Assembly: GCA_017466375.1 (NCBI GenBank)
Contig: JAFTUH010000037.1
Location: 2,782 to 66,781, forward strand
DNA length: 64,000 bases
Reading direction: 5' to 3'
Origin: Clostridia bacterium
Lineage (GTDB): Bacteria; Bacillota; Clostridia; Oscillospirales; CAG-272
The stretch's first letter is position 1. Every line of letters starts with the position of its first letter. The notes below the pieces were generated by a model, which was not told the DNA's origin, made no database searches, and saw nothing but the letters and a program-made list of their open reading frames with translations. A program made the translations under genes and the position numbers. Of the stretch, positions 1 to 64,000 are shown in pieces.

Positions 1-278
1 TGTTCCGAAATTTGTACCGCGTTCTGAAGCTGTCCGAAGATGCGACTCCGTTTCAAAAGGAGACGGTCCGTTTGCTGCGGGCGATCGGTGTGCTCGTGCT
101 CGCTGTGCCTGTGATCGGTTTTCTGATGAGTATCGTCGTGCGCCTAGTGACCGGTGCGGAGACGGCGGAGATTGCGCTTGATCTAGGCGGTGTCTTTATG
201 GGAATCGTCGTTTTGATCCTTACCCGCTGGTTTGTGCGCGGCGCTGAGCTGGAAAACGACGTGGACGGACTTTTGTAA
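1..278 (+). CDS. DUF2975-like small membrane protein, 5' end cut by window edge
   Basis: The frame is open from base 3 with no stop. It has two hydrophobic helices (AIGVLVLAVPVIGFLMSIVV, GVFMGIVVLILTRWFV). It ends 9 nt before a YozG-type HTH gene, which is the usual pairing. Confidence 0.5.
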   Translation, partial: FRNLYRVLKLSEDATPFQKETVRLLRAIGVLVLAVPVIGFLMSIVVRLVTGAETAEIALDLGGVFMGIVVLILTRWFVRGAELENDVDGLL

Positions 279-287
279 GGAGAGGCT

Positions 288-500
288 ATGGGCAAAATTG
301 TTCTTCGGCTCGATCGGATGATGGTGGAGCGAAAAATGTCCCTGAATGAGTTGGCGGAGCGTGTGGGGATTTCTACCGTCAATCTCTCCAAAATCAAAAA
401 CAACAAGGTGACGGCGATTCGCTTTTCCACTCTTGCGGCAATCTGCGAGGTGCTTGCGTGCGATGTCGCAGACGTGCTGGAATTCCGGAATGAAGAGTAA
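288..500 (+). CDS. XRE-family HTH transcriptional regulator, YozG-like (70 aa)
   Basis: ATG follows AGGAGAGG. The HTH signature is MSLNELAERVGISTVNLSKIKNNKV, with the typical C-terminal LCEVLxCxxxDxLEF tail. Confidence 0.8.
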   Translation: MGKIVLRLDRMMVERKMSLNELAERVGISTVNLSKIKNNKVTAIRFSTLAAICEVLACDVADVLEFRNEE

Positions 501-528
501 GGGGAACGGCGACAGCGTGCTGTTCCTC

Positions 529-557
529 TTGCCAAAGCGGGAAAAATAGTATATAAT
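529..557 (+). promoter_or_regulatory. Sigma-70 type promoter, TTGCCA-17-TATAAT
   Basis: -35 TTGCCA at 529-534, a 17-nt spacer, and -10 TATAAT at 552-557. It lies about 24 nt upstream of the RBS/ATG at 581. Confidence 0.45.
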
Positions 558-580
558 GAAGAAAAAACGCGGAGGGTCTT

Positions 581-1006
581 ATGAAAAATATCATCTATTA
601 TTATAGTTCGCTCGGTAAGTATATCACCGAGCAGGATACCGCTTTCGGTGAGGAGACACAGATGAACATCACCGTGAGACCGCACGAGTTTTCAATTGCC
701 GTTGGCGGTGATACACTGCGTCAGAGCGCGTGCGGTGCGTATGAGATTCTTGTTTCTGTCGACGGTGCCGCCGTCATCCGCGATGAGAACGGTGCTGTTC
801 TTGCAGAGGCGGATAAGACGGATACCACCTATAATGAGGCGCGTATCGATTGGGAGCCGGGTGCGCTTTCGGTCACCTTCGGCTGCATGGTGACAGTGGA
901 TTACTATCCCGATTGTGACGGCGAGAGCGACCGCTATGGCGAGAAATGGGTGACGCAGCGCGCCGTTATCCTGCATACAGAGGACAACTCTGTGGAGATC
1001 AGATAA
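581..1006 (+). CDS. Hypothetical protein (141 aa)
   Basis: GGAGGG RBS 5 nt before the ATG, and coding-like composition. I recognise no motif. Confidence 0.5.
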   Translation: MKNIIYYYSSLGKYITEQDTAFGEETQMNITVRPHEFSIAVGGDTLRQSACGAYEILVSVDGAAVIRDENGAVLAEADKTDTTYNEARIDWEPGALSVTFGCMVTVDYYPDCDGESDRYGEKWVTQRAVILHTEDNSVEIR

Positions 1007-1034
1007 CGAAAATCGCGCGTCGGAGGTACAAATC

Positions 1035-1766
1035 ATGTTTGATGCGGTGAAAATCAAAAACGAATGCATTTTGTGGATACGGGATTTTTTTGAGAAGAAC
1101 GGTCCCGGATGTAATGCCGTGATCGGCATCTCGGGAGGGAAGGACAGCTCTGTTTGCGCGGCACTTTGCGTCGAGGCGCTCGGGTATGACCGCGTGATCG
1201 GCGTGCTGATGCCGCAGGGAGAACAGCCCGATATCGATTGCGCGTACCGGCTCGTCCGGCATCTCGGTATCCGCCATTTTGTCATCGATGTTGCGGACGC
1301 TGTGAACGCTGTGCGGGCGAATCTGCCCGAGGGGATGGAGGTCACGGCGCAGACCGTGCAGAATATTCCGCCGAGAATCCGCATGACGACGCTGTATGCC
1401 GTGTCGCAGAGCATGAACGGACGGGTGTGCAACACGTGCAATCTCTCGGAGGATTACGTCGGTTATTCCACAAGATACGGCGATTCCGTCGGCGATTTCT
1501 CGCCGCTTTCCCATCTGACCGTCACCGAGGTCAAGGAGATCGGGCATCTGCTCGGTCTGCCGTGGGAGCTGGTGGAGAAGACGCCGAGCGACGGGCTGTG
1601 CGGAAAAACAGACGAGGACAATCTCGGCTTCACGTACGCGGAGCTGGATACGTATATCCGCACGGGTGTGATTGCGGATGCGGCAAAAAAGGCACTGATC
1701 GACAAGCGTCACGCGGCGAATCTGTTCAAGCTTTCGCTGATGCCGTCATTCAATCCTGAGATATAA
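1035..1766 (+). CDS. nadE: NH3-dependent NAD+ synthetase
   Basis: PP-loop motif GISGGKDSSV near the N-terminus. The ~243 aa length and overall NadE-like sequence fit. Confidence 0.9.
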   Translation: MFDAVKIKNECILWIRDFFEKNGPGCNAVIGISGGKDSSVCAALCVEALGYDRVIGVLMPQGEQPDIDCAYRLVRHLGIRHFVIDVADAVNAVRANLPEGMEVTAQTVQNIPPRIRMTTLYAVSQSMNGRVCNTCNLSEDYVGYSTRYGDSVGDFSPLSHLTVTEVKEIGHLLGLPWELVEKTPSDGLCGKTDEDNLGFTYAELDTYIRTGVIADAAKKALIDKRHAANLFKLSLMPSFNPEI

Positions 1767-1769
1767 ATC

Positions 1770-1800
1770 AAAAAGCGGTCGTTTTGCGACCGCTTTTTTT
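1770..1800. terminator. Bidirectional rho-independent terminator
   Basis: AAAAAGCGGTCG-TTTT-GCGACCGCTTTTTTT lies between convergent nadE and the Crp/Fnr gene. Confidence 0.75.
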
Positions 1801-2458
1801 ATAACAGTTCAAACGTATTTTTTTCGCTCTCCAGTATTCCCTCGCGGCGGAGTTTGCTGATCTCGGCGGACAGCCCGCTGCGGTCCACTTCCAGATAATC
1901 CGCCAGCTCCTGCCGGTCGAACGGGATCTCAAACCGGCTCGCGTTCACCTTTTTAGCGTACATCATCAGATATGTCATCAGTTTTTCTCTCGTTGATCGC
2001 TTGGATGTGATCTCCATTTTCTGATGGAACAGGATCGTCTTCGTCGCGAGATCCTTCATCAAATTAAAAATCAGCTGCTGGTGAAAGCCGCAGTTGTTTT
2101 CGCACGTGTGCAGGATGTGCGCGCACTCAATCAGCATGATCTCGCTCGGCTCGTTGGCGATCACGGTAACGGGGATTGCGTCCACCTCCGCGCAGGCAAA
2201 TGCCTCACCGAACAGCTCCGACGGGTAGATTTCGGAGAGGATACTGCGGTTGCCGAAGTAGTCGATGCGCACGATCTGCACCGAGCCTGTCAGGACGATA
2301 CCGATGTACTTCGCCGGATTTCCCTCCGCGATCACGGTGTATTTTTTGTCGAACGATTCCACCCGCGCGCCCAGACATGTCAGCATCCTGAGGAGATTTT
2401 CTTCCTCAATTCCCGAAAAAAGGGGGCATTCCCTTAAAATTTTCAAATATTTTTTCAT
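1799..2458 (-). CDS. Crp/Fnr family transcriptional regulator
   Basis: N-terminal cNMP-binding-like fold (FSGIEEENLLRML...GELFGE). C-terminal HTH (SRQELADYLEVDRSGLSAEISKLRREGIL). Confidence 0.85.
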   Translation of the reverse strand: MKKYLKILRECPLFSGIEEENLLRMLTCLGARVESFDKKYTVIAEGNPAKYIGIVLTGSVQIVRIDYFGNRSILSEIYPSELFGEAFACAEVDAIPVTVIANEPSEIMLIECAHILHTCENNCGFHQQLIFNLMKDLATKTILFHQKMEITSKRSTREKLMTYLMMYAKKVNASRFEIPFDRQELADYLEVDRSGLSAEISKLRREGILESEKNTFELL

Positions 2459-2471
2459 TTTGCACCTCGTT

Positions 2472-2489
2472 CTGTTGAAAATTCAACAG
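2472..2489. promoter_or_regulatory. Perfect 8-2-8 palindrome CTGTTGAA-AA-TTCAACAG, candidate Crp/Fnr- or Rex-type operator
   Basis: Read directly in the divergent intergenic region between the Crp/Fnr gene and ldhA. It lies upstream of TATAAT at 2510-2515. Confidence 0.4.
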
Positions 2490-2543
2490 ATTTATCGCTT
2501 TTATTATACTATAATAGTACCGTAAAAGCAAGGAGGTTTCAGA

Positions 2544-3578
2544 ATGAAAGTTGCTTTTTTCGATACCAAGCCGTACGATAAACAGTCCTTTGAGAAGGCG
2601 GCGGAACAGCACGGTATCCGGATCAAATATTTCGAGACAAAGCTGAACGAGGACACGGTGGATCTCGCGGCGGGTGCCGATGCAGTCTGCGTGTTCGTCA
2701 ACGATACAGTCAATGCAGCGGTGATCGACCGTTTGTGCGAGATGGGCGTGCGCGTAGTCGCTCTGCGGTGCGCAGGCTTCAACAACGTGGATATGAAGTA
2801 CGCTTTCGGCAAAATCCACGTGCTCCGCGTGCCTGCCTACTCCCCGTACGCGGTGGCAGAGCACACGATGGCGCTTTTGCTTGCCTCCGTGCGCAGAATC
2901 CACAAAGCGTACATCCGCACGAGAGATTATAATTTCAGCCTTGCGGGAATGACCGGATTCGATCTGCACGGCAAAACGGTCGGCGTGATCGGAACGGGGC
3001 GGATCGGACGGGTGTTCATCGGAATCTGCCGCGGCTTCGGCATGAAGGTGCTTGCGTATGATAAATACCCTGCCGCCGATCTGGCCGACGGGAAGAATAT
3101 CCGATACGCCTCGCTTGACGAGCTGTTAGCCGAAAGCGATATCATCTCGCTCCACTGTCCGCTGACGGAGGATACGTACCACATCATCGGTGCCGATGCG
3201 CTGGAAAAATGCAAACGCGGTGTCGTGCTGCTGAATACGTCGCGCGGTGCGCTGGTCGATGCCGAAGCACTGCTGGCGGCGATCAAATCCCGCAAGGTCG
3301 GTGCGGCGTGCCTCGATGTATACGAGGAAGAGTCGGAACTGTTTTTCGAGGATTTCTCCGGTCACATTCTGGATGACGATACGCTCGCACGGCTCATCTC
3401 CATGCCGAACGTGATCGTGTCCTCGCACCAGGCGTTTCTGACGGAGGAGGCACTCGCCAACATCGCGGAGACGACGGTGGAGAATATCACCGGCTTCTTC
3501 GCCACCAACCAATGCCCGAACGAGCTTTGCTACCGCGGCGGTTCCGCTGAAGACTGCAAATGCGGAAAATGCTTTTAA
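2544..3578 (+). CDS. ldhA: D-lactate dehydrogenase (D-isomer-specific 2-hydroxyacid dehydrogenase)
   Basis: AAGGAGG RBS. Long collinear similarity to E. coli LdhA (VCVFVND, ALRCAGFNNVD, RVPAYSPYAVAEH, GVIGTGRIG). It carries an extra Cys-rich C-terminal tail, CKCGKCF. Confidence 0.9.
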   Translation: MKVAFFDTKPYDKQSFEKAAEQHGIRIKYFETKLNEDTVDLAAGADAVCVFVNDTVNAAVIDRLCEMGVRVVALRCAGFNNVDMKYAFGKIHVLRVPAYSPYAVAEHTMALLLASVRRIHKAYIRTRDYNFSLAGMTGFDLHGKTVGVIGTGRIGRVFIGICRGFGMKVLAYDKYPAADLADGKNIRYASLDELLAESDIISLHCPLTEDTYHIIGADALEKCKRGVVLLNTSRGALVDAEALLAAIKSRKVGAACLDVYEEESELFFEDFSGHILDDDTLARLISMPNVIVSSHQAFLTEEALANIAETTVENITGFFATNQCPNELCYRGGSAEDCKCGKCF

Positions 3579-3595
3579 TACAGGAGGAGGTACAT

Positions 3596-4294
3596 ATGGT
3601 ACGGAAAATCATCCGAATAGATAAAGAAAAATGTAACGGATGCGGTGCGTGTGCCGCTGCCTGCCACGAAGGCGCGATCGAAATGATCGACGGCAAAGCG
3701 CATCTTACCCGCGAGGATTACTGCGACGGCTTGGGTGACTGCCTGCCCGCGTGCCCGACCGGTGCGATCACATTCGAGGAAAGGGAAGCACCTGCGTACG
3801 ATGAGGATGCCGTCCGTGCGGCAAAAATGCAGAAGCACGGCGGCAAGCTTCCGTGCGGATGCCCCGGTACGCAGTCCAAGGCGATCCGGCGCGAAGGCTG
3901 TTCCGTTCCCGCAAAATCTGCCGCTGTCACGAGCCAACTGATGCAGTGGCCGTGCCAGATCAAACTGGTGCCTGTCCACGCGCCGTACTTCGATGGCGCG
4001 AATCTCCTGATCGCCGCTGACTGCACCGCATATGCATACGGCAATTTTCACAATGATTTCATAAGAAATCACATCACCCTGATCGGCTGTCCGAAGCTGG
4101 ACGAGGGCGATTACGCAGAGAAGCTGACCGCGATCATCCGTGACAACGATATCAAGAGTGTCACGATCGTCCGCATGGAAGTCCCTTGCTGCGGCGGCAT
4201 CGAAAACGCTGCGAAACGCGCGCTCATGGAAAGCGGAAAATTCATCCCGTGGCGCGTCGTGACGATTTCTACCGACGGAAAAATTCTTGAATAA
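3596..4294 (+). CDS. 4Fe-4S dicluster domain protein with Cys-rich C-terminal domain
   Basis: GGAGGAGG RBS. Ferredoxin motifs CNGCGACAAACHEGAI and CDGLGDCLPACPTGAI. The start was moved from the track's 3560 to the ATG behind the RBS. Confidence 0.75.
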   Translation: MVRKIIRIDKEKCNGCGACAAACHEGAIEMIDGKAHLTREDYCDGLGDCLPACPTGAITFEEREAPAYDEDAVRAAKMQKHGGKLPCGCPGTQSKAIRREGCSVPAKSAAVTSQLMQWPCQIKLVPVHAPYFDGANLLIAADCTAYAYGNFHNDFIRNHITLIGCPKLDEGDYAEKLTAIIRDNDIKSVTIVRMEVPCCGGIENAAKRALMESGKFIPWRVVTISTDGKILE

Positions 4295-4308
4295 AACTGT
4301 GGAAATTG

Positions 4309-4337
4309 TTGCATATTGAACGTAAGCGTGCTATAAT
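4309..4337 (+). promoter_or_regulatory. Sigma-70 type promoter, TTGCAT-17-TATAAT with TGn extension
   Basis: -35 at 4309-4314, a 17-nt spacer ending in TGC, and -10 at 4332-4337, just upstream of the flavodiiron gene. Confidence 0.55.
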
Positions 4338-4366
4338 TTATATAGAGTTTTTGAAGGAGACAGGCT

Positions 4367-6157
4367 ATGGAAATCACAAACGATATCAAATATATCGGCG
4401 TAAATGACCGTAAGGTCGATCTGTTTGAGGGACAGTACAGGGTCCCGAACGGCATCTCGTACAACTCGTACGTGATCCTGGACGAGAAGATCGCCGTCAT
4501 GGATACGGTCGATGCCGCATTTACGCACGAATGGCTTGACAATATCCGCGACACGCTCGGAGAGAGAACGCCTGATTATCTGATCGTCCAGCACATGGAG
4601 CCGGATCACGCTGCGAATATCATGAATTTCGCTAAGGCATACCCGGAGGCAAAAATCGTCTCCTCCGCGAAGGCATTCAACATGATGCAGAACTTCTTCG
4701 GCACCGATTTTGCGGACAGACGGATCATTGTCGGCGAGGGAGATACCCTCACGCTCGGAAGTCACACGCTCGCATTCGTTGCCGCACCGATGGTGCACTG
4801 GCCGGAGGTTATCGTCACTTATGACAGCAAGGATAAGGTTCTCTTCTCCGCAGACGGATTCGGCAAATTCGGCACGCCCGATACCGACGAGCCGTGGGCG
4901 GACGAAGCCCGCCGCTACTTTATCGGCATCGTAGGCAAATACGGCGCGCAGGTGCAGGCGCTTCTTAAGAAGGCGGCGGGACTCGACATTCAGATCATCT
5001 GCCCCTTGCACGGTCCCGTGCTGACGGAGAATCTCGGGTATTATCTGAACCTCTATAATACTTGGTCGTCGTATCAGGCAGAGGAAGAGGGCATCGTGAT
5101 CGCGTACACGTCCGTGTACGGCAACACGAAGAAAGCGGTACAGCTTCTCGCCGAAAAACTGAGAGCCAACGGATGTCCGAAACTGATCGTACACGATCTG
5201 GCGCGCACGGATATGGCACAGGTCGTCGCCGATGCATTCCGCTACAGCAAGCTCGTGCTCGCTACGACGACGTATAACGCGGATGTCTTCCCCTTCATGC
5301 GTGAGTTCATCGATCATCTGACGGAGCGGAATTTCCAGAATCGCACGGTCGCGCTGATCGAGAACGGAAGCTGGGCGCCGCTTGCCGCCAAGGTGATGAA
5401 AGAGATGCTCGAAAAGCAGAAGAATATCACCTATACGGATACGACGGTACACATTCTCTCCGCGCTGAATGAGGAGAGCCTGAAGCAGATCGATACGCTG
5501 GCCGGCGAACTTTGCAAGGAGTACCTCGCCCAGCAGGATTCCACGGCGAACAAGAACGATCTGACGGCGCTGTTCAATATCGGATACGGTCTGTACGTTG
5601 TAACGTCCAATGACGGCAAAAAGGACAACGGACTGATCGTCAATACAGTCACGCAGGTGACGAACACACCGAACCGCATCGCTGTGACGATCAACAAAGA
5701 GAACTATTCGCACCATATCATCAAGCAGACGGGCAAGATGAATATCAACTGTCTGTCCACGGATGCGCCGTTCAAGGTGTTTGAGGCGTTCGGCTTCGTA
5801 AGCGGCCGGAACGTCGATAAATTTGCGGACTGCGAACCGCTCCGCTCCGATAACGGACTGGTATTCCTGCCCCGCTATATCAACTCGTTCCTCTCTCTGA
5901 AGGTGGAACAGTATATCGACCTCGATACGCACGGCATGTTCATCTGCGCCGCGACCGAGGCGCGCGTACTCTCCGACAGAGAGACGATGACCTACACGTA
6001 TTATCAGAACAACGTCAAGCCGAAGCCGCAGACGGAGGGCAAAAAAGGCTACGTCTGCAAGGTTTGCGGATTTGTATACGAAGGCGAGGAACTTCCCGCC
6101 GATTATGTCTGCCCGCTGTGTAAGCACGGCGCAGCCGACTTTGAACCCATTGAATAA
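4367..6157 (+). CDS. Multidomain flavodiiron protein: metallo-beta-lactamase-like diiron + flavodoxin + flavin reductase-like + rubredoxin
   Basis: N-terminus has an FprA-like HxExDH motif (VQHMEPDHAAN). A flavodoxin-like segment follows (IVIAYTSVYGNTKK). Next is a flavin-reductase-like segment (GLYVVTSNDGKKDNGLIVNTVTQV). The C-terminus is rubredoxin-like (CKVCGFVYEG...CPLCKHG). Confidence 0.9.
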   Translation: MEITNDIKYIGVNDRKVDLFEGQYRVPNGISYNSYVILDEKIAVMDTVDAAFTHEWLDNIRDTLGERTPDYLIVQHMEPDHAANIMNFAKAYPEAKIVSSAKAFNMMQNFFGTDFADRRIIVGEGDTLTLGSHTLAFVAAPMVHWPEVIVTYDSKDKVLFSADGFGKFGTPDTDEPWADEARRYFIGIVGKYGAQVQALLKKAAGLDIQIICPLHGPVLTENLGYYLNLYNTWSSYQAEEEGIVIAYTSVYGNTKKAVQLLAEKLRANGCPKLIVHDLARTDMAQVVADAFRYSKLVLATTTYNADVFPFMREFIDHLTERNFQNRTVALIENGSWAPLAAKVMKEMLEKQKNITYTDTTVHILSALNEESLKQIDTLAGELCKEYLAQQDSTANKNDLTALFNIGYGLYVVTSNDGKKDNGLIVNTVTQVTNTPNRIAVTINKENYSHHIIKQTGKMNINCLSTDAPFKVFEAFGFVSGRNVDKFADCEPLRSDNGLVFLPRYINSFLSLKVEQYIDLDTHGMFICAATEARVLSDRETMTYTYYQNNVKPKPQTEGKKGYVCKVCGFVYEGEELPADYVCPLCKHGAADFEPIE

Positions 6158-6189
6158 TTAATATATAATAAAATTTGGAGGATAAAACC

Positions 6190-6570
6190 ATGTGTGAAAC
6201 GAAATTTTATATCTGCGAGCATTGCGGCAATCTGATCGGTATGATCCATAATGTAGGCGTTCCGATGAAGTGCTGCGGTCAGAACATGAAGATGCTCGAG
6301 CCCGGCGTCGTCGAGGCAAGCCATGAAAAGCACATCCCCGTCGTAACAGTTGAGGGGAATACCGTCAAGGTCGAGATCGGCTCCGTCGCCCATCCGATGA
6401 CGGAGGAGCACAGCATTGAGTGGGTATACCTGCAGACGTGCCGCGGCGGGCAGAGAAAGACTCTGAAACCGGGTGACGCTCCTGTTGTTACGTTCGCTCT
6501 CGCCGATGAGACGCCGTGCGCCGTTTATGCGTACTGCAATCTCCACGGCTTGTGGAAAACGGATCTCTGA
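6190..6570 (+). CDS. dfx: Desulfoferrodoxin (superoxide reductase)
   Basis: N-terminal desulforedoxin-type CxxC...CC motif (CEHCGN...KCCGQ). This is followed by EKHIPVV and the neelaredoxin-like domain. The ATG sits 7 nt after GGAGGA; the track start at 6175 is a TTG inside the RBS. Confidence 0.85.
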   Translation: MCETKFYICEHCGNLIGMIHNVGVPMKCCGQNMKMLEPGVVEASHEKHIPVVTVEGNTVKVEIGSVAHPMTEEHSIEWVYLQTCRGGQRKTLKPGDAPVVTFALADETPCAVYAYCNLHGLWKTDL

Positions 6571-6588
6571 GAACGGAGGGGACATACG

Positions 6589-7098
6589 ATGGACGCAAAA
6601 GTACGCGAACTGCTCAATCAGCAGATCAATAAGGAGTTCTACTCCGCCTATCTGTATCTGGAATTTTCCAACTATTTCAAGGCGGCAAATCTGGACGGAT
6701 TTGCCAACTGGTACATGATTCAGGCACAGGAGGAGAGAGATCACGCGATGCTCTTCTACCAGTATCTGCAGAACAACAACGAGACCGTCACGCTGGAGGC
6801 AATCGACAAGCCTGTCGCAGAGATCACGTGCCACATGGACGTGCTCAAGGCAGGACTGAAGCATGAGATCTACGTCACGTCTCTCATCAACGATATCTAC
6901 GCTGCCGCATACGAGGTCAAGGATTTCCGTGCAATGCAGTTCCTCGACTGGTTCGTGAAGGAGCAGGGCGAGGAGGAGACGAACGCCAACGATCTCATCG
7001 CGAAGATGGAGCTGTTCGGCTCCGATCCGAAGAGCCTCTATATGCTCAATCAGGAGCTTGGTACCCGCGTATACACCGCACCGTCTCTGGTGCTCTGA
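6589..7098 (+). CDS. Non-haem ferritin
   Basis: Ferritin-like four-helix signature ([31 protein letters not shown]). Length is 169 aa. Confidence 0.9.
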
Positions 7099-7127
7099 TA
7101 AAATATTATTTGAAAGGAAGAACCATC

Positions 7128-7289
7128 ATGAAAAAATACGTATGTGACGCTTGCGGCTGGGAGTACGACGAGGCAGTCGGTGATCCCGATAACGGAATCG
7201 CGCCCGGCACGAAATTTGAGGATCTGCCCGACGATTTTGCATGCCCGCTTTGCGGCGTAGGCAAGGATTCCTTCTCCGAGGCAGAGTAA
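7128..7289 (+). CDS. Rubredoxin (53 aa), absent from the ORF track
   Basis: I translated it as [53 protein letters not shown]. It has the two CxxC pairs and the classical rubredoxin core. A GGAAG RBS-like purine run precedes the ATG. Confidence 0.85.
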
Positions 7290-7290
7290 G

Positions 7291-7500
7291 ATGAAGGAAA
7301 ACTACATGATCTGCAACTGCAAGCAGGTCAGCTACAACGACATCGCGGATGCCCTGCATACGGAGAAGAACTTCACCGACGTGCTGAAGGCGTTTGAGGA
7401 CGTGCAGAAGGTCACGCACTGCTCGACCGGATGCGGCGGCTGCCACGCGAAGGTTCTGGACGTGGTCTCCGAGATCCTGATGGGACACGGAGAGGCGTAA
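7291..7500 (+). CDS. BFD-like [2Fe-2S]-binding protein
   Basis: CNC...CSTGCGGCH cysteine pattern typical of the BFD-like domain. It starts 1 nt after the rubredoxin stop. Confidence 0.7.
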   Translation: MKENYMICNCKQVSYNDIADALHTEKNFTDVLKAFEDVQKVTHCSTGCGGCHAKVLDVVSEILMGHGEA

Positions 7501-7509
7501 AAAGAAAAG

Positions 7510-7546
7510 AGTATCCGTTCGCCGGTGGCTTTCGGATACTTTTTGT
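7510..7546 (+). terminator. Rho-independent terminator
   Basis: AGTATCCG...CGGATACT stem followed by TTTTTG. Confidence 0.7.
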
Positions 7547-7561
7547 TTAAGGAGTAAGACT

Positions 7562-8314
7562 ATGGAAATGGTGCTTTTAACCGCGCTCGGCGTCGGCGGT
7601 GCGACGGTGTTCGGCTCGCTGATCGGGTTTGCGTTCAAGAAGATTTCGCACAAGTTTTCGGATATTGTGCTGTCGTTTGCGGCAGGTGTCATGCTTGCGG
7701 CCGCCGTGCTTGGGCTGATTCTGCCGTCGATCGATTACGGTGGGAAGTACGGGCTGATCGTGACGGTGGCAGGCGTGTTCACGGGTGCGTTTTGTCTGAA
7801 TCTGATCGATAAGGTCGTGCCGCATCTGCACAAGTTTGTCGGTGCGGACAGCGAATCGCACAGCAACGGCAGCCTCAGCAAGGTGCTGTTGTTTGTCACT
7901 GCGATTGCGATTCACAATCTCCCCGAGGGAATCGCCGCCGGTGTCGGATTCGGCTCGGGCAATACGGCGCAGGCGTTTCTGATTGCGGGCGGTATCGCTT
8001 TGCAGAATATTCCGGAGGGTATGGTCATCATCGGACCGATGCTCGCCGCCGGCGTTACACCGAAGAAGACGTTTATCTGTGCGATGATTACGGGACTGGT
8101 TGAGGTTGTCGGCACGCTGATCGGCTATTTCGCGGTGAGCGTATCCGCGGTGATTCTGCCGTTCGCGCTTGCGTTCGCCGGCGGCACAATGCTGTACGTC
8201 ATCAGCGATGAGATGATCCCGGAAACGCACGCACACGGCAGCGAGCGCGGTGCTACATACGCGCTTCTCGTCGGCTTTTGCCTGATGCTCGTGAGCGATG
8301 TGCTGTTGGGGTGA
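7562..8314 (+). CDS. ZIP family divalent metal transporter (ZupT-like)
   Basis: Polytopic membrane protein with the ZIP motifs AIAIHNLPEGIA and ALQNIPEG. Confidence 0.85.
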   Translation: MEMVLLTALGVGGATVFGSLIGFAFKKISHKFSDIVLSFAAGVMLAAAVLGLILPSIDYGGKYGLIVTVAGVFTGAFCLNLIDKVVPHLHKFVGADSESHSNGSLSKVLLFVTAIAIHNLPEGIAAGVGFGSGNTAQAFLIAGGIALQNIPEGMVIIGPMLAAGVTPKKTFICAMITGLVEVVGTLIGYFAVSVSAVILPFALAFAGGTMLYVISDEMIPETHAHGSERGATYALLVGFCLMLVSDVLLG

Positions 8315-8323
8315 GGAGAAAGA

Positions 8324-8476
8324 CGGGGAGGGACTTTTTGCAAAAAGTCCCTCCCCGAACCCCTCTTCAAAAACCTTTGGGGCAAAGAATAGGTTTAGGC
8401 TGTCCCCTGCCTAAAAGTTTTGATCAAACTTTTTCAAAAGTTTGCGGGGTATGGGGCAGCGCCCCATGTAACGGCG
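8324..8476. repeat. Palindrome-rich intergenic repeat, copy 1 (153 bp)
   Basis: Starts with the perfect 32-nt palindrome GGGGAGGGACTTTTTGCAAAAAGTCCCTCCCC and contains two further hairpins. It is near-identical to 8571-8722. Confidence 0.85.
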
Positions 8477-8570
8477 TTCTTTTTGTTAGCTTTTTCTTGC
8501 GCCTGTGGCATCAAGAAAAAGCGGCAAATGGTTTTGCGGGACGAAATGTAGGCGGGCGCGACGGGAAGAA

Positions 8571-8722
8571 CGGGGAGGGACTTTTTGCAAAAAGTCTCTC
8601 CCCGAACCCCTCTCCCAAAACCTTTGGGGCAAAGAATGGATTTAGTTTTCCCCTGTCCAAAAGTTTTGGTCAAGCTTTTTCAAAAGCTTGCGGGGTATGG
8701 GGCAGCGCCCCATGTAACGGCG
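8571..8722. repeat. Palindrome-rich intergenic repeat, copy 2 (152 bp)
   Basis: Direct repeat of 8324-8476, offset by 247 bp, with a few substitutions. Confidence 0.85.
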
Positions 8723-8724
8723 TC

Positions 8725-9714
8725 TCACTCAAATCCGTCCAGCACGTTTCTCAGCACGGACAGCATAGATGTGTCAGCCTCGAGTCCCGGTGCTTGCTCG
8801 GGATCATAAACCGCCCACGGTCGCACGCTGTAGAGCACGCCGTCCGCCACAAAATACGCCGCGTATTCGCGGAAGGATTCCTCACCGCTGCGGTCGATCA
8901 TGTGGGCGGTGACTACGGTTGCCTCGATTCCGTTTTCCATCTCATACACCTCGGCGGTGAATTGGTAGTTTGCCGACACATAATGTTCGGTTATCCACTC
9001 CCAGTCGCCGTTTTCGTTTTTGACAAGCGTGTTGTCAATCATCGGAGTGGGCAGGAAATCTTCACCCGGTAAGTCTTTCACGGGAAGTACGCTTTCGCCC
9101 TCGTTTGTCATCAGATAGGCGCGGATGTACACTTCCGTGTTGTACGCAACGCGGTGTGACGTGATGCGTATCAACCCCGGGATTCTCTCCGAAGCATCGC
9201 TTACAAGATACCGTGCGGTCGGATCGGCGGCGAGCTCCGGACACAGCGTCCAGCCGTGCGCAATGCTGTCTGCCACATCGCCGACGGATTCGGCTTTATC
9301 CAGAAGCGGATTGCCGAGGAGAGGTATGCCAAGATACGATTCCAGCGAGTCTGCATCTGCAAAGGAGATCGGCAGATTACCTGCTGCGAGATCCTCTTTG
9401 ACCTCTGGGCGCAGCGCGTCTCCCGAACGGAGCGAAACGGTTGCCTCCAACTGATAGGAGGAAAAGTCCTCGCCGGAGATTTCGGCAGTGATTTTTACAT
9501 CCTTTGGCTCTTTCGGTTTGAAAATACCGTTTTCCGTCACGTATCCAACCGCGAAGACGGTGCTGACGAGCGCGGTACTCAGACACGCGGCGATCAGGGC
9601 TGTGCGCAGAGGATACCGCCTTTCCTTCGGGCGGGAGAGCTTTTCTGCAAACGATGTACGGGCGTCATCGGACAGGGTTTTCTGTTCCATCATGGTGCGG
9701 TAGGTCTGTTTCAT
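8725..9714 (-). CDS. Putative anti-sigma factor / membrane-anchored extracytoplasmic protein
   Basis: GGAGG sits 9 nt upstream of the ATG at 9714. It has a short N-terminal cytoplasmic segment, one TM helix (ALIAACLSTALVSTVFAVGY) and a large external domain. It lies immediately downstream of, and overlapping, an ECF sigma gene. Confidence 0.6.
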   Translation of the reverse strand: MKQTYRTMMEQKTLSDDARTSFAEKLSRPKERRYPLRTALIAACLSTALVSTVFAVGYVTENGIFKPKEPKDVKITAEISGEDFSSYQLEATVSLRSGDALRPEVKEDLAAGNLPISFADADSLESYLGIPLLGNPLLDKAESVGDVADSIAHGWTLCPELAADPTARYLVSDASERIPGLIRITSHRVAYNTEVYIRAYLMTNEGESVLPVKDLPGEDFLPTPMIDNTLVKNENGDWEWITEHYVSANYQFTAEVYEMENGIEATVVTAHMIDRSGEESFREYAAYFVADGVLYSVRPWAVYDPEQAPGLEADTSMLSVLRNVLDGFE

Positions 9715-10165
9715 CGGATAATGCCTCCTTTAATTTGTTTCTGGCGCGGCTCATCCTTGTCTGGACGGCCGTTTTTGAGATGCGCAGTATTTCGCTGATC
9801 TCCCCTTGGGAGTATCCTTCAAAATAATAGAGGTGAATCACCGCGCGGTAGCGGGCAGGCAACGTCATCAGCGCCGCGTACAGATCGCGCTCTTCCTTTT
9901 GCGCAAAGGGGATTTCCTCCTCCGCGCCGATCACGTTTCGCCGCCAAAAGCATTTCAGCTGATTTTTGCATGCATTTGCCGTACAGGTGAACAGCCACGC
10001 TTTTTCCTTGCCCGGATACAGCGTGATCCGACTGTCTGTCAGCTTCAGAAATACGTTCTGGCATACGTCCTCCGCATCCGCCCGATTGCCCAGATAACTG
10101 AGCGCCAAGCGGAACACATCATCCCCGTATCGGCAGAACAGATCGCTGATCTGCTCGTTCTCCAT
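9665..10165 (-). CDS. ECF-type RNA polymerase sigma-70 family factor
   Basis: Region 2 (DAEDVCQNVFLKL) and region 4 HTH (YSQGEISEILRISKTAVQTRMSRARNKL). The start was set to MENEQ at 10165 rather than the track's 10267. Confidence 0.85.
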   Translation of the reverse strand: MENEQISDLFCRYGDDVFRLALSYLGNRADAEDVCQNVFLKLTDSRITLYPGKEKAWLFTCTANACKNQLKCFWRRNVIGAEEEIPFAQKEERDLYAALMTLPARYRAVIHLYYFEGYSQGEISEILRISKTAVQTRMSRARNKLKEALSDETDLPHHDGTENPVR

Positions 10166-10251
10166 TCGCTCACCTCCCTCGGTGGATTTTTTGAAGCTTC
10201 GTATATAAAACAAATCACAAAGGGCAAATATCACATCGGTCGGAGAATTTT

Positions 10252-10292
10252 TTGAAAAATAAAACACCGCTGGAGCACAGCGGTGTTTTCGT
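10252..10292 (-). terminator. Rho-independent terminator after pmbA
   Basis: AAAACACCGCTG-loop-CAGCGGTGTTTT, followed on the minus strand by TTTTATTTTTC. Confidence 0.7.
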
Positions 10293-10299
10293 TTGCGTA

Positions 10300-11598
10300 T
10301 TACTGTCCGGATACGGTCACGCCGTCGAAGGCGATCGCAGGGAGGACGGTCGAGCCGTCTGCCACCGTCTCCTTCGAGATGGCGCGGATGTTTTTCAGAA
10401 GATCGCCGATGTTGCCGCTGATCATCGTTTCGCTCAGTGCGCAGGTGATCTTGCCGTTTTCGATGAGGAAGCTGTTCTTCGCAACGCCGGAGAAATCGCC
10501 GCCGGTGCCCGGATCGCCGCCGGAGAAGCGTCCGACGATGATGCCGCGCTCAATGCCTGCGATGATGTCAGCGAGAGCGGTATCGCCCGGCTTCACGATC
10601 ATCGAGCCGGAGGAGTTCTTCGCTCTTGCGATGCCCGTCTTGTTGGATACGTACAGGGACAGCATGAAACTTTGGAGTACGCCGTCCTTGATGAGATCGT
10701 AATCCTCCGCCACAAAACCGTCGGCGGTGTATCTGTCGCCGCAGACGACGCGGCTGTCGGACGGGTTCAGCGATACGGTCAGGCGCGGATCTGCAACGGC
10801 AGTGCCGAGCTTATCCTTCCACGGGCTTGTGCCGTCGAGGATCGTCATATCGGATGCAAAATTGCCGACAACGCTGTACAGAATCGAGCCGAGCGAGCCG
10901 GCAGGGAAGAGGGCGGTTCCCGTAAACTTGCCGGTCAGCGGCACGGGATCGAGCTGCTTTTCGACATCGGCGAGATCCGTTTCAATCGAGCCGAGATCAA
11001 TGAAGCGTGTGTCCAGAGAATCGGTGATAACGCCCGTGCCGAAGAAGGAGGATGCCTTGTCTCCTTCGTGGGCGGAGAACATCAGATCGATGGCGTAGTA
11101 TCCCTCCGTCGTGTCGAACGATACGCCCTTGGAGTTCATGTATACGCAGTGGATATTCTTGTGCGTGACGATCATCTGCTCCATCAGAATCTTCGGATGA
11201 CGCTGTTTGATATCGTCCATCAGCTCGCGCGTGCGGTCGAAGAAGCGGTCGAGATCTGCCTCGGGACAGCCGTCCGTTGTCGGTGCATGGGCGGTGCCGT
11301 CTGCGAAATCCCACGCCTCATCCGGCGCACCGGAGGCGGCGATGGCGGCGCAGTCCGATGCCGCCTTGGCGATTGCCTCGTCATCAAAGCGGTTGATGCC
11401 CACGGAGCCTTTTTTCTTCTCGCAGATCGCGGTCATGGAGAGATTGTTGTCAAACAGGGTGCGGAACAGCGAAAACTCGCCGCCGTCCACGTTGAATTCG
11501 TGCGTTTCGGTAAATCTGGCGGTGCAGGCAGCCTTCTCGGCGCCGTTTTCTTTCAGAGCGGCAAGGGTTTTTGCCGCGATTTCGTTCAGATTATGCAT
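10300..11598 (-). CDS. pmbA: TldE/PmbA family metalloprotease subunit
   Basis: Length and sequence resemble PmbA, without the HExxxH motif. It pairs with tldD 15 nt upstream. AGGAGAG RBS. Confidence 0.8.
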   Translation of the reverse strand: MHNLNEIAAKTLAALKENGAEKAACTARFTETHEFNVDGGEFSLFRTLFDNNLSMTAICEKKKGSVGINRFDDEAIAKAASDCAAIAASGAPDEAWDFADGTAHAPTTDGCPEADLDRFFDRTRELMDDIKQRHPKILMEQMIVTHKNIHCVYMNSKGVSFDTTEGYYAIDLMFSAHEGDKASSFFGTGVITDSLDTRFIDLGSIETDLADVEKQLDPVPLTGKFTGTALFPAGSLGSILYSVVGNFASDMTILDGTSPWKDKLGTAVADPRLTVSLNPSDSRVVCGDRYTADGFVAEDYDLIKDGVLQSFMLSLYVSNKTGIARAKNSSGSMIVKPGDTALADIIAGIERGIIVGRFSGGDPGTGGDFSGVAKNSFLIENGKITCALSETMISGNIGDLLKNIRAISKETVADGSTVLPAIAFDGVTVSGQ

Positions 11599-11612
11599 AT
11601 TTCTCTCCTTTC

Positions 11613-12998
11613 TCAGCGTCCGCCGATCATCATTTCACAGCGGATGGCGGGGCCGCCGAGACCGACGCCCATCGGCTGTTTTTTGCCGCAGAAGCCGGAA
11701 GACTGCCAAGCTACCGTATCGGAGACCATGTCCACCGTCTTCAGCATCTCAAACGCCACGCCCGAGATCGTTGTATCCAGAATCGCGCGGCCGAGCTTGC
11801 CGTTTTTGATTTCGTATCCGCACGTCACGCCGAACATGAACTCGCCCGTCGTGTCTGCCTGTCCGTTGTTCGTGTCGATCAGATAATAACCGTCCTCAAC
11901 GGAGGCGATCATGTCCTCCAGCTTGTCGGTGCCGGGGTGGATCGCCGTGTTGCGCATACGGATCAGCGGCTCATCGGAGAATGCCCATGCACGGGCGTTG
12001 CCCGTCGGCTGCATGCCGAAATGCTGTGCGGTTTCGCGGCTGTTCATGTAGCCGACCAGCACGCCGTCTTTGATGATCGGCGCGTCCACGGCGGGCGTAC
12101 CCTCGTCATCGAGATAGACGGGAAGGGGAACCTCCTCACCGAAAGCGGTGTGCGCAAAGTCGGTCAGATTCACCTTTTCGGAAGCGACGACTTTGCCGAG
12201 ATTCGGTCCTGCCACACTGCCGCCGAGAACGAGATCTGCCTCCACGGTGTGACCGACAGCCTCATGTGCGAGCATGCCGGCGAGTCCGCCGCTCAGGATA
12301 CACGTCTTTTTGCCTGCGTCGGCATATACACCCTCGCGTTTTTTCATCAGGCGCTCATACAGCGCGTCGATCTTGCCGTACAGGGCGGCGGGATCGGTGA
12401 AGTTCTGATCGAACGTGCCCGACGTGCCGAACGCCTCGAACATTTCGATCGGCGTACCTGCGGTTGTCTCGCTGTTGAGGAATACGTACATATAGCTGCG
12501 CGGCAGGATCGTGTGTCCGCTCATGCCGTCGTTCGTGAGGAGCATTTTCTCCAGCGAATCCGCCGTGGCGATGACCGCGCGGGATGCGAGATTCGGGTAC
12601 TTTTCCACGATGTACGCGTCGATCTCGCGTGCGAAATCGGCATACAGCTTCTGTTCGGGATCGCTGATGTCCGATTTCAGCGGCAGATATCCGTCTTGAA
12701 TCGTTGGAAGCGCGCCCTTGCCTCGTCCGACACGGCGATCCATGAAGTGCGCGTTTTCATCCGCAGCCTTGAGTACGGCGCGGGCTGCATCCTCGGAGCA
12801 CTCCGCCATCGAGGAGAATCCGTACACGCCGCCTTTGTAGACGCGTGCGGATACGCCGGACGTTTCGGATTTCGCGTTCGCGGTCAGGTTTCCGCTGAGC
12901 AGCGTCACGCGGCAGGAACGGTTTTTCTGTACACGCACTTCGGTGTGTGCGTCCGTCGGCAGATACTGCCGGCATTTGGTCAGAATATCGGGTAACAT
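11613..12998 (-). CDS. tldD: TldD family metalloprotease
   Basis: HEAVGHTVEAD (HExxxH) motif and GGxxxG-rich C-terminal domain. Length is 461 aa. Confidence 0.9.
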   Translation of the reverse strand: MLPDILTKCRQYLPTDAHTEVRVQKNRSCRVTLLSGNLTANAKSETSGVSARVYKGGVYGFSSMAECSEDAARAVLKAADENAHFMDRRVGRGKGALPTIQDGYLPLKSDISDPEQKLYADFAREIDAYIVEKYPNLASRAVIATADSLEKMLLTNDGMSGHTILPRSYMYVFLNSETTAGTPIEMFEAFGTSGTFDQNFTDPAALYGKIDALYERLMKKREGVYADAGKKTCILSGGLAGMLAHEAVGHTVEADLVLGGSVAGPNLGKVVASEKVNLTDFAHTAFGEEVPLPVYLDDEGTPAVDAPIIKDGVLVGYMNSRETAQHFGMQPTGNARAWAFSDEPLIRMRNTAIHPGTDKLEDMIASVEDGYYLIDTNNGQADTTGEFMFGVTCGYEIKNGKLGRAILDTTISGVAFEMLKTVDMVSDTVAWQSSGFCGKKQPMGVGLGGPAIRCEMMIGGR

Positions 12999-13023
12999 AG
13001 GTTTATACCTCCCTGTGTTTTTT

Positions 13024-13821
13024 TCAGAGAATACCGATCACGGCGCCCATGGCACCGCGTTTTCCGTGCGATGCACGGTGGGAATGAAAGAGATCGGGCT
13101 GGCACGCGGTGCAGTACGGTGAGACGTCGATCTGCGCCTGGGCAAGTCCCGCGCCCTGCAGGATTTCCGTGTTCATACCGATCAGATCGGCGTACTGCTT
13201 ACCGTTTTGCGCACGGATATGCCGGCTTGCGAAATCCGCGCCGCACAATTCAGTGACAGCATGGGTGAAATCCTCGCGGACTTCAAAACAGCAGTCGTGA
13301 ATGCACTGCCCGATCGCGGCACGCACGGTGGAGATATCCGCCCCCGCCTGCGTCAGCTTTCGAACAGCTTCGGCGGCGATGCCTGCGACAGTGCCGCGCC
13401 ACCCCGCATGAACGGCGGCGATCAGCGGCGATCCGTCCGCGCGCCGTGCCGTGTACAGGATCGGTACGCAGTCCGCCGTCCGCACCATCAGCAGAACGCC
13501 GGGGCAGTCGGTGAAAAAGCCGTCGCACGGCTCGGCAGGGTGTCCGCAGTCCGCTTCCGTTACATATCGGACGGCGGCGGAGTGAATCTGCGGCGCGCAG
13601 ATGACGGCGGTTTCGTCCAGTATGCCGTCCGTCACCGCCCGGGCAAGGATGCCGATGTTTTCCCGCACCGTTTCCGGCGTATCGCCGTGTCCGTCCGCTA
13701 CGTTCATGGAAGCGGTGTGGGGAAGATGGCTGACACCGCCCTCTCTGGTCGAGAATCCGTGGCGGATGCCCGACGCATCGAGCAGATCGGAGCGAAACAG
13801 AATTCCGTGCTTTTCAAACAT
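13024..13821 (-). CDS. pgeF: Peptidoglycan editing factor PgeF (YfiH / laccase-domain protein)
   Basis: Motifs HGFSTREGGVS, ADCVPIL and HAGWRG. The ATG at 13821 overlaps the gpmI stop by 1 nt (TAATG). Confidence 0.85.
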   Translation of the reverse strand: MFEKHGILFRSDLLDASGIRHGFSTREGGVSHLPHTASMNVADGHGDTPETVRENIGILARAVTDGILDETAVICAPQIHSAAVRYVTEADCGHPAEPCDGFFTDCPGVLLMVRTADCVPILYTARRADGSPLIAAVHAGWRGTVAGIAAEAVRKLTQAGADISTVRAAIGQCIHDCCFEVREDFTHAVTELCGADFASRHIRAQNGKQYADLIGMNTEILQGAGLAQAQIDVSPYCTACQPDLFHSHRASHGKRGAMGAVIGIL

Positions 13822-15473
13822 TATTTCAGGGTGATGATGGACGCATCCCACATCTCCGGCGCGTCAAAGCCGAGGAGATTTACCGCGGTAGCCGCGACAT
13901 TGGAGAGACCGAACGTGCCGGCATCTGCCTTCACGGTGTACGCATCGGTGTAGAAGTTGTCGTACACGATGCACGGAACGGGATTGAGCGTGTGGCTCGT
14001 CTTTGCCTTGAAGGAGCCGTCCTTGTTTTTCTTCGGCGCGCCGGTCTTCTTGTCCATCTCCGCCATCTCGTCGGCGTTGCCGTGGTCAGCCGTGATGAGG
14101 GCAACGCCCTTCAGCTCATCGACAACGGCGAGGATTCTGCCGAGCTGGAGATCCATCGCCTCAAGGGAGCAGATCGTGGCGGCGAGGGAGCCGGTGTGAC
14201 CGACCATGTCGCCATTCGGGAAATTCACGCGGAGGCAAGGATACTTGCCGCTTCTGAGCGCTTCGATGAGGGCATCGGTGATCTCTGCACACTTCATCCA
14301 CGGACGCTGCTCAAACGGAACAACGTCGGAGGGAATCTCCACGTACGTTTCCAGCTCGTCGGAGAACTTGCCGGAGCGGTTGCCGTTCCAGAAGTAGGTG
14401 ACATGACCGTATTTCTGCGTCTCGGAGATCGCATACTGTGCGACGCCGGTATCTGCGAGATATTCGCCCATCGTGTTCGTGATCTCAGGGGGATTGACGA
14501 GGTAGTGGGACGGGATGTGCAAATCTCCGTCGTACTCCAGCATGCCTGCGTAGAATACGTCCGGAACGCGCACGCGGTCGAACTTGTCGAAGTCCGCGCC
14601 TGCCTCAAACGTCTTGGAAATCTCGATGGCGCGGTCGCCGCGGAAGTTGTAGAATACGAAACTGTCGCCGTCCTCGACGGTGCCGACGGGCTTGCCGTTC
14701 TCTGCGATTACGAACGGGGGGAGATCCTGGTCGATGACCTTCGTCTCCTCGCGATAGGTCTTGATCGCCTCGGCAGCGGAAGTAAAGGCGCGTCCCTCAC
14801 CGAGCACGTGCGTTTTCCAGCCGCGCTCGACCATGCTCCAATCCGCCTCGTAGCGGTCCATGGTGATCTGCATACGACCGCCGCCGGATGCGATTTTGAT
14901 GTCGAAGGAAGCGTCGCGCAGATCGGCAAGGAAAGCCTCAAACGGCTCGACGTAATCGAGTGCGGAGGTCTCGCCGACGTCACGGCCGTCCAGCAGGATG
15001 TGTACGCGCACGCGGGATACGCCGTCCGCCTTCGCCTGCGTGAGCATTGCCTTCAGGTGATCGATGTGGGAGTGGACGTTGCCGTCGGAGAACAGACCGA
15101 GAAAGTGGAGCGTAGAGCCGTTCGTCTTTACGCGGCTGACGAGAGTCTGCCACGTATCGGATGCGAACATCTTGCCGCTTTCGATAGACTGGGAGACGAG
15201 CTTTGCGCCCTGTGCGAACACCTGACCGGAGCCGAGTGCGTTATGGCCGACCTCGGAGTTGCCCATATCGTCATCGGACGGAAGACCGACAGCGGTGCCG
15301 TGCGCCTTGAGGCGGACGGTCGGGTAGGATGCGAGAACGCGCTTCAGATTCGGCATATTGGCGGCATAGACCGCATTGGTCTCCCCGTCGGGAGCGAAGC
15401 CGACGCCGTCCATTACGATCGTCAGTACGGGGCCGGCAACGCCGGCGAAGCTGGATTTCTTGAGTTTGCTCAT
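13821..15473 (-). CDS. gpmI: 2,3-bisphosphoglycerate-independent phosphoglycerate mutase
   Basis: iPGM motifs (LTIVMDGVG, GNSEVGHNALG, ITADHGNA). AAGGAG RBS. Length is 550 aa. Confidence 0.9.
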   Translation of the reverse strand: MSKLKKSSFAGVAGPVLTIVMDGVGFAPDGETNAVYAANMPNLKRVLASYPTVRLKAHGTAVGLPSDDDMGNSEVGHNALGSGQVFAQGAKLVSQSIESGKMFASDTWQTLVSRVKTNGSTLHFLGLFSDGNVHSHIDHLKAMLTQAKADGVSRVRVHILLDGRDVGETSALDYVEPFEAFLADLRDASFDIKIASGGGRMQITMDRYEADWSMVERGWKTHVLGEGRAFTSAAEAIKTYREETKVIDQDLPPFVIAENGKPVGTVEDGDSFVFYNFRGDRAIEISKTFEAGADFDKFDRVRVPDVFYAGMLEYDGDLHIPSHYLVNPPEITNTMGEYLADTGVAQYAISETQKYGHVTYFWNGNRSGKFSDELETYVEIPSDVVPFEQRPWMKCAEITDALIEALRSGKYPCLRVNFPNGDMVGHTGSLAATICSLEAMDLQLGRILAVVDELKGVALITADHGNADEMAEMDKKTGAPKKNKDGSFKAKTSHTLNPVPCIVYDNFYTDAYTVKADAGTFGLSNVAATAVNLLGFDAPEMWDASIITLK

Positions 15474-15549
15474 GGTGGTACTCCTTATTTGTGGTTCAAT
15501 TTTTCACGTTTGGGAAGCTGTGGCTGTGCGCACAGATTCGCTACCTTAT

Positions 15550-15579
15550 ATTATAACACATTTTTTGCGATTTTGTCTA
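15550..15579 (-). promoter_or_regulatory. Possible promoter of the gpmI operon, TAGACA-18-TATAAT with TGn
   Basis: Read on the minus strand about 75 nt upstream of the gpmI ATG. Confidence 0.35.
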
Positions 15580-15608
15580 TATTGTTTGAGAAAATTTTAT
15601 GGGGGAAT

Positions 15609-16092
15609 GCAGGAGGTGTTAAATGTGGAACACCTCCTGCACCACCTGCCACGCCGAGATGCCTTTCTAAAAAGGCATCTCGCAGAGGAGCGGGGAGGTT
15701 TTATCCCCGCCCCTCTTGGAACTCCCCACCCCTGGGGTGCAGGGCGAATACCGCCAAAAGTCGGGCGGTATTCGCGTCGAGGATTTCCTTTGTGTGCAGA
15801 GCACACAATTTTGCCTGCGGCAAAACCGGAAACCTCGCGTTTCCGATCGGAAACCGAACGTACAAATTCCTGCCAAACCCAGCGCCGGATGGTGCTTCTT
15901 TTACTGGGGCGTTTAGTCGTTGTTTGCACAAAGTTCGTTTTTGACTCTCTTCTATCGCTGAAGATAAAGTGGTATGTTGTCATGCGGTAACCGCTGAAAG
16001 AACGCTATTACGGAGGGGGTGTCGGGGGAGGCAACGCCTCCCCTTGACCGTGGCGGTGGAGCAGGAGGTGTGCCGCGCTACACACCTCCTGC
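15609..16092. repeat. Hairpin-dense ~480 bp non-coding segment bounded by ~45-nt imperfect inverted repeats (MITE-like)
   Basis: The left end 15609-15653 (GCAGGAGGTGT..ACACCTCCTGCACCACCTGCCACG) matches the reverse complement of 16049-16092. The interior holds at least 6 short perfect hairpins and no credible ORF. Confidence 0.55.
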
Positions 16093-16228
16093 GTCATCCT
16101 CTTCCTAAATGTAAATTTTACGAAAAACCAACATTCCTGACAAATGTTCAAAATTTATTTATAAATACATGCTATAATGACTATAATTGCGATCTCTTTT
16201 CTCAAAAACTCAATGCAGGAGCGTACAT

Positions 16229-17191
16229 ATGATTGAAATCAGCCATCTGGTAAAACGGTACGGCACAAAATTCGCCGTGGACGACATCAGCTTTTCTGTC
16301 GGTCACGGTGAGATCGTCGGCTTCCTCGGCCCGAACGGCGCGGGCAAAAGCACGACGATGAATATCCTCACCGGCTACCTTTCCTCTACCTCCGGTACGG
16401 CAAAGGTCGGCGGTATCGATATTCTCGAAGCACCGTACGAAGCGAAAAAACTGATCGGATTTCTACCCGAACAGCCGCCGCTGTATATCGATATGACCGT
16501 CGGGGAGTACCTCAATTTCGTCTACGATCTGAAGAAATGCACCATGAACCGCGAAAAGCATATTGCGGAGGTCATGGAGGTCACAAAGGTTGCCGACGTG
16601 AAGGGTCGCCTGATCAAAAATCTGTCCAAGGGCTATAAGCAGAGAGTCGGCATCGCGCAGGCGCTTGTCGGCAATCCGAAGGTGCTCATCTTCGACGAGC
16701 CGACGGTCGGTCTTGACCCGAAGCAGATTATCGAGATCCGTAATCTCATCCGCACGCTCGGACAGGATCATACCGTTATCCTCTCCTCGCACATTCTTTC
16801 CGAGGTGCAGGCGGTGGCGGATCGGATCGTCATCATCAACCACGGCAAGATCGTCGCGGATGAAAAGACGGAGGACATCACCCGTGTGGTGGAGGACGGA
16901 CGCCTTTACAGCGTGAAGATCTGCGGTCCGCAAAGAGAGGTGCTTGCCGCCCTCAAGGAGCTGCCCGGTGTCCGCCGTGCCGAAGCGGTTGGAGAGAGAG
17001 AGCTTGACAGCTTTACATATCATATCGAAAGCGAGCCGGGTGTCGATGTCCGAAAGCCGCTGTTCTATGCACTCGCACAGCGCGGCTGGGCTATTATCGG
17101 GCTTGAGGCGGTCGGTATGTCGCTGGAGGACGTGTTCATGAAGCTTATGGACGAGAACGTCCGCAAGAAAAACGGGAAAGGAAGACAGTGA
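16229..17191 (+). CDS. ABC transporter ATP-binding protein (ABC-2 / GldA-like)
   Basis: Walker A GPNGAGKST, signature LSKGYKQR and Walker B VLIFDEP. The start was set to the ATG at 16229 (MIEISHL). Confidence 0.9.
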   Translation: MIEISHLVKRYGTKFAVDDISFSVGHGEIVGFLGPNGAGKSTTMNILTGYLSSTSGTAKVGGIDILEAPYEAKKLIGFLPEQPPLYIDMTVGEYLNFVYDLKKCTMNREKHIAEVMEVTKVADVKGRLIKNLSKGYKQRVGIAQALVGNPKVLIFDEPTVGLDPKQIIEIRNLIRTLGQDHTVILSSHILSEVQAVADRIVIINHGKIVADEKTEDITRVVEDGRLYSVKICGPQREVLAALKELPGVRRAEAVGERELDSFTYHIESEPGVDVRKPLFYALAQRGWAIIGLEAVGMSLEDVFMKLMDENVRKKNGKGRQ

Positions 17192-17194
17192 TCC

Positions 17195-17899
17195 ATGCTT
17201 GCTATCTATAAGCGCGAGATGCGCGCGTACTTTACCACGCCGATCGGATATATCTTTATCGCCGTGTTCCTGGCGGTGTCCGGCTTCCTTTTCGGCATAA
17301 CTACCCTGCAGAGCCAGACGTCGGACGTTTCCACTTATTATCAGATTCTGATGTTTGCGTATATTATTCTTATTCCGCTGCTCACAATGAAGACCTTCTG
17401 TGAGGAGAGACGTACCCGTACCGAACAGCTTCTGCTCACGGCGCCGGTCTCGCTGACGGGCATGGTGATGGCGAAATTCCTCTCTGCTTTGACGATGTTT
17501 GCGTCGACGCTTCTCGTCACTGCGATCTATTTCGTTCCGCTTACCGAGTACGGCGAGCTGAACTGGCCGCGTGCGCTCGGTTCGATGCTTGCTATGTTCC
17601 TCATCGGTATGACGTTTATTGCGATCGGCATTTTCGTATCCTCCCTGACGGAGAATCAGTTTGCCGCCGCCGTCGGTACGATCGGTATCCTGTTTGCGCT
17701 TCTGATCGTTGCCGCCGTCAATTCGCTGATCGATTCGTACGCCGTGCGCGCCGTCCTCAGCTGGATCTCCATCTACAGCCGTTACGCGTACTTCACCTAC
17801 GGCATTTTCGATATTGCCGCTGTGGTGTACTACGTTTCGATCTGTGCCGTGTTTTTGTTCCTTTCCGTCCGCGTCTTCGAGAAGAGACGCTGGGCGTGA
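17195..17899 (+). CDS. ABC-2 type transporter permease (GldF-like)
   Basis: Six predicted TM helices. It starts 3 nt after the ATPase stop. Confidence 0.8.
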   Translation: MLAIYKREMRAYFTTPIGYIFIAVFLAVSGFLFGITTLQSQTSDVSTYYQILMFAYIILIPLLTMKTFCEERRTRTEQLLLTAPVSLTGMVMAKFLSALTMFASTLLVTAIYFVPLTEYGELNWPRALGSMLAMFLIGMTFIAIGIFVSSLTENQFAAAVGTIGILFALLIVAAVNSLIDSYAVRAVLSWISIYSRYAYFTYGIFDIAAVVYYVSICAVFLFLSVRVFEKRRWA

Positions 17900-17934
17900 C
17901 GGGATGATCTCAGTGTGAAAGAAGGAGTCCCGAA

Positions 17935-19425
17935 ATGAACAAATTTTATACAGCAAAACGCTTCCGCTACGGAAGTGCCGCGACTGCGTTCACGTGCGCG
18001 TTCATCGCGGTTGTGATCCTGTTCAACGTCGCATTTACTGCGCTGGCATCGAAATATATGTGGTACATCGATATGACAAAAGAGGAGGTCTTCACCCTCA
18101 GTGAGGCTGCGAAGAATCTTCTCGCCGACGTCGATGCTCCGGTCAATATCTACTTTGCGAGCGAGCCGGACGAGCTGATGGAGGGCACGTACAGCCCGTA
18201 CATGAAGTACATCTATACGACGGCGCTCCAGCTTCAGAACGAGTTTGACAATATCAACGTCGAGTGCAAGGACGTCGTCAAGCACCGCGCGTTCTTTGAG
18301 CCGTTCCGTACGACGGCGGCTACGAATATCCAGACGACCTCCGTTGTCGTGGAGTCCGGCGGCGAGGTGCGCGTGTATGCGTATAACGCGTTCTTCTATT
18401 ACGATGAAACGACGAATCAGCTGTGGGCGTACAACGGCGAGTACAAGCTCGTCTCCGGTATTCTGCAGGTTACGAGCGCGGAGCTTCCAATCGTTTACTT
18501 CACGACACAGCACGGCGAGGATCTCGGGGCGGATGCCAACGCGATCCACGCTTTGTTCAAGGATAACGGCTTTGACGTGCGCACGATCGACCTTGCCAGC
18601 GAGGAGATTGACGATGACGCGCGTATCGTGGTCATCAACAATCCCGTGTACGATTTCATCGGCGCGGAGGCGGACAGCGAATTCTCCAACGAGATCGCAA
18701 AGCTTGACGCGTTTCTCGACCGTCTCGGCTGTCTGATCGTGTTCTCCAGCCCTGATAACGCGGGCAGACTTACGAATCTCTCCGAATTCCTTGAGGAGTG
18801 GGGCATCGCCTTTACGCCCAATACGTACGTGAAGGATATGGCGCATTCCGTATCCACCGACGGTACGTCCGTCGTTGCGGCGTACGATGCCGATACGCTC
18901 GGCTCCTCCCTCTATAAGGATATCACGAGCAATCTGATCACGCCGCCGAAAACGGTGTCGCCTTATACCACGCCGATCGAGGTTCTGTGGGAGACGGGCG
19001 GCGATCTGTCCGGCACGCGCGAGGTTTCGCCGATCCTCAAATCGTACGATACCGCAGTCGCTGTCAAGGACGGTGAGGAGATCGGCTCGGGCGAGTACAA
19101 CCTCATGACGGTCTCCCGTGAGCTTCGCCTCATCAATAACGATTACTATTCCGCGTATGTCGTCGCGATCGGATCGCCCGATTTTGCCGCGGCAAACTAC
19201 CTCGTGAGCAACGCGTATGCGAATAACGATATTCTCTCCGCCATTATGCGCGGAACGGGACGTGACAAGATTCTGGCGGACATCCCGCTCAAGGTATTCG
19301 ACAATACGGAGCTTACGATCACTACGGCACAGGCGAACAACTGGACGGTCGGTCTCGTAACGGTGCTTCCGCTCTTTGCCGCTGCGGTCGGTCTTGTGAT
19401 TTGGGTTAGGAGAAAGCATTCATGA
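17935..19425 (+). CDS. GldG-like ABC transporter auxiliary protein
   Basis: N- and C-terminal TM anchors flank a large external domain. Its position after GldA/GldF-like genes fits, and the sequence resembles the ABC_transp_aux family. Confidence 0.7.
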   Translation: MNKFYTAKRFRYGSAATAFTCAFIAVVILFNVAFTALASKYMWYIDMTKEEVFTLSEAAKNLLADVDAPVNIYFASEPDELMEGTYSPYMKYIYTTALQLQNEFDNINVECKDVVKHRAFFEPFRTTAATNIQTTSVVVESGGEVRVYAYNAFFYYDETTNQLWAYNGEYKLVSGILQVTSAELPIVYFTTQHGEDLGADANAIHALFKDNGFDVRTIDLASEEIDDDARIVVINNPVYDFIGAEADSEFSNEIAKLDAFLDRLGCLIVFSSPDNAGRLTNLSEFLEEWGIAFTPNTYVKDMAHSVSTDGTSVVAAYDADTLGSSLYKDITSNLITPPKTVSPYTTPIEVLWETGGDLSGTREVSPILKSYDTAVAVKDGEEIGSGEYNLMTVSRELRLINNDYYSAYVVAIGSPDFAAANYLVSNAYANNDILSAIMRGTGRDKILADIPLKVFDNTELTITTAQANNWTVGLVTVLPLFAAAVGLVIWVRRKHS

Positions 19426-20936
19426 TCGCCAAACAGAAAAAACTGCTTATTGTTTTTGCCGGCATTTTCATTCTGCTCCTCGTCGCGTATCTCGCGTTCA
19501 TCCGTCCGGCTGTCAATGCCCCGGATGAGGAGACGGTGACGGATCCGCTTGAGACAACGCCCGGCGAATATATGACCCCCGGCGGACAGCTCTTTATGTA
19601 TCCGCAGATCCCCCGCGCGTCGATGCAGTCCGTTTCTGTGACGAATGAGCACGGCACGTACAAATTCTACCGGGACGCGGACGGCAACTTCCAGATCCGC
19701 GGCTTTGAAGGAACGCCGTACGATTCGACGCTGTTTTCCAGCCTTGTGACCTCGGCGGGCTACACGATCACGAAAACGAAGGTCGTGGATAACGCGACGG
19801 AGGCGGAGCTGGCCGAGTACGGTCTTGACAATCCGCAGGCAACGTGGACGGTCACGTCTGTCACGGGCGCATCCTATACGGTGCAGGTGGGATACGATCT
19901 TCTCACCGGCGGCGGATACTACTGCATGGTGGAGGGACGCCGCAGTGTCTACGTCCTCGGAAACGAGATCGCGCAGACCATGTTTGCGCCGATTGAGACG
20001 CTTTGCTCCCCTGTGTTTATTGCGGGTATCAGCCAGAACGATTACTACACCATCGACAATATCGTTCTTCTTGCATACGGCGAGGAGCTTTGCCGAATCA
20101 CAAGGCTTGATCCGGCACTGCATAAGAATCCGCAGGCGCTCGTCGAGTATAAAATGGACTATCCCGAGGGGTATACCCCGAATGACGGACTGGTCACGGA
20201 GATGCTCTACACGTTCACGTCCGTGACAGGTACGTCCGTTGTGAAGATCGGTCCCACGGCGGAGGATGCTGCCGCCTGCGGGCTGACGAATCCTGCATTT
20301 ACGGTTGGATTTACGTATATGAACGTCCCTGTTCTGCTGTTCTTCAGCGAGCTGCAGGAAAACGGAACGTATAACGTACAGTCTACGCTTTTCCCGCATA
20401 TGATCGTTGCGGTGGATGCTGCGACTCTGCCGTTCATCAAAACGGATCTTCTTTCGTGGGTGAAGAAGACGGTGTTCAACGATTGGCTCGTTACGCTTGC
20501 CGAGATCGAGACCGTCGGATCGGGTGCGGACGTGCTCTTTACGCTCACGCACGGTGTGGCGGAGAACGGCAACGCCACGCTTGACGTCGTTTCCGATACG
20601 GGCAAGGTGATCCCGAACGCGGAGGTCAACAACTTCCGCCAGTTCTACAAGACGATGCTCACCATGGAGATCAAGGATACCGTGCCGCTTTCCGATGAGG
20701 AGATCGCCGCACTTGCCGTGGAGGAAAACTGTATTCTCACCGTACGGCTGAAAACGGTCGCCGGGGTGGAGAATGTATATCGGTTCTATCCGTACTCGTC
20801 TACGGGACGCCGTGCACTGCTGACGGTGAACGGAAACGGTGAATTCTACGTCGAGACCGATCTGGTGAAGAAGATCGCGTCGGATGCGAATAAGGTCCTG
20901 AACGATCTGGACGTAGACGCCTACGCAAAAGACTGA
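19422..20936 (+). CDS. DUF4340-like membrane-anchored protein
   Basis: ATGA overlap with the preceding gene. It has an N-terminal TM anchor and repeated YGLDNP..V..G motifs typical of DUF4340, the common GldG partner. Confidence 0.6.
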   Translation: MIAKQKKLLIVFAGIFILLLVAYLAFIRPAVNAPDEETVTDPLETTPGEYMTPGGQLFMYPQIPRASMQSVSVTNEHGTYKFYRDADGNFQIRGFEGTPYDSTLFSSLVTSAGYTITKTKVVDNATEAELAEYGLDNPQATWTVTSVTGASYTVQVGYDLLTGGGYYCMVEGRRSVYVLGNEIAQTMFAPIETLCSPVFIAGISQNDYYTIDNIVLLAYGEELCRITRLDPALHKNPQALVEYKMDYPEGYTPNDGLVTEMLYTFTSVTGTSVVKIGPTAEDAAACGLTNPAFTVGFTYMNVPVLLFFSELQENGTYNVQSTLFPHMIVAVDAATLPFIKTDLLSWVKKTVFNDWLVTLAEIETVGSGADVLFTLTHGVAENGNATLDVVSDTGKVIPNAEVNNFRQFYKTMLTMEIKDTVPLSDEEIAALAVEENCILTVRLKTVAGVENVYRFYPYSSTGRRALLTVNGNGEFYVETDLVKKIASDANKVLNDLDVDAYAKD

Positions 20937-20993
20937 CAAACAAAATCGCGCCTTGCTTTTCGAGCAGGGCGCGTGCATTTTACGGAGGAAATC

Positions 20994-21626
20994 ATGGGGG
21001 AGATCAAGGATAGAATCCCGATTCTGTGGGAGGACGGCGAGATGGTGTTCGCTCTGAAGCCGGCGGGGATCGCATCGCAGTCGCCGGGGATGCCGGAGCG
21101 TCTGGCCGCCGAGCTCGGCGTGGAGACGGTGTATCCTGTGCACAGACTTGATAAAGAGGCGTCGGGCGTGATGGTGTACGCGAAAACGAAATCGGCCGCC
21201 GCCGCGCTCTCTGCCGCGATTGCGAACGGGGAGATGGAGAAGGAATACCTCGCCATGGTGACGGGCACGCCTGCTCCGGTGGGGGAGATGCGCGATCTTT
21301 TGTATCATGATCCGCGTCGGAATAAATCGTTCGTTGTCACCCGTGCCCGTCATGGCGTGCGCGAGGCGATTCTCACCTATGAGGTGATCCGCACGGTGGG
21401 AGATCGGTCTCTCGTGAAGGTGCGGCTGGAGACGGGACGTACACATCAGATCCGCGTACAGTTTGCCTCCCGCGGCTATCCGCTGATCGGGGATGCGCGC
21501 TACGGCGGCGGCAAGGGTGAGATGCACCTCTTTTCGCATCGGATCACGGTGCGCCATCCGAAGACGGGCGAGCCGGTGACGGTGGAATCGAGACCGGAAT
21601 GGGGAGACGATGCGGGAGCTTTTTGA
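20994..21626 (+). CDS. RluA-family pseudouridine synthase
   Basis: Catalytic motif HRLDKEASGVMVYAKT and C-terminal GRTHQIR. The ATG follows GGAGGA. Confidence 0.85.
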   Translation: MGEIKDRIPILWEDGEMVFALKPAGIASQSPGMPERLAAELGVETVYPVHRLDKEASGVMVYAKTKSAAAALSAAIANGEMEKEYLAMVTGTPAPVGEMRDLLYHDPRRNKSFVVTRARHGVREAILTYEVIRTVGDRSLVKVRLETGRTHQIRVQFASRGYPLIGDARYGGGKGEMHLFSHRITVRHPKTGEPVTVESRPEWGDDAGAF

Positions 21627-21669
21627 AAAAAGCCCCCGCGCCCCCAAAAACTTTTGGAGCAAAATAAGG
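21614..21669. repeat. Partial copy of the 8324/8571 repeat family, overlapping the rluA 3' end
   Basis: GGGAGCTTTTTGAAAAAAGCCCCC...CCCCCAAAAACTTTTGGAGCAAAATAAGG parallels GGGAGGGACTTTTTGCAAAAAGTCCCTCCCC...CAAAAACCTTTGGGGCAAAGAATAGG. Confidence 0.55.
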
Positions 21670-21702
21670 AAAAGACTGACGTTTGCGCGTCAGTCTTTTT
21701 TG
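21670..21702 (+). terminator. Rho-independent terminator
   Basis: AAAAGACTGACG-TTTGC-GCGTCAGTCTTTTTT. Confidence 0.75.
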
Positions 21703-21783
21703 CGTTAAATGTATTTTGCTGTCTTGCCCGCACATGTGTCTATCTTGCGTTGGTGTGCGGCAAGACAGGAAAATCGTAGCTGT

Positions 21784-22206
21784 TTATGCATTCAGTGCAT
21801 TTGCGCGAATTTCATTTAAGCTGTTGAAAATCAGCAGTGTTCCCGGTTTGTCAACCATAATTGTCCCGGCTCCATAGGGCAGATGAATTATAATGGTGTT
21901 GGTAAGGAATCCCTTTTTATAGGAAATTCCGCCGACAGAGTTCCACGGGTACACTTCTACGCCGCGAAGGTTTCCTTTTTGAAAAGCGATATTTCCCTGT
22001 GCAACGATCAGACGTTGTGCTGTCAACAGATAGGCGTGAATTCCCTGGCTTTCCAACCCGTGAGAGTTTTGATTACCACAGAAAGCAAACAAAACCTCTT
22101 CGTCGGGAAGCAGTGCCTCTACGCCGAGCGGCACATGCTTAGGGGCTTCGCGGCTTCCGATTTTGTGTTCTTTCATAAAAGCGATAATTTCTTCCGTTGT
22201 TCTCAT
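21784..22206 (-). CDS. Hypothetical protein, possibly a bacterial PH-domain (YokE-like) protein
   Basis: GGAGGA RBS, 140 aa. The PH-like call rests only on a loose resemblance (LLPDEEVLFAF...LLTAQRLIV...I.Y). Confidence 0.4.
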   Translation of the reverse strand: MRTTEEIIAFMKEHKIGSREAPKHVPLGVEALLPDEEVLFAFCGNQNSHGLESQGIHAYLLTAQRLIVAQGNIAFQKGNLRGVEVYPWNSVGGISYKKGFLTNTIIIHLPYGAGTIMVDKPGTLLIFNSLNEIRANALNA

Positions 22207-22312
22207 TTTATCCTCCGATTTTGTGAATAATAGGAAATGGGCGCTCCTTTAATATTATACTCAATATTTTGAGTATTGTCAAGGGTTTGAGTATGATAAA
22301 ATAAAAAGGGTG

Positions 22313-22519
22313 ATGTTTTTGATTTCCTATAAACCGTTTTATGAGACACTGTTCAAAAAGGGAATAACGGAGTATTATCTGATTTTTAAGCAAGGTTTTT
22401 CGGCAAATACGCTGTATCGGATGAAAAAAGGCGAGGCGATCAGCACAAAGACGCTGGATGCGCTCTGTTATGCGCTGGATTGTGAAGTGGACGATATTAT
22501 AAAATTTGAAAAAGAATAG
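22313..22519 (+). CDS. Small HTH (XRE-like) DNA-binding protein
   Basis: The pattern ...GFSANTLYRMKKGEAISTKTLDALCYALDCEVDDIIKF is typical of Cro/C1-type regulators. It is divergent from the preceding gene. Confidence 0.7.
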   Translation: MFLISYKPFYETLFKKGITEYYLIFKQGFSANTLYRMKKGEAISTKTLDALCYALDCEVDDIIKFEKE

Positions 22520-22551
22520 CACTTGATTCCGCTCGGAACCAAGTGCTTTTT

Positions 22552-23244
22552 TTATCTTCTTCTGTTATTCACAATTGACAACAGCCGCAGCATCTGCAAT
22601 ACGGATGCCGTCAGCGCCGCTACATACGTCATTGCCGCCGCGCTCAGTACGCGCCGTGCTCCTTTGATCTCGCCTGCATCCAGCGTGCCCGATTCGGACA
22701 GGATTGTGAGCGCGCGGCTGCTCGCGTTGAATTCGACAGGGAGCGTCACCAGCTGGAACAGTACCGCGACCCCGAACAGAATCACACCTGCGTAAGCTAC
22801 CGAAATGAAATTTTCGGCATATGCCGTTAATAAGATCCCGAGCAGTACCAGCGGTACGGCAAGGCGGGACGAAACGTTCGTGATCGGGATGATCGCCTGC
22901 CGGATGCGGATCGGAGCGTATGCCTGCGCGTGCTGGATTGCGTGTCCGCATTCGTGCGCCGCTACGCCGATTGCCGCGATCGAGGTGCTGTCCGCCACAC
23001 TGTCGGACAGGCGGATTACGTTCGTGCGCGGATCGTAGTGGTCGGTCAGATCCCCCGCGATCCGTTCGATGGAGACGTTTGTGAGCCCCGCTCCGTCCAA
23101 AATCCGCCGAGCGATTGCCGTTGCCGTCACACCCGTGTGCGCGTTCACTTTCGCGTATTTGTTGTAGGTCGTCTTTACGCGGATGCTTGCCCACATTGTC
23201 AGGATCAGTGCGGGCAGGATATATAATAAATCGAAGTAAATCAT
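22552..23244 (-). CDS. yugP: Membrane zinc metallopeptidase, YugP family
   Basis: Collinear with B. subtilis YugP (LTDHYDPR..V.RLS, AAHECGHAIQH, LPVEFNASSRA). Confidence 0.8.
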   Translation of the reverse strand: MIYFDLLYILPALILTMWASIRVKTTYNKYAKVNAHTGVTATAIARRILDGAGLTNVSIERIAGDLTDHYDPRTNVIRLSDSVADSTSIAAIGVAAHECGHAIQHAQAYAPIRIRQAIIPITNVSSRLAVPLVLLGILLTAYAENFISVAYAGVILFGVAVLFQLVTLPVEFNASSRALTILSESGTLDAGEIKGARRVLSAAAMTYVAALTASVLQMLRLLSIVNNRRR

Positions 23245-23299
23245 GATTCTTTCCTCCTTCGGTATCCGTTAGCATGTGCCGATTCGGTCAAAACATACG

Positions 23300-24394
23300 T
23301 CAGGCGTTCTCCAGAATATCTGCGATCCGTACCGAGGCAAATCCGTCACCGTACGGATTGGAGGCGCGGCTCATTTTTTCGTATTCCGTTTTATCCGTCA
23401 GCAGGCGGCGGAAATGCTCGTAGATCACCGATTCATCCGTGCCGACCAGCTTCAAAGTGCCTGCGGCGATGCCCTCCGGACGTTCCGTTGTATCGCGCAT
23501 GACAAGCACGGGCTTGCCGAGCGACGGCGCTTCCTCCTGGATACCGCCGCTGTCCGTCAGCACAAGATACGCCCGGGCGAGGAAATTGTGAAAATCAAGC
23601 ACCTCCAGCGGTTCGATGATGTGGATACGGTCGCATCCGCCAAGCTCTGCCGCTGCCGCTTCCCGTACCGCGGGATTCATATGAATCGGATAAATCGCCT
23701 TTACGTCCGGGTTCTCATCAATGATGCGGCGGATCGCGCGGAACATGCTGTGCATCGGTGCACCGAGATTCTCGCGGCGGTGTGCCGTGATCAAAATCAG
23801 GCGGCTGTCCGATGCCCAATCAATTTCGGCATGTGCATAATTTTCGCACACCGTCGTTTTCAAAGCGTCGATGGCGGTGTTGCCTGTCACGAAAATCGTG
23901 GACGGATCGCGCCCCTCGCGTATGAGATTCTGCTTGGCTGCCTCTGTCGGCGCAAAGTTGTACTGTGCCACGATGCTCACTGCCTGCCGGTTGAATTCCT
24001 CGGGATAGGGCGAGTAAATGTCGTGCGTGCGCAGTCCTGCCTCCACGTGCCCGACGGGAATCTGCAGATAGAAACACGCCAGTGCCGCGGCAAAGGTAGT
24101 TGAGGTATCGCCGTGCACGAGTACGACGTCCGGCTTTTCCGTTTCCAGTACCGCCTTCAGCTTTGTAAGAATCGCCGTCGTTACGTCGAACAGCGTCTGT
24201 TTTTCCTTCATTATAGATAGATCGTGATCCGGCACCACGTCAAATGCCCGCAGCACCTGATCGAGCATCTGCCGATGCTGTCCCGTTACGCAGACGACGG
24301 TCTGAAGGGAAGGGCGCCGCTTCAACTCCTGTACAAGAGGGCACATTTTGATCGCTTCGGGCCGCGTGCCGAACACGAGCAGGATCTTTTTCAT
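23300..24394 (-). CDS. wecB: UDP-N-acetylglucosamine 2-epimerase (non-hydrolysing)
   Basis: Motifs MKKILLVFGTRPEAIKM, VHGDTSTT and VLTDSGGIQEEAPSLGKPVLVMR. The start was set at the ATG behind GGAGG (24394). Confidence 0.9.
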   Translation of the reverse strand: MKKILLVFGTRPEAIKMCPLVQELKRRPSLQTVVCVTGQHRQMLDQVLRAFDVVPDHDLSIMKEKQTLFDVTTAILTKLKAVLETEKPDVVLVHGDTSTTFAAALACFYLQIPVGHVEAGLRTHDIYSPYPEEFNRQAVSIVAQYNFAPTEAAKQNLIREGRDPSTIFVTGNTAIDALKTTVCENYAHAEIDWASDSRLILITAHRRENLGAPMHSMFRAIRRIIDENPDVKAIYPIHMNPAVREAAAAELGGCDRIHIIEPLEVLDFHNFLARAYLVLTDSGGIQEEAPSLGKPVLVMRDTTERPEGIAAGTLKLVGTDESVIYEHFRRLLTDKTEYEKMSRASNPYGDGFASVRIADILENA

Positions 24395-24634
24395 AGTTCC
24401 TCCGCTTATTACACGGTTGCCTAAAATTGCGGCTGTGTAATGTATAATAATATTAGGATGGATTTGCTGCAAAAATTATACCATATCTGAGCGGCAAAGT
24501 CAAATATTCTGCGTTTGCGGAGCGAAACAGGGGAGAAAACCGCCCAAATATTGCGAAAAAAGGAAATGTTTCAAATAATCGCAATATTAAACCCGCTTTA
24601 ATATTACACAAACATTACACATTGCGAAAACCTA

Positions 24635-24663
24635 TTGCAATAATTTCCGGGATAGGGTATGAT
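24635..24663 (+). promoter_or_regulatory. Candidate S-layer gene promoter, TTGCAA-17-TATGAT
   Basis: Read in the AT-rich region about 70 nt upstream of the ATG at 24735. Confidence 0.4.
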
Positions 24664-24734
24664 ATACACGCGGGGAAATCCCTGAGATTTGCCCGTATAA
24701 AAAAATTTTTTTATAAAAAGGAGTACAGAAAAAG

Positions 24735-27700
24735 ATGAAAAAGATTCTTTCTCTGGTCCTTGCGCTGATGATGGTATTCAGCATCGTTCCTGCAGTTTTT
24801 GCAGATGACGCTGTCACCACCGCGGCTAAGGATTCCGCTTACCAGGATGCAATCGACTTCCTGGGTCTGATCGGCCTCTATAAGGGAGGCGACGGCCACG
24901 CTGATTCCGACGGTGTTACCCGTTGGCAGATGGCTCTGTACGTTGCTCGTGTTCTTACCGGCCGCACCGAAGATGCGTACTGGAAGACCACCGAGAACAA
25001 CTCCGGCTTCGCAGATGTCGATGAGTACCTCAACGACTCTGAGAGCTACATCGTTGGCGCTGTTAGCTACGCAGCTAACAAGGGCATCATCAACGGTTAC
25101 GGCGACGGCAACTTCGGTCCTAACGACGGTATCACCTACCGCGACGCTCTGACCATGGTTGTTCGTGCACTCGGTATCACCTACCCGGCTTCCGGTTATC
25201 CGTGGAGCTATGTCACCAAGGCTGACGAGCTCGGTCTTATGGATGGCATCACCGGCGTAGGCCAGACTGAGGAAATCTCCCGTGAGGTTGTTGCTCAGAT
25301 CCTCTACAATGCAGTTAATGCAGACGTAGACGGCAAGACCATCGCTGAGGAAGTATTCGGCGTTGGCGAGATGACCGTTATCATCACCGCTTCCAACAAG
25401 GTTGCTTACGAGGGCTCCACCACTGTTCTCCGCGATGGCTTCGTTCAGTTCGCTGCTATCGACGATCAGGGCAACCCCACCGGCGCTAAGTATCACGTTG
25501 CAGCTACTGAGTTCGGTCTCACCACTGACAACGCTGAGAACGCAGCAGTTGGTACCAACTATCAGATCGTCTACAAGGACAACTGCGTAGACATCATCGA
25601 CGCTAAGGCTCTCTGGACCGCTTACGAGAACTTCGCAGCAACCGGCAAGAACGAGATCGTTGTTGACGCTGCTAACAAGACCATCTCTCTCGGCGGTGTT
25701 AAGACCAACCTCGTTACCGTTTACACCGATCTCTTCAACACCCAGGGTACGAACAACGTTACCGGTGCTCTTGAGACCAAGGTTTACGGTGAGTCCGGCG
25801 TAGGCGCATGGAAGACCATCGGCGCTACCTACTACATGGACGCTCAGGGTTACATCTACCAGATCGCTGACCTCAAGCTCGTTGCTTACTACTTCGCATT
25901 CTTTGACACCATCTACGGCTGCAAGGTTGAGACCACCGGTAAGTACACCTACAGTGCACTCTCCGATGCTGACGCTGCAGCAATCCGTGCTGACCTGACC
26001 GCTACCGCAAACGGCTTCGCTCAGGTTACCAACTTCGCTTCTCTGAAGGACAGCGCTTACACCAAGGTTGTCGCTTCTGACAGCAACAACGATGGCACGT
26101 ACGATCGCGCAATCGTTAAGGACTTCCAGTTCGGTTACCTTGATTGGGCATCTGACAAGAAGACCTTCACCATCGCTACCGCTAACGGCCTGAACTCTCT
26201 CGCTGCTGGCGCTACCTACACCACGGCTAACTACCGCTTCACCGGTCTTACCCCCGCTGCAGATGCATTCGTTATCTACTATGTTGACGATGTCAACAAG
26301 GAGATCGACATCTGGGTTGAGGTTAAGGCTTACGCAGAGGGTGCAACCACCTACTTTGCAAACGCATACATCCTTGGCTTCTCCGTTGCAAGCAACGTTA
26401 TCTACATGAACGACACCAAGTCTCAGAGATTTGACATGCCCTTCGGCTATGCAGACTTGAACGGTGCTCCCATGAAGGCATTCACCACCGGTGCAAATGC
26501 AAACGTTGCTCTGAACCAGGCTCTTATCGACCTGCTTCTCGCTAACCAGAACGCATACGTTACCTACGTTGTAGTTGACGGCAAGCTCGTTTACTTCACC
26601 AGTGCTGCTCAGACCAACGATTACGTTGTAATCGAGAAGTTCACCAGCATCACGAAGGACAGCATCATTGCTCACGCATACAGCACCGTTACCGACGAGT
26701 ACGCTGATATCCAGATCGCTGAGTTCAACGGCTGGAACATCGGTGGCTTCGAGTGGAACGAGATGTGGCAGAAGCTCGTTTGGGAAGGCATCCTCTCCGG
26801 TAACGTCCCGAACGCTAACGACGTTCTCGCTACTCTCCTCCCGGTTAAGGCTAACCAGCTCTACAAGGTTGTTTACCAGAACAATGGCGCATACAACCTC
26901 CGCCCTGTAACCGCAGCTGATGCAATCGCTACCCCGAACGGTGTTCATGTAATCAAGGAGAAGATCCACTGGTTCAAGGACGGCGTTCTCATCAACAACA
27001 ACGCTCAGTTCGATCCGGCTAACAACGCAGGCAAGTACGTTGCTACTTCCAGCGCTCACAACTGGCTCGTACTCCAGGCTCCTGTTGATGCAGCTACCGG
27101 CGCTTACGACCTCACCGCTATCGAGAAGGTTTACGTTGTTCCGGGCAAGATCGCTGATATGATCATCCCGCACTTCGAGCTCTACAAGAGCGCTGACAAC
27201 GACTTCGTTCTCGTTGCTACCGAGGCAGAGCTTGCTGACTTCATCCGCAGCCAGACTGTTGGCTCCGATGTAAGCTTCGTATACTACACCAAGTACGATC
27301 TGTACGGTAACGACCACAACAACGCATGGGCTGACCAGGCTGTTGATGCTCACTACTACTACAGATGGATGCGCGATGTAGCTACCGGCAACTTCACGCT
27401 CGTTAAGATCAACGTTGCTGAGTACGCAGCTATCATCGCTGAGCTCAACAAGGTTGACGCTGCTCAGGCTCCGGCTAACGCAGTTGTTCTCCAGCTGAAC
27501 GATGGCGTTCTGTCTCTCGCTAACGGTGCTCTTCCGGTTGTTACCATTGGCGACGTTGCAGTACAGCTCGACAAGGCTAACGCATACGACAACTATGCAG
27601 TTGGCACTATGGACGCTGCTGACCTCGTAGCTGAGGTTGGTGACTTCCTTGATGAGGAAGTTTGCGGCATGGACGAGTACGTTTCCGTTCAGGACTACTT

Positions 27701-27854
27701 CGGCATCGCAAACATCACCTTCATCGGTGTTGATGCAAACGGTAAGTACGTGAAGCTCACCGGCGACAAGCTCGGCGCTGCATTCACCGGTACCGTTGAC
27801 GCTCACCTCTTCTGGGATGACGGTGCATCCACTGCAGTCGTTTACGTCGACTAA
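24735..27854 (+). CDS. S-layer protein with three N-terminal SLH domains (1039 aa)
   Basis: Signal peptide (MKKILSLVLALMMVFSIVPAVFA). Three SLH repeats follow (..AIDFLGLIGLYKG, ..AVSYAANKGIINGYGDGNFGPND.ITYRDALTMVVRAL, ..KADELGLMDGI). AAAGGAG RBS. Codon bias is strong and distinctive, and tandem terminators follow. Confidence 0.85.
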   Translation: MKKILSLVLALMMVFSIVPAVFADDAVTTAAKDSAYQDAIDFLGLIGLYKGGDGHADSDGVTRWQMALYVARVLTGRTEDAYWKTTENNSGFADVDEYLNDSESYIVGAVSYAANKGIINGYGDGNFGPNDGITYRDALTMVVRALGITYPASGYPWSYVTKADELGLMDGITGVGQTEEISREVVAQILYNAVNADVDGKTIAEEVFGVGEMTVIITASNKVAYEGSTTVLRDGFVQFAAIDDQGNPTGAKYHVAATEFGLTTDNAENAAVGTNYQIVYKDNCVDIIDAKALWTAYENFAATGKNEIVVDAANKTISLGGVKTNLVTVYTDLFNTQGTNNVTGALETKVYGESGVGAWKTIGATYYMDAQGYIYQIADLKLVAYYFAFFDTIYGCKVETTGKYTYSALSDADAAAIRADLTATANGFAQVTNFASLKDSAYTKVVASDSNNDGTYDRAIVKDFQFGYLDWASDKKTFTIATANGLNSLAAGATYTTANYRFTGLTPAADAFVIYYVDDVNKEIDIWVEVKAYAEGATTYFANAYILGFSVASNVIYMNDTKSQRFDMPFGYADLNGAPMKAFTTGANANVALNQALIDLLLANQNAYVTYVVVDGKLVYFTSAAQTNDYVVIEKFTSITKDSIIAHAYSTVTDEYADIQIAEFNGWNIGGFEWNEMWQKLVWEGILSGNVPNANDVLATLLPVKANQLYKVVYQNNGAYNLRPVTAADAIATPNGVHVIKEKIHWFKDGVLINNNAQFDPANNAGKYVATSSAHNWLVLQAPVDAATGAYDLTAIEKVYVVPGKIADMIIPHFELYKSADNDFVLVATEAELADFIRSQTVGSDVSFVYYTKYDLYGNDHNNAWADQAVDAHYYYRWMRDVATGNFTLVKINVAEYAAIIAELNKVDAAQAPANAVVLQLNDGVLSLANGALPVVTIGDVAVQLDKANAYDNYAVGTMDAADLVAEVGDFLDEEVCGMDEYVSVQDYFGIANITFIGVDANGKYVKLTGDKLGAAFTGTVDAHLFWDDGASTAVVYVD

Positions 27855-27900
27855 TATTGCACTGAATCCTGTTTCGAAAACTGAATAAGTGATCGAACGT

Positions 27901-27965
27901 AGGGGATATGGAGAAATCCATATCCCCTATTTGTTTGGCGGCGGATGTAATCCGCCGCTTTTTTG
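27901..27965 (+). terminator. Two tandem rho-independent terminators
   Basis: AGGGGATATGGA-GAAA-TCCATATCCCCT followed by TTTGTTT. Then GGCGGCGGAT-GTAA-TCCGCCGC followed by TTTTTTG. Confidence 0.8.
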
Positions 27966-28033
27966 TCATAGAACGGTGCCCTGCGTCATATCCTTTAGTA
28001 AATTCAAATCGGACAAGAAAGGATACGAATCTT

Positions 28034-29569
28034 ATGGAGAAAATGGATCAGACAAATCATACGAGGGAGGAGGCAGTGCTTCGCGCGGTCGCTTATCACG
28101 CTACGCAGTCGCACGAGGCGTCGGAGGAATACCTTCTGCCGGATTATATGCCGGCGGTGCGCCGCGTGATCTCTGTGCAGGCAACGGTTTTGCCGGAAAC
28201 GCGCTTTTTGAACGGCAAAGCGCTGGAGTTCGGCGGAACGCTTGCGTACTCGATTCTCTACATAGGGGATGGCGGTGAGATATACTGCGCGCCGCTGACG
28301 TCGGAGTATTCCGCATCCGTGTCGCTCGGAGAGAATGCGGCGGTCGATGCCGCTGCGTTTGGAATCGATACGACGGTGGAGAATGTGTCATGCCGTGTGA
28401 CAGCGCCCAGACGGATGACGGTGAAATGCCGTCTTCGCTCGCAGATCACGTATCTCCATCCGCGCAGTGTTGCGGATAAACTGCAGGAGGGGACGGGTGC
28501 GCGCCTCACCACGGCGGATGAACTTGCGGTAGAACGGCTGATTGAGGAAGCGGATGATACGGTGCTCTCGCGCGGTGAGCTGACGGCTTCCGTAGGCGGC
28601 ACGCTTTCCGATGCGGGAAAAGTAATTGCCTGCCGCGGAGCTGTTCGCGTGGAGGAAACCACAGCGGAGGAGGGGTGTGTGAAGGTCCGCGGCGACGTGC
28701 TTTTGCATGTGATCTTCCTTTCCCCTGACGGGAAATACGTTGCGTCGGAAGCGAAGGCACCCTTCAGCGAATCGGTGACAGTACCCGGTGCGGTTTTGGG
28801 CAGTCCGTCGCGTGCGTGGGGCAGAGCCGCCTCGGTGAGCGTTACCCCCGGGGAGGAGGGCTGTACGTGGGAGATCGAATTTGATCTGGAAGCGGAATGC
28901 GCACAGCCGTGCAAATGTGCGTATACGGCAGATCTGTTTTCCACTGACTGTGCCAGCGAAACTGTGACGGCGGAGACGGATAGCTTGTGCCTTCTGCGAT
29001 GCGGACAGGGGGCTCTCACGGTATCCGGCGAGGGCGGCAGACAGAGTAAAGCGCTCCCTGAAGAGACCGTGCTGGATGCGTATGCTTCCTGTGCGGCTGA
29101 GCGTCTCGAAGTACAAAAAGGGAAGCTTTGTCTCACCGGTACCTGCACGGTCACGACCCTCATTCTGCAGGATGGGGATATTGTCAGCGAGGAAACCGTA
29201 CTTCCGCTGAAATATGAGTGGGATGTTCCCGCCTCACCTGACGGAGGGGAGCTTCTGTGGAGATGCAGTACGGATCCGGTATCGGTTTCCGTGCGCGCTG
29301 AGGGGGAGAAGCTGAATATCCACGCGGATGCGGCACTCAGCATTTGTGCGATGCAGCGGGGGCGTATTCGATTTGTGGAGAGTGCGGTTCTGAATAAATC
29401 CGCACGCCGCAAATCGGATGACGGATGTATCCGCGTTTGCTATCCGGATGCAGGTGAGCCGTTGTGGGAGATCGCTAAGCGGTACGGCGTGTCGCGCCAG
29501 ACGATCCGCATGGAGAACGGATTGCCGGAGGGGGAGACGGTGAGCGACGGTGCGCCGATCCTTCTATAA
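28034..29569 (+). CDS. DUF3794-like repeat protein with C-terminal LysM domain
   Basis: C-terminal LysM (IRVCYPDAGEPLWEIAKRYGVSRQTIRMENGL). The N-terminal region resembles DUF3794 (LLPDYMPAVRRVISV). The start was moved to the ATG downstream of the S-layer terminators. Confidence 0.65.
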   Translation: MEKMDQTNHTREEAVLRAVAYHATQSHEASEEYLLPDYMPAVRRVISVQATVLPETRFLNGKALEFGGTLAYSILYIGDGGEIYCAPLTSEYSASVSLGENAAVDAAAFGIDTTVENVSCRVTAPRRMTVKCRLRSQITYLHPRSVADKLQEGTGARLTTADELAVERLIEEADDTVLSRGELTASVGGTLSDAGKVIACRGAVRVEETTAEEGCVKVRGDVLLHVIFLSPDGKYVASEAKAPFSESVTVPGAVLGSPSRAWGRAASVSVTPGEEGCTWEIEFDLEAECAQPCKCAYTADLFSTDCASETVTAETDSLCLLRCGQGALTVSGEGGRQSKALPEETVLDAYASCAAERLEVQKGKLCLTGTCTVTTLILQDGDIVSEETVLPLKYEWDVPASPDGGELLWRCSTDPVSVSVRAEGEKLNIHADAALSICAMQRGRIRFVESAVLNKSARRKSDDGCIRVCYPDAGEPLWEIAKRYGVSRQTIRMENGLPEGETVSDGAPILL

Positions 29570-29571
29570 AA

Positions 29572-29604
29572 AAACACGGGGCCAATCGGTCCCGTGTTTT
29601 ATTT
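29572..29604. terminator. Bidirectional terminator
   Basis: AAAAACACGGGGCC-AAT-CGGTCCCGTGTTTTATTT lies between convergent genes. Confidence 0.7.
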
Positions 29605-29612
29605 ATGAGAGA

Positions 29613-30578
29613 TCAGTGAGGCAGGCAAGCCGCACCGATGATGCCGGCGTCATTGCCAAGCTCAGCGACGCGGATCACCGTCTTCGGGTCGTGATCCTTC
29701 GTGTAAATTTCCTTGTAGATACGATCATTGATCGGGTTGAGCAGGAAATCGCCCTCGTAGCAGATGCCGCCGCCCAATGTCAGCACTTCAGGCTGGAAGA
29801 TGTTAATGATGTTCGCCAGTCCCTCGACGAGATGATCGATATAAGAGGCAACCACCTCGCGCCCTGCTTCATCCCCGGCGCGTGCTGCCTGGAATGCGGT
29901 CTTGCCGGAGATTTTTTCCGGATCCCCGCCGCAGAGCGATTCGATCTGTGTCACGCGTCCTGCTGCCCGGCATTCGGCGAGCTTCTCGCGCGTCGTTTTG
30001 ATAAGACCGGTAGCGGAGCTATAGCACTCCCAGCATCCGTGCCTGCCGCAGGAGCAGGGGCGCCCGTTCTTCTCGATTACGATATGACCGAGCTCGGCGC
30101 CTGCGAAATTAAAGCCGGAGTACGCCTCACCGTCCACGACGACACCGCCTCCAACGCCTGTTCCGAGCGTAATCATGACGGAGTACCGTGTACCCTTTGC
30201 GGCACCTGCAGCTGCCTCGGCGATCGCAGCGGCGTTTGCATCGTTTTCGATGGCGACACGCTTTCCGTCCAAGAGGGAGGAGAGCTTGTCCACGAGCGGA
30301 TACATAACAAAGGAGGGAAGGTTGCAAGACGTCTCTATGCATCCGGTCGCGCGGTTTGCAACGCCGGGTGCGGCTACCCCGATAAAGTCGATTTGCTCAA
30401 GCGGGAGCGATGCGTCATTGCAAAGCTTACGGCAGAGCGCGGCCATGTCGGCGGTGATTGCATCGGCGTCACGCAGGCGTTCGGTAGGAATGCTTGCCTT
30501 ACAAAGGATGTGATGGTTGTTATCCACAATACCGGCGGCAATATTCGTGCCGCCAAGATCAATTCCAATTGCGTACAT
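29613..30578 (-). CDS. glcK: ROK family glucokinase
   Basis: Motifs MYAIGIDLGGTNIAAGIV and ROK zinc motif CSCGRHGCWECYSSATG. The start was set to the ATG at 30578. Confidence 0.85.
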   Translation of the reverse strand: MYAIGIDLGGTNIAAGIVDNNHHILCKASIPTERLRDADAITADMAALCRKLCNDASLPLEQIDFIGVAAPGVANRATGCIETSCNLPSFVMYPLVDKLSSLLDGKRVAIENDANAAAIAEAAAGAAKGTRYSVMITLGTGVGGGVVVDGEAYSGFNFAGAELGHIVIEKNGRPCSCGRHGCWECYSSATGLIKTTREKLAECRAAGRVTQIESLCGGDPEKISGKTAFQAARAGDEAGREVVASYIDHLVEGLANIINIFQPEVLTLGGGICYEGDFLLNPINDRIYKEIYTKDHDPKTVIRVAELGNDAGIIGAACLPH

Positions 30579-31120
30579 ATTGAGTACCTTTCTGTGTGAA
30601 TCTGATACGTCTATTATATAGGTTTTCGTCTCGTTTGTCAACAGGAAGTCACGGGTGCGCAACATAACACAAGATTGGAATAAAAAGGATAGTGCACCAT
30701 TTAACTGGTATTAATGGTCGAAAATGGGTTGGAAAACACCGTTTTTGACAAAGTTTGTGCAGTTTGCCCATGTGTAGAAAAAACTCCTTAAAAATTGTGC
30801 AAGATGACGAACGCCTGCTTGGTGAACTGTAAAAAGACTGTCGGACGGATGTGTGAGAATTGTTGTTTTTTGAGTAAGCGGTATTTACCCGTGGTGTCCT
30901 TTGACCCGTCACATTGCCAAAAATGCAAGCTATTGCGCCACAAATCATGCTGTTAATTCCCCACCGGATTCACAAAAGGTAAAAACAGCTTACCAAGCGG
31001 TGTGTGGCAAACTGTACCAAAAAGCGCCCGGCCCTCTGTGCAAAATGCCGATTTCTTACACACACGCCGAACGTTGCGCCGGGGGCGTCAATACGGCGAA
31101 ATTTGTGCGCTGTGGCTTGC

Positions 31121-31149
31121 TTGACAATTTTCGGGCAATATGGTATGAT
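31121..31149 (+). promoter_or_regulatory. Strong sigma-70 type promoter, TTGACA-17-TATGAT with TGn extension
   Basis: -35 at 31121-31126, a 17-nt spacer ending in TGG, and -10 at 31144-31149. It predicts a ~270-nt leader before the ATG at 31428. Confidence 0.55.
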
Positions 31150-31335
31150 AAGTGCACATAAATATCGGTAGATTTATGCTTCTGCCGCTGTTTTATATGC
31201 AGTTTTTCTGTCGGATGCCGCCTGGCAGCCGGCTGTGAGACTGCGCGCTTTCTTCGCCTGAGACGGTATTGCTTTTCCAAATACTACATATTTATTTATA
31301 GTATTTTGTCAGTGCTGCCCGATCGGCGTACCAAA

Positions 31336-31398
31336 CCCGGAGTTACGGTTCGGCGATTCCGGGTCGGAGGTCGGTTTTCCGACCCGCTTTTATCGCCG
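31336..31398 (+). promoter_or_regulatory. Leader RNA with overlapping hairpins, including a terminator-like stem plus U-tract
   Basis: Hairpin 1 is CCCGGA...TCCGGG (31336-31363). It shares GGG with hairpin 2, GGGTCGGA-loop-TCCGACCC (31361-31385), which is followed by GCTTTTAT. CGGCGAT (31351) can also pair with ATCGCCG (31392). Confidence 0.35.
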
Positions 31399-31427
31399 AA
31401 ACCAAAATTAGCAGGAGGAAGGTTCCA

Positions 31428-34400
31428 ATGAGAAGAAACCACACCAAGCGACTGATGGCTTTTGTGCTGTCGCTGCTTATGCTGTCCGGCTGTATTGTTC
31501 CCACTTTCGCAGCCGATGATTCTTCCGACGGGAAGGGCAGTGTTGCAACGACAACTCTGAAGGAAATCAGTGCTACCTTGAACGCGATCTCGTACGATAC
31601 GTATCGCACAAGGTATCCCGATGCCAAAAAGGCAACGGAGACTGTAGAAATCGACATCGCGGACTATATCGCTGACGCTACGACGGCAGAGGTAGAGCTC
31701 CTTTCGAATGTCGCTGATGACTACGGTACCACTATGCCCAAGGCTGTTTATATCGGTGATGAGGGAAAGGTCACGTGGCCCGTGACGATTCCCGAGACCG
31801 CTCTGTACGCAGTCGAGATCACGTATACGTCCGAGTCCGATAAGACGAACTCGATCGAGCGCGTGTTCTATATTGATGACGTCGTTCCGTTCGGCGAAGC
31901 ACGTTATCTGCGCCTCACAAAGACGTGGGAGCATCAGTATGACGAGTCGACCGGTCGCTTCACGTTTGATGCAATCGGCAACGAGCTGCGTCCGAGTACC
32001 AATGTGTATAAGAGATGGACTACGCAGAAGTTCGTAGACTCCAATACATATTATGCGACTCCGTTTGAGTTCTACTTCGAGAAGGGCGAGACCACTATTG
32101 CACTCGAGGGCGTCCGTGAGGATGTTGTGATCGGTTCGATCCGCCTCGTGCCGTACGATGAGCTGCCCACCTATGAAGAGATGCTCGCTGCGTATGCACA
32201 GAAGGGATATACCGAGGGTACGGATCAGATCTATCTCGCGGCTGAGATGCCGAGCGCCGTTTCCGATTACACCATCTATCCGGTGTATGACAGAACGTCC
32301 GCGATCTCCGAGCCCCAGCATGCAACGCTTCTGTACCGCAACACGATCGGTGCGGAGAAGTGGGCGAGCATGGGTCAGTGGATCGAGTACGAGTTCGAGA
32401 TCACGAACGCCGGTCTTTATACGATCGATCTGCGCTTCAAGCAGTCCGATCTCGCCGGTCTGTATACGTCCCGTAAGCTGACGATCGACGGTGAGACGCC
32501 GTTCGCAGAGTGTAACTACCTCCGCTTCTCGTACGATACCGATTGGCAGGTCGCATCCCTGACGGACGGTATCCACGATACGCTGCAGTTCTATTTTGAA
32601 CCCGGCAAGCACACTATCCGCCTCGAGGTTACCCTCGGTGAGATGGGTGACATCGTTCGCCGCGTTTCCGAGTCTCTGGACAGCATCAATAAGTCCTACC
32701 TCGAGATTCTGAAGCTGACCGGCTCCAACCCCGACCAGTACCGTGACTACGGCTTCGCCCGCGTCATGCCCGATACGATCGAGAACATGATTCTCGAGAG
32801 CATCAACCTCAACGAGATTATTGATTACCTCGAGAGCATGAACGGCGTAAAGAGCCAGCACTCCGCAACGCTTGAGCAGATCGCGATTCTGCTTGAGAAG
32901 ATGGGTACGGACGAGGATGAAATCGCTAAGAACCTTACCAACCTCAAAAACCATATCGGTACGATGGGTACCTGGGTGTCCAACGTAACGACGCAGCCGC
33001 TCGAGATCGACTACATTCTCGTGCAGGGCGAATCCGTCGCACTTCCGAAGGCAAACGCAGGCTTCTTCCAGAGCATCTGGTATGAATTGAAGATGTTCTT
33101 CGGCAGCTTCTATGCCGATTATAACTCCCTCGGCGGAAACGGTGAGGACGGCGAGCAGGCAATTAACGCGTCCGTTACGGCATGGGTTGCTACCGGTCGT
33201 GACCAGGCGCAGATCATGCGCAGCCTCGTTGACGATAAGTTCACGCCCAATACCGGCATCGCAGTCGAGCTGAAGCTCGTAGCCGGCGGTACGCTCCTTC
33301 CGTCCATTCTGGCAGGCGTCGGTCCTGACGTTGCCCTTGACGGCTCCGGTGCGGACCCGATCCAGTACGCGATCCGCGGTGCGGCACTTGACCTCGACCA
33401 GTTCAATACGACCGGCGATCCCGAAGGACGCTTCGCGTACTCCTCGTTTGAGCAGGTCGCTTCCCGTTTCACGGAGGCGGCTCTGATTCCGCTTTCTCTC
33501 TACGGCAAGACCTACGGTCTGCCCGAGACGCAGAACTTCTGCATGATGTTCTACCGCAAGGATATCCTAGCTGACCTCGGCCTGGAGGTTCCGAAGACGT
33601 GGGATGAGCTGATGGCCATGATCCCGATTCTCCAGTTCAACAACATGGAAATCGGTCTGCCGAACAACTACCAGATCTTCATGTACCAGATGGGCGGCGA
33701 GCTTTGGGCGGACGACGGTATGAGAATCAACCTTGATTCCAATATCGCACTCGAGGCGTTTGAGGACATGTGTAATATGTTTACACAGTACTCCCTGCCG
33801 TATTCGTACTCTTTCCCGAACCGTTTCAAAACCGGTGAGATGCCGATCGGTATCATCGACTATACCACGTATAACCAGATGATCCTGTTCGCAACGGAAA
33901 TCGCAGGTCTGTGGGAAATGGTTCCGATCCCCGGTATGGTGGATGAGGACGGAAACATCAACAACGTTGCTGTTTCGACCGTTACCTCTATCGTTCTTCC
34001 GGCAGGTACCCGCGACAAGCATGCCGCATGGGCCCTGATGGATTGGTGGGTTGATACCGAATTCCAGGTTGACTACTCCAACGAGCTCGTAGCAGTCCTC
34101 GGTCCGGCAGCAAAGAACGCTACCGCAAACCGTGAGGCACTCGAGGAGCTCCCGTGGTCCTCCAGCGAGTTCTACAACATCGACCTCCAGATGAACAACC
34201 TCACCGCAATTACCGCATACCCCGGCAGCTACATTATTGCCCGTTATACGAACTTCGCATTCCTCGATGCGTATAACGACTTGGCAGACCCGGTTGATTC
34301 GCTCCTTAATTATATTAACGCGATCAATAAAGAAGTCACCCGTAAGCGTGCGGAGTTCGACTACGAAACCCTTGAAGTCGGTCAGACGCTCGCCGAGAAG

Positions 34401-34610
34401 CGCTCGAATCAGGCACTTGAACTGATGGAGACGCTCGACGGCTATGCCGACGCCAAAGCAGCAGCGCGTGCGGCGATCGAAGCCGAGGACGCAGCCGCAT
34501 TGTACGCGGCAGCCGCTGCATTCGGCAGTGCTGATGAGACGGCAGCTACGATTGCCGGCTATCTGAAGGACGCCGCAAACGCATACGAGACCTACGCACT
34601 TTACGAATAA
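31428..34610 (+). CDS. Giant extracellular solute-binding lipoprotein (1060 aa): two beta-sandwich/CBM-like modules plus a family-1 SBP domain
   Basis: Lipoprotein signal (LSLLMLSGC). Two internally similar ~150-aa modules are present (..YAVEITYTSE..RVFYIDD..ARYLRL and ..YTIDLRFKQS..LTIDGE..CNYLRF). The C-terminal ~550 aa resembles a sugar SBP. It is followed by CUT1-type permeases. Confidence 0.8.
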   Translation: MRRNHTKRLMAFVLSLLMLSGCIVPTFAADDSSDGKGSVATTTLKEISATLNAISYDTYRTRYPDAKKATETVEIDIADYIADATTAEVELLSNVADDYGTTMPKAVYIGDEGKVTWPVTIPETALYAVEITYTSESDKTNSIERVFYIDDVVPFGEARYLRLTKTWEHQYDESTGRFTFDAIGNELRPSTNVYKRWTTQKFVDSNTYYATPFEFYFEKGETTIALEGVREDVVIGSIRLVPYDELPTYEEMLAAYAQKGYTEGTDQIYLAAEMPSAVSDYTIYPVYDRTSAISEPQHATLLYRNTIGAEKWASMGQWIEYEFEITNAGLYTIDLRFKQSDLAGLYTSRKLTIDGETPFAECNYLRFSYDTDWQVASLTDGIHDTLQFYFEPGKHTIRLEVTLGEMGDIVRRVSESLDSINKSYLEILKLTGSNPDQYRDYGFARVMPDTIENMILESINLNEIIDYLESMNGVKSQHSATLEQIAILLEKMGTDEDEIAKNLTNLKNHIGTMGTWVSNVTTQPLEIDYILVQGESVALPKANAGFFQSIWYELKMFFGSFYADYNSLGGNGEDGEQAINASVTAWVATGRDQAQIMRSLVDDKFTPNTGIAVELKLVAGGTLLPSILAGVGPDVALDGSGADPIQYAIRGAALDLDQFNTTGDPEGRFAYSSFEQVASRFTEAALIPLSLYGKTYGLPETQNFCMMFYRKDILADLGLEVPKTWDELMAMIPILQFNNMEIGLPNNYQIFMYQMGGELWADDGMRINLDSNIALEAFEDMCNMFTQYSLPYSYSFPNRFKTGEMPIGIIDYTTYNQMILFATEIAGLWEMVPIPGMVDEDGNINNVAVSTVTSIVLPAGTRDKHAAWALMDWWVDTEFQVDYSNELVAVLGPAAKNATANREALEELPWSSSEFYNIDLQMNNLTAITAYPGSYIIARYTNFAFLDAYNDLADPVDSLLNYINAINKEVTRKRAEFDYETLEVGQTLAEKRSNQALELMETLDGYADAKAAARAAIEAEDAAALYAAAAAFGSADETAATIAGYLKDAANAYETYALYE

Positions 34611-34616
34611 GCGAAA

Positions 34617-34655
34617 TCAGCGGACGGCGGACACCGTTCTGCCGTCCCCCCGCTG
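34617..34655 (+). promoter_or_regulatory. Intercistronic stem-loop after the SBP gene (no U-tract)
   Basis: CAGCGGACGGCGG...CCGTCCCCCCGCTG. This is typical of mRNA-stabilising hairpins downstream of SBP genes. Confidence 0.4.
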
Positions 34656-34682
34656 AAACATTCTGATTAAGGAGAAAATGCA

Positions 34683-35627
34683 ATGTCTAAGAAATCTGAT
34701 GCACAAGTCGTTGCGCGCAAAGACATAACAAAAGCGCAGTGGACATGGATGCAGATGAAGCGCTATAAAGTTGCGTATCTGATGATCGCACCGTTTATGC
34801 TGATTTTCTTCATCTTTACGGTCATCCCCGTCATTGCGTCTCTGGCGCTCAGCTTTACGTCGTTTAACATGCTGCAGATGCCGAAGTTCCTCTTCCTCGA
34901 CAACTATATCACTCTGTTTTTGGATGATGATCTGTGGGTAACCGCACTGAAAAACACGCTCATTTTTGCCGCCGTCGTCGGACCGGTATCCTATATCCTG
35001 TCCTTCCTCGTCGCGTGGTTTATCAATGAGCTCTCTCCGAGAATCCGTGCCGTTGTTACGCTGATCTTCTACGCACCGTCCATTTCCGGTAACGCATACC
35101 TGATCTGGCAGACGCTGTTCTCCAGCGACGCACAGGGTTGGGTCAACGGTAAACTCCTTGACTGGGGCTTTATCGATACACCGGTTCTGTGGTTCCAGGA
35201 TGAACGGTACGTTATGGCACTTTGTATCATCGTTGCTCTGTGGATGTCCCTCGGTACCTCGTTCCTTTCCTTTATCGCAGGTCTTCAGGGTATCAACGTC
35301 AGCCTCTTTGAGGCAGCCGCCGTTGACGGTCTGAAGAACCGTTGGCAGGAGCTTTGGTACGTCACGCTGCCTTCCATGAAGCCGCAGCTGATGTTCGGTG
35401 CAATCATGGCGATCACCGGTGCGTTCAGCTTCGGTGCCGTCGTTACCGCACTGGCAGGTAACCCCTCCGTCAACTACGCCGCGTATACGATCCAGCATCA
35501 CCTGGATGAGTATCAGGGCGTACGCTGGGAGGTCGGTTACTCGTCCGCAATCTCGTTCGTAATGTTCCTTATGATGGTCGGCTCGAATATGGCGGTCACC
35601 AAGCTGCTTGCAAAGGTAGGTCAGTGA
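34683..35627 (+). CDS. Carbohydrate ABC transporter permease (MalF/LplB-like), pair 1
   Basis: Six TM helices and an EAA loop (AGLQGINVSLFEAAAVDGLKNRWQELWYVTLP). Confidence 0.9.
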   Translation: MSKKSDAQVVARKDITKAQWTWMQMKRYKVAYLMIAPFMLIFFIFTVIPVIASLALSFTSFNMLQMPKFLFLDNYITLFLDDDLWVTALKNTLIFAAVVGPVSYILSFLVAWFINELSPRIRAVVTLIFYAPSISGNAYLIWQTLFSSDAQGWVNGKLLDWGFIDTPVLWFQDERYVMALCIIVALWMSLGTSFLSFIAGLQGINVSLFEAAAVDGLKNRWQELWYVTLPSMKPQLMFGAIMAITGAFSFGAVVTALAGNPSVNYAAYTIQHHLDEYQGVRWEVGYSSAISFVMFLMMVGSNMAVTKLLAKVGQ

Positions 35628-35628
35628 T

Positions 35629-36504
35629 ATGGCAAAGAAATTAAGAACAAGAAAACACCGCGTCGTCCTCAACCGAAGTGTTGGCGGCGACATGGGTATC
35701 ACGGTCGTCCTTGCCATCTTCGGCGCATTCATGTTCCTCCCCATGCTGTATACCGTCATGAACGCCCTCAAGCCGATGGATGAACTTTGGATCTTCCCGC
35801 CCCGCTTCTACGTTGTCCGCCCCACGCTGGACAACTTCAAGGAGCTGTTTGCACTCATGAGTGACTCGTGGGTTCCGTTCTCCCGTTACATCTTCAATAC
35901 GGTGTTTATCTCCGTAACCGGTACGGCAGGCAACCTTCTCCTCTCCTCTATGGCAGCGTACGCGCTCGCTAAGATCCCGTTCCCGGGCTCTCAGCCGATC
36001 TTTAAGCTCGTCCGCTTTGCGCTTATGTTTACGCCTACCGTTACTGCAATCGCGAACTTCATTACGATGTCCGCACTCCGCTGGGTCGATACGTACTGGG
36101 CACTTATTATTCCTGCCTGCGCTACGTCGCTCGGTCTGTACCTCATGAAGCAGTTCATGGATTCCAACGTCTCCGCCGAGGTTCTCGAGAGTGCCCGTCT
36201 TGACGGCGCAACCGAGTTCAAGACGTTCTGGGTTATCGCCATGCCGATGGTTAAGCCCGCTTGGCTGACGCTGATTATCTACTGCTTCCAGGGTCTTTGG
36301 AATGCAGGCGCATCCATCTACATCTACAGTGAGGAGCTCAAGTCTCTGAACTACGCAATCAGCCAGATTACGGCAGGCGGTGTTGCCCGTGCAGGTGCAG
36401 CCGCAGCCGCAACGGTTATCATGATGGCAGTTCCGATTCTCGTCTTCGTTATTACGCAGAGTAATATCATCGAGACGATGGGCTCCAGCGGTATGAAGGA
36501 CTAA
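35629..36504 (+). CDS. Carbohydrate ABC transporter permease (MalG-like), pair 1
   Basis: EAA loop (ESARLDGATEFKTFWVIAMPMVKPA). It starts 1 nt after the previous stop. Confidence 0.9.
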   Translation: MAKKLRTRKHRVVLNRSVGGDMGITVVLAIFGAFMFLPMLYTVMNALKPMDELWIFPPRFYVVRPTLDNFKELFALMSDSWVPFSRYIFNTVFISVTGTAGNLLLSSMAAYALAKIPFPGSQPIFKLVRFALMFTPTVTAIANFITMSALRWVDTYWALIIPACATSLGLYLMKQFMDSNVSAEVLESARLDGATEFKTFWVIAMPMVKPAWLTLIIYCFQGLWNAGASIYIYSEELKSLNYAISQITAGGVARAGAAAAATVIMMAVPILVFVITQSNIIETMGSSGMKD

Positions 36505-36517
36505 GGAGGTATTGAAA

Positions 36518-38650
36518 ATGAAAAAGCTTTCACGCATTCTTGTGTCCGTCATTTCGCTTCTGATCCTCCTGACGACTGTCGTCGGTGCGGCTACTCCGTA
36601 TGCGACGTATACGTATTCCTCCTCGGAGTTCGTTCTGAATTCCCCCGCGGCATACGTTCCGGACAGAATCGTTGATTCCAACTATATCGGTCTGTCCACA
36701 CCCCTCGGCGACCCCCGCGATTTGTTCGTGGCACCGGATCAGACGGTGTATATCGCCGATGCAACCAATAACCGTATCGTTTGCATGGACCGCTATTTCA
36801 AACTCCAGTTTGAGATCAGCAAGTTCAACAACGAGCAGGGCGTTCCGGATACCCTTTCCGAGCCGTCCGGCGTCTTCGTAAACGATAAGTACATCTACGT
36901 CTGCGACTCGAACAATAACCGTATCATCATGTTTACGCGCGACGGTGAGTTCCACAAGGTTATCCCCGCGCCGGTCAGTGCTCTGTTTGATGAGGGTGCT
37001 ATCTATAAGCCGGTCGCCTGCGCCGTTGACGAATACGGACGGCTGTTCATCGTCTCCTCCACGACTTATCAGGGTATTATCGTCATGAGTGAGGACGGCG
37101 GTTTCCACGGCTTTATCGGTGCAACGCAGGTTCAGATCTCCGCGCTCGAGATCCTCTGGAGAAACTTCCAGACGAAGGAGCAGAGAGAGTACTCCTCCAA
37201 GTACGTCTCCACGGAGTTCAACAATATCTCCATTGATAAGGATAACTTCATCTACGTAACGACCTCCTCGATCTCCGAATCTGCGCAGCAGGCAACGATC
37301 AAGTCCAAGGACGGCACCAACGCTCCCGTTAAGAAGCTCAACGCTTCCGGCGCGGACGTTATGAGACGTAACGGCTTCTTCGCTCCGCACGGTGAGGTTA
37401 AGGTTTCGCAGTCTACGCTCGATCCGATCACCGGTCCCTCCAAGATTGTGGATGCCGCAGTCGGTCCGGAGGGAACGTGGTCCATCATCGACGAGAAGCG
37501 TTCCAAGGTCTATACGTACGATAAGGACGGCAGCCTGCTCTTCATCTTCGGTGACGGCGGCGTTCAGTTCGGTAATATCGACAGCGTAAAGGCAATCGCT
37601 TATCAGGGATCGAATATCCTGCTCCTCGATAAGGGTATGGATAAGAAGAGCATCACGGTCTACCGCCGCACGGAATACGGCGATCTCCTGCTCGGAGCTC
37701 TTGAGCATCAGAACAACCGTATCTACGACGTCGCAATCGATGACTGGACGGCCATTCTGAAGCATAACAACAACTACGATGCCGCTTATATCGGTATCGG
37801 TAAGGCACTCTACCGCGGCGGTCAGTACGAGGAAGCTATGGAGTACTACCGCTACGCATACGAGACGGAGAACTACTCCCTCGCATATCAGGAAATCCGT
37901 AAGGAATTCCTCGCGAAGTGGATCGTTCCCGTGATTCTCGGCATCGTTGCCATCTTCGTTCTAATCGGTAAATTCTTCGGATATGCCGCTAAGATCAATA
38001 AGAAGGCACAGCTGAAGGTCGGACGCAAATCCCTTAAGGAGGAGATGCTGTATCCGTTCCACCTGATCTTCCATCCGTTCGACGGATTCTGGGATTTGAA
38101 GCACGAAAAGCGCGGCTCCGTCCGCAGTGCATTCCTGATTCTCGTGATCACGATCGCATCGTTTGCTTATCAGGCAGTCGGTACCGGTTATATCTTCAAC
38201 CCGAAGGATAACGGCGGTCTCAGCATCATTATGACTGCGGTTTCTATCCTCATGCCGCTGTTCCTCTGGTGTATCGCAAACTGGTGTCTCACCACGCTGT
38301 TTGAGGGTGAAGGCAGCTTTAAGGATATCTTCGTGGCGTCCTGCTACGCTCTGACTCCTCTGCCGCTTTTGACCATTCCGGCTGTTCTCCTCTCGAACGT
38401 TCTTACGTTCAATGAGGGTCAGATTATCACGCTTCTCTCGGCAATCTCGTTTGTCTGGATGGGCGCGCTCATCTTCGTCGGTATGATGGTCACGCACGAC
38501 TACTCCATGTTCAAGAGCATCCTCACGAGCATCGGTACGATCGTCGGTGCGGTCTTCATCATGTTCCTTGCCGTCCTCTTTACGAGCCTTCTCGCAAAGA
38601 TGGTCAGCTTCGTATCCAGCATTATTGTGGAAATCAACTACCGAATGTAA
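36518..38650 (+). CDS. Signal peptide + NHL-repeat beta-propeller + TPR-like segment + C-terminal Yip1-type 5-TM domain protein
   Basis: NHL-like repeats (P.GVFVNDKYIYVCDSNNNRIIMF, VYIADATNNRIVCM). A TPR-like helix pair follows (GKALYRGGQYEEAMEYYRYAY). The C-terminal polytopic domain resembles the Yip1 family. The ATG at 36518 sits 8 nt after AAGGAGG. Confidence 0.65.
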   Translation: MKKLSRILVSVISLLILLTTVVGAATPYATYTYSSSEFVLNSPAAYVPDRIVDSNYIGLSTPLGDPRDLFVAPDQTVYIADATNNRIVCMDRYFKLQFEISKFNNEQGVPDTLSEPSGVFVNDKYIYVCDSNNNRIIMFTRDGEFHKVIPAPVSALFDEGAIYKPVACAVDEYGRLFIVSSTTYQGIIVMSEDGGFHGFIGATQVQISALEILWRNFQTKEQREYSSKYVSTEFNNISIDKDNFIYVTTSSISESAQQATIKSKDGTNAPVKKLNASGADVMRRNGFFAPHGEVKVSQSTLDPITGPSKIVDAAVGPEGTWSIIDEKRSKVYTYDKDGSLLFIFGDGGVQFGNIDSVKAIAYQGSNILLLDKGMDKKSITVYRRTEYGDLLLGALEHQNNRIYDVAIDDWTAILKHNNNYDAAYIGIGKALYRGGQYEEAMEYYRYAYETENYSLAYQEIRKEFLAKWIVPVILGIVAIFVLIGKFFGYAAKINKKAQLKVGRKSLKEEMLYPFHLIFHPFDGFWDLKHEKRGSVRSAFLILVITIASFAYQAVGTGYIFNPKDNGGLSIIMTAVSILMPLFLWCIANWCLTTLFEGEGSFKDIFVASCYALTPLPLLTIPAVLLSNVLTFNEGQIITLLSAISFVWMGALIFVGMMVTHDYSMFKSILTSIGTIVGAVFIMFLAVLFTSLLAKMVSFVSSIIVEINYRM

Positions 38651-38668
38651 ATAGGGAAAGGAGAATAT

Positions 38669-41600
38669 ATGAATATGAAAAGAATAGTATGTGCCCTTCT
38701 GTCCCTGCTTATGGCATTCGGTGTGTTTGTTCCGTCCGCAATCGAGCCTGTTTCCGCCGCTTGGGAGGATAAGGTCGATGAAGACGGCAATCCGATCATT
38801 GACTACTTCAATGCGGAGTACGATTCGCCGAAGGAAAAACTGGCGGACATGGTCCTCGTTAAGGAACAGAGCGGACATCAGATCTGGTTTGAGGAGTTCA
38901 CCGGTGAGATCGCATACGTCGATCTTGCCAGCGGACAGATTCTGTTCTCAAACCCGTGGGATGTCGCCCAGACTTATAACAAGGCATCCAAAAACACGAA
39001 GCCCGAGCTTCTGTCTCAGATTCTGATTTCTTACGTCGATAACGGTCAGACCAAGTACATGAACAGCTATAACGATGCTGCTCTGCGCGGTCAGATCCAG
39101 ATGAAGAATATCAAAAACGGTATTCGTGTAGAGTATACGATCGGTGAGGAGCAGACGATCCGTCTCGTTCCCCGTATGATCGAAAGATCCCGCTTTGAGG
39201 AGCTGATCCGCGATCAGATCACCGATGAGTGGATCCGTAATAAGGTTACCTCGTACTTCTCTGCAAAGTTCTCCTCTACTGAGAATATCAGTAAGCGTGC
39301 GCTTCTGGAGATGCAGCTGAAGTACCCGATCACCAAGGAGATCGATATCTACGTTTGTAAGCAGGATATCTCCGCGCGTGAGCTGAAGCAGCTCGAGGGC
39401 TACATCAAGACCTATTGTACCACCTACACGTACGAGGATCTCGATGCAGACCACGCGCAGTGCGGCTACGTCGGCTCCGATGCAGCTCCGCCGCTGTTCA
39501 AGATGGCAATCGAGTATACCATCACCGCTGACGGTGACCTGCAGGCAAGCCTTCCCGCAAACGGTATCCGTTTCGACGAGTCTGTTTACAAGCTCGGCGA
39601 TATCACGCTCCTGCCGTACATGGGCGCAGGTGCAAATGAGTACAACGGCTATACGTTCGTTCCGGACGGAAGCGGTGCTCTCGTCCGCTATGAGGACGTT
39701 AAGGGTCTGGTGTACAACATCTACGGCCAGCTCTACGGCGTCGACTACGCATACCACACGATCTCCAACCAGCATACGGAGGTCATGCGCTGGCCGGTAT
39801 TCGGCAACGTCACGAACATGGAATTCCCGTATACCGGTAAGGTTACGGTTGTCGTCAAAGATGAGTATATCGACGAGAACGGCAACGTGGTTCCCGCTGT
39901 GACGAAGGAAGTCACCCAGCGTATGGTCCGTGTCGAGGATATGGGCGTGTTCGGTATCATTACCCAGGGCGAATCCCTGGCAACGCTTGTCAGCGCACAC
40001 GGCGGTGCGCTCCATGCATTCAATACGGTGCATGCAAAGTTCACCCCCCGTCCGAGCGATAAGTACAACCTCTCTGAATCCATGAGCACGGCAGAGGCAA
40101 ACGCTACGTGGACCGTTGAGTCCGACCGTAAGTATACGGGACGTATCACGGTTCTCTATAAGATGCTCACCGATGCTCAGGTTGCTGAGCAGAAGAAGCT
40201 GACGGATTACTATTCCGCCGACTATATGGGCATGGTCAATGCGTACCGCGATTACCTCTACGGCAACGGCACGCTTACCACGCTTGCCGATACGACGGAC
40301 GATATTCCGCTGTATCTCGAAGTGTTCGGTTCCATGGAGACGACGGAGCGCCGCTTCTCCTTCCCGGTAACGGTAGATACGCCTCTGACGACGTTCGAGG
40401 ACATCAAGACGATGCACAAGGAACTCACCGAGTCCGGTGTCGGCAGACTGAATTTCCGTCTTATCGGATTTGCGAACGGCGGTATGAACGCTACGGTTCC
40501 GTATAAACTGAACTGGGTTGACGTTCTCGGCGGTGCCGACGGCTTTGCCGATATCGTCAAATACGCTTCTGAGAACGGCATCGGCCTCTATCCCGATTTC
40601 GATTTCGCATACGTTACGAGAACGGAACTCGGCGACGGTATGAGCCTTAGAAAGTATGCGGTTAAGACGATCGACGACCGTTATACCTCCAGAAGAACGT
40701 ACGACGCCGCTACGCAGACGTTTACGAGCAACTTCTCGCTCTGTATCTCCCCGTCCGCGTATGAGCATTTCTACAACAAGTTCACCAAGAACTATCAGAA
40801 GTACAATCCTGTGGGCATTTCCGTATCCACGCTCGGTACGGAGCTCAACTCCGACTTTGATGAGGATGAGCCGTACAACCGCGAGGACTCCAAGAACTTC
40901 ACGGTGGAGATCCTCGAGCGTATCGATAAGGAATACGCAAGCGTGATGGCGGACGGCGGTAACGCATACACTCTGCCGTACGTCGATCATATCATGAATA
41001 TGTCCATGGACAGTTCGAACTACCTCAAGGCAAGCCAGGCTATTCCGTTTATGGGAATGGTGCTGCACGGTGCCAAGTACTTCGCCGGTACGCCGATCAA
41101 TATGGAGGGCGACGTTGACTCCGCTATCCTCAAAGCGATCGAGAACGGTGCCGGACTCTACTTCACACTCTCTTATCAGAACACCAACAAGCTGAAGGAA
41201 AGCAAGGAGCTCAGCCAGTATTACTCCGTTTCTTACGAAATCTGGAAAGAGGAACTGATCGAGCACTACAACACGCTGAATGAGGCAATTGGTGATCTGC
41301 AGACCTCTCTGATTATCGATCACGAGTTCATCTACGGTGAGCGTATCCCGGATGCAGATGAGCTGGCAGCCGATGAAGAGGCGGCAAGACTCGAGGCGGA
41401 GGCTAAGGCTGAGGCTGAGGCGATCGCCAAAGAGAAGGAAGAGCGTGCGCAGAAGTATGAAGAGATGCACGCAGCTCTTGCCGACGGTGACGACACCGCA
41501 GAGGATGATAAGACACCCGCATCCAAGGATACTGCGACGGAAGATGAAACAGAAGACGCAGCTGAAGAAGAAGCAGAGGCAGAGGCACCGACTCTTCTCG

Positions 41601-41767
41601 GTGACTATGAGGCAACCAAGTATACGACGACGCTCGGTTCGATCGTTGCCGTTACGTATGATGCCGGCGTTACCTTCCTTCTCAACTATAACTCCTTTGA
41701 TGTAACGGTTCAGTACAACGGTCAGACTTATACACTTGCCGCACTCGGATTTGTGCGGATCGACTGA
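38669..41767 (+). CDS. Large secreted protein, DUF5696-like (1032 aa) with acidic C-terminal low-complexity segment
   Basis: Signal peptide (LLSLLMAFGVFVPSAIEPVSA) and an E/A/K/D-rich tract (EEAARLEAEAKAEAEAIAKEKEE..TEDETEDAAEEEAEAEA). The DUF5696 call comes from recalled co-occurrence with Yip1 and ABC genes, and has not been verified. Confidence 0.55.
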   Translation: MNMKRIVCALLSLLMAFGVFVPSAIEPVSAAWEDKVDEDGNPIIDYFNAEYDSPKEKLADMVLVKEQSGHQIWFEEFTGEIAYVDLASGQILFSNPWDVAQTYNKASKNTKPELLSQILISYVDNGQTKYMNSYNDAALRGQIQMKNIKNGIRVEYTIGEEQTIRLVPRMIERSRFEELIRDQITDEWIRNKVTSYFSAKFSSTENISKRALLEMQLKYPITKEIDIYVCKQDISARELKQLEGYIKTYCTTYTYEDLDADHAQCGYVGSDAAPPLFKMAIEYTITADGDLQASLPANGIRFDESVYKLGDITLLPYMGAGANEYNGYTFVPDGSGALVRYEDVKGLVYNIYGQLYGVDYAYHTISNQHTEVMRWPVFGNVTNMEFPYTGKVTVVVKDEYIDENGNVVPAVTKEVTQRMVRVEDMGVFGIITQGESLATLVSAHGGALHAFNTVHAKFTPRPSDKYNLSESMSTAEANATWTVESDRKYTGRITVLYKMLTDAQVAEQKKLTDYYSADYMGMVNAYRDYLYGNGTLTTLADTTDDIPLYLEVFGSMETTERRFSFPVTVDTPLTTFEDIKTMHKELTESGVGRLNFRLIGFANGGMNATVPYKLNWVDVLGGADGFADIVKYASENGIGLYPDFDFAYVTRTELGDGMSLRKYAVKTIDDRYTSRRTYDAATQTFTSNFSLCISPSAYEHFYNKFTKNYQKYNPVGISVSTLGTELNSDFDEDEPYNREDSKNFTVEILERIDKEYASVMADGGNAYTLPYVDHIMNMSMDSSNYLKASQAIPFMGMVLHGAKYFAGTPINMEGDVDSAILKAIENGAGLYFTLSYQNTNKLKESKELSQYYSVSYEIWKEELIEHYNTLNEAIGDLQTSLIIDHEFIYGERIPDADELAADEEAARLEAEAKAEAEAIAKEKEERAQKYEEMHAALADGDDTAEDDKTPASKDTATEDETEDAAEEEAEAEAPTLLGDYEATKYTTTLGSIVAVTYDAGVTFLLNYNSFDVTVQYNGQTYTLAALGFVRID

Positions 41768-41784
41768 GAAAGGGGAGTGCAGAC

Positions 41785-42765
41785 ATGAGTACAAAAGTGA
41801 AAAACAGCGATCTTCTCGGCGCATCTGCCAAGAAGAAGAAACGCAGTGCCTCCCTTGACGTGCGTAAAGCACGCGCAGGATGGTGGTTCGTCCTTCCGTT
41901 CGTGATCGGCTTTATCATTCTCTACCTGCCGATCATCTTCGACTCCATTAAGTACAGCTTCCATGAAATCCGAATCATCCGAGGCGGCGGTTACCGCCTC
42001 GAGTGGGTCGGCTGGAACAACTATTACAACGCACTCTTTAAGGATCCCGGTTTCGTACAGACGCTTGTCAGCGGTCTGAAACAGCTGGTGCTTGACGTTC
42101 CTGCTATCGTTATCTTCTCGCTGTTCGTTGCCATTCTTCTGAACGGCAAGATCGCAGGACGTGCGGCGTTCCGTGCCATCTTCTTCATTCCCGTTCTTCT
42201 GACGACCGGTCTCGCCGCTGAGATTGACCAGCAGAACATTCTGCAGCAGTATCAGTCGGCGGGCGGTATGGATGACGGTAGCGGTAACAGCTCCGTTACG
42301 GAGATCGTCTCTGTTATGGACGTACAGTCGCTGTTCTCTAACATGATGGTCGGTAAAGAGCTCGTGCAGTATGTCGTTGATCTTGTCAACAACATCTTCA
42401 ACATCATCAACCGTTCCGGTGTACAGATGCTGATCTTCCTTTCGGGACTTCAGTCTATCTCTCCGGCAATCTACGAGTCCTGCTCCATCGACGGTGCATC
42501 CGGTTGGGAGACCTTCTGGAAGATCACGCTGCCGATGGTCAGCCCGATGATCCTCGTAAACGCAATCTACACGATCATCGACTCGTTCACGTCGTCGAGC
42601 AATAAAGTCATGGAGTACATTAATAACGTATATCAGGGAGCGACCGGTGACGGTAAGGTGCTCTCCTCGGCCATGTCGTGGATGTACTTCCTCATCGTTA
42701 TCGCAGCGATCGGTCTGGTAGCCGCACTGCTCAGCGCATTCGTCTTCTACCAGAGAAGAGATTAA
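41785..42765 (+). CDS. Carbohydrate ABC transporter permease (MalF-like), pair 2
   Basis: EAA loop SGLQSISPAIYESCSIDGASGWETFWKITLP in a polytopic protein. Confidence 0.85.
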   Translation: MSTKVKNSDLLGASAKKKKRSASLDVRKARAGWWFVLPFVIGFIILYLPIIFDSIKYSFHEIRIIRGGGYRLEWVGWNNYYNALFKDPGFVQTLVSGLKQLVLDVPAIVIFSLFVAILLNGKIAGRAAFRAIFFIPVLLTTGLAAEIDQQNILQQYQSAGGMDDGSGNSSVTEIVSVMDVQSLFSNMMVGKELVQYVVDLVNNIFNIINRSGVQMLIFLSGLQSISPAIYESCSIDGASGWETFWKITLPMVSPMILVNAIYTIIDSFTSSSNKVMEYINNVYQGATGDGKVLSSAMSWMYFLIVIAAIGLVAALLSAFVFYQRRD

Positions 42766-42781
42766 GAAAGGAGGCCGCTTT

Positions 42782-43834
42782 ATGAATAACGTAGAAACTG
42801 CACCGAAAGTTAAAAAAGAAACCAAAAATAAAATCCGCGTTGAATTTGAGCGTACCCCCCTTCTTGAGAGACTGAAGGCGAAGTTTGTAAACCTCTACTT
42901 CTTCCAGAAGGTGGCGGTTTATATCTTCAAATTCCTCTTCCTTCTCGGTATCTCGTTCGTTATCCTGTTCCCGTTCTACTCGAAGATCTCCTCCTCCTTC
43001 ATGAGTCCGGAGGACTTCGTGGACGTCACGGTCGTTATGATCCCGCGTCATGCGACGCTTTCGACGTACAGAGCGATTATCGTGGACAACAACTATTGGG
43101 GCGCCTTTACCAATACGCTCCTGCTCTCCCTTGCCTGCGCTATTCTTCAGACGTTCATCTGCTGTCTGATCGCGTATGGCTTTGCGAAGTTTAAGTTCAA
43201 ATTTAATGGCTTGCTTTTCATGCTCGTCATCTTTACGATGGTCGTGCCGCACTCGACTCTGCAGCTCTCCATGTACATGAAGTTCAGATATTTCGATATA
43301 TTCGGAATCTTCAACCTACTCGGAGGCGGTGTGACAGAGGCGATCAAGGTACTGAAAGAGCCGAACCTCAATCTGCTGAATACGTTCTGGCCGCTGATCC
43401 TGCTTTCGATAACCGGTCTCGGCTTCAAGAACGGTCTGTACATCTTCATGCTCCGCCAGTACTTCAAGGGTGTGCCGGATGAGCTTGAGGAGTCCGCATA
43501 CCTCGACGGATACGGCGTATTCAAGACCTTTATGCTGATCATTCTGCCGCTGTCCGTTCCGATGCTGGTCACCGTCTTTATGTTCTCGTTCTCCTGGCAG
43601 TGGACGGATACGTTCTATACCAGAGCGTTCTTCTCCCAGAGCGGTCCGACGCTTATGCCGAGCATCGTCAAGGTGCCGCGTTCGCTGGACACCTCCTATG
43701 CAGGTGAGAACATGTACGTTGCAGCGATCCGCAATACGTGCGGTATCCTGATTCTCCTGCCGCTGGTGATTCTCTACACCTTCCTGCAGAGATACATCAT
43801 CCAGGGTATCGAGCGTTCCGGTATCACCGGTTAA
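42782..43834 (+). CDS. Carbohydrate ABC transporter permease (MalG-like), pair 2
   Basis: EAA loop (ESAYLDGYGVFKTFMLIILPLSVP), with a long N-terminal extension. Confidence 0.85.
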   Translation: MNNVETAPKVKKETKNKIRVEFERTPLLERLKAKFVNLYFFQKVAVYIFKFLFLLGISFVILFPFYSKISSSFMSPEDFVDVTVVMIPRHATLSTYRAIIVDNNYWGAFTNTLLLSLACAILQTFICCLIAYGFAKFKFKFNGLLFMLVIFTMVVPHSTLQLSMYMKFRYFDIFGIFNLLGGGVTEAIKVLKEPNLNLLNTFWPLILLSITGLGFKNGLYIFMLRQYFKGVPDELEESAYLDGYGVFKTFMLIILPLSVPMLVTVFMFSFSWQWTDTFYTRAFFSQSGPTLMPSIVKVPRSLDTSYAGENMYVAAIRNTCGILILLPLVILYTFLQRYIIQGIERSGITG

Positions 43835-43841
43835 TTCCAAT

Positions 43842-43874
43842 AAAAAAGCACCGTTTTATGCGGTGCTTTTTTTG
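43842..43874 (+). terminator. Rho-independent terminator ending the 12.4 kb operon
   Basis: AAAAAGCACCG-TTTTAT-GCGGTGCTTTTTTT. Confidence 0.8.
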
Positions 43875-43965
43875 ATGCATTTTCTGTGTATCTGTGATAT
43901 AATTATAACGGATGCGAAAAAAACACGCATCTGATTCGTCATAGTAGGTGAAAGGGGGTGGAGAG

Positions 43966-44469
43966 ATGGACGTTACGGAACTGAATGTGTGTATGGAACG
44001 GTTGCGTGCAGGTGATAGGGAAGCGTTTTCCTGCCTGTATGACGAGTTGAGCCGTCCCGTCTATACGGTTGCACGGCGTATTGTGCAGTCGCGTGAGATC
44101 GCGGAGGATATCACGCAGGAGGTGTTTGTCAGGCTGTACGTCTCACCGCCTCCGCCTTCGATCGAGAATCCGCGTGCGTGGATCTTTCGGATGGCGCGCA
44201 ATCTGGCGATCGACGCATGGCGGAAAAAACAAAGCACGGATATCGACGACGTGCAGTTGGCAGAGGCGGACGTCGCGGATGCTGTCGCTCTTCGGCTCGA
44301 TACGGAGGCGGCAATCGGGCATTTGCCGGCGATGGAAAGACAGATTCTGTCGCTGCATCTCGACGGCGATATGCCGTTTCGCGAGATTGCTCCCATCGTG
44401 GGACTGTCCCTGCCCGCTGTGTACCGACGGTACCGCAAAGCGATCAAAACTCTACAGAATTTGCTATAA
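43966..44469 (+). CDS. ECF-type RNA polymerase sigma factor (#2)
   Basis: Region 2 (EIAEDITQEVFVRLY, RNLAIDAWRK) and region 4 (MPFREIAPIVGLSLPAVYRRYRKAIKTL). The ATG lies behind AGGGGGTGGAG. Confidence 0.8.
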   Translation: MDVTELNVCMERLRAGDREAFSCLYDELSRPVYTVARRIVQSREIAEDITQEVFVRLYVSPPPPSIENPRAWIFRMARNLAIDAWRKKQSTDIDDVQLAEADVADAVALRLDTEAAIGHLPAMERQILSLHLDGDMPFREIAPIVGLSLPAVYRRYRKAIKTLQNLL

Positions 44470-44480
44470 CGGAGGAGCGT

Positions 44481-45254
44481 ATGAGAAAACGGATTATGGC
44501 TGTACTGCTGCTCGTGTGTTTCTGCATACCGTCGGTTTTTGCGACGGATGCAGTGTTCGACGGCGCATGGGATTTGTATCAGTATTGGGAGGAAAACGAC
44601 GCGTATCCCGACTACGTCAGCGGTGTCTGGTCGACGGACGGCGGAGTACGGAATCTGACGATCGGTGTGCTGGATACCGCGGAGGGAAACGCAGGCAAGG
44701 AAGAGATCCTCTCGCTTGTCAGGGATGATACTACCGTGGCGTTTGCGTACGGAAAGAAAAGTTATAATGAACTTACGGACGTGATGGATGCACTTATGCC
44801 GTATTTCGAGCGGGATCAGGGGCTCATTTCCGCAGGCGTAAACGTGATGGCGGGGGCGATCAACCTCGGTATCCATGAGGATCGGCAGGACGATCCCGCG
44901 ACGATTGCCATGATTGAGGAGATGCGGCAGACGTTCGGTGACGTGTTCGTCATCGAATACACGGGGCTTGTTTTTACCTATGCAGATACAGCAACGGTAG
45001 GCGGGACGGTTACGTATACCGATCCGCACGTGTTATTTGCAATCGCCGCGTCGGTGGTGATCCTTGCGGCTTTGACAACGGCGATCGTTCTGAAAAAGCG
45101 GCAGGTATCCGTTTTGCAGACGAGCACGGGTGAGACGGTCACTGCGGATGCACGCCTTACCAAAAGCGAGGTGGAGGAAGCCGTGAAAACTTCCGCAGAG
45201 GCACCGTCGGATGCGCTCAAACAGCGGATCTTTGACGAAATCGGAAAAGACTAA
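44481..45254 (+). CDS. Membrane protein co-transcribed with ECF sigma #2: signal peptide, ~190-aa external domain, one TM helix, ~55-aa cytoplasmic tail
   Basis: GGAGGAGCGT precedes the ATG at 44481. The track ORF from 44178 overlaps the sigma gene in another frame and was trimmed. TM helix is VLFAIAASVVILAALTTAIVL. Confidence 0.55.
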   Translation: MRKRIMAVLLLVCFCIPSVFATDAVFDGAWDLYQYWEENDAYPDYVSGVWSTDGGVRNLTIGVLDTAEGNAGKEEILSLVRDDTTVAFAYGKKSYNELTDVMDALMPYFERDQGLISAGVNVMAGAINLGIHEDRQDDPATIAMIEEMRQTFGDVFVIEYTGLVFTYADTATVGGTVTYTDPHVLFAIAASVVILAALTTAIVLKKRQVSVLQTSTGETVTADARLTKSEVEEAVKTSAEAPSDALKQRIFDEIGKD

Positions 45255-45258
45255 CGAA

Positions 45259-45290
45259 AAGGGAGAGCACGTCTCTCCCTTTTTATTTTG
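45259..45290. terminator. Bidirectional terminator
   Basis: AAAAGGGAGAG-CACGT-CTCTCCCTTTTTATTTT. Confidence 0.7.
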
Positions 45291-45344
45291 TCGGTACTGC
45301 TGTACAGGTGTGCCCGATCCACGGATCTTCGCCGTCCAAGCGGA

Positions 45345-46202
45345 TTACCGTTTTACGTTCCGGTACTCTCGCGGAGAGACACCCATGTGTTTTTTGAAAA
45401 TGCGCGAGAAATACTGCGGGGAGTCAAACTGCAGCCGTGCGGAGATTTCCGCGATGCTTCCCTCGCCGCACAGGATCGCCTGCCCGGCTGCCTCGATCCG
45501 TTTCACAAGATACCAGTGCATCACGCTGTCACCGTAGGCACGGCGGAACACCTCGCTCAATCGGCTCTTTCCGTAGTGGAATTTCTCACACAACAGCTTC
45601 ATATCCACCGCATCGTACAGGTGCTCCTCCAGATACGAGCGAACCTCAGCGGCGAGTTTGGAGTCCAGCTCCTCACGCGTCGTGTACAGCACGGTCTGGG
45701 ATTCTTTTTCCTGCTGACGGAGGATACCGATCAGCAGCTGCTCCAGATACAGCCCGAGCATCTGCTGCGCGCCCAGCGGTGCATCCTTCAGCGTGGTCAG
45801 CGGCATAAATATGTTTGCATAGCTCACGTTTCGTTCCTCAATGAGTTCTTCCATCAGCTTCCGCAGCTTCTCCGACAGATGAAGCATTTTCCCTTTAAGG
45901 GCGGTCATGGCAGGAGAGTTGCAATCAAAGGTGATGATGAAAGCGGAAAACGGATGCTCCCCGTCTCCTCCGAGCCCGTGCGGTACGTTCGGCGCATGGA
46001 AAACCACGTCTCCGGGCTGCATGAGACCTTGCCGGTCTTCCTCGTAAAACATCATATTGCCGCTTCGAACGTACACCATTTCCCAAAAATCGTGAGTTTC
46101 CAGTGACGGCGTAATGAAATCGCCGTTCGCTTCTCGGGTAAAACAGGTGATCAGATGTCTGACACGCAGAAGATCCTCCAGACGGACGAATATGTATTCC
46201 AT
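45345..46202 (-). CDS. AraC family transcriptional regulator (cupin + HTH)
   Basis: C-terminal AraC HTH (SIAEISARLQFDSPQYFSRIFKKHMGVSPREYR) and an N-terminal cupin-like sensor domain. Confidence 0.85.
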   Translation of the reverse strand: MEYIFVRLEDLLRVRHLITCFTREANGDFITPSLETHDFWEMVYVRSGNMMFYEEDRQGLMQPGDVVFHAPNVPHGLGGDGEHPFSAFIITFDCNSPAMTALKGKMLHLSEKLRKLMEELIEERNVSYANIFMPLTTLKDAPLGAQQMLGLYLEQLLIGILRQQEKESQTVLYTTREELDSKLAAEVRSYLEEHLYDAVDMKLLCEKFHYGKSRLSEVFRRAYGDSVMHWYLVKRIEAAGQAILCGEGSIAEISARLQFDSPQYFSRIFKKHMGVSPREYRNVKR

Positions 46203-46338
46203 ACAGAGTTCCTTTCCCGGATTAATCGGTCAAAAGTGTAATTACCACGCAAAAAAAGATATGTTAATTTGATTGGATTTATTGTATCATAATTATAGTA
46301 ATTTTGCAATACCCAAATCCATATTCAGGAGAGATATT

Positions 46339-47361
46339 ATGAAAGAAAACAGAGTTGCCATCCTCGGCTACGGCGGAATCGCACGTTCGCACAAGGGCGG
46401 CTACATCCGTCTGCAGGAAGACTGTGCCCCCGTCAAGCTTGTTGCCCTGTGTGATATCGATGAGACACAGTTTACAAAGACGGTGACGATCAATACGGGT
46501 GAAACCTCCTCGGAGGATCTGTCCGCGTATCATCTGTATACCGATTTTGACGAGATGCTGGCAAAGGAAGAGTTCGACACCGTCGATATCTGCCTGCCCA
46601 CGTTTCTGCATAAGGAGTACACGATCCGTGCGCTGAAGGCAGGGAAGAACGTGCAGTGTGAAAAGCCGATGGCCCTTTCCTCGGCAGACTGCGCGGAGAT
46701 GATCGCTGCCGCTGAGGAAAGCGGTAAGAAACTCATGATTGGTCAGTGCCTGCGCTTTGATGGCGGTTACGTTGCGCTGAAAGAGTATCTTGACAGCGGC
46801 AAGGCGGGCAAGGTCCTGAGCGTGCGCTGTGAGCGATACAGTGCAATGCCGCGCTGGGCGTTTGAGGGCTGGTTCCACGATTACAGCCGTTCGGGCGGTG
46901 AGATGCACGATATGAGCATCCACGATTATGACATGATCCGCTTCCTTTTCGGTGAGCCGAAGCGTGTGTCTGCCTTCGGTGTGGATCACGAGATGAAGGA
47001 ACAGGTTTCGCATGCCATTATGCAGTACGAGGACGGCATGCTTGTTTCCGTCGGCGGAAGCTGGGGAGAGAGCAGTACGTTCCCGTTCACTTTCGGTATT
47101 CATGTCACGGCAGAGAACGCGACGGTCATCTGGAAGAACAAGATGACGGCCCCGCGTGTGTATCCGAACGAGGGTGAGCCGTATGATCTGCCGTGCACGC
47201 TGGTCAACTATATGGCAGAGCAGGCGCACTATTTTGCACGCGTAATTGCCGGGGAGATTGAGAACACCACCAATCCGCCGGAGAGCGCGATGCAGACCGT
47301 TGCGCTTGTTGAAAAACTGAAAGAGAGTGCTGCAAAAGGCGGCACAATCATCGAAATATAA
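46339..47361 (+). CDS. Gfo/Idh/MocA family oxidoreductase
   Basis: Rossmann motif VAILGYGGIARSH, and EKPMALS typical of the family. The start was set to the ATG at 46339. Confidence 0.85.
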   Translation: MKENRVAILGYGGIARSHKGGYIRLQEDCAPVKLVALCDIDETQFTKTVTINTGETSSEDLSAYHLYTDFDEMLAKEEFDTVDICLPTFLHKEYTIRALKAGKNVQCEKPMALSSADCAEMIAAAEESGKKLMIGQCLRFDGGYVALKEYLDSGKAGKVLSVRCERYSAMPRWAFEGWFHDYSRSGGEMHDMSIHDYDMIRFLFGEPKRVSAFGVDHEMKEQVSHAIMQYEDGMLVSVGGSWGESSTFPFTFGIHVTAENATVIWKNKMTAPRVYPNEGEPYDLPCTLVNYMAEQAHYFARVIAGEIENTTNPPESAMQTVALVEKLKESAAKGGTIIEI

Positions 47362-47374
47362 GGAGAACTTGACA

Positions 47375-48208
47375 ATGACGAAACTTGGTGCTTGTATCGT
47401 ATGGAAAGAAAATACGCTGGACTTCGCGGAGAAGTTTGCGGAACTGAAGGAAATCGGTCTGGACTGTTGCCAGATCACTGTGTGGGATCCGACGTTCCTT
47501 ACAGATGAGAATGCAAAAAAGATCAATGAGGCAGCCGCTTCTGTCGGTTTTGAGGTCACTTGCCTGTGGGTAGGCTGGACCGGTCCGTGCGAGTGGAACT
47601 TCACCGCCGGTCCCGATACGATCGGTCTTGTGCCCCGTGCATACCGTGCGCACCGCCTCAAGGAGCTGATCGAAGGCTCGCTGTTTGCCGAGAAGATCGG
47701 CGTCAAGGATATCGCAACGCACGTCGGCTTTATTCCGGAAAATCCGAGCGATACGAACTACAACGAGCTCGTTGCTTCCATCCGCTGGCTCTGCAACGAT
47801 CTGAAGAAGAGAGGACAGAACTTCCTCTTTGAGACCGGTCAGGAGACGCCGGTCACGATGCTCCGCACGATTGAAGATCTCGGCGTGGATAACGCGTTCA
47901 TCAACTTCGATACGGCAAACATCATGCTGTACGGCAAGGGTAACCCGACCGATTCCGTTCGCATCTTCGGCAAGTACGTGCGCAACACGCACATCAAGGA
48001 CGGCTTCTATCCGACGGACGGAAAGCACCTTGGTGCGCAGGTTCGTATCGGCGAAGGCAGAGTGGATTTCGGTTCGATCTTCAGCGTTCTTTCCGATTGC
48101 GAGTACCCCGGCCCGTACATCATCGAGCGCGAGATCTCCGGTCCCCAGCAGAAGATCGATATTATGGATGCGATCGCATATATCCGCAAAGTGATGCGTG
48201 TAGTTTAA
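47375..48208 (+). CDS. Sugar phosphate isomerase/epimerase (xylose isomerase-like TIM barrel)
   Basis: Family-like motifs (HVGFIPE, FLFETGQET, INFDTANIMLYG). AAGGAGAA RBS before the ATG at 47375. Confidence 0.8.
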   Translation: MTKLGACIVWKENTLDFAEKFAELKEIGLDCCQITVWDPTFLTDENAKKINEAAASVGFEVTCLWVGWTGPCEWNFTAGPDTIGLVPRAYRAHRLKELIEGSLFAEKIGVKDIATHVGFIPENPSDTNYNELVASIRWLCNDLKKRGQNFLFETGQETPVTMLRTIEDLGVDNAFINFDTANIMLYGKGNPTDSVRIFGKYVRNTHIKDGFYPTDGKHLGAQVRIGEGRVDFGSIFSVLSDCEYPGPYIIEREISGPQQKIDIMDAIAYIRKVMRVV

Positions 48209-48213
48209 TACTG

Positions 48214-48240
48214 AAAAGGCACCCGAAAGGGTGCCTTTTG
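48214..48240 (+). terminator. Rho-independent terminator
   Basis: AAAAGGCACCC-GAAA-GGGTGCCTTTTG. Confidence 0.8.
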
Positions 48241-48279
48241 CACGATCGTAAGTTTATTTTGCATAATGTAAAATAACGC

Positions 48280-48308
48280 TTGACATCTGTTTTTGAATGT
48301 GTTATTAT
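48280..48308 (+). promoter_or_regulatory. Near-consensus promoter, TTGACA-17-TATTAT with TGn extension
   Basis: -35 at 48280-48285, a 17-nt spacer ending in TGT, and -10 at 48303-48308. Confidence 0.65.
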
Positions 48309-48372
48309 GAAAAAAATGCGGTTGTTTTTGCCGTTTTTGTAACGTATACCGCATCCGAAAGGAGTCATATGC

Positions 48373-50529
48373 ATGGAAAACATCATTCTGGAAAACGGGT
48401 ATTTTCGCCTGACACTTCGCCCCGACTGTGTGGCAGAGAGCCTTATCTGCAAGGCGAACGGGCAGGAATGCCTCGACAATTACGAGGAGATGCCGCTCTT
48501 CACACTCACAGAGCCGCGTCCGTTCAACAACGAGATCAAGCTCGCGTATCCGAACAAGCGCACGACGTACGGTGCAAACCGCGTCCGCATGGAGGGCGAT
48601 AAGCTGATCGTCGGCTTTGAAATCCTTGGCTGGGAGGCGGTCGTTTCGGTGAAGATCGCGCCGCGCTACATTGCGTTTGAGTTGGTCGATTTTATTTACG
48701 ATCACGAAGTCCATTTTGAATCACTGTCGATGACACCGCCGCCGGTCACTGAGTTCCGTCTCATCCAGCTGCCTGTCAAGCACCGCGAGAATTTCGGTGC
48801 ATGGCTGAACGTCATGTGGGACGAGGAAGTTGCCGTCAACGTCCTCGCTGCACATCCGTTCGCACGGATCGATTCCGAAAAACGTAAGGATTACCGTGTG
48901 CTGACTGCCGACGCGCTCTCCGAGGTTCAGCTGAAGAACGTCCCCGCCGCGCTGATTGTGTGCCCGAAGGACGATCTGCTCGATGCCATTGATTCGCTGG
49001 AGGAGGATTTTGACCTGCCGCGCGGTGTCAAGTCCCGCCGTGGGGAGAAGATCAACCGCTCCATGTATTGGGTGTCGAATGTCTATCCCGAGACGGTAGA
49101 TGAATATATCAAGTACGCTAAAAAGATGGGCCTTACAATGATGACGCTGTATTACCCGTCTTTGTGGCAGTCGTGGCGCAATTACGGAAAGACCGGTGAC
49201 TATACGTACAACGAGCATTACCCGAACGGTGCCGCGGACGTGAAGGTCATGCTTGACAAGATCAAAGCGGCAGGCATTACCCCCGGGCTTCACGTCCTGC
49301 CGACGCATATCGGTGTGGATTCGTATCACGTTACGCCGAAGATCGACCACCGCATCCGTCTGACGCGCCATTTTACGCTGGCTAAGCCCCTTTCCAAGGA
49401 TGACACGACGGTGTACGTCGAGCAGAATCCGATCGGCTGTGTGATGGATGAAAAATGCCGCGTGCTCAACTTTGAGGGCGAGGGTATTTATTACGAATCC
49501 TACACGACCGAGCCGCCGTACTGCTTTACGGGATGCGTGCGCGGTCACTATGAAACGGAGATTCAGGAGCATAAGCTCGGCACGATCGGCGGACTGCTTG
49601 ACGTGAGCGAGTACTGCGCGTGCAGCCTGTATCTCGATCAGAACTCCTCCTTTATGGACGAGATCGCCGATCAGATCGCGGAAGGGTATGCAGCAGGATT
49701 TGAGTATCTGTACCTCGACGGTGCGGAGGGTGCGAATGTGCCGTATGAGATCTATATTCCGCTGGCGCAGTATCGCGTGTATAAGAAGTGCAAGCCGTTA
49801 CCGCTGTTCGTGGAGGGTGCGGCAAAGGCACATTTCAGCTGGCACGTCATGAGCGGCGCAAACGCGTTCGACTATTTCCAGATGCCCGTATTCAAGGAGA
49901 AGATCGCCGAGTTCCCGTGTGCCGAGGCACCCGAGATCGCGAAGGATTTCACCCGTCTGAACTTCGGCTGGTGGCTCTTCAATACGGAGACGATGCCCGA
50001 TATGTACGAGTACGGCACGAGCCGTGCTGCTGCATGGGATTGCCCGACGACGGTCATGTTCCGCGGCTGGCAGATGTATACGGATAATCCGCGCACGGAG
50101 GACTGCTTTGAGGTCATGCGCCGCTGGGAGGATGTCCGCCGCAAGAATTGGCTGACGGCAGAGCAGAAGGAGATGCTCAAGGACACCGCGCAGGAGCACA
50201 CGCTGCTCATCAATGAGAAGGGTGAGTATGAGCTTGTTCCGTACGACTGCGTGAAGGGTGCAGGCGGCGAGGATGCACCCGTATCCGTGTTCGTGTTCGA
50301 GAGGGCAGGCAAATCGTATGCCGTGATTTGGCACACGACGGGCGAGGGCGAGCTGTCCGTACCGTTTGACGGCGATTTCACCTACAAAACGGAGATCGCG
50401 GGCGAGGATGTCGCCACCCGAAAAGACGGCGGCAGCGTGATTCTGCCCGTCGGCGATAAGCGGTATTTCAGCGCGAATGTGCCGAAGGAGACGCTGGCAC
50501 AGGCATTTGCCTGGGCGAAGATGATGTAA
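48373..50529 (+). CDS. Uncharacterised 718-aa cytoplasmic protein, possibly a TIM-barrel glycoside hydrolase-like enzyme
   Basis: GGAG RBS, no signal peptide, long uninterrupted ORF with its own promoter and terminator. I recognise no family. The glycosidase idea comes only from context and alternating beta/alpha-like sequence. Confidence 0.55.
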   Translation: MENIILENGYFRLTLRPDCVAESLICKANGQECLDNYEEMPLFTLTEPRPFNNEIKLAYPNKRTTYGANRVRMEGDKLIVGFEILGWEAVVSVKIAPRYIAFELVDFIYDHEVHFESLSMTPPPVTEFRLIQLPVKHRENFGAWLNVMWDEEVAVNVLAAHPFARIDSEKRKDYRVLTADALSEVQLKNVPAALIVCPKDDLLDAIDSLEEDFDLPRGVKSRRGEKINRSMYWVSNVYPETVDEYIKYAKKMGLTMMTLYYPSLWQSWRNYGKTGDYTYNEHYPNGAADVKVMLDKIKAAGITPGLHVLPTHIGVDSYHVTPKIDHRIRLTRHFTLAKPLSKDDTTVYVEQNPIGCVMDEKCRVLNFEGEGIYYESYTTEPPYCFTGCVRGHYETEIQEHKLGTIGGLLDVSEYCACSLYLDQNSSFMDEIADQIAEGYAAGFEYLYLDGAEGANVPYEIYIPLAQYRVYKKCKPLPLFVEGAAKAHFSWHVMSGANAFDYFQMPVFKEKIAEFPCAEAPEIAKDFTRLNFGWWLFNTETMPDMYEYGTSRAAAWDCPTTVMFRGWQMYTDNPRTEDCFEVMRRWEDVRRKNWLTAEQKEMLKDTAQEHTLLINEKGEYELVPYDCVKGAGGEDAPVSVFVFERAGKSYAVIWHTTGEGELSVPFDGDFTYKTEIAGEDVATRKDGGSVILPVGDKRYFSANVPKETLAQAFAWAKMM

Positions 50530-50534
50530 AACAG

Positions 50535-50565
50535 AAAAAACTGCCGTGAAATGCGGCAGTTTTTC
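50535..50565. terminator. Bidirectional terminator
   Basis: AAAAAACTGCCG-TGAAAT-GCGGCAGTTTTTCG. Confidence 0.8.
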
Positions 50566-50567
50566 GT

Positions 50568-50900
50568 TTACAGCATGGATATCACGGTGCAGGGCTTCCC
50601 GATTTTCTCACAATAGCGAATCACGGAAAGCGTTCCTTTGGATGTGCCGTCCCAAAATGCAAGAACGGCATCCGCATATTCTACGATTTGCTTGTTGCGG
50701 ACGATCGGTGCGCCGCGTCCGTATTTTTCATATACCGGCAAAAACTCTGTCAGTTTCAATCCGTGCGACAGTGCGTATTCTGCGGCACACCGATCAACTC
50801 CCTTGGCTCCTCCAGATACGATTTCGGTGCAGGCTTTGGGAAGATATATTTCTAAATTCCCTATAACTGCGTTTCTTGATCCAATGACTGCTATCTTCAT
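50568..50900 (-). CDS. SLOG-fold protein, DUF2493/YspA-like (110 aa)
   Basis: MKIAVIGSR...IVSGGAKGVDRCAAEYA...ADAVLAFWDGTSKGT matches the Rossmann-like SLOG (DprA/LOG-like) pattern. GGAGG sits 5 nt before the ATG at 50900. Confidence 0.6.
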   Translation of the reverse strand: MKIAVIGSRNAVIGNLEIYLPKACTEIVSGGAKGVDRCAAEYALSHGLKLTEFLPVYEKYGRGAPIVRNKQIVEYADAVLAFWDGTSKGTLSVIRYCEKIGKPCTVISML

Positions 50901-50920
50901 ATTTACCTCCAATATAGTCT

Positions 50921-50984
50921 ACTTAAATTAAGTATACTTACAACATTATACCACAAAATAATCTTAAAATATACTTAAATTAAG
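50921..50984. promoter_or_regulatory. Two copies of palindrome ACTTAA-A-TTAAG(T) in the divergent SLOG/RHH intergenic region (candidate operators)
   Basis: ACTTAAATTAAGT at 50921-50933 and ACTTAAATTAAG at 50973-50984. The second is nested in AATCTTAA...TTAAGATT. The region is very AT-rich. Confidence 0.45.
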
Positions 50985-51000
50985 ATTATTGGAGAAAATA

Positions 51001-51192
51001 ATGCGAGATAAGAAGAATAAGCACCTTGGTATTGAGATCGATCCGGAATTGCATTATAAATTGCACTATATTTCCAAATATGAAGGCAGAAGTGCCAACG
51101 GAGAGATTTTGTACCTGATCCGAAAGGAAATCCGTGCCTTTGAAGTGCGTGAGGGTGAAATTGTATATCCGCCCGCAGATGATGCGCAGTAA
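51001..51192 (+). CDS. Ribbon-helix-helix (Arc/CopG-like) DNA-binding protein (63 aa)
   Basis: The pattern KHLGIEIDPELHYKLHYISKYEGRSANGEILYLIRKEI fits a beta-strand followed by two helices, as in the RHH fold. The ATG sits 6 nt after GGAG. Confidence 0.55.
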   Translation: MRDKKNKHLGIEIDPELHYKLHYISKYEGRSANGEILYLIRKEIRAFEVREGEIVYPPADDAQ

Positions 51193-51200
51193 ACAAACAG

Positions 51201-51238
51201 AAATCCCCGATAGATTTTTCGTCTATCGGGGATTTTTT
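51201..51238. terminator. Bidirectional terminator
   Basis: AAATCCCCGATAGA-TTTTTC-GTCTATCGGGGATTTTTT. Confidence 0.8.
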
Positions 51239-53073
51239 CAGTATTCGATTTTGAGAATCTCGACCGTGTCATCCGTGTCGGGAACGTACTCGATTTTCTC
51301 GATTTCCTTTTCAGGATGCGGGTTTTTGTACGCGGTCGTGTACCACGTTTTGCCGCCCTCCACGCACGGGAGCGTCGAATACGATACCTCCAGCAGGGCA
51401 GAGGACGCGCGGTTCAGCGTGTCTGGATCAAACGACTCCGCGTCATCCGCCGTGGCGTACGGGATTGCGCTGTTTGTAATATTCGTGCCGTATTTGACCT
51501 CAAACAGTGCCGTCGTTCCGTCCGTGTACGTCACACGGTAATTGCCCATGTGATAGAGCTCGTCTTCAATAAATACGCCGTCGTAGAACACCTTGTACGG
51601 GATATTTTTCTCCGTCGTGTGCGTGATTCGGATGTAACCCTCATCCGCCTTGCCGTAGTGGAGACGGAATGCTTCCGTAAACGTGCGCGTGACGATCTCG
51701 TTTTGACGGTCATTGTCATACGTTTTGCTCCACAGGGCAAACGCGCCGAATATCAGGTGGAAGTATTGGCAGTTTCTCTGCATGTATTCCGGATGATTGG
51801 AACCCCAGTTCGAGCAGAAGCCGCCCTTCATGCCGTATCTGCGTCGGTCGCGCCAGTACTGCACGCCATCCGCACACATATTGCCGTAAATTGCCTCGTA
51901 TCCGTGCGTGTGGTAGACGAAATCGTACTGCATCCCGAAAGCGTAGTACCAGTGCAGCATCAGAATGTCCTTCGGCAGCTTGCTCTGGCAGGTGTAGACG
52001 GCGGGGTATTTCCACTTCGGATGGCGGTATGCCTCCGATCCGCCGAAGGTGGATCCGTTCTGCGTGACGACGGGCAGGAGCTTCTCGCCCCACATCGCGG
52101 TACGGATGCCGCGCTCCGTCAGATACGCGTGGATTCGCTTTACGTCCTCCGCGTAGATGTCATCGGGACGGCTGTCCTTGCATCTGGGGCAGCGGCACAT
52201 CGTGTAGAATTCGTCATGGCCGATGTTCACAATCGTCGGCTCAAACACCGCAATGACCTCATCCATGATGTCGAAGACGAGCTTGTACACGTCGGGATGA
52301 TTCGGGCAGTACGTGTCCGGATACGGATCCTCCTCGCGCTCTCTCAGCTCGGGATGCGCCAGGCAGATGTAGTCGGAATGCGACAGCGTCGGTACTTCGG
52401 GATATACATCCAGTCCCCGTGCACGGCAGTACTCGATCAGAGTGCGCACCTCGTCCTGCGTCAGAATGTCGCCCTCGCCGTTGTCGGTGTGGATGGAGTT
52501 TTTCTGCCAATCGTATCCCATTTGGATCTCATGCGCACGACCGGAGTAGCGGTGCGTATCCGCGGCGAACGCCGCCCATGCCTCATTGATTTCGGGATGC
52601 CGCTTGTACTCCATGGCGCCGCCAATCTCAAGAAAGACACAGTTGTATTTGTAATAGACGATTGTATCGATCATGTCAAAGAATTCTTTGAACGATTTCC
52701 GACCGGGAAGGTACACGCGATAGCCGCGGAATGCGCAGTCGGGGGCATCCTCCAGCTGACAGATACACATTTCGCCTGTGAGGTTCATCTGCAGAAGCGT
52801 GACGGCGGCATAGATGCGTGCGCGCTCCGTTCCGCCGTGCAGGATCACTTCCGATTCCGTGACAGTGATTGCGTAAGCTTCCTCGCCGGTGACGGAAGCA
52901 CCTTCCGGCAGATGATGTTCGAAACGGATGGTTTTCACCGTTCCGTCGGCAGTGCCGTGTTCGGTGATGCATGTACGTGTAATCTCGGCTGCGTAACCTG
53001 TACCGTTTATGGCAGCGTTGTCAGAAAGCGAGACAGTTTGTCCTTTTTTCCAAATTTGCGGTTCGAAAAACAT
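51238..53073 (-). CDS. Glycoside hydrolase family 20-like protein (putative beta-N-acetylhexosaminidase)
   Basis: FRGYRVYLPGRKSFKEFFDMIDTIVYYKYNCVFLEI resembles the start of the GH20 TIM barrel. NIGHDEF resembles the HxGGDE catalytic region. No signal peptide. Confidence 0.6.
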   Translation of the reverse strand: MFFEPQIWKKGQTVSLSDNAAINGTGYAAEITRTCITEHGTADGTVKTIRFEHHLPEGASVTGEEAYAITVTESEVILHGGTERARIYAAVTLLQMNLTGEMCICQLEDAPDCAFRGYRVYLPGRKSFKEFFDMIDTIVYYKYNCVFLEIGGAMEYKRHPEINEAWAAFAADTHRYSGRAHEIQMGYDWQKNSIHTDNGEGDILTQDEVRTLIEYCRARGLDVYPEVPTLSHSDYICLAHPELREREEDPYPDTYCPNHPDVYKLVFDIMDEVIAVFEPTIVNIGHDEFYTMCRCPRCKDSRPDDIYAEDVKRIHAYLTERGIRTAMWGEKLLPVVTQNGSTFGGSEAYRHPKWKYPAVYTCQSKLPKDILMLHWYYAFGMQYDFVYHTHGYEAIYGNMCADGVQYWRDRRRYGMKGGFCSNWGSNHPEYMQRNCQYFHLIFGAFALWSKTYDNDRQNEIVTRTFTEAFRLHYGKADEGYIRITHTTEKNIPYKVFYDGVFIEDELYHMGNYRVTYTDGTTALFEVKYGTNITNSAIPYATADDAESFDPDTLNRASSALLEVSYSTLPCVEGGKTWYTTAYKNPHPEKEIEKIEYVPDTDDTVEILKIEY

Positions 53074-53105
53074 AAAAGAACCCCTCCGGAACGTGTGTTT
53101 TATCC

Positions 53106-53134
53106 ATTATAACAAAACCCTCCTGCAATTGCAA
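53106..53134 (-). promoter_or_regulatory. Promoter TTGCAA-17-TATAAT for the GH20-like gene, embedded in a hairpin that can also terminate the upstream lipoprotein gene
   Basis: The minus strand reads AAACCCTC-TTGCAA-TTGCAGGAGGGTTTTGT-TATAAT. The AAACCCTC/GAGGGTTT stem is followed by a T-rich stretch. Confidence 0.5.
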
Positions 53135-53171
53135 GAGGGTTTCTGATTTTTTGAAAATATTTACCTGCGAA

Positions 53172-54056
53172 TCAGCCGATTCGATAGAAATTGCTCAGGA
53201 TATCCGCAGTTGTATCCTCAATGTAGGTGGTAACGGCGATGTTGGCGAGATACCCGTCGCATTTCACACTGAGCATCAGCTGATAGACACGGATGCCGCT
53301 GATCTGTGCGGTGGTGCGCATAGCGGGTACAGTCTCCCCGTCCAAAATCACGTCGACGATTTCGGAGGAGAAATCCGTATAGCCCATGTTCTCGAACATC
53401 TCGCGCATATAGGGGACGGCAGCCTTGTAATTCTCAGCGACGTCCAGCAGGGCGAGCTGCAAAGCATTCAGCTTCTCGAGATTTACGTTGATGTTGTTCA
53501 GCTCATCCGCGTCCATGGCGAGCATATCATAGAAAACCGTTGCATTTTCGATCAGTTGGCGGTAGGTGTCGCCGGCAAGCTCGGCCGTCGCGTTGTTCAT
53601 AATACGGATCTGCTCTTCGGAAGAGTAACTCCAGCCGTCGGGAATCAAGCATCCCAGCCCGATAAGGGAGTTTTCGTACCGTCTTCCCGCAACTGTGCCG
53701 AGTACATCGTTTCCGTCATCAATCGGGCTTTCGGGTGTCTGATCCGCAGGCTCGGTTTCAGGCTCGGTTTCAGGCTCGGTTTCGGGCTCGGTTTCGGGCT
53801 CGGTTTCGGGCTCGGTTTCGGGCTCGGTTTCGGGCTCGGTTTCGGGCTCGGTCTCAGGCTCGGTTTCGGGCTCGGTTTCGAGCTCGGTTTCGGGCTCGGT
53901 CTCAGGCTCGGTTTCCTCGGCTGTGGGATCGTCCGTTTGTTCAATTTCATCCGAGGGGTCTGCTTCATTTTCGTTGTAATTCGGCTCGCACGCGCACAAA
54001 GAAAAGACGAGAAGGGCGGCAAGAACGAGTGCAAAAATTTTGTTTTTTAGCTTCAT
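53172..54056 (-). CDS. Lipoprotein with a long (T/L)EPE acidic repeat linker
   Basis: Lipobox LVFSLCAC after [16 protein letters not shown]. About 15 TEPE units are followed by a ~190-aa globular domain. The start was trimmed from the track's 54332 to 54056. Confidence 0.7.
53749..53916. repeat. 14 tandem 12-bp units (GGCTCGGTTTCR) encoding the TEPE repeat
   Basis: Read directly. The units are near-perfect with a few A/G and T/C substitutions. Confidence 0.9.
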
Positions 54057-54093
54057 GATGGTCTCCTGTGTATAAGATAGACATATTATAGCA

Positions 54094-54468
54094 TCAGCGA
54101 CGGCGCTTGTCAAGCAGATATTCGGTGAGGGCGAACAGGGCACATCCCGCGCCGTAGCAGAGAATATCGATCCATGAAAAGGAGCGTCCGAGCAGGGTAG
54201 AGAAAAACGCGCTGTCGGCAAGACCGATGAGACGAACGAAATCGAAATACTGCAGGGCTTCGACAGCGGCGGCAAAGAGGAATACGTACAGCGGCAGAAG
54301 ACGGATGCCTGCCGGAAAAAAGATACGCACAAAGGCGCAGATCAGCACCGTCACGAGGATATCCCCGCCGTACGGACGAAGGAAAGCGTCCCGCACGAAC
54401 AGTGCGATCAGAATCTCACAAAGGAGGAGGAGGGCAAAAGCCGCCGCGTAGGAAATTCGTTTTTTCAT
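54094..54468 (-). CDS. DUF2809-like small membrane protein
   Basis: The N-terminal LIALFVRDAFLRPYGGDILVTVLI motif is characteristic of DUF2809. It has four TM helices and an ATGA overlap with the GH25 gene. Confidence 0.6.
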   Translation of the reverse strand: MKKRISYAAAFALLLLCEILIALFVRDAFLRPYGGDILVTVLICAFVRIFFPAGIRLLPLYVFLFAAAVEALQYFDFVRLIGLADSAFFSTLLGRSFSWIDILCYGAGCALFALTEYLLDKRRR

Positions 54469-55226
54469 TTTCCGACCTCCTTGCAGCGCGGATATGCGGT
54501 AAATTCCTCCGCCGTGCCCGCGAATACGTTCAGATCGATGAATTTCTCCTCGCCGCGGTATCCGTCAAGGATTCCTCGGTTGGTGAATTGCCAGAACGTC
54601 CACGCGCGTCCGTCTGTGAGAGTGGGGGCGCTCGTCACGTTGCGGATCCAGATATCGTACGGTGTGAAATCGTGCGCCAGATACAGCGCGTAGGATTCCT
54701 CCGTTGCGTACAAAATCGGGCGGACGCCATAGTGCGCCTCCAGCATATCCAGAAGCGTATGCAGTTGTGCCGTAACCGTATCCGTCGGCGGCGGGTTTTG
54801 ATCGTACCCGCCGTAGAATTCGAGATCGATCACGGGCGGAAGCATACCGGCAAATGCAGGGACGGTGCGGATGAAGTTTTCTGCCTGCGTCTCCCCTGCG
54901 CTGTCAAAGCTGAAAAAATGATACGCACCGACAGCGAGATCGGTTGCGCGTGCGTTTGTAAAATTCTCCTCAAAGCACGGATCGGTATAGGAGGAGCCTT
55001 CCGTCGCCTTGATGAAAGCAAAATCGATCCCCTCGCCGGCGAGCGTCTGCCAGTCGATCTCCCCCTGATACCGGGATACGTCCACACCGCGTACGGGATA
55101 TTTCTCCCGCGGCGGATTATTCAGAAGGACGACGCCGTGATACACCGCCCATGCGTACAGAACTGCTGATAGAATCAGCCAAAGAGCAAGAATAGGCGCC
55201 CAGATTCGCCATCGGATCCGTTTCAA
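54465..55226 (-). CDS. GH25 family lysozyme (muramidase) with N-terminal membrane anchor
   Basis: GVDVSRYQGEIDWQTLAGEGIDFAFIKATEG is the GH25 signature. It appears to use a TTG start at 55226. Confidence 0.85.
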   Translation of the reverse strand: MKRIRWRIWAPILALWLILSAVLYAWAVYHGVVLLNNPPREKYPVRGVDVSRYQGEIDWQTLAGEGIDFAFIKATEGSSYTDPCFEENFTNARATDLAVGAYHFFSFDSAGETQAENFIRTVPAFAGMLPPVIDLEFYGGYDQNPPPTDTVTAQLHTLLDMLEAHYGVRPILYATEESYALYLAHDFTPYDIWIRNVTSAPTLTDGRAWTFWQFTNRGILDGYRGEEKFIDLNVFAGTAEEFTAYPRCKEVGK

Positions 55227-55383
55227 AGAATCACCGCCTTTGTATCATTATAGCACACACGCGATACGTTGTCAATAAAACGCCGGGATTGCCGAAAATG
55301 CAGGATTTATTGATCGAAAATTCATTTTTGCGCATAAATTCTGTTAAAAAACCAAAAAAATACAAAAAAACGAAAAACAGGCG

Positions 55384-55412
55384 TTGACAGCCTCCGTTTT
55401 CTCGTGTATAAT
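55384..55412 (+). promoter_or_regulatory. Perfect consensus promoter TTGACA-17-TATAAT
   Basis: -35 at 55384-55389, an exact 17-nt spacer, and -10 at 55407-55412. It lies ~30 nt upstream of the RBS/ATG at 55443. Confidence 0.7.
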
Positions 55413-55442
55413 AGAAGTAACAAAAATACAGGAGGCAAGTTT

Positions 55443-55820
55443 ATGGTTCAGTCGTTACCGCTTTTGCTGCTTGATAACAGCAGTATGATGAGTGTCCTCA
55501 ACGAGGGCGAGTTTCAGTGTCACAACCTCACCTTTGAAGAAGCGAAGCACATCCTGGAAATCCATAATGCGCAGGATATTCTGCAGTGCTTCAACGATCA
55601 TGGCATCGAGACGATCATTTACGATTATCTCGGTATCGAGAAGCGCGAGCTGACTTATAAGCATATCCGCAATATGCGTGTGGGGCAGGATGCTATCGTA
55701 TTCAAACTGTACATTACGCCGTCGGAGACACAGCCGATCCTGCAGGCGGATGACGGCGTGGAAGCGAAGAAGATTCAGAACGTGTACGTTTACTGCCAGT
55801 ATCTCACCCGCTTGAAGTAA
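55443..55820 (+). CDS. Small cytoplasmic protein (125 aa), loosely resembling the DUF1874 (STIV B116-like) family
   Basis: AGGAGG RBS. The pattern LLLLDNSSMMSVL...LTFEEAKHIL...NDHGIETIIYDYLG...VGQDAIVFKL.. parallels my recollection of B116 (FLTNAFSINML...IGHDSTINLVNTL...EGDEALIIM). This is a weak call. Confidence 0.35.
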   Translation: MVQSLPLLLLDNSSMMSVLNEGEFQCHNLTFEEAKHILEIHNAQDILQCFNDHGIETIIYDYLGIEKRELTYKHIRNMRVGQDAIVFKLYITPSETQPILQADDGVEAKKIQNVYVYCQYLTRLK

Positions 55821-55831
55821 AGCGACAAAGG

Positions 55832-55861
55832 AAAAAGCCTTCCGTACGGAAGGCTTTTTGT
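55832..55861. terminator. Bidirectional terminator
   Basis: AAAAAGCCTTCCG-TAC-GGAAGGCTTTTTG lies between convergent genes. Confidence 0.8.
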
Positions 55862-55862
55862 A

Positions 55863-58800
55863 TTACCGGGGCTTTTCGGGAGTGTCGAACGGAGTCGGTC
55901 CCTTCAGCGTTGTGGTGGTAGACAGCGGATACTTATCGGCGTATTTGATGAATCCGAAGCCGTATTCATCCTGGCGCATGCGGGTGATGATCTCCTCACG
56001 CTTGCCGATCACGGCTTCACCGATCAGGTATGCGTACTGGATCTCGCTCCATTTGGACATACCCTCGTAGATGAGGAGGTTATCCGCCTTGCCGTACATC
56101 TTCTTGATTGCCTTGGCATCCCAGTTGACGTACTGCCAGATATGCGTCAGCTCGTGCACCATGGTCATTGTTGCCTTGATGCGCGGCGATCCGTTTTCGA
56201 TCAGGATGGAGTAACCGTCCTTGTCCTTGATCGCGACGCCGAGCACGCGTCCGTCTGCCTTGCCGGTCGGGACGAACGTCTTGCCGAGTCTGCGATGCAG
56301 CTTCTTGGAGTTGACCATCTTGATATTGATCGGATCGTTTATGAGCACGCCGTAGAAGGTTCTCATATTGCGTGCGACCGTTTCGTAGAGTTCTCTGAAC
56401 TCTGCCTCGGACTTGATCGCCGTTCTGCCGCAGGCAATGCAGCGTTCGCGTCCGTCTGCAAGAACCTCGTATTCGGTGCCGGTGAGCTCCGCACCGCAGA
56501 AGTCGCAGAATCTTGCGCCTGCACGGTTCGGATCAAAGCTCTGCTCGATTCTCTCCGCCTCGTTTTTGCCGAGACGTGCCTGTTCGAGGAAGTTGTTGCC
56601 GTAGCCGAGCTTCAAAAGGAAGTCGAGCGTTTCCCTCGTACGGACGGATTCGGGAAGTGTCTTGCCGCCGTAGAGCAGGTAGTAGCTTTCGTGATACGGC
56701 TTCCGGGTGTGATCCGAAATGGCAGAAACCTTTGTTGCACCGTCGCCTTCAAACTCGATCGAGTCGTCTGCGCTGAACAGCATCATGCTGGCGTTGTTCT
56801 GCGTGTTGTCCCCATCATCCGGATCGGTGTCCGTGTCCGTGCTGTCCGCCTCCGGTGCCGGCTCGGTTTTCTTTTCCTTGCGCTTGAAGAGGTTGCTGAA
56901 GAAACCGCCCTTCTTTTTGGGCTTTTCAGCTTCGGGTGCAGGCTCTGCGGGAGTATCCGTAGGATCGGCAGGTGTAGCCACAGGCTCTGCCGGGGTATCC
57001 GCAGGATCGGTAGGCTCTGCAGGGATATCCGCAGGATCGGTAGGCTCTGCCGGGGTATCCGTAGGATCGGTAGGCTCTGCAGGGGTATCCGTGGGATCGG
57101 TAGGCTCTGCCGGGGTATCCGTAGGATCGGTAGGCTCTGCCGGGGTATCCGCAGGATCGGTAGGCTCTGCCGGGGTATCCGCAGGATCGGTAGGCTCTGC
57201 CGGGGTATCCGTGGGATCGATAGGCTCTGCCGGGGTATCCGCAGGATCAGCAGGTACAGCCACAGGCTCTGCCGGCTTTTTCTTTTTCCGCTTGAACAGC
57301 TTTTTGAAGAAATCGCAGATAGCGCCGATGATCTTCATCAGTCCCTTGCGTTCCTTTTTCGGCTTCTCTGCCGCGGCAGGATCGCCGGTGCCGGTACCTG
57401 TACCGCCGGTCGGTGCCGGTGTAGGATCGGGATCAGCACCTGTGCCCTCACTCTTTTCGAGCGTATCGAAGTGCCAGTTCAGATAATCACAGATGATTGC
57501 GAAGATGCGATGCAGGTTTCTCTCCACGCTGACAAGCAAGCCGATATCCAGCTGGCTGTCCTCGATGATGTAGATACTGCTGTCGGATACGTTTTCACCC
57601 GTGAGCGAGTACGTGTACGGAGCTTCTGCGGTGCAGGAGTTGACCGCAGCGATCATGCCCTGATTATCCGCGTACAGCGTGCGGAACACCTCGTTCATCA
57701 GAAGAACGATCGTGTTGAGTACGTCTTTCGGCACATCCATCGTCTCAAAATCGATCTTGAGAATGTGCTTGTTCAGGTACTCACGTTTCGGCACACCGTT
57801 GATGGTGATGCACTTCGCTGTTTCGAAATCGTTGTAGCGGAGCATATTCCAGTATGCGGGCGTTTCCACGGAGATATCTGCGTACTGTCTCGTGACCTTG
57901 ATGCCGCCGATGTCTCTGACGTGACCCATCATAGTGGAGTCAAAAGCAGCGTGCAGCGTGTAGTTGCGCACCTGGCGATACTGCGGTCTGCCCGTGATAT
58001 GATCTGCCGCACGGCGTACGACAACTTTGCCGTCGCTGCTCAGGCGAAGCATCTCGTAATACTTACCGCCGAAGGTGAAGAACTGACCGGGCAAATGCTT
58101 CTGGAAGACGTGTCCGCGCAGCTCCGTACCGAGGTACTGATTCGTACCGTTTTCATCCTCTGCGATGTATTCGGCAGAGCAAAGATCGCCGAGGAACGCG
58201 TTGATGAAGCACGGATCCGTAATGCTGTAGAGCGTCTCCATGCAGCCGGTTTTGTACGAATACGCACGCTTGGATTTGATGATATCCTTCGTGAATTCGT
58301 ACTCTTTCCCGCCGTGACGTACGGTGAGCGTATCTTTGATCGCCTCACCGCTAAAGGATGCGGCGGCGTCTGCGGAGCACTTGCAGATGCCGCGCCACAG
58401 TGCGTCGGGAATATCCTCGCTGTCCATGTGGATGACCGAAAGCTCGCGGTGAAGCTCGTCTTCGGAGACGTGGCAGGAGCTGAGGCGCAGGCAGATCCGA
58501 TAGATCAGATTGCGCTCGGTATCCGCATAGTCCGCGACGATGTAGGGGATCGCCTTGGAGTCAGTGTTGAAGATGGTGTCATTGTCCGCCATGTATCCTT
58601 TGAGCAGGTAGTCGGAGGAGATGACGTTGATGAAGCCCTGCTGCTTTGCGCGGGTGGAGAACTCGCGCTTGACCTCGAACATATTGAAGCTTTCATCCTC
58701 AACGGTCATGTATTTGTGCTTTTCAACCGTTGCGTCCCACATATTCGCCGAGGTGCGGAACACCTCATCCAGATACGCCTGATGCGTCGGCAGGGATGCA

Positions 58801-60506
58801 TAGGAGAGCAGATCGTGGTGATACTGCTTTACGATCCAGTGCATATCGGTGACGGGGAACGACTCACCGCCGTACCACGTCGTTTGCGGGATCTGGTTTT
58901 TCAGTGCGGCGAAGGAGAGCTCCGTACCCACGCCGAGATAGCGGGAGATGTTCGGGAGCAGGCGGTGCTGGAGATTTTCGTTGTCGGCATCCCAACACAT
59001 ATAGGAGGAAGCGCCGCCGGGCTTATTCGTAGCGGATACTTCTTCAATGCTTGTCATCAGGATATGAGACAGCGCATCGACGATACCGTCGCAGTTTTTA
59101 TCCGTCGAGCAGAATACGGGACGGTTTCCGCCGCGTCGGCAGTAGCGCACGATCGAGTTCAGACCGATCTGGGCGGTTGCCACGAGCTTGGACGGCTCGA
59201 TCAGCATCACGAAATCGACCTCGGCAAAGAAGCTTTCGTTTGCCTCATGCAGCTTGAGATCGTGTACGCTGGAGCGTGTGATGATACCTACGTCCAGGTT
59301 CTGCTCCTGCCCGTCCAGAACGCCGATGTTCCACAGCGTCGGGATATGGTTGACAGAGGAAAGACCCTTGCGGCACCAAGCCTCCACACCCTCTTCGATC
59401 GCGTGGCGTCCGAGGATGATCAGCACCTTTTTGTGACGCAGGATGGCGCGGTTCATCGGGTAGAAGATGTACGGAATCAGATCGTAGTAGAAGGGGTTGT
59501 TGAACAGGATGCTCTTACCCTTCAGCAGATCGAGACCGGACATCAGATAGCTCTGGTCAATCTCCAGCCCGCGCGCCATCTTTTTCCGCATGAATTTGCC
59601 GTATGCTTCCACGGCTACGCCGTCATCCTCCTCCAGATCGGAGAGGACTTCGTCATTTGTGCGGGGGGAGAGGAGCGCGTTGTTGTTCGTGGTATTTTCG
59701 CTGAGCAGCTTATCCCCGAACAGGCGGCGCAGGAACTTACGCATCAGCGAGTAGTCAGCGACCATTTCGGTCTCATCCTTCTCACCGGTAATCGTGTTCT
59801 TTTCCACCTTGGGGAATTCGCCGTCCAGGAAGAAATAGATCTCTCCGACGAGGATCACGCTGAATACGGGGTAGTAGAGAGACGCAATGATCTCATAGTC
59901 ATACAGGAACGCCGTGACACCGATACCGATGACGGCAAAGATGAACGACACGATGTAGAGCGTCTTCATCAGCGTGATGCCCTGCTTGAAGTGGGGCTTG
60001 ACGTACCAGCGGTTTTTCAGCTCGTTCTTGTAATACGCGCTCGAGGCAAAGAATTCGAACACACGGTTTCCTTCTCTGGTAAACAGGAGCAGGAAGCGTG
60101 CGATGAACGTCTTGAAAAGCACGTATCCGAGAATGATCAGTGCATTGGAGAGAATCTCCGCCCAGAAGGCGAGGTTGAGATCCTTGAGGAGGTTTTTGAG
60201 TGCCGCAGACAGACGCAGCAAAAGATCGGAAAGATCCGTGAGCAGTCCGTCAAACAGCGTTCCGACCCACAGTGCCAGCTGCTGGATCCAAAGCGGCAGC
60301 TGCGTCATCACAAAGACGAGCAGCGCGTTGATCTTGACGAGCAGCAGAGCCGCAGCAATACAGAAGATCAGTGCCGCAAACGGCATAAAGCACTGGCGGT
60401 GGCGGATGGATTTTTTGAGATTCGCCTTACCGTTGAGCAGTGCCAGCAGGATAAACGGCACGGTCATCAGACACACTCTGAGGAGAAAAAATATCTTATC
60501 AATCAT
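55863..60506 (-). CDS. Giant uncharacterised protein (1547 aa): ~6 N-terminal TM helices, ~900-aa cytoplasmic region, Pro/Thr/Asp repeat linker flanked by Lys-rich amphipathic segments, C-terminal zinc ribbon + DA1-like HExxH metallopeptidase domain
   Basis: Uninterrupted ORF, with an ATG overlapping the upstream gene's stop by 8 nt. CDFCG...CIACG zinc ribbon. MVHELTHIWQY...IYEGMSKWSEIQY resembles the DA1-like peptidase pattern HEMMHAW...EEGICQV. I found no Walker A motif. Confidence 0.75.
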   Translation of the reverse strand: MIDKIFFLLRVCLMTVPFILLALLNGKANLKKSIRHRQCFMPFAALIFCIAAALLLVKINALLVFVMTQLPLWIQQLALWVGTLFDGLLTDLSDLLLRLSAALKNLLKDLNLAFWAEILSNALIILGYVLFKTFIARFLLLFTREGNRVFEFFASSAYYKNELKNRWYVKPHFKQGITLMKTLYIVSFIFAVIGIGVTAFLYDYEIIASLYYPVFSVILVGEIYFFLDGEFPKVEKNTITGEKDETEMVADYSLMRKFLRRLFGDKLLSENTTNNNALLSPRTNDEVLSDLEEDDGVAVEAYGKFMRKKMARGLEIDQSYLMSGLDLLKGKSILFNNPFYYDLIPYIFYPMNRAILRHKKVLIILGRHAIEEGVEAWCRKGLSSVNHIPTLWNIGVLDGQEQNLDVGIITRSSVHDLKLHEANESFFAEVDFVMLIEPSKLVATAQIGLNSIVRYCRRGGNRPVFCSTDKNCDGIVDALSHILMTSIEEVSATNKPGGASSYMCWDADNENLQHRLLPNISRYLGVGTELSFAALKNQIPQTTWYGGESFPVTDMHWIVKQYHHDLLSYASLPTHQAYLDEVFRTSANMWDATVEKHKYMTVEDESFNMFEVKREFSTRAKQQGFINVISSDYLLKGYMADNDTIFNTDSKAIPYIVADYADTERNLIYRICLRLSSCHVSEDELHRELSVIHMDSEDIPDALWRGICKCSADAAASFSGEAIKDTLTVRHGGKEYEFTKDIIKSKRAYSYKTGCMETLYSITDPCFINAFLGDLCSAEYIAEDENGTNQYLGTELRGHVFQKHLPGQFFTFGGKYYEMLRLSSDGKVVVRRAADHITGRPQYRQVRNYTLHAAFDSTMMGHVRDIGGIKVTRQYADISVETPAYWNMLRYNDFETAKCITINGVPKREYLNKHILKIDFETMDVPKDVLNTIVLLMNEVFRTLYADNQGMIAAVNSCTAEAPYTYSLTGENVSDSSIYIIEDSQLDIGLLVSVERNLHRIFAIICDYLNWHFDTLEKSEGTGADPDPTPAPTGGTGTGTGDPAAAEKPKKERKGLMKIIGAICDFFKKLFKRKKKKPAEPVAVPADPADTPAEPIDPTDTPAEPTDPADTPAEPTDPADTPAEPTDPTDTPAEPTDPTDTPAEPTDPTDTPAEPTDPADIPAEPTDPADTPAEPVATPADPTDTPAEPAPEAEKPKKKGGFFSNLFKRKEKKTEPAPEADSTDTDTDPDDGDNTQNNASMMLFSADDSIEFEGDGATKVSAISDHTRKPYHESYYLLYGGKTLPESVRTRETLDFLLKLGYGNNFLEQARLGKNEAERIEQSFDPNRAGARFCDFCGAELTGTEYEVLADGRERCIACGRTAIKSEAEFRELYETVARNMRTFYGVLINDPINIKMVNSKKLHRRLGKTFVPTGKADGRVLGVAIKDKDGYSILIENGSPRIKATMTMVHELTHIWQYVNWDAKAIKKMYGKADNLLIYEGMSKWSEIQYAYLIGEAVIGKREEIITRMRQDEYGFGFIKYADKYPLSTTTTLKGPTPFDTPEKPR
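56941..57275. repeat. About 10 tandem 30-bp units encoding PAEPTDP(A/T)DT
   Basis: The unit TAGGCTCTGCCGGGGTATCCGCAGGATCGG is repeated nearly perfectly inside the 1547-aa ORF. Confidence 0.9.
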
Positions 60507-62502
60507 ACAGCTCTTCTCTCCTTACAGAAATGGTTTTCACAAAATCCACGGGGATCGTGATCGGGAGACCGGAATTCAGAAAATCGATCGTTTTGACGTT
60601 GTTGGCGGAGTAGGGGATCGGATACACATACTCAACCGGTCGCTCGAAGTTGTAATCGTACTCCGTTATGGAGGAGAAATCGCAGTCGCATCCGTCCACC
60701 ATGAACTGACCGAACACCTCGCGTGTGCGCGCTTTAGCGGTGTCGATGTCGAGGATATGCTTCTTGTACAGGATGACCTTGGCGATATCCGGATCCTTAT
60801 AATCCGCAGAGGCGTTGATGACGGAGAATCCCCGACGGACGTTGCAGACGTGTCCGAGGTAGACGGAATACTTCGCCATAGCACCTTCAACGTCGCCGTC
60901 AATGCCGTGCATCGTGCGGTTATACGAATCGAAGCGCTTCGTCAGTGCACGTCTCAGGAAGAACAGCGTGACGAGAGCGATCAGACCAAACAGCCCGAGT
61001 GCGGACAGCGTAATAATGAGGGACGCGGAGATATTGAAGAAATTGGACGCGGCATTTTTGTAGAAGAGCGTGAAGAAGCCGATGACGTACGCGATAAGCG
61101 CGGCGATACCGATGGCAACGGTCGTGCGGCGCGTCATGCGTTCCTCGATCTTCTTACGGATGGAAGCATCTTCCTTCTTCAGACGATCGTAGTACTCGTC
61201 TTCCTCATAGAGATCGGGCAAATCCAGCGCGAGCAGTCCGAGCTCCTCCGTCGCGATGTGCTCTTTCACATCCTCGATCTGGAACTCGTTCAGAAGGCTG
61301 ACCTTGTCGAGATCTCTTTCCTGATTGTCGCGTGCATCCTGTGCGGCGCGTGTCAGGGAGCGTCTGGACTGCTTGAGGAAGCGGTGCAGGGTCTTTTTGG
61401 ATTTGGTGTATTCAGTCTGCCAGATATCCTCGTCATGCGCAGGGCAGTCGGTAGCGAGACCGATCCGTGCCTTGGAGACGAAGAGATCACTCCTGTCGAA
61501 ATCATTGGTGATTGCAACGGGGATATTGATTTTTGCACAGAAGATTTTCTCAGCCTCGGTATCCGTCAGCTTGACTGGCTGTTTTTCCTTCAGAACCTGG
61601 ATGCGCTGTGCGATCAGATCCTTGGTGGCATTCAGCTTTGCTTCATAGGCGAAGAGCAGCTTGCGCAGGGCTTCTTCGTCATTCTCGCATTGGAGGCTGT
61701 AGACGCGATCCGGCGAGAGCGTGCTGAGCGGGATATCGTTGATTGCCAGAAGGAGGGTGGCATACAGAAAACGGATGGAATCAAACAGGTAGTCGCGGTG
61801 TGTTTTCGGCAGGATGTCAAAGACGAGATAGCGCATCTTGTCAAAGTACATATTCCTGTCATAAAACCGGGAATACTCGTTTTCGGTATGCGAGGACCAT
61901 GCAATCTCAAAATCGTTCTCCGAAACGGTGGTGGTACGCTTTGAGATGCAGATGATCTCCTTCGGGGCGGCTGTGTACAGCGGCTCGCCTCCGCGGATAG
62001 CGGCGCGAAGCTGCTGTTTTTTGTAGAACTGTGCCAGATAACGCTCAAAAGCAGGATCGTCCGTCGTTTCCGTTTCGGGTGTTGTGACGGTCGGCGCCTC
62101 ACAGAAGAATGTAGTCAGTCTGGTCAGCGGCTGCCGGGAAGCCTGCTCATAAGCGTGAAGAAGCTTTTCGTGTTCGCTGCGCTGGTGCGCTTCGTATTGT
62201 TCGGCGATGCCGTCATCGACCTCTCCCACGATTGTCTCAGAAAAGGGTTCGGGCTTGAAATCCACGGTGTCGAAGGGGTTTCGCAGTGCGAGACCGCTTT
62301 CGTCACAGATGATGACAGCGCGCCATTCTTTACGTCTGCCTACGGTATCGGGCAGAGACGGAAGCATTTCCGCAAAGCGTTCACCAGCCGTATTCCATTC
62401 GCAAACAGCAAGATCCTTGGAGTCCGTCAGCGGTTTCAGAAACAGCCGGTACTCCTCGATTCTTTCCAGATATTCTTTTTGCGCGATGATAACGGTGAAC
62501 AA
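60499..62502 (-). CDS. Uncharacterised 667-aa protein with coiled-coil region and two TM helices near residue 470-530
   Basis: Long ORF with an apparent TTG start 10 nt after GGAGG. TM helices are VAIGIAALIAYVIGFFTLFY and LIITLSALGLFGLIALVTLFFL. I recognise no enzymatic motif. Confidence 0.7.
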   Translation of the reverse strand: MFTVIIAQKEYLERIEEYRLFLKPLTDSKDLAVCEWNTAGERFAEMLPSLPDTVGRRKEWRAVIICDESGLALRNPFDTVDFKPEPFSETIVGEVDDGIAEQYEAHQRSEHEKLLHAYEQASRQPLTRLTTFFCEAPTVTTPETETTDDPAFERYLAQFYKKQQLRAAIRGGEPLYTAAPKEIICISKRTTTVSENDFEIAWSSHTENEYSRFYDRNMYFDKMRYLVFDILPKTHRDYLFDSIRFLYATLLLAINDIPLSTLSPDRVYSLQCENDEEALRKLLFAYEAKLNATKDLIAQRIQVLKEKQPVKLTDTEAEKIFCAKINIPVAITNDFDRSDLFVSKARIGLATDCPAHDEDIWQTEYTKSKKTLHRFLKQSRRSLTRAAQDARDNQERDLDKVSLLNEFQIEDVKEHIATEELGLLALDLPDLYEEDEYYDRLKKEDASIRKKIEERMTRRTTVAIGIAALIAYVIGFFTLFYKNAASNFFNISASLIITLSALGLFGLIALVTLFFLRRALTKRFDSYNRTMHGIDGDVEGAMAKYSVYLGHVCNVRRGFSVINASADYKDPDIAKVILYKKHILDIDTAKARTREVFGQFMVDGCDCDFSSITEYDYNFERPVEYVYPIPYSANNVKTIDFLNSGLPITIPVDFVKTISVRREELYD

Positions 62503-62564
62503 TGATTCATCACCTCCGTATTACCTGCCTGCAGTCGTGCCGCAGGCAGGGATACCGTACATCA

Positions 62565-64000
62565 TCAGACCAGTTTTTCCTTCATCTTGTCGATCATGCT
62601 GACGTAATCGGAGGGCTCGGGCGTCGTCTCGATGACGTGCGTGATCTTTCTGAGGATCGTGTCAACAACCGGGTTGTCCTTGGGAGACTCAAAGCCGCCC
62701 TGGAGCTTCGGATATTTCTTGTAGTTCTTCATCAGGATGTTGTACTGCTCCTCAAGGATCTTGCAGAGCATGAACTTGACGTCATCCTTGTTCTCCCACT
62801 GGAGCAGCTCATCCTCAAACGTCTTGATGATGGCGTCGATGATAGCAGAGATCTCACCGTTGAAGCGCTTGTTGCTGGGCAGAGAAGCGTAGTAGTATAC
62901 GGGAATCTCGAAGAGACTCGTCTTCTCGCCTGCGGGAACGTCCAGCGGCTTATCGTGCTCGTCCTCACGGCTTTCGGGGATCGCAAAGTTCTTGACGTTC
63001 TCGTAGAATTTCGTCTTATTGTAGCTTGCGTGGTGCATGCGGTCCTTGTAGCTCATCTTTGCCTTGACCAGCTCGATATCGCTGACGATGAACGGGCTGA
63101 TGTACATAGCGTCTACGATCTCATAGAACTCGTCACACGGCGTGTTGTTGGAGACGGAGAGATTGATAAAGCGCTCAGCGGAGTTGAAGTATTTGTATAC
63201 CTTTCTGTCATCCGCAACGACGGAGAGCTTCTCACGGCGGATCACGTCATAGACGAGACCGTAGATGACCGCCTGATGGATGCGGAGCATCTCGCGCTCC
63301 TGATGACCGAAGTCAAGCTCAGGCATCACGGCGATGTTGTCCCAACGCTTGTCGATATGCGTGGAGATCTTGGCACCCTTGGTGGAATCGGGACCGATAT
63401 CGCGTGCGTAGGTGACGTACGCGTTGTGGTACAGACCGCCCTTCTTCTTCGTGGTCTCTGTCGTCTGCGGTGCGGCAAACTTGTTCAGTTTGTCGGGCGT
63501 GAGGTTGTAGAGTGCGTTGAAGAAGCGCAGCTCGTACTTGGAAACGCTGTCGACCGCATTGCCCTTCGGCATCAGATCGTGTACGCGGTACGTTCTCATG
63601 TCGGTGAGAGATTTGTTGTATGCACAGAGGCTGATCTCGCGGGATTCCACGTTGCGCATACGCTGTACGCTCGGAGCAGCCAGACGCTGACCCATAGCGA
63701 TCGTCTCGAGAATGTGGCGGACGTTGTCCTCGTTTGTGACCTTGTCGAATACCTTGTCATCGCCCTCGCTCTGTTCGCGGGTCTTGATACGGGCAAGCAG
63801 GCGGTTCTCAAGAGCGATTGCCTCGATGATGTTTACATCCAGGTTGGTGCACTTGCGGCGGACGTCTTCCTTGAAGAAGCCGATCAGCACGTCGTCAAAG
63901 ATGTCGATGCGCTTATCTTCCTCGATAACGTCCATAGAGCTGATCTCACGTTCGAATTCGACGTTCTTCTTGACGGCGTCGAAAATGTCGCCGTTGGCAG
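62565..64000 (-). CDS. C-terminal >=477 aa of a large uncharacterised soluble protein, with its N-terminus outside the window
   Basis: The frame stays open from 63935 to the window edge (..ANGDIFDAVKKNVEFEREISS-MDVIEED..), and there is no RBS before the internal ATG. No motif is recognised in the visible part. Confidence 0.7.
   Translation of the reverse strand, partial: ANGDIFDAVKKNVEFEREISSMDVIEEDKRIDIFDDVLIGFFKEDVRRKCTNLDVNIIEAIALENRLLARIKTREQSEGDDKVFDKVTNEDNVRHILETIAMGQRLAAPSVQRMRNVESREISLCAYNKSLTDMRTYRVHDLMPKGNAVDSVSKYELRFFNALYNLTPDKLNKFAAPQTTETTKKKGGLYHNAYVTYARDIGPDSTKGAKISTHIDKRWDNIAVMPELDFGHQEREMLRIHQAVIYGLVYDVIRREKLSVVADDRKVYKYFNSAERFINLSVSNNTPCDEFYEIVDAMYISPFIVSDIELVKAKMSYKDRMHHASYNKTKFYENVKNFAIPESREDEHDKPLDVPAGEKTSLFEIPVYYYASLPSNKRFNGEISAIIDAIIKTFEDELLQWENKDDVKFMLCKILEEQYNILMKNYKKYPKLQGGFESPKDNPVVDTILRKITHVIETTPEPSDYVSMIDKMKEKLV

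Follow-up and report, generated by a model that had tools for sequence, protein, structure and literature searches.

Seven genes in a 64,000-nucleotide stretch of DNA from a Clostridia bacterium (the whole of which is referred to here as the window) are confirmed to form a genuine sugar-uptake gene cassette, bounded by a conserved promoter and a strong terminator. The order of these genes is not a local oddity, as it is kept across very distant Firmicutes, and no paper describing this system was found in the literature. The preferred reading, to which a probability of about 0.55 can be given, is that the cassette encodes a coordinated extracytoplasmic capture, cleavage and import system, i.e. 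a glycosidase-coupled double CUT1 ABC importer.

All seven open reading frames lie on the forward strand (31428–43834), and an ORF check returned the coordinates given in a preliminary description of this DNA (Table 1). The gaps between them are, in order, 72, 1, 7, 18, 17 and 16 nt, and a GGAGG-like ribosome-binding site precedes every gene. The fourth frame is open from a TTG codon (36512–38650; 712 aa), but translation more likely starts at the in-frame ATG at 36518, as in homologs. The claim that these closely spaced genes run from a promoter at 31121 to a terminator at 43842 was verified for the frames, the gaps and both signals; beyond what had been described, there is a second terminator-like hairpin in the 5' leader. 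The -35 and extended -10 boxes are kept in six related leaders. The 5'-proximal hairpin with its U-tract (31166–31196) shows compensatory changes in relatives, and the strong second hairpin (about 31349–31404) lies immediately 5' of the ribosome-binding site. Both hairpins scored as terminator-like, the mean fold z was -2.0 over 60 orthologous leaders, and an Rfam search of the leader gave no match. The terminator was overlooked by a consensus terminator scanner, and its support comes from sequence and folding (dG -17.7 kcal/mol, z -4.5, 0 of 200 shuffles equally stable).

Table 1. Positions in the window of the cassette, its transcription signals and the divergent upstream gene.
Feature	Coordinates	Strand	Details and evidence
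ROK-family glucokinase-like gene, divergent	29613..30578	-	Pfam ROK 1.5e-59; start ATG 30578 from sequence
Sigma-70-type promoter	31121..31149	+	TTGACA, 17 nt, TGgTATGAT extended -10; scored 11/12 with TG
Structured 5' leader, ~280 nt	31150..31427	+	Two hairpins; whole leader folds with z = -5.0
Large lipoprotein SBP, 1060 aa	31428..34610	+	AF2 model, Foldseek, PDB sequence matches, homolog Pfam
Permease P1, MalF/UgpA-type, 314 aa	34683..35627	+	BPD_transp_1; NCBIfam UgpA-like; hydropathy; EAA loop EAAAVDG
Permease P2, MalG/UgpE-type, 291 aa	35629..36504	+	Pfam, NCBIfam, hydropathy; EAA loop ESARLDG
NHL-TPR-Yip1 membrane protein (YIP), 710 aa	36518..38650	+	Pfam, PDB sequence matches, hydropathy
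DUF5696 protein, 1032 aa	38669..41767	+	Pfam PF18952 E 2.5e-138; AF2 + Foldseek
Permease P3, MalF-type, 326 aa	41785..42765	+	Pfam, NCBIfam, hydropathy; EAA loop ESCSIDG
Permease P4, MalG-type, 350 aa	42782..43834	+	Pfam, NCBIfam, hydropathy; EAA loop ESAYLDG
Intrinsic terminator	43842..43872	+	AAAAAAGCACCG-loop-CGGTGCTTTTTTT; 13-bp stem + U-run

The large solute-binding lipoprotein (SBP) begins with a lipobox (LSGC, Cys22), followed by two CBM-like beta-sandwich modules (73–241 and 268–402), a helical region (406–521), a CUT1 SBP fold (526–980) and a helical tail (988–1059). The fold assignment is based on PDB sequence matches (Lin1841, 3e-8), on the presence of SBP_bac_1, along with CBM_35 and CBM_6, in homologs (Pfam) and on Foldseek, in which the AF2 model (pLDDT 80) matched oligosaccharide SBPs (E 1e-14, TM 0.75–0.80 on target). 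The two N-terminal modules are beta-rich in the model and weakly related to each other (E 2e-4, 23% identity), which bears out their earlier description as internally related beta-sandwich-like modules; matches of the SBP to Golvesin_C and GH115_C were sub-threshold.

The four MalF/MalG-type membrane domains make up two translocators: all have a Pfam BPD_transp_1 domain and an intact EAA loop, and P3 carries an extracytoplasmic insert of about 100 aa (146–245). No ATPase or regulator is encoded among the seven genes, as had been claimed, and no MalK/MsmX-type ATPase is encoded in the window; the sole ABC ATPase in the window (16187–17191) lies inside an ABC-2/GldG-like cluster. Of 81 related loci from the clade of the window, none has a MalK/MsmX-type ATPase within 10 kb of the cassette. 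A single MalK-type ATPase gene (ABC_tran, OB_MalK, TOBE_2) does stand at the cassette edge, at either end, in Paenibacillus and 11 metagenomic loci, and the occurrence of exactly one such gene in these relatives supports the previous guess of a shared MsmX-type ATPase.

The YIP protein consists of a signal peptide or anchor, an NHL beta-propeller ectodomain, TPR, a transmembrane segment (471–489), a loop with the invariant sequence HPFDGFWDLKHExRGS and a 5-TM Yip1 domain. This layout agrees with the one first proposed, on the evidence of hydropathy and Pfam (Yip1 59.6 bits, NHL 33 bits, TPR_16), and PDB NHL propellers were matched at E 4e-14. Apart from the permeases it is the best-conserved part of the cassette, with a mean column identity of 81% over 28 homologs and invariant motifs in the membrane domain. 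Yip1 proteins had been said to be known mainly from eukaryotes, but they are not exotic in bacteria: according to PMC4887032, the Bacillus ABC transporter YknWXYZ has a Yip1-family accessory subunit, YknW, which is reported there, with reference to Yamada et al. (2012), to modulate how the complex assembles.

All 69 loci from uncultured gut Clostridia that are long enough have one and the same gene order, and the makeup of the cassette is invariant in the 80 loci examined from this group. The same order is found in Butyrivibrio fibrisolvens and Paenibacillus cellulosilyticus, with one-to-one orthologs of all seven parts (24–58% identity); for P1, P2, P3 and P4, identities are 52, 58, 40 and 43% with Butyrivibrio and 42, 39, 33 and 28% with Paenibacillus. 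In Butyrivibrio, the NHL and Yip1 parts of YIP are separate genes. Among 80 diverse metagenomic DUF5696 loci, 44 are long enough with all seven parts, 42 of these being canonical; 32 are cut by contig ends and are consistent with the cassette order. Two loci (L151 and L160) are circularly permuted, with the halves swapped, and four (L111, L132, L154 and L157) are half-modules in which YIP-DUF-P3-P4 is followed by a SBP_bac_1 protein of about 460 aa, the large SBP-P1-P2 half being out of view. The YIP-DUF-P3-P4 core is unbroken throughout, the permuted and half-module loci included, and the YIP gene is directly upstream of the DUF5696 gene in every gut-clade and metagenomic locus compared. The synteny search that had been set as a test of the preliminary description has, then, found the order to be kept across Firmicutes classes.

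The departures from this order bear on the possibility that two independent CUT1 importers merely travel together, the large SBP serving P1-P2 only and P3-P4 using a small SBP encoded elsewhere, with YIP and the DUF5696 protein as accessories physically coupled to neither translocator. The half-modules and the swapped halves favor such an arrangement, as do the low identities between the permease pairs (P1 vs P3 26%, P2 vs P4 25%), the homologous small SBPs encoded 3' of the second pair in one sublineage and the two extra SBPs after P4 in Butyrivibrio. The statement that there are two permease pairs and one SBP stands for the clade of the window but fails for the sublineage with a small conventional SBP adjoining the second pair. 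Such small SBPs suggest that the two translocators may be functionally separate, and the SBP of P3-P4 in this genome may be an orphan encoded elsewhere. Two unconnected importers nevertheless seem unlikely: at least 111 complete loci have the two halves side by side and in one orientation, no small SBP is encoded in the window or in the 10-kb flanks in the gut clade, and the linked ATPase, where found, is single for both pairs.

The flanks of the cassette contain housekeeping genes (glucokinase-like ROK, nifS/nifU, alaS, recA, POR, SipL) that vary by locus. The ROK gene, with its own perfect promoter (30641–30613, 12/12), scored 233 bits against the NCBIfam ROK glucokinase (cut-off 260); it often, though not always, neighbors the cassette and lies upstream of it in 23 related loci. 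An SLH protein and a UDP-GlcNAc 2-epimerase are also encoded nearby in the window. No consistently linked CAZyme, regulator or catabolic gene emerged from a survey of related loci, and no substrate can therefore be named. A dietary-glycan locus does not usually have flanks of this housekeeping type, which counts against the double-importer reading. Such flanks would fit the recycling of an endogenous envelope glycan (wall or S-layer polysaccharide, exopolysaccharide) rather than the foraging of dietary or host glycans, as would the SLH and epimerase genes, the invariant makeup in gut Clostridia and a promoter that looks strong and constitutive, with no linked regulator. This explanation appears improbable, given that CBM-like SBP modules are typical of polysaccharide foraging, that a two-component system and a GH43 precede the cassette in Butyrivibrio, and that GH43-like, GH51 or GH95 neighbors occur at some loci.

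The DUF5696 protein is probably the "missing" glycosidase of the cassette and a candidate for a new GH family, because its predicted structure matches GH129, GH101, GH31 and GH36. In the AF2 model (pLDDT 75, pTM 0.73), a signal peptide or anchor is followed by an N-terminal beta-sandwich, a (beta/alpha)8 barrel (about 548–880) and a C-terminal beta domain, with a long beta-hairpin insertion at 377–433. The "long acidic tail" reported earlier proved to be a helical/acidic insertion (896–978) that interrupts the C-terminal domain, which is conserved beyond it; this helical stalk is 80 aa long in the present protein and can reach about 900 aa in relatives. Foldseek matched the model to GH129 (5opq/8rzk, E 1e-24, TM 0.68 on target; NagBb 5wzn, E 1e-19) and to GH31, GH101 and GH36 (E 1e-9 to 1e-12). 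Sequence methods (Pfam, profile searches) tie the protein to no GH family; a marginal profile match to NagBb (E 0.044) covers the beta2-alpha2 region, the same region as in the fold match. By sequence (Pfam, NCBIfam, profile searches), neither this protein nor YIP falls in a characterized family, as had been anticipated. The absence of a recognizable glycosidase thus holds for sequence but not for predicted fold, which lends support to the original guess of an unrecognized glycan-active enzyme. Carboxylates and polar residues that are invariant lie in loops that follow barrel strands. It is highly improbable that the protein is instead a non-catalytic pseudo-glycosidase forming, with the NHL propeller, a membrane-tethered substrate receptor that replaces the SBP of P3-P4: YIP-DUF does occupy the exact SBP-gene position of a standard SBP-P-P operon, sequence ties to active GH families are lacking and D645, D669, D679 and E813, invariant in the gut clade, are lost in 24%-identical homologs, but the active-site-typical barrel core (D729, N765, H800, N811, an acid at 815 and E825) is invariant in all lineages, down to those same homologs, and the protein is retained even where a small SBP adjoins P3-P4.

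In the preferred model of coupled capture, cleavage and import, the DUF5696 protein would hydrolyze captured glycan at the membrane surface, with D729 as the likely nucleophile and the acid at 815 as the likely acid/base, both assignments being guesses. By analogy with YknW, YIP may be a membrane scaffold or assembly factor, and it could hold the enzyme beside the P3-P4 translocator, a contact suggested by synteny. The large SBP would feed oligosaccharides to P1-P2 and possibly also to P3-P4 in this clade, which has no equivalent of the small SBP of some relatives. One MalK/MsmX-type ATPase encoded elsewhere in the genome would power both translocators, and it would be the strong promoter and structured leader, not a linked regulator, that determine expression.

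The cassette may be compared first with Firmicute CUT1 importers (TC 3.A.1.1) that use a shared MsmX/MsmK-type ATPase, such as AraNPQ, GanSPQ and MdxEFG of B. subtilis and the MsmK-dependent systems of S. pneumoniae. It shares with them an SBP_bac_1-fold lipoprotein, MalF/MalG-type permeases with EAA loops, an operon without an ATPase and, in relatives, a MalK-type ATPase with OB_MalK and TOBE domains. It differs in that one operon holds two permease pairs that are ancient and non-interchangeable, the SBP is of double the normal size and includes a helical region besides its two CBM-like modules, and a Yip1 membrane protein and a DUF5696 exoprotein are obligatory, with no regulator. Among GH129 enzymes, the comparators are the alpha-N-acetylgalactosaminidase NagBb of B. 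bifidum (5WZN) and a Zobellia 3,6-anhydro-D-galactosidase (5OPQ/8RZK); GH101, GH31 and GH36 are retaining alpha-glycosidases related to GH129, and the predicted DUF5696 fold resembles all four. The predicted three-domain architecture is that of GH129, whereas identity is about 10%, with no significant sequence or Pfam kinship, the beta-hairpin insertion and helical stalk are distinctive, and the gene for the DUF5696 protein always belongs to an ABC-transporter operon. YIP, like YknW, is a Yip1-family polytopic membrane protein encoded with a Firmicute ABC transporter, but YknW has no NHL or TPR ectodomain, and the YknWXYZ complex is an exporter of the MacB type that includes a membrane-fusion protein, whereas the partners of YIP are a type I importer and a glycosidase-like protein. 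The cassette has neither the regulator and annotated CAZymes nor the mosaic makeup of gpPULs, and it lacks the TonB-dependent and SusD-type components of Bacteroidetes Sus-like systems. With gpPULs and, as a functional analogy, Sus-like systems, it nevertheless has in common that a transporter, a glycosidase-like protein and binding modules are brought together at the cell surface, a grouping that points to coupled capture, cleavage and uptake.

The cassette runs in the order SBP-P1-P2-YIP-DUF-P3-P4, where SBP is a giant solute-binding lipoprotein, P1-P2 and P3-P4 are MalF/MalG-type permease pairs, YIP is an NHL-TPR-Yip1 membrane protein and DUF is a DUF5696 protein of 1032 aa. A check of the open reading frames (ORFs) of the window placed all seven genes on the forward strand, exactly where the preliminary description had put them, with intergenic spacers of 72, 1, 7, 18, 17 and 16 nt and a GGAGG-type ribosome-binding site before every gene. 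The promoter is kept in relatives, and the terminator, which was overlooked by the terminator scanner, was established by folding (dG -17.7 kcal/mol, z -4.5). The claim that the cassette lacks a MalK/MsmX-type ATPase, a regulator and an annotated glycosidase was borne out by Pfam and NCBIfam searches. The coordinates of these and other features are collected in the table.

Positions of the cassette, its control elements, other window features and comparison loci
Feature	Position	Strand	Description
ABC-2-type cluster	16187-20936	+	ATPase (16187-17191), then ABC_transp_aux/DUF7088 and DUF4340 proteins (GldG-like accessory)
SLH and SipL/SPOCS genes	24735-29569	+	1039-aa SLH-domain protein and 553-aa SipL/SPOCS-domain protein
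Glucokinase-like ROK gene	29613-30578	-	Divergent from cassette; upstream of cassette in 23 related loci
ROK promoter	30641-30613	-	Perfect TTGACA-17-TATAAT
Cassette promoter	31121-31149	+	Near consensus, TTGACA-17-TATGAT with TG
Leader	31150-31427		~280 nt upstream of SBP gene
Leader 5'-proximal hairpin and U-tract	31166-31196	+	Stem co-varies among relatives
Strong leader hairpin	~31349-31404	+	Ends ~20 nt ahead of ribosome-binding site
SBP	31428-34610	+	Solute-binding lipoprotein, 1060 aa
P1-P2	34683-36504	+	Permease pair
YIP	36518-38650	+	NHL-TPR-Yip1 protein
DUF	38669-41767	+	DUF5696 protein
Helical/acidic insertion	41354-41602	+	DUF residues 896-978, ~80 aa
P3-P4	41785-43834	+	Permease pair
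Cassette terminator	43842-43872	+	13-bp hairpin and U-run, 8 bases past last stop codon
Small ORF	43948-44469	+	173 aa, directly past cassette terminator
ORF	44178-45254		No Pfam or NCBIfam match
ORF	45288-46106		No Pfam or NCBIfam match
Large ORF	48373-50529		718 aa
GH20-like gene	51238-53073	-	
Large ORF	55863-60560		~1,470-1,550 aa on either strand
Large ORF	60103-62502		613-667 aa
Large ORF	62565-63935		456 aa
Split YIP, Butyrivibrio fibrisolvens pNP243	L089 9873-11968		NHL part 498 aa with own C-terminal TM; Yip1 part 206 aa
Extra SBPs, Butyrivibrio	L089 16618-20048		Two, after P4
Long-stalk DUF5696 locus	L070 10001-15575		Variable insertion
Long-stalk DUF5696 locus	L073 2641-8169		Variable insertion
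Long-stalk DUF5696 locus	L078		Variable insertion
Long-stalk DUF5696 locus	L081		Variable insertion

When 185,579 species genomes were scanned with a DUF5696 alignment, 386 encoding loci were returned, the best 80 of which all belong to uncultured gut or rumen Clostridia. The synteny search proposed in the preliminary description was carried out by tblastn with the seven window proteins, and recovered the complete order in 69 of 69 sufficiently long loci; the other 16 loci of the gut clade (the window's relatives among uncultured gut Clostridia) stop at contig ends and agree with it as far as they reach. DUF5696 genes with 24-25% identity were detected by tblastn against PLSDB on replicons of Butyrivibrio fibrisolvens D1 and Paenibacillus cellulosilyticus, the RefSeq annotation of which displays the same order, and Pfam and reciprocal BLAST showed all seven parts, the full-length giant SBP included, to be one-to-one orthologous in these organisms. 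A metagenome scan seeded with the Paenibacillus DUF5696 protein yielded 80 diverse loci at 25-43% identity: 42 have the complete canonical order, 32 are cut by contig ends and consistent with it, two (L151 and L160) have the permuted order YIP-DUF-P3-P4-SBP-P1-P2, and four (L111, L132, L154 and L157) have a half-module, YIP-DUF-P3-P4 followed by a conventional SBP of ~460 aa, with no giant SBP-P1-P2 in view. L132 also carries a second YIP gene 2.5 kb past P4. DUF5696 is locked with a Yip1/NHL protein and a permease pair in every sufficiently long locus examined, and the second permease pair and giant SBP are also present in almost all of them. YIP-DUF-P3-P4 is, thus, the invariant core, with the giant SBP-P1-P2 as a nearly constant companion, and the preservation of a fixed seven-gene architecture at 24-58% protein identity implies that the products are interdependent parts of one machine.

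We interpret the cassette as a coordinated surface system for capture, cleavage and import, a reading to which we assign a probability of about 0.55. The lipid-anchored CBM-bearing SBP would capture a glycan or oligosaccharide, the membrane-proximal DUF5696 enzyme would cleave it, and the products would enter through two CUT1 translocators driven by a shared MalK/MsmX-type ATPase. The NHL-TPR-Yip1 protein would scaffold the DUF5696 enzyme on P3-P4, for which the bacterial protein YknW provides a precedent.

All four permeases contain BPD_transp_1 (Pfam) and are UgpA/UgpE/MalG-like (NCBIfam), and each has an EAA coupling loop, so both pairs should dock an ATPase; the two MalF/MalG-type subunits that define a CUT1 importer are therefore present twice over. 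P1 and P3 are 26% identical, P2 and P4 25%, and each of the four has its own ortholog in Butyrivibrio and in Paenibacillus, from which it follows that the duplication of the pair is ancient and that both pairs have been maintained. No MalK/MsmX-type ATPase was found in the window, nor within 10 kb of the cassette at 81 gut-clade loci. The only ABC ATPase of the window belongs to an ABC-2-type cluster apparently unrelated to the cassette. The Paenibacillus operon opens with a MalK-type ATPase gene (ABC_tran, OB_MalK, TOBE_2), and 11 metagenomic loci have one such gene up- or downstream of the cassette, never more than one. As the ATPase gene is absent near gut-clade cassettes and lies at the cassette edge in some relatives, the enzyme is expected to act in trans in the window's clade, and the pattern fits a single shared MsmX-type ATPase for both translocators.

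Alternatively, the two pairs could act as importers independent of each other, P3-P4 being served by an orphan SBP. A small conventional SBP does adjoin P3-P4 or the cassette in a sublineage and in Butyrivibrio, which has two extra SBPs, and three such proteins that were compared are 26-33% identical to one another; none was found in the window or in the 10-kb flanks of the gut-clade cassettes, and the near-constant linkage of the two pairs speaks against independence. We consider independent importers unlikely, and favor coordinated capture, cleavage and import, in which the giant SBP may also serve P3-P4.

The SBP has an LSGC lipobox (Cys22), and its AF2 model (pLDDT 80) comprises a disordered tether, two beta-rich modules (73-241 and 268-402), four long helices (406-521), an SBP fold (526-980) and a helical tail. 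In Foldseek searches with this model, the C-terminal half matched CUT1 oligosaccharide SBPs (E 1e-14, TM 0.75-0.80), including sophoro-oligosaccharide, cycloisomalto-oligosaccharide and cellodextrin binders and MalE, in agreement with a phmmer match to Lin1841 (3e-8). Orthologs bear Pfam SBP_bac_1 and SBP_bac_8, and the protein thus has the class B/D SBP_bac_1 fold of the extracytoplasmic SBP of a CUT1 importer. The Foldseek matches of the whole protein are dominated by the SBP domain rather than the N-terminal modules. These modules are related to each other (E 2e-4) and give sub-threshold matches only, to Golvesin_C (21-24 bits against 31.6) and GH115_C (19-22 bits against 24.1), and several orthologs carry precomputed CBM_35 or CBM_6 matches. 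The phrase 'giant CBM-bearing SBP' used in the preliminary description is therefore a fair one for this protein with its two beta-rich modules, the CBM role being putative.

Neighboring genes provide few clues to the substrate. Neither clustering of flanking ORFs nor tblastn of the window flanks and of the GH43-like, GH51 and GH95 neighbors at some loci identified a conserved partner of the cassette. The flanks in the gut clade are unrelated housekeeping genes, and the sole recurrent neighbor is the glucokinase-like ROK gene (23 loci). Counts from flank ORFs are lower bounds, because the greedy ORF caller missed genes on GC-rich DNA, and the neighbor and ATPase scans therefore relied on tblastn and six-frame motif scans. 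The Butyrivibrio cassette has a two-component system and a GH43 gene upstream. A Gram-positive PUL is defined by a co-localized transporter, regulator and annotated CAZyme; the cassette has no regulator or CAZyme and its neighbors are not conserved, so it falls outside this definition. Assignment of a substrate from neighboring genes was rejected, given the lack of a conserved partner beyond the ROK gene. The cassette might instead recycle an endogenous envelope glycan, a reading compatible with the housekeeping flanks and the lack of a linked regulator; the CBM-like modules of the SBP and the GH43 gene and two-component system of Butyrivibrio sit less easily with it, and we regard it as doubtful, more so than independent importers.

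The DUF5696 protein is the putative enzyme of the capture, cleavage and import system. It matches Pfam DUF5696 (PF18952) with 462.8 bits against a cut-off of 25.6 (E 2.5e-138), and its AF2 model, built on a 56-sequence alignment (pLDDT 75, pTM 0.73), has an N-terminal beta-sandwich, a (beta/alpha)8 barrel (~548-880) and a C-terminal beta domain into which a helix and a disordered, acidic segment (896-978) are inserted. This combination of beta-sandwich, barrel and C-terminal beta domain is shared by GH129, GH101, GH31 and GH36. Foldseek matched the model to PDB entries of all four families: GH129 (Zobellia 3,6-anhydro-D-galactosidase 5opq and 8rzk, 1e-24, TM 0.68 on the target; B. bifidum NagBb 5wzn, 1e-19), GH31 (YihQ and others, 1e-12), GH101 (5a58 and 2zxq, 1e-12 to 1e-10) and GH36 (8x1b and 3mi6, 1e-10 to 1e-9). 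An amylase-like barrel is common to GH101 and GH129 (PMC8106489). Membership of any of these families by sequence was rejected, as sequence searches gave no significant similarity: phmmer against the PDB returned no match, Pfam no GH family even at E up to 10 and NCBIfam no link to an enzyme, hhalign of the family profile with E. coli YihQ gave a probability of 0.2%, and the family profile produced one marginal match in the PDB, to NagBb (E 0.044, beta2-alpha2 region). CAZy families are defined by sequence similarity, so the protein lies outside GH129 and would form a new family.

The gut clade shows no variation at many polar residues in the loops following the barrel strands, and D729, R738, N765, H800, N811, an acid at 815 and E825, together with a PDGxG motif in the N-domain, are kept across homologs only 24% identical. 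The predicted fold suggests a retaining glycosidase, in which the strongest candidates for catalytic residues are D729 and residue 815, both located in loops that follow predicted barrel strands. That DUF5696 is instead a non-catalytic receptor, as the failure of sequence searches to find an enzyme might suggest, is improbable given the barrel residues kept even in distant homologs. The C-terminal insertion is an Ala/Glu/Lys-rich helical stalk, the length of which varies by lineage. The Butyrivibrio and Paenibacillus proteins, which match the Pfam model end to end, have no stalk; several lineages have one of 200-500 aa, and L070 and L073, with proteins of ~1,850 aa (up to 1,857 aa), one of ~900 aa. 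The stalk may be an arm spanning the wall or S-layer. Stalk length and SBP length covary (r = 0.60); the correlation was rejected as a sign of a shared spacer, since the extra SBP length lies in loops of the CBM modules and in the C-terminal tail rather than in a stalk to match. DUF5696 accounts for 4,285 clusters in a library of representatives at 50% identity; 1,701 match the family at E <= 1e-30, and the longest representative has 2,545 aa.

The likely start codon of YIP is ATG 36518, which yields a protein of 710 aa and agrees with its homologs. Its Yip1 domain (PF04893; 59.6 bits against a cut-off of 28.6) covers profile positions 2-171 of 173 and has the five hydrophobic segments of the family (535-695), with another at 471-489. 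Hydropathy predicts an N-terminal signal peptide or anchor, an ectodomain of ~440 aa, a TM helix (471-489), a cytoplasmic loop and five TM helices. The ectodomain contains NHL repeats (Pfam NHL, 33.1 bits against 20) and TPR; phmmer matches to the NHL propellers of Thin (4e-14), TRIM71 and the PknD sensor suggest, at the level of sequence, a six-bladed beta-propeller. YIP is the best-conserved non-permease part, with a mean column identity of 81% across 28 homologs (63-88% identity) and invariant motifs HPFDGFWDLKHExRGS (519-534), NWCLTTL..GEGS (588-600) and THDY (659-662). In Butyrivibrio and several metagenomic loci, the NHL and Yip1 parts are separate adjacent genes, overlapping by 22 nt in Butyrivibrio, so the ectodomain and membrane domain look like separable units. 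The eukaryotic role of Yip1 proteins in Rab/Ypt interaction and vesicle traffic is inapplicable in a bacterium, and YknW of Bacillus, a Yip1 protein reported to modulate how the YknWXYZ ABC complex assembles (PMC4887032), is the relevant precedent. By analogy, YIP may be a YknW-like ABC accessory subunit, on the basis of its invariant synteny with P3-P4 and DUF5696.

The leader folds at z = -5.0 and, in 60 orthologous leaders, the 73 nt preceding the ribosome-binding site are more structured than shuffled sequences (mean z -2.0). The stems of these leaders differ in sequence and retain complementarity, the apical loops are frequently TCGGTCA(A/G) or CTTTCGTGAGC, and the ribosome-binding region after the hairpin is nearly invariant (AGCAGGAGGAAGGTTCTATGAGA). 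Rfam gave no credible match for the whole window at the gathering threshold or for the leader in E-value mode. From MAFFT alignments, which were not structure-consistent, RNAalifold recovered no more than a 4-bp hairpin, and the evidence for structure is thus in the form of folding statistics for individual sequences rather than a covariance model. Attenuation, a riboswitch-like function and mRNA stabilization are all conceivable roles of the leader; it may provide a control route for a cassette with no regulator of its own, or simply stabilize the mRNA.

Upstream of the cassette, the ROK gene starts at ATG 30578 (321 aa), since the mechanical ORF start at 30665 lies upstream of the promoter. 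A SipL-like gene again lies beside ROK in ~14 related loci, and the SLH and SipL/SPOCS genes of the window indicate an S-layer-bearing, spore-forming Clostridial host. By eye, the N-terminus of the ORF directly downstream of the cassette (MDVTELNVCMERLRAGDREAFSCLYDEL...) resembles region 2 of ECF-type sigma factors. Pfam and NCBIfam leave most of the right-hand third of the window without annotation, and its four large ORFs match no Pfam family at E <= 1e-5.

Full-text literature searches on DUF5696, PF18952 and Yip1 with SBP, GH or ABC gave no description of this system. The sequences themselves are already known and generically annotated in RefSeq (DUF5696, YIP1 family, NHL repeat); what is new is to recognize them as a module and to see that the predicted DUF5696 fold resembles that of glycosidases. 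DUF5696 is a large family without an assigned function; should it prove to be a glycosidase, a new GH family would be established, and a system abundant in uncultured Clostridia of the gut and rumen would gain a role in substrate processing. Should YIP be a structural subunit, type I ABC importers would gain a new kind of accessory component, and the Yip1 fold a bacterial function. More tentatively, the cassette may represent a hitherto undescribed, Firmicutes-wide class of multi-subunit glycan importers in which YIP docks a new GH family (DUF5696) on a dedicated ABC translocator, channeling hydrolysis products inward, with the CBM-bearing giant SBP and second translocator handling the polymer or oligomer end. 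Were this docking to occur, the system would parallel, in monoderms, the 'selfish' uptake of Sus-like systems and would be, to our knowledge, the first importer to need a Yip1 subunit. These proposals can be tested directly, since B. fibrisolvens D1 and P. cellulosilyticus KACC 14175, both in culture, carry the cassette.

The cassette would work like a Firmicute CUT1 importer equipped with a dedicated extracellular glycosidase. It differs from the usual CUT1 importers in its obligatory double translocator, its Yip1/NHL subunit, a putative glycosidase recognizable by fold only, with no CAZy family match by sequence, and a gene order fixed across Clostridia and Bacilli.

What the first reader, a model, noticed from the sequence alone, without database searches (positions are those of the whole stretch)
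55863..64000. Tightly coupled operon of three very large uncharacterised proteins: soluble protein (>477 aa), 667-aa bitopic protein, 1547-aa polytopic protein with a protease tail
About 8.1 kb of the minus strand is filled by three consecutive long ORFs for which I recognise no family apart from the C-terminal ~220 aa of the last one.
- Genes 2 and 3 overlap by 8 nt (TATGATTGA), which implies translational coupling and probably fixed stoichiometry.
- Genes 1 and 2 are separated by 62 nt containing a 9-bp GC-rich stem-loop (62524-62550) with no U-tract.
- Gene 2 appears to use a TTG start.
- Two of the three products are membrane proteins: two TM helices in gene 2 and about six in gene 3.
- I found no P-loop, nuclease, TIR, SIR2 or other familiar effector motif in the visible sequence.
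- The segment VLIILGRHAIEEGVEAW...DFVMLIEPSKLVATAQ in gene 3 faintly recalls SF2-helicase motifs Ia/II/III without a Walker A. That would suggest a degenerate helicase-like core.

This architecture is a large cytoplasmic partner, a membrane adaptor, and a giant membrane protein with a tethered zinc protease. It is the kind seen in membrane-associated conflict or defence systems and in envelope-remodelling machines, but it does not match any named system I know. One possibility is that the unseen N-terminus of gene 1 carries the NTPase (tubulin/FtsZ-like, dynamin-like or AAA+). The window cannot show this.
Basis: partly seen in the sequence, partly recalled or inferred. Interest (0 to 1): 0.85.

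Follow-up and report, generated by a model that had tools for sequence, protein, structure and literature searches.

The report
Known FtsZl1 tubulin-like membrane operon
The three big genes are the visible part of a four-gene operon built around a very divergent tubulin/FtsZ-like GTPase (FtsZl1); the operon was catalogued by comparative genomics in 2010 but never studied experimentally, and its giant membrane protein turns out to hold a helicase-shaped core with no ATP-binding loop, tethered to a zinc protease.

Summary
Three tightly packed minus-strand ORFs fill 55863-64000, with the stated overlap, spacer hairpin, TTG start and membrane helices.

It is not an unnamed system. A near-identical contig (L082) extends the window. 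It shows that gene 1 is a 1193-aa FtsZl1 protein (Pfam Tubulin_2) and that a vWA/MIDAS surface protein is encoded just upstream.

Makarova & Koonin (2010) list exactly this cassette: vWA, FtsZl1, family "B5", family "B12". They annotate B12 as a membrane-associated zincin protease fused to a Zn finger. One of their examples, Pseudoflavonifractor capillosus ATCC 29799, is one of my syntenic loci.

All four genes keep the same order in 65 of 65 spanning loci, all from gut Clostridia.

New here:
- The central 760 aa of gene 3 fold like the YprA/MrfA DUF1998 SF2 helicase (Foldseek E 1.5e-22) but have no P-loop.
- The protease module is a separate, translationally coupled gene in half of the loci.
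- The gene 1-gene 2 hairpin is conserved as a structure while its sequence differs.

Function remains untested. My best guess is an envelope-spanning GTPase scaffold with a protease output. Verdict: new member of a known but uncharacterised kind; moderate interest.

The parts
62565..64000 (-). g1, C-terminal 477 codons of a 1193-aa FtsZl1 protein (tubulin/FtsZ-superfamily GTPase). The N-terminal Tubulin_2 domain lies beyond the window end.
   Evidence: Full length read from L082:4361-7942, which is 99.7-100% identical to window 45951-64000. Tubulin_2 E 1.7e-55 and 2.7e-55 in orthologues. No TM segment.
62524..62550 (-). Intercistronic GC-rich RNA hairpin between g1 and g2, with no U tract.
   Evidence: A GC-rich stem of 9 bp or more lies in the same spacer in 19 of the 32 loci with a 30-120 nt gap; about four more hold a shorter or interrupted GC hairpin. 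The stem sequences are unrelated between species.
62513..62517 (-). Shine-Dalgarno GGAGG for g2, 10 nt upstream of the TTG start at 62500-62502.
   Evidence: ACGGAGG is conserved upstream of g2 in relatives.
60499..62502 (-). g2, 667 aa, family 'B5' of Makarova & Koonin. Cytoplasmic alpha/beta domain, long helical stalk, TM hairpin, small C-terminal beta domain.
   Evidence: AF2 model has pLDDT 85. No significant fold match in PDB or BFVD. BACCAP_04122 = B5.
60964..61119 (-). g2 transmembrane hairpin (residues 462-513).
   Evidence: Hydropathy scan. Helices 458-482 and 488-567 in the model. Basic residues flank both ends, which by inference puts both large domains in the cytoplasm.
60499..60506 (-). 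8-nt overlap of the g2 stop and the g3 start (translational coupling).
   Evidence: The overlap is -8 nt in 33 loci and -11 nt in 30 loci.
55863..60506 (-). g3, 1547 aa, family 'B12' (membrane-associated zincin protease fused to a Zn finger).
59832..60506 (-). g3 N-terminal membrane anchor (residues 1-225, five to six TM helices).
57462..59744 (-). g3 central domain (residues ~255-1015). YprA/MrfA-like SF2 helicase fold without Walker A.
   Evidence: AF2 model of orthologue P0066 (59% identical over the aligned 71% of g3): pLDDT 80, pTM 0.76. Foldseek hits 6znp MrfA at E 1.5e-22 over 823 columns, then Hel308, PolQ and Brr2 at ~1e-6. No P-loop in g3 or at a conserved position in 52 homologues.
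56712..57461 (-). g3 disordered acidic P/T/D/E-rich linker (residues ~1016-1265), flanked by two basic amphipathic motifs.
   Evidence: pLDDT below 50 in the model. Net charge -32. The helix at 1056-1072 has hydrophobic moment 0.68, above the protein's 99th percentile. F1067, F1071 and K1074 are nearly invariant.
56982..57248 (-). 30-nt tandem repeat, 8.9 copies, encoding PAEPTDP(A/T)DT units inside the linker.
   Evidence: L082 has one copy fewer (30-nt gap; P0053 is 1537 aa against 1547 aa).
56430..56507 (-). Four-cysteine zinc ribbon (C1334, C1337, C1356, C1359).
   Evidence: The cysteines are invariant in 52 and in 33 sequences. DZR and Zn_Ribbon_1 give sub-threshold hits.
55866..56429 (-). 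Zincin-like metallopeptidase domain: HELTH at residues 1451-1455 (nt 56142-56156) and Glu1481.
   Evidence: H, E, H and E are conserved in 32 of 33 tails. Sub-threshold hits recur to DUF6782 (32/33), DUF6055 (30/33), BSP (25/33) and DA1-like (10/33).
55832..55859 (-). Intrinsic terminator closing the operon (AAAAAGCCTTCC-GTAC-GGAAGGCTTTTT). It is bidirectional, shared with the convergent ORF 55404-55820.
   Evidence: Read directly from the sequence.

Best explanation
Identity (near certain): the locus is the distal three quarters of a vWA-FtsZl1-B5-B12 cassette. This is the predicted 'FtsZl1-centred' system of Makarova & Koonin 2010.

Components:
- g0 lies just outside the window. It is a secreted protein, anchored by one C-terminal TM helix, with a vWA domain carrying a complete MIDAS motif, a beta-rich stalk and a ~150-aa cytoplasmic tail.
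- g1 is a cytoplasmic tubulin/FtsZ-superfamily GTPase. It is the only NTPase in the operon.
- g2 and g3 are membrane proteins whose large domains face the cytoplasm.
- g3 combines a helicase-shaped core that cannot bind ATP in the canonical way, a long acidic disordered tether with membrane-seeking amphipathic helices, and a Zn-ribbon plus HExxH...E peptidase.

Mechanism (inferred, not shown):
1. The four proteins form one envelope-spanning complex.
2. g0 binds an extracellular ligand through its metal site.
3. g0's cytoplasmic tail, together with g2 and g3, recruits g1 to the membrane and controls its GTP-dependent assembly there.
4. The output is local proteolysis by the tethered zincin, with or without membrane or envelope remodelling.
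5. The spacer hairpin and the overlapping stop/start codons set the ratio of the abundant polymer subunit to its membrane partners.
For: Identity:
- L082 is 99.7-100% identical to window 45951-64000 and supplies g0 and the full g1.
- Tubulin_2 scores E ~1e-55. The T1 loop GVGGTG and the T4 loop SGGTGSG are intact.
- In g0, D43-x-S45-x-S47, T121 and D148 are invariant in 26 orthologues. VWA_2 gives a sub-threshold hit at the same place in 6 of 10.
- The same cassette is listed for 'Bacteroides' capillosus ATCC 29799 and Ruminococcus lactaris in the 2010 supplement. That strain equals L044.

One functional unit:
- All four genes occur in the same order in every one of 65 spanning loci, at 30-77% identity.
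- g2/g3 overlaps of 8 or 11 nt occur in 63 loci.
- The protease module is a separate ORF, mostly with an 8-nt overlap, in 36 of 72 loci.

GTPase as the core: the tubulin-like domain is by far the best conserved part, at 60-99% identity against 25-76% for g0 and 31-57% for g2.

Protease as the output:
- The catalytic residues are kept in 32 of 33 tails.
- g3 variants add a transglutaminase-like (papain-fold) domain.
- Another FtsZl1 operon, in B. caccae, carries a cysteine protease.

Topology and membrane contact.
Against: - No experiment exists for any FtsZl1 system, and no paper beyond the 2010 prediction turned up.
- No solved structure is detectable by sequence.
- According to Makarova & Koonin, FtsZl1 lacks recognisable T6-H7/T7 elements and the FtsZ/tubulin C-terminal domain. 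Polymerisation is therefore itself unproven.
- The operon has no lipid- or cell-wall-modifying enzyme.
- The specifically YprA-like fold of g3 points towards nucleic acids, and this model does not use that.
- Flanking genes are not conserved.
- Both subclades of the cassette contain genera from the same families, for example Acetatifactor and Acutalibacteraceae. That looks like an accessory, horizontally moving module.
- Complex formation, ligand, protease substrate and the role of the hairpin are all inferences.
Confidence: 0.45

Rival explanations
1. A membrane-embedded anti-phage or anti-plasmid immune system. The ATPase-dead YprA-like domain of g3 sits at the inner face of the membrane and recognises entering foreign DNA or replication intermediates; alternatively g0 senses adsorption outside the cell. 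g1 polymerisation amplifies the signal. The zincin is the effector, by abortive infection or by cleaving a phage protein.
For: - The best fold match of g3 is specifically MrfA/YprA (E 1.5e-22, against ~1e-6 for other SF2 helicases). That family is central to DISARM, Dpd, Druantia and ARMADA.
- The layout is modular: sensor, NTPase, swappable protease or transglutaminase modules.
- P. capillosus carries two different FtsZl1 cassettes.
- Flanks are variable, and some loci carry integrase, XRE + ImmA or TIR-LRR neighbours.
- The distribution does not follow taxonomy.
- g0 evolves fast.
Against: - The three window-encoded proteins (g1 fragment, g2, g3) have no PADLOC hit.
- The cassette is absent from the 2025 YprA census, which does not mention tubulin, vWA, membrane or peptidase partners.
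- There is no Walker A, so no translocation.
- The 4-Cys DUF1998 cluster is not seen in the core.
- The window's neighbours are ordinary sugar-metabolism genes.
- No nuclease or other typical effector is present.
- No enrichment statistics could be computed.
Confidence: 0.25
2. A DNA-positioning or DNA-handling device. By analogy with the TubZ and PhuZ tubulins, g1 filaments move or tether DNA, which the membrane-anchored helicase-like domain of g3 grips without unwinding. Possible settings are sporulation, division or DNA uptake.
For: - The helicase-like fold has OB, CON and DUF1998-like beta-rich parts.
- Other divergent prokaryotic tubulins segregate DNA (established knowledge; TubZ is cited).
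- The stretch at residues 805-849 is invariant and rich in basic residues.
Against: - There is no centromere-binding (TubR-like) protein and no plasmid or phage context.
- An extracellular vWA receptor and a protease have no obvious role in segregation.
- The cassette is patchy rather than universal in these families.
Confidence: 0.1
3. Pure membrane remodelling or vesicle biogenesis, as originally proposed in 2010. The protease would act only as a maturation or quality-control factor, and the helicase-like domain as an inert scaffold.
For: - This is the original genomic-context argument.
- Three of the four proteins are membrane proteins.
- g3 has amphipathic membrane-binding helices.
- The long helical hairpin of g2 faintly resembles dynamin and alpha-pore-former stalks (E 0.03-0.1, not significant).
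Against: - No component has demonstrated membrane-bending activity.
- The fold matches for g2 are not significant.
- The strict conservation of the protease active site and of the helicase-like core suggests they are more than scaffolds.
Confidence: 0.15

Closest known systems
FtsZl1-centred predicted membrane-remodelling system (Makarova & Koonin 2010, Biol Direct 5:33; PMC2875224)
   Same: Same four gene families in the same order: vWA (COG2304), FtsZl1, 'B5', 'B12'. BACCAP_04124-04121 of P. capillosus ATCC 29799 and RUMLAC_01529-01526 are listed in their Additional file 5, with B12 annotated as a membrane-associated zincin protease fused to a Zn finger. My locus L044 is that strain, and its gene lengths match.
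   Different: Nothing differs in kind: this is another member, from an uncultured gut Clostridia species. The 2010 catalogue does not note the helicase-like core of B12, the split and fused forms of B12, or the intercistronic hairpin.
YprA/MrfA (DUF1998) SF2 helicases: MrfA, and DrmA/DrmB of DISARM, DruE of Druantia, Dpd, ARMADA
   Same: The overall multi-domain fold of g3 residues ~255-1015 matches. Foldseek against 6znp gives E 1.5e-22, probability 1.00, 823 aligned columns, and TM 0.55-0.63 normalised to MrfA. The order of elements is RecA-like alpha/beta, a second alpha/beta domain, a helical part, then a beta-rich 'canopy'.
   Different: - No Walker A. The motif II position reads (L/I)EPS rather than DExH.
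- The core has no conserved 4-Cys cluster.
- No sequence-level similarity is detectable.
- g3 is fused to a polytopic membrane anchor and a peptidase, and sits in a tubulin-like operon. The 2025 YprA census records none of these.
FtsZ with its membrane tethers (FtsA, ZipA, SepF; MinD-type amphipathic helices)
   Same: A tubulin-superfamily GTPase is encoded with membrane proteins. Short basic amphipathic helices (GLMKIIGAICDFFKKLFKRKKKK, GGFFSNLFKRKEKK) resemble membrane-targeting sequences (the resemblance is recalled from general knowledge and was not tested).
   Different: - FtsZl1 is ~1200 aa with a long helical C-terminal extension.
- It lacks FtsZ_C, and its T7 region is not recognisable.
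- Its partners are unrelated to FtsA, ZipA or SepF.
- Per Makarova & Koonin, FtsZl1 genes typically sit in genomes that also carry a conventional FtsZ; I did not check this for the present genomes.
Zn-finger-linked zincin peptidases (DA1-like, WLM/SprT, ImmA/IrrE M78, DUF6782, DUF6055, BSP)
   Same: An HExxH motif with a Glu 26 residues downstream, preceded by a zinc ribbon. Weak hits to these Pfam families recur.
   Different: No family reaches its gathering threshold (best E 1e-5). The tail appears to be a zincin family without its own Pfam model. No solved relative is found by sequence.

Membership tests
FtsZl1 / Pfam Tubulin_2 (PF13809) | N-terminal FtsZ/tubulin-like GTPase domain that matches the family model | tested here: met
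   E 1.7e-55 (L006), 2.7e-55 (L016) and 2.5e-52 (L001), against a cutoff of 27 bits. Precomputed hit on the L082 gene. The domain lies outside the window; it was read from L082, which is 99.7-100% identical in the 18 kb it shares with the window.
FtsZl1 / Pfam Tubulin_2 (PF13809) | GTP-binding signature GGGTG(S/T)G (T4 loop) and Gly-rich T1 loop | tested here: met
   STSSGGTGSG and GVGGTGC in L082 g1. G158-G163 and G19-G24 are invariant in 15 orthologues.
FtsZl1 / Pfam Tubulin_2 (PF13809) | No FtsZ_C or Tubulin_C domain; a long, mostly helical C-terminal extension instead | tested here: met
   No such Pfam hits on full-length proteins or on the visible 477 aa. Coiled-coil content was not computed.
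FtsZl1 / Pfam Tubulin_2 (PF13809) | GTP hydrolysis and polymer formation | not testable with these tools
   Needs biochemistry. No solved structure or experimental paper was found.
vWA/FtsZl1 operon (Makarova & Koonin 2010) | Adjacent gene for a vWA-domain protein with an intact MIDAS motif (DxSxS) | tested here: met
   g0 (L082:1780-4314) has DNSGS. D43, S45, S47, T121 and D148 are invariant in 26 orthologues. VWA_2 hits are below threshold (E 0.002-0.065) at the same position in 6 of 10. The orthologue BACCAP_04124 is assigned to COG2304 by the authors. A profile search against PDB found nothing.
vWA/FtsZl1 operon (Makarova & Koonin 2010) | Co-conserved membrane-associated partner families (here B5 and B12) | tested here: met
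   65 of 65 spanning loci keep the order g0-g1-g2-g3. L044 is the published P. capillosus locus.
YprA/MrfA DUF1998 helicases | Overall fold: NTR, RecA1, RecA2, wHTH, OB-CON-DUF1998 canopy | tested here: met
   Foldseek E 1.5e-22, 823 columns, against 6znp, 6znq and 6zns. The model used is of an orthologue (P0066, 59% identical over the aligned 71% of g3), not of the window protein itself.
YprA/MrfA DUF1998 helicases | Walker A (GxGK[ST]) and DExH Walker B in RecA1 | tested here: not met
   No [AG]x4GK[ST] in g3, and none at a conserved position in 52 homologues. The strand-loop-helix where the P-loop should sit reads SILFNNPFYYD. The motif II position reads LIEPS.
YprA/MrfA DUF1998 helicases | Four-cysteine Zn cluster of the DUF1998/MZB domain | tested here: inconclusive
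   Residues 720-1015 have no invariant 4-Cys set. The only invariant CxxC...CxxC lies after the linker, in the tail. No residue-level structural superposition was available. The cluster is also lost in Dpd helicases.
YprA/MrfA DUF1998 helicases | Sequence match to DEAD, Helicase_C or DUF1998 models | tested here: not met
   No such hit at E <= 1. The g3 profile against PDB returns only low-complexity matches.
Zincin (gluzincin-type) metallopeptidases | HExxH plus a third ligand, Glu about 20-30 residues downstream | tested here: met
   H1451, E1452, H1455 and E1481 are conserved in 32 of 33 tails. The L001 copy is degenerate (HSLTT, SKGM).
Zincin (gluzincin-type) metallopeptidases | Membership of a curated peptidase family | tested here: not met
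   Best hits are DUF6782 (2e-5), DUF6055 (1e-5) and BSP (6e-5), all below gathering scores.
Known anti-phage defence systems (PADLOC-DB v2) | HMM match of any component | tested here: not met
   Only GajA at E 0.0058 on 53 residues of g2. Nothing for g1 or g3.

The most novel reading that the evidence does not exclude
The FtsZl1 cassette is a so far unrecognised kind of membrane-embedded immune or surveillance machine. In this reading an ATPase-dead YprA-family helicase domain, anchored in the membrane, senses foreign nucleic acid, or the outside vWA receptor senses an envelope-bound invader. A tubulin-superfamily GTPase polymerises as the signal amplifier. A tethered zincin executes the response. 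This would link the YprA defence helicases to a prokaryotic tubulin for the first time.
Probability: 0.15. Interest if true: 0.85.

Novelty: new member of a known kind. Interest (0 to 1): 0.4.

Why it matters
FtsZl1 is the most divergent branch of the tubulin/FtsZ superfamily. It is widespread, and the literature and PDB searches here turned up neither a function nor a structure since its description in 2010.

This locus adds nothing new in kind. The analysis does give the field concrete handles:
- The large 'B12' partner is a membrane-anchored, P-loop-less copy of the helicase fold that drives DISARM, Druantia and Dpd.
- It is tied to a conserved, apparently active zinc peptidase that can also be a separate subunit.
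- The g3 core family is large: 674 clusters at 50% identity.
- The cassette is present in a cultured strain, P. capillosus ATCC 29799.

Each proposed step can therefore be tested directly: GTP-dependent assembly, nucleic-acid binding by the dead helicase, and proteolysis.

Tried and rejected
- Direct family searches of the three window proteins (Pfam, NCBIfam, PADLOC, PHROGs) gave nothing above threshold.
- An exact-sequence look-up of g3 failed. Its 99% relative P0053 gave the extension instead.
- Profile or single-sequence searches against PDB found no relative for g3, g2, g1, g0 or the tail (only ribosomal zinc ribbons).
- The g2 model has no significant fold match in PDB or BFVD. I do not build on the alpha-pore-former and dynamin-like hits at E 0.03-0.1.
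- No relative of g1 exists in IMG/VR viral contigs, so I rejected a prophage or viral origin.
- I considered that P0035 shows a distinct shorter architecture. I rejected this: it looks like an internally deleted or chimeric assembly of the normal 1200-aa protein.
- I considered 'TAQ' as helicase motif III. I rejected it on spacing in favour of 'CST'.
- The representative search lists only its best 150 hits, all close family members. I could not see whether active helicases appear among the weak hits.
- The promoter scan upstream of g0 found nothing, so the operon start is undefined.
- The terminator scan missed the obvious g3 terminator.

Full report
**1. The observation**

The minus strand of 55863-64000 carries three long ORFs:
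- g3: 55863-60506, 1547 aa, ATG start.
- g2: 60499-62502, 667 aa, TTG start.
- g1: an open frame from 62565 that runs off the window, with 477 codons visible.

- The g2 stop and g3 start overlap by 8 nt.
- The g1-g2 spacer is 62 nt. It contains a GC-rich hairpin at 62524-62550 with no U tract. RNAfold gives 11 pairs, -27.6 kcal/mol, z = -2.3.
- GGAGG lies 10 nt upstream of the TTG, and no in-frame ATG or GTG is available.
- g2 has a TM hairpin at residues 462-513. g3 has five to six TM helices in its first 225 residues. The visible part of g1 has none.
- There is no P-loop anywhere.
- A hairpin plus T-run terminator at 55832-55859 closes the operon.
- None of the three products reaches threshold in Pfam, NCBIfam, PADLOC or PHROGs.

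**2. Extending the locus**

g3 has a 99%-identical relative, P0053, on an 82.8-kb metagenomic contig. The fetched stretch, L082, is 99.7% identical to window 53852-64000. The differences are one mismatch and one 30-nt gap. It is 100% identical to window 45951-53839. I treat it as the same organism.

L082 shows two things.
- g1 is 1193 aa and has an N-terminal Tubulin_2 domain.
- A further gene, g0 (844 aa), precedes g1 by 46 nt.

In two orthologues with full flanks, Tubulin_2 scores E 1.7e-55 and 2.7e-55, and PF00091 is just below threshold. The GTP-binding loops GVGGTGC and SGGTGSG are present and invariant.

g0 reads as follows:
- A signal peptide, MKRLL...VHA|AK.
- A vWA-like domain whose MIDAS residues (D43-x-S45-x-S47, T121, D148) are invariant in 26 orthologues.
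- A long beta-rich region.
- One TM helix, around residues 668-690, followed by basic residues.
- A tail of about 150 aa that I infer to be cytoplasmic.

Pfam VWA_2 hits the same N-terminal stretch below threshold in 6 of 10 orthologues.

**3. It is a catalogued system**

Tubulin_2 corresponds to the FtsZl1 family of Makarova & Koonin 2010. They describe it this way:
- Usually in an operon with a vWA protein and lineage-specific membrane proteins.
- Proposed role in membrane remodelling.

Their Additional file 5 lists this very cassette:
- 'Bacteroides' capillosus ATCC 29799: BACCAP_04124 vWA/COG2304 (861 aa), _04123 FtsZl1 (1183 aa), _04122 'B5' (658 aa), _04121 'B12' (1435 aa).

That strain is now Pseudoflavonifractor capillosus ATCC 29799. 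It is my locus L044, and the gene lengths match. So the claim that the trio matches no described system does not hold. The system is, however, only a genomic prediction. I found no later functional or structural work:
- Literature searches.
- A 2023 review that still sets the family aside as divergent.
- No solved relative detectable by sequence.

**4. Co-conservation**

A pattern scan of one genome per species found 155 loci. The best 80 are all Clostridia: Oscillospiraceae, Acutalibacteraceae, Lachnospiraceae, Christensenella and others, mostly gut MAGs.

- In every locus whose contig spans the region (65 loci), g0-g1-g2-g3 occur in that order.
- The tubulin-like domain is the most conserved part, at 60-99% identity to the reference. 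g0 (25-76%) and g2 (31-57%) are the least conserved.
- The g2/g3 overlap is 8 nt in 33 loci and 11 nt in 30.
- In 36 of 72 loci the Zn-ribbon/peptidase tail is a separate ORF that usually overlaps the upstream ORF by 8 nt. In the window's clade it is fused. The peptidase is therefore a module of its own.
- Flanking genes are not conserved; the largest flank family occurs in 9 of 65 loci.
- Both subclades contain the same families, which suggests horizontal movement.
- No relative occurs in IMG/VR viral contigs.

**5. g3 (B12)**

I modelled an orthologue with a short linker so that the core and the tail fit in one job. It was P0066, residues 225-1381, 59% identical to g3 over the aligned 71% of g3. 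The model has mean pLDDT 80 and pTM 0.76.

Foldseek against PDB gives:
- The DUF1998 helicase MrfA (6znp, 6znq, 6zns) at E 1.5e-22 to 3e-13, over 765-834 columns, with TM 0.54-0.63 normalised to MrfA.
- Far behind, Hel308, PolQ, Brr2 and Ski2-type helicases at about 1e-6.

The enzyme features are missing:
- No Walker A in g3 or at a conserved position in 52 homologues.
- The strand-loop-helix where the P-loop should sit reads SILFNNPFYYD.
- The motif II strand reads LIEPS.
- 'CST' lies 29 residues after it, at the motif III spacing (the motif assignment is inferred from spacing and predicted strands).
- No 4-Cys cluster is conserved in the core.
- No sequence-level similarity to helicase models is detectable.

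I therefore describe the core as 'folds like' a YprA helicase, not as a member of the family. A 2025 census of YprA helicases in defence systems mentions no tubulin, vWA, membrane or peptidase association.

The rest of g3:
- After the core comes an acidic, P/T/D/E-rich linker of about 250 aa, with net charge -32 and pLDDT below 50.
- The linker includes a 30-nt tandem repeat of 8.9 copies that differs by one copy from L082.
- The linker is flanked by two basic amphipathic motifs. The first has a hydrophobic moment of 0.68, above the protein's 99th percentile.
- The tail has an invariant CxxC...CxxC ribbon and HExxH plus Glu, kept in 32 of 33 orthologues.
- The tail gives only recurrent sub-threshold hits to zincin families: DUF6782, DUF6055, BSP, DA1-like, WLM and M78.
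- The pTM of 0.76 for a model with a 65-residue disordered gap hints that the tail docks on the core. I could not inspect the error matrix, so this is weak.
- The core family is large, with 674 clusters at 50% identity.
- Some members add a transglutaminase-like domain.

**6. g2 (B5)**

The AF2 model (pLDDT 85) has these parts:
- An N-terminal alpha/beta domain.
- Long helices leading into the TM hairpin.
- An 80-residue helix leaving the membrane.
- A small C-terminal beta domain.

No match in PDB or BFVD is significant; the best is E 0.03, to alpha-pore-former and dynamin-like helical hairpins. Its fold remains unassigned.

**7. The spacer hairpin**

- Among the 32 loci with a g1-g2 gap of 30-120 nt, 19 carry a GC-rich stem of 9-20 bp a few bases upstream of the g2 Shine-Dalgarno sequence, and about four more hold a shorter or interrupted GC hairpin.
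- The stem sequences are unrelated between species.
- The subclade with a gap of about 18 nt has none.

This is structural conservation, so the element is real. Its role is inferred: a barrier to mRNA decay, or an attenuator that sets the g0-g1 to g2-g3 ratio.

**8. Mechanism**

What is shown:
- A strictly co-inherited set of one outside-facing vWA/MIDAS protein, one tubulin-superfamily GTPase, and two membrane proteins whose bulk is predicted to be cytoplasmic.
- One of those membrane proteins carries a dead helicase-like core and an apparently active zincin.

What is inferred:
- They form one envelope-spanning complex.
- GTP-dependent assembly of g1 on the g2/g3 platform is controlled by ligand binding to g0.
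- Proteolysis is the output.

I give this 0.45. The rivals are an immune or surveillance system that uses the YprA-like domain as a nucleic-acid sensor (0.25), pure membrane remodelling as first proposed (0.15), and DNA positioning (0.1). None is excluded by my data.

**9. Verdict**

The locus is a new member of a known, uncharacterised kind. The incremental novelty is the helicase-like nature of B12, the modular peptidase and the conserved hairpin. Interest is 0.4.

Noticed in passing
L082:1-585 (upstream of the window end, two genes before g0); also L013:15797-16726 and three other loci: TIR_2 + BspA-type LRR_5 proteins lie within a few kb of the cassette in the window's own strain and in four other species, on either side. 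This could be chance, given how common these proteins are in gut Clostridia, or it could be a weak association.
   Followed up: partly
window 56982-57248 versus L082: The 30-nt repeat in the g3 linker differs by exactly one unit between two otherwise near-identical strains (1547 aa against 1537 aa). The tether length is polymorphic.
   Followed up: yes
window 53749-53915 (ORF 53172-54332, minus strand): A second tandem repeat, 12 nt x 13.9 copies, encodes (ETEP)n in a neighbouring protein that looks like a lipoprotein or secreted protein.
   Followed up: no
window 55384-55820 (+): A convergent 138-aa ORF with no family hit sits behind a perfect TTGACA-17-TATAAT promoter match at 55384-55412. 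It shares the bidirectional terminator with g3.
   Followed up: partly
L001:8001-11728: In this locus g1 is called as two ORFs (437 aa Tubulin_2 part and 575 aa) with a 687-nt gap. The peptidase there has lost its catalytic residues (HSLTT, SKGM). This may be a decaying copy or assembly errors.
   Followed up: partly
L033:2906-4125, L054:3841-4734 and similar loci: An XRE-type HTH + ImmA/IrrE (M78) gene pair lies just upstream of g0 in 5 loci, and a tyrosine integrase in 4 loci. This hints that some copies sit in mobile islands.
   Followed up: partly
L045:4864-5181 and 8 other loci of the distant subclade: A conserved 105-aa putative lipoprotein gene lies immediately upstream of g0. It may be an extra component in that subclade. 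It has no Pfam hit.
   Followed up: no
Makarova & Koonin 2010, Additional file 5 (P. capillosus): The same strain carries a second, different FtsZl1 cassette: vWA, FtsZl1, two hypothetical genes, and a predicted GTPase (BACCAP_01027-01022). The vWA + FtsZl1 core therefore combines with alternative partner sets within one genome.
   Followed up: no
P0344 (1821 aa), P0302 and P0309 (~2000 aa): g3-family members carry extra domains. P0344 has N-terminal Cu_amine_oxidN1 + subtilase S8, which may be a gene-call fusion. P0302 and P0309 have a C-terminal transglutaminase-like core.
   Followed up: partly
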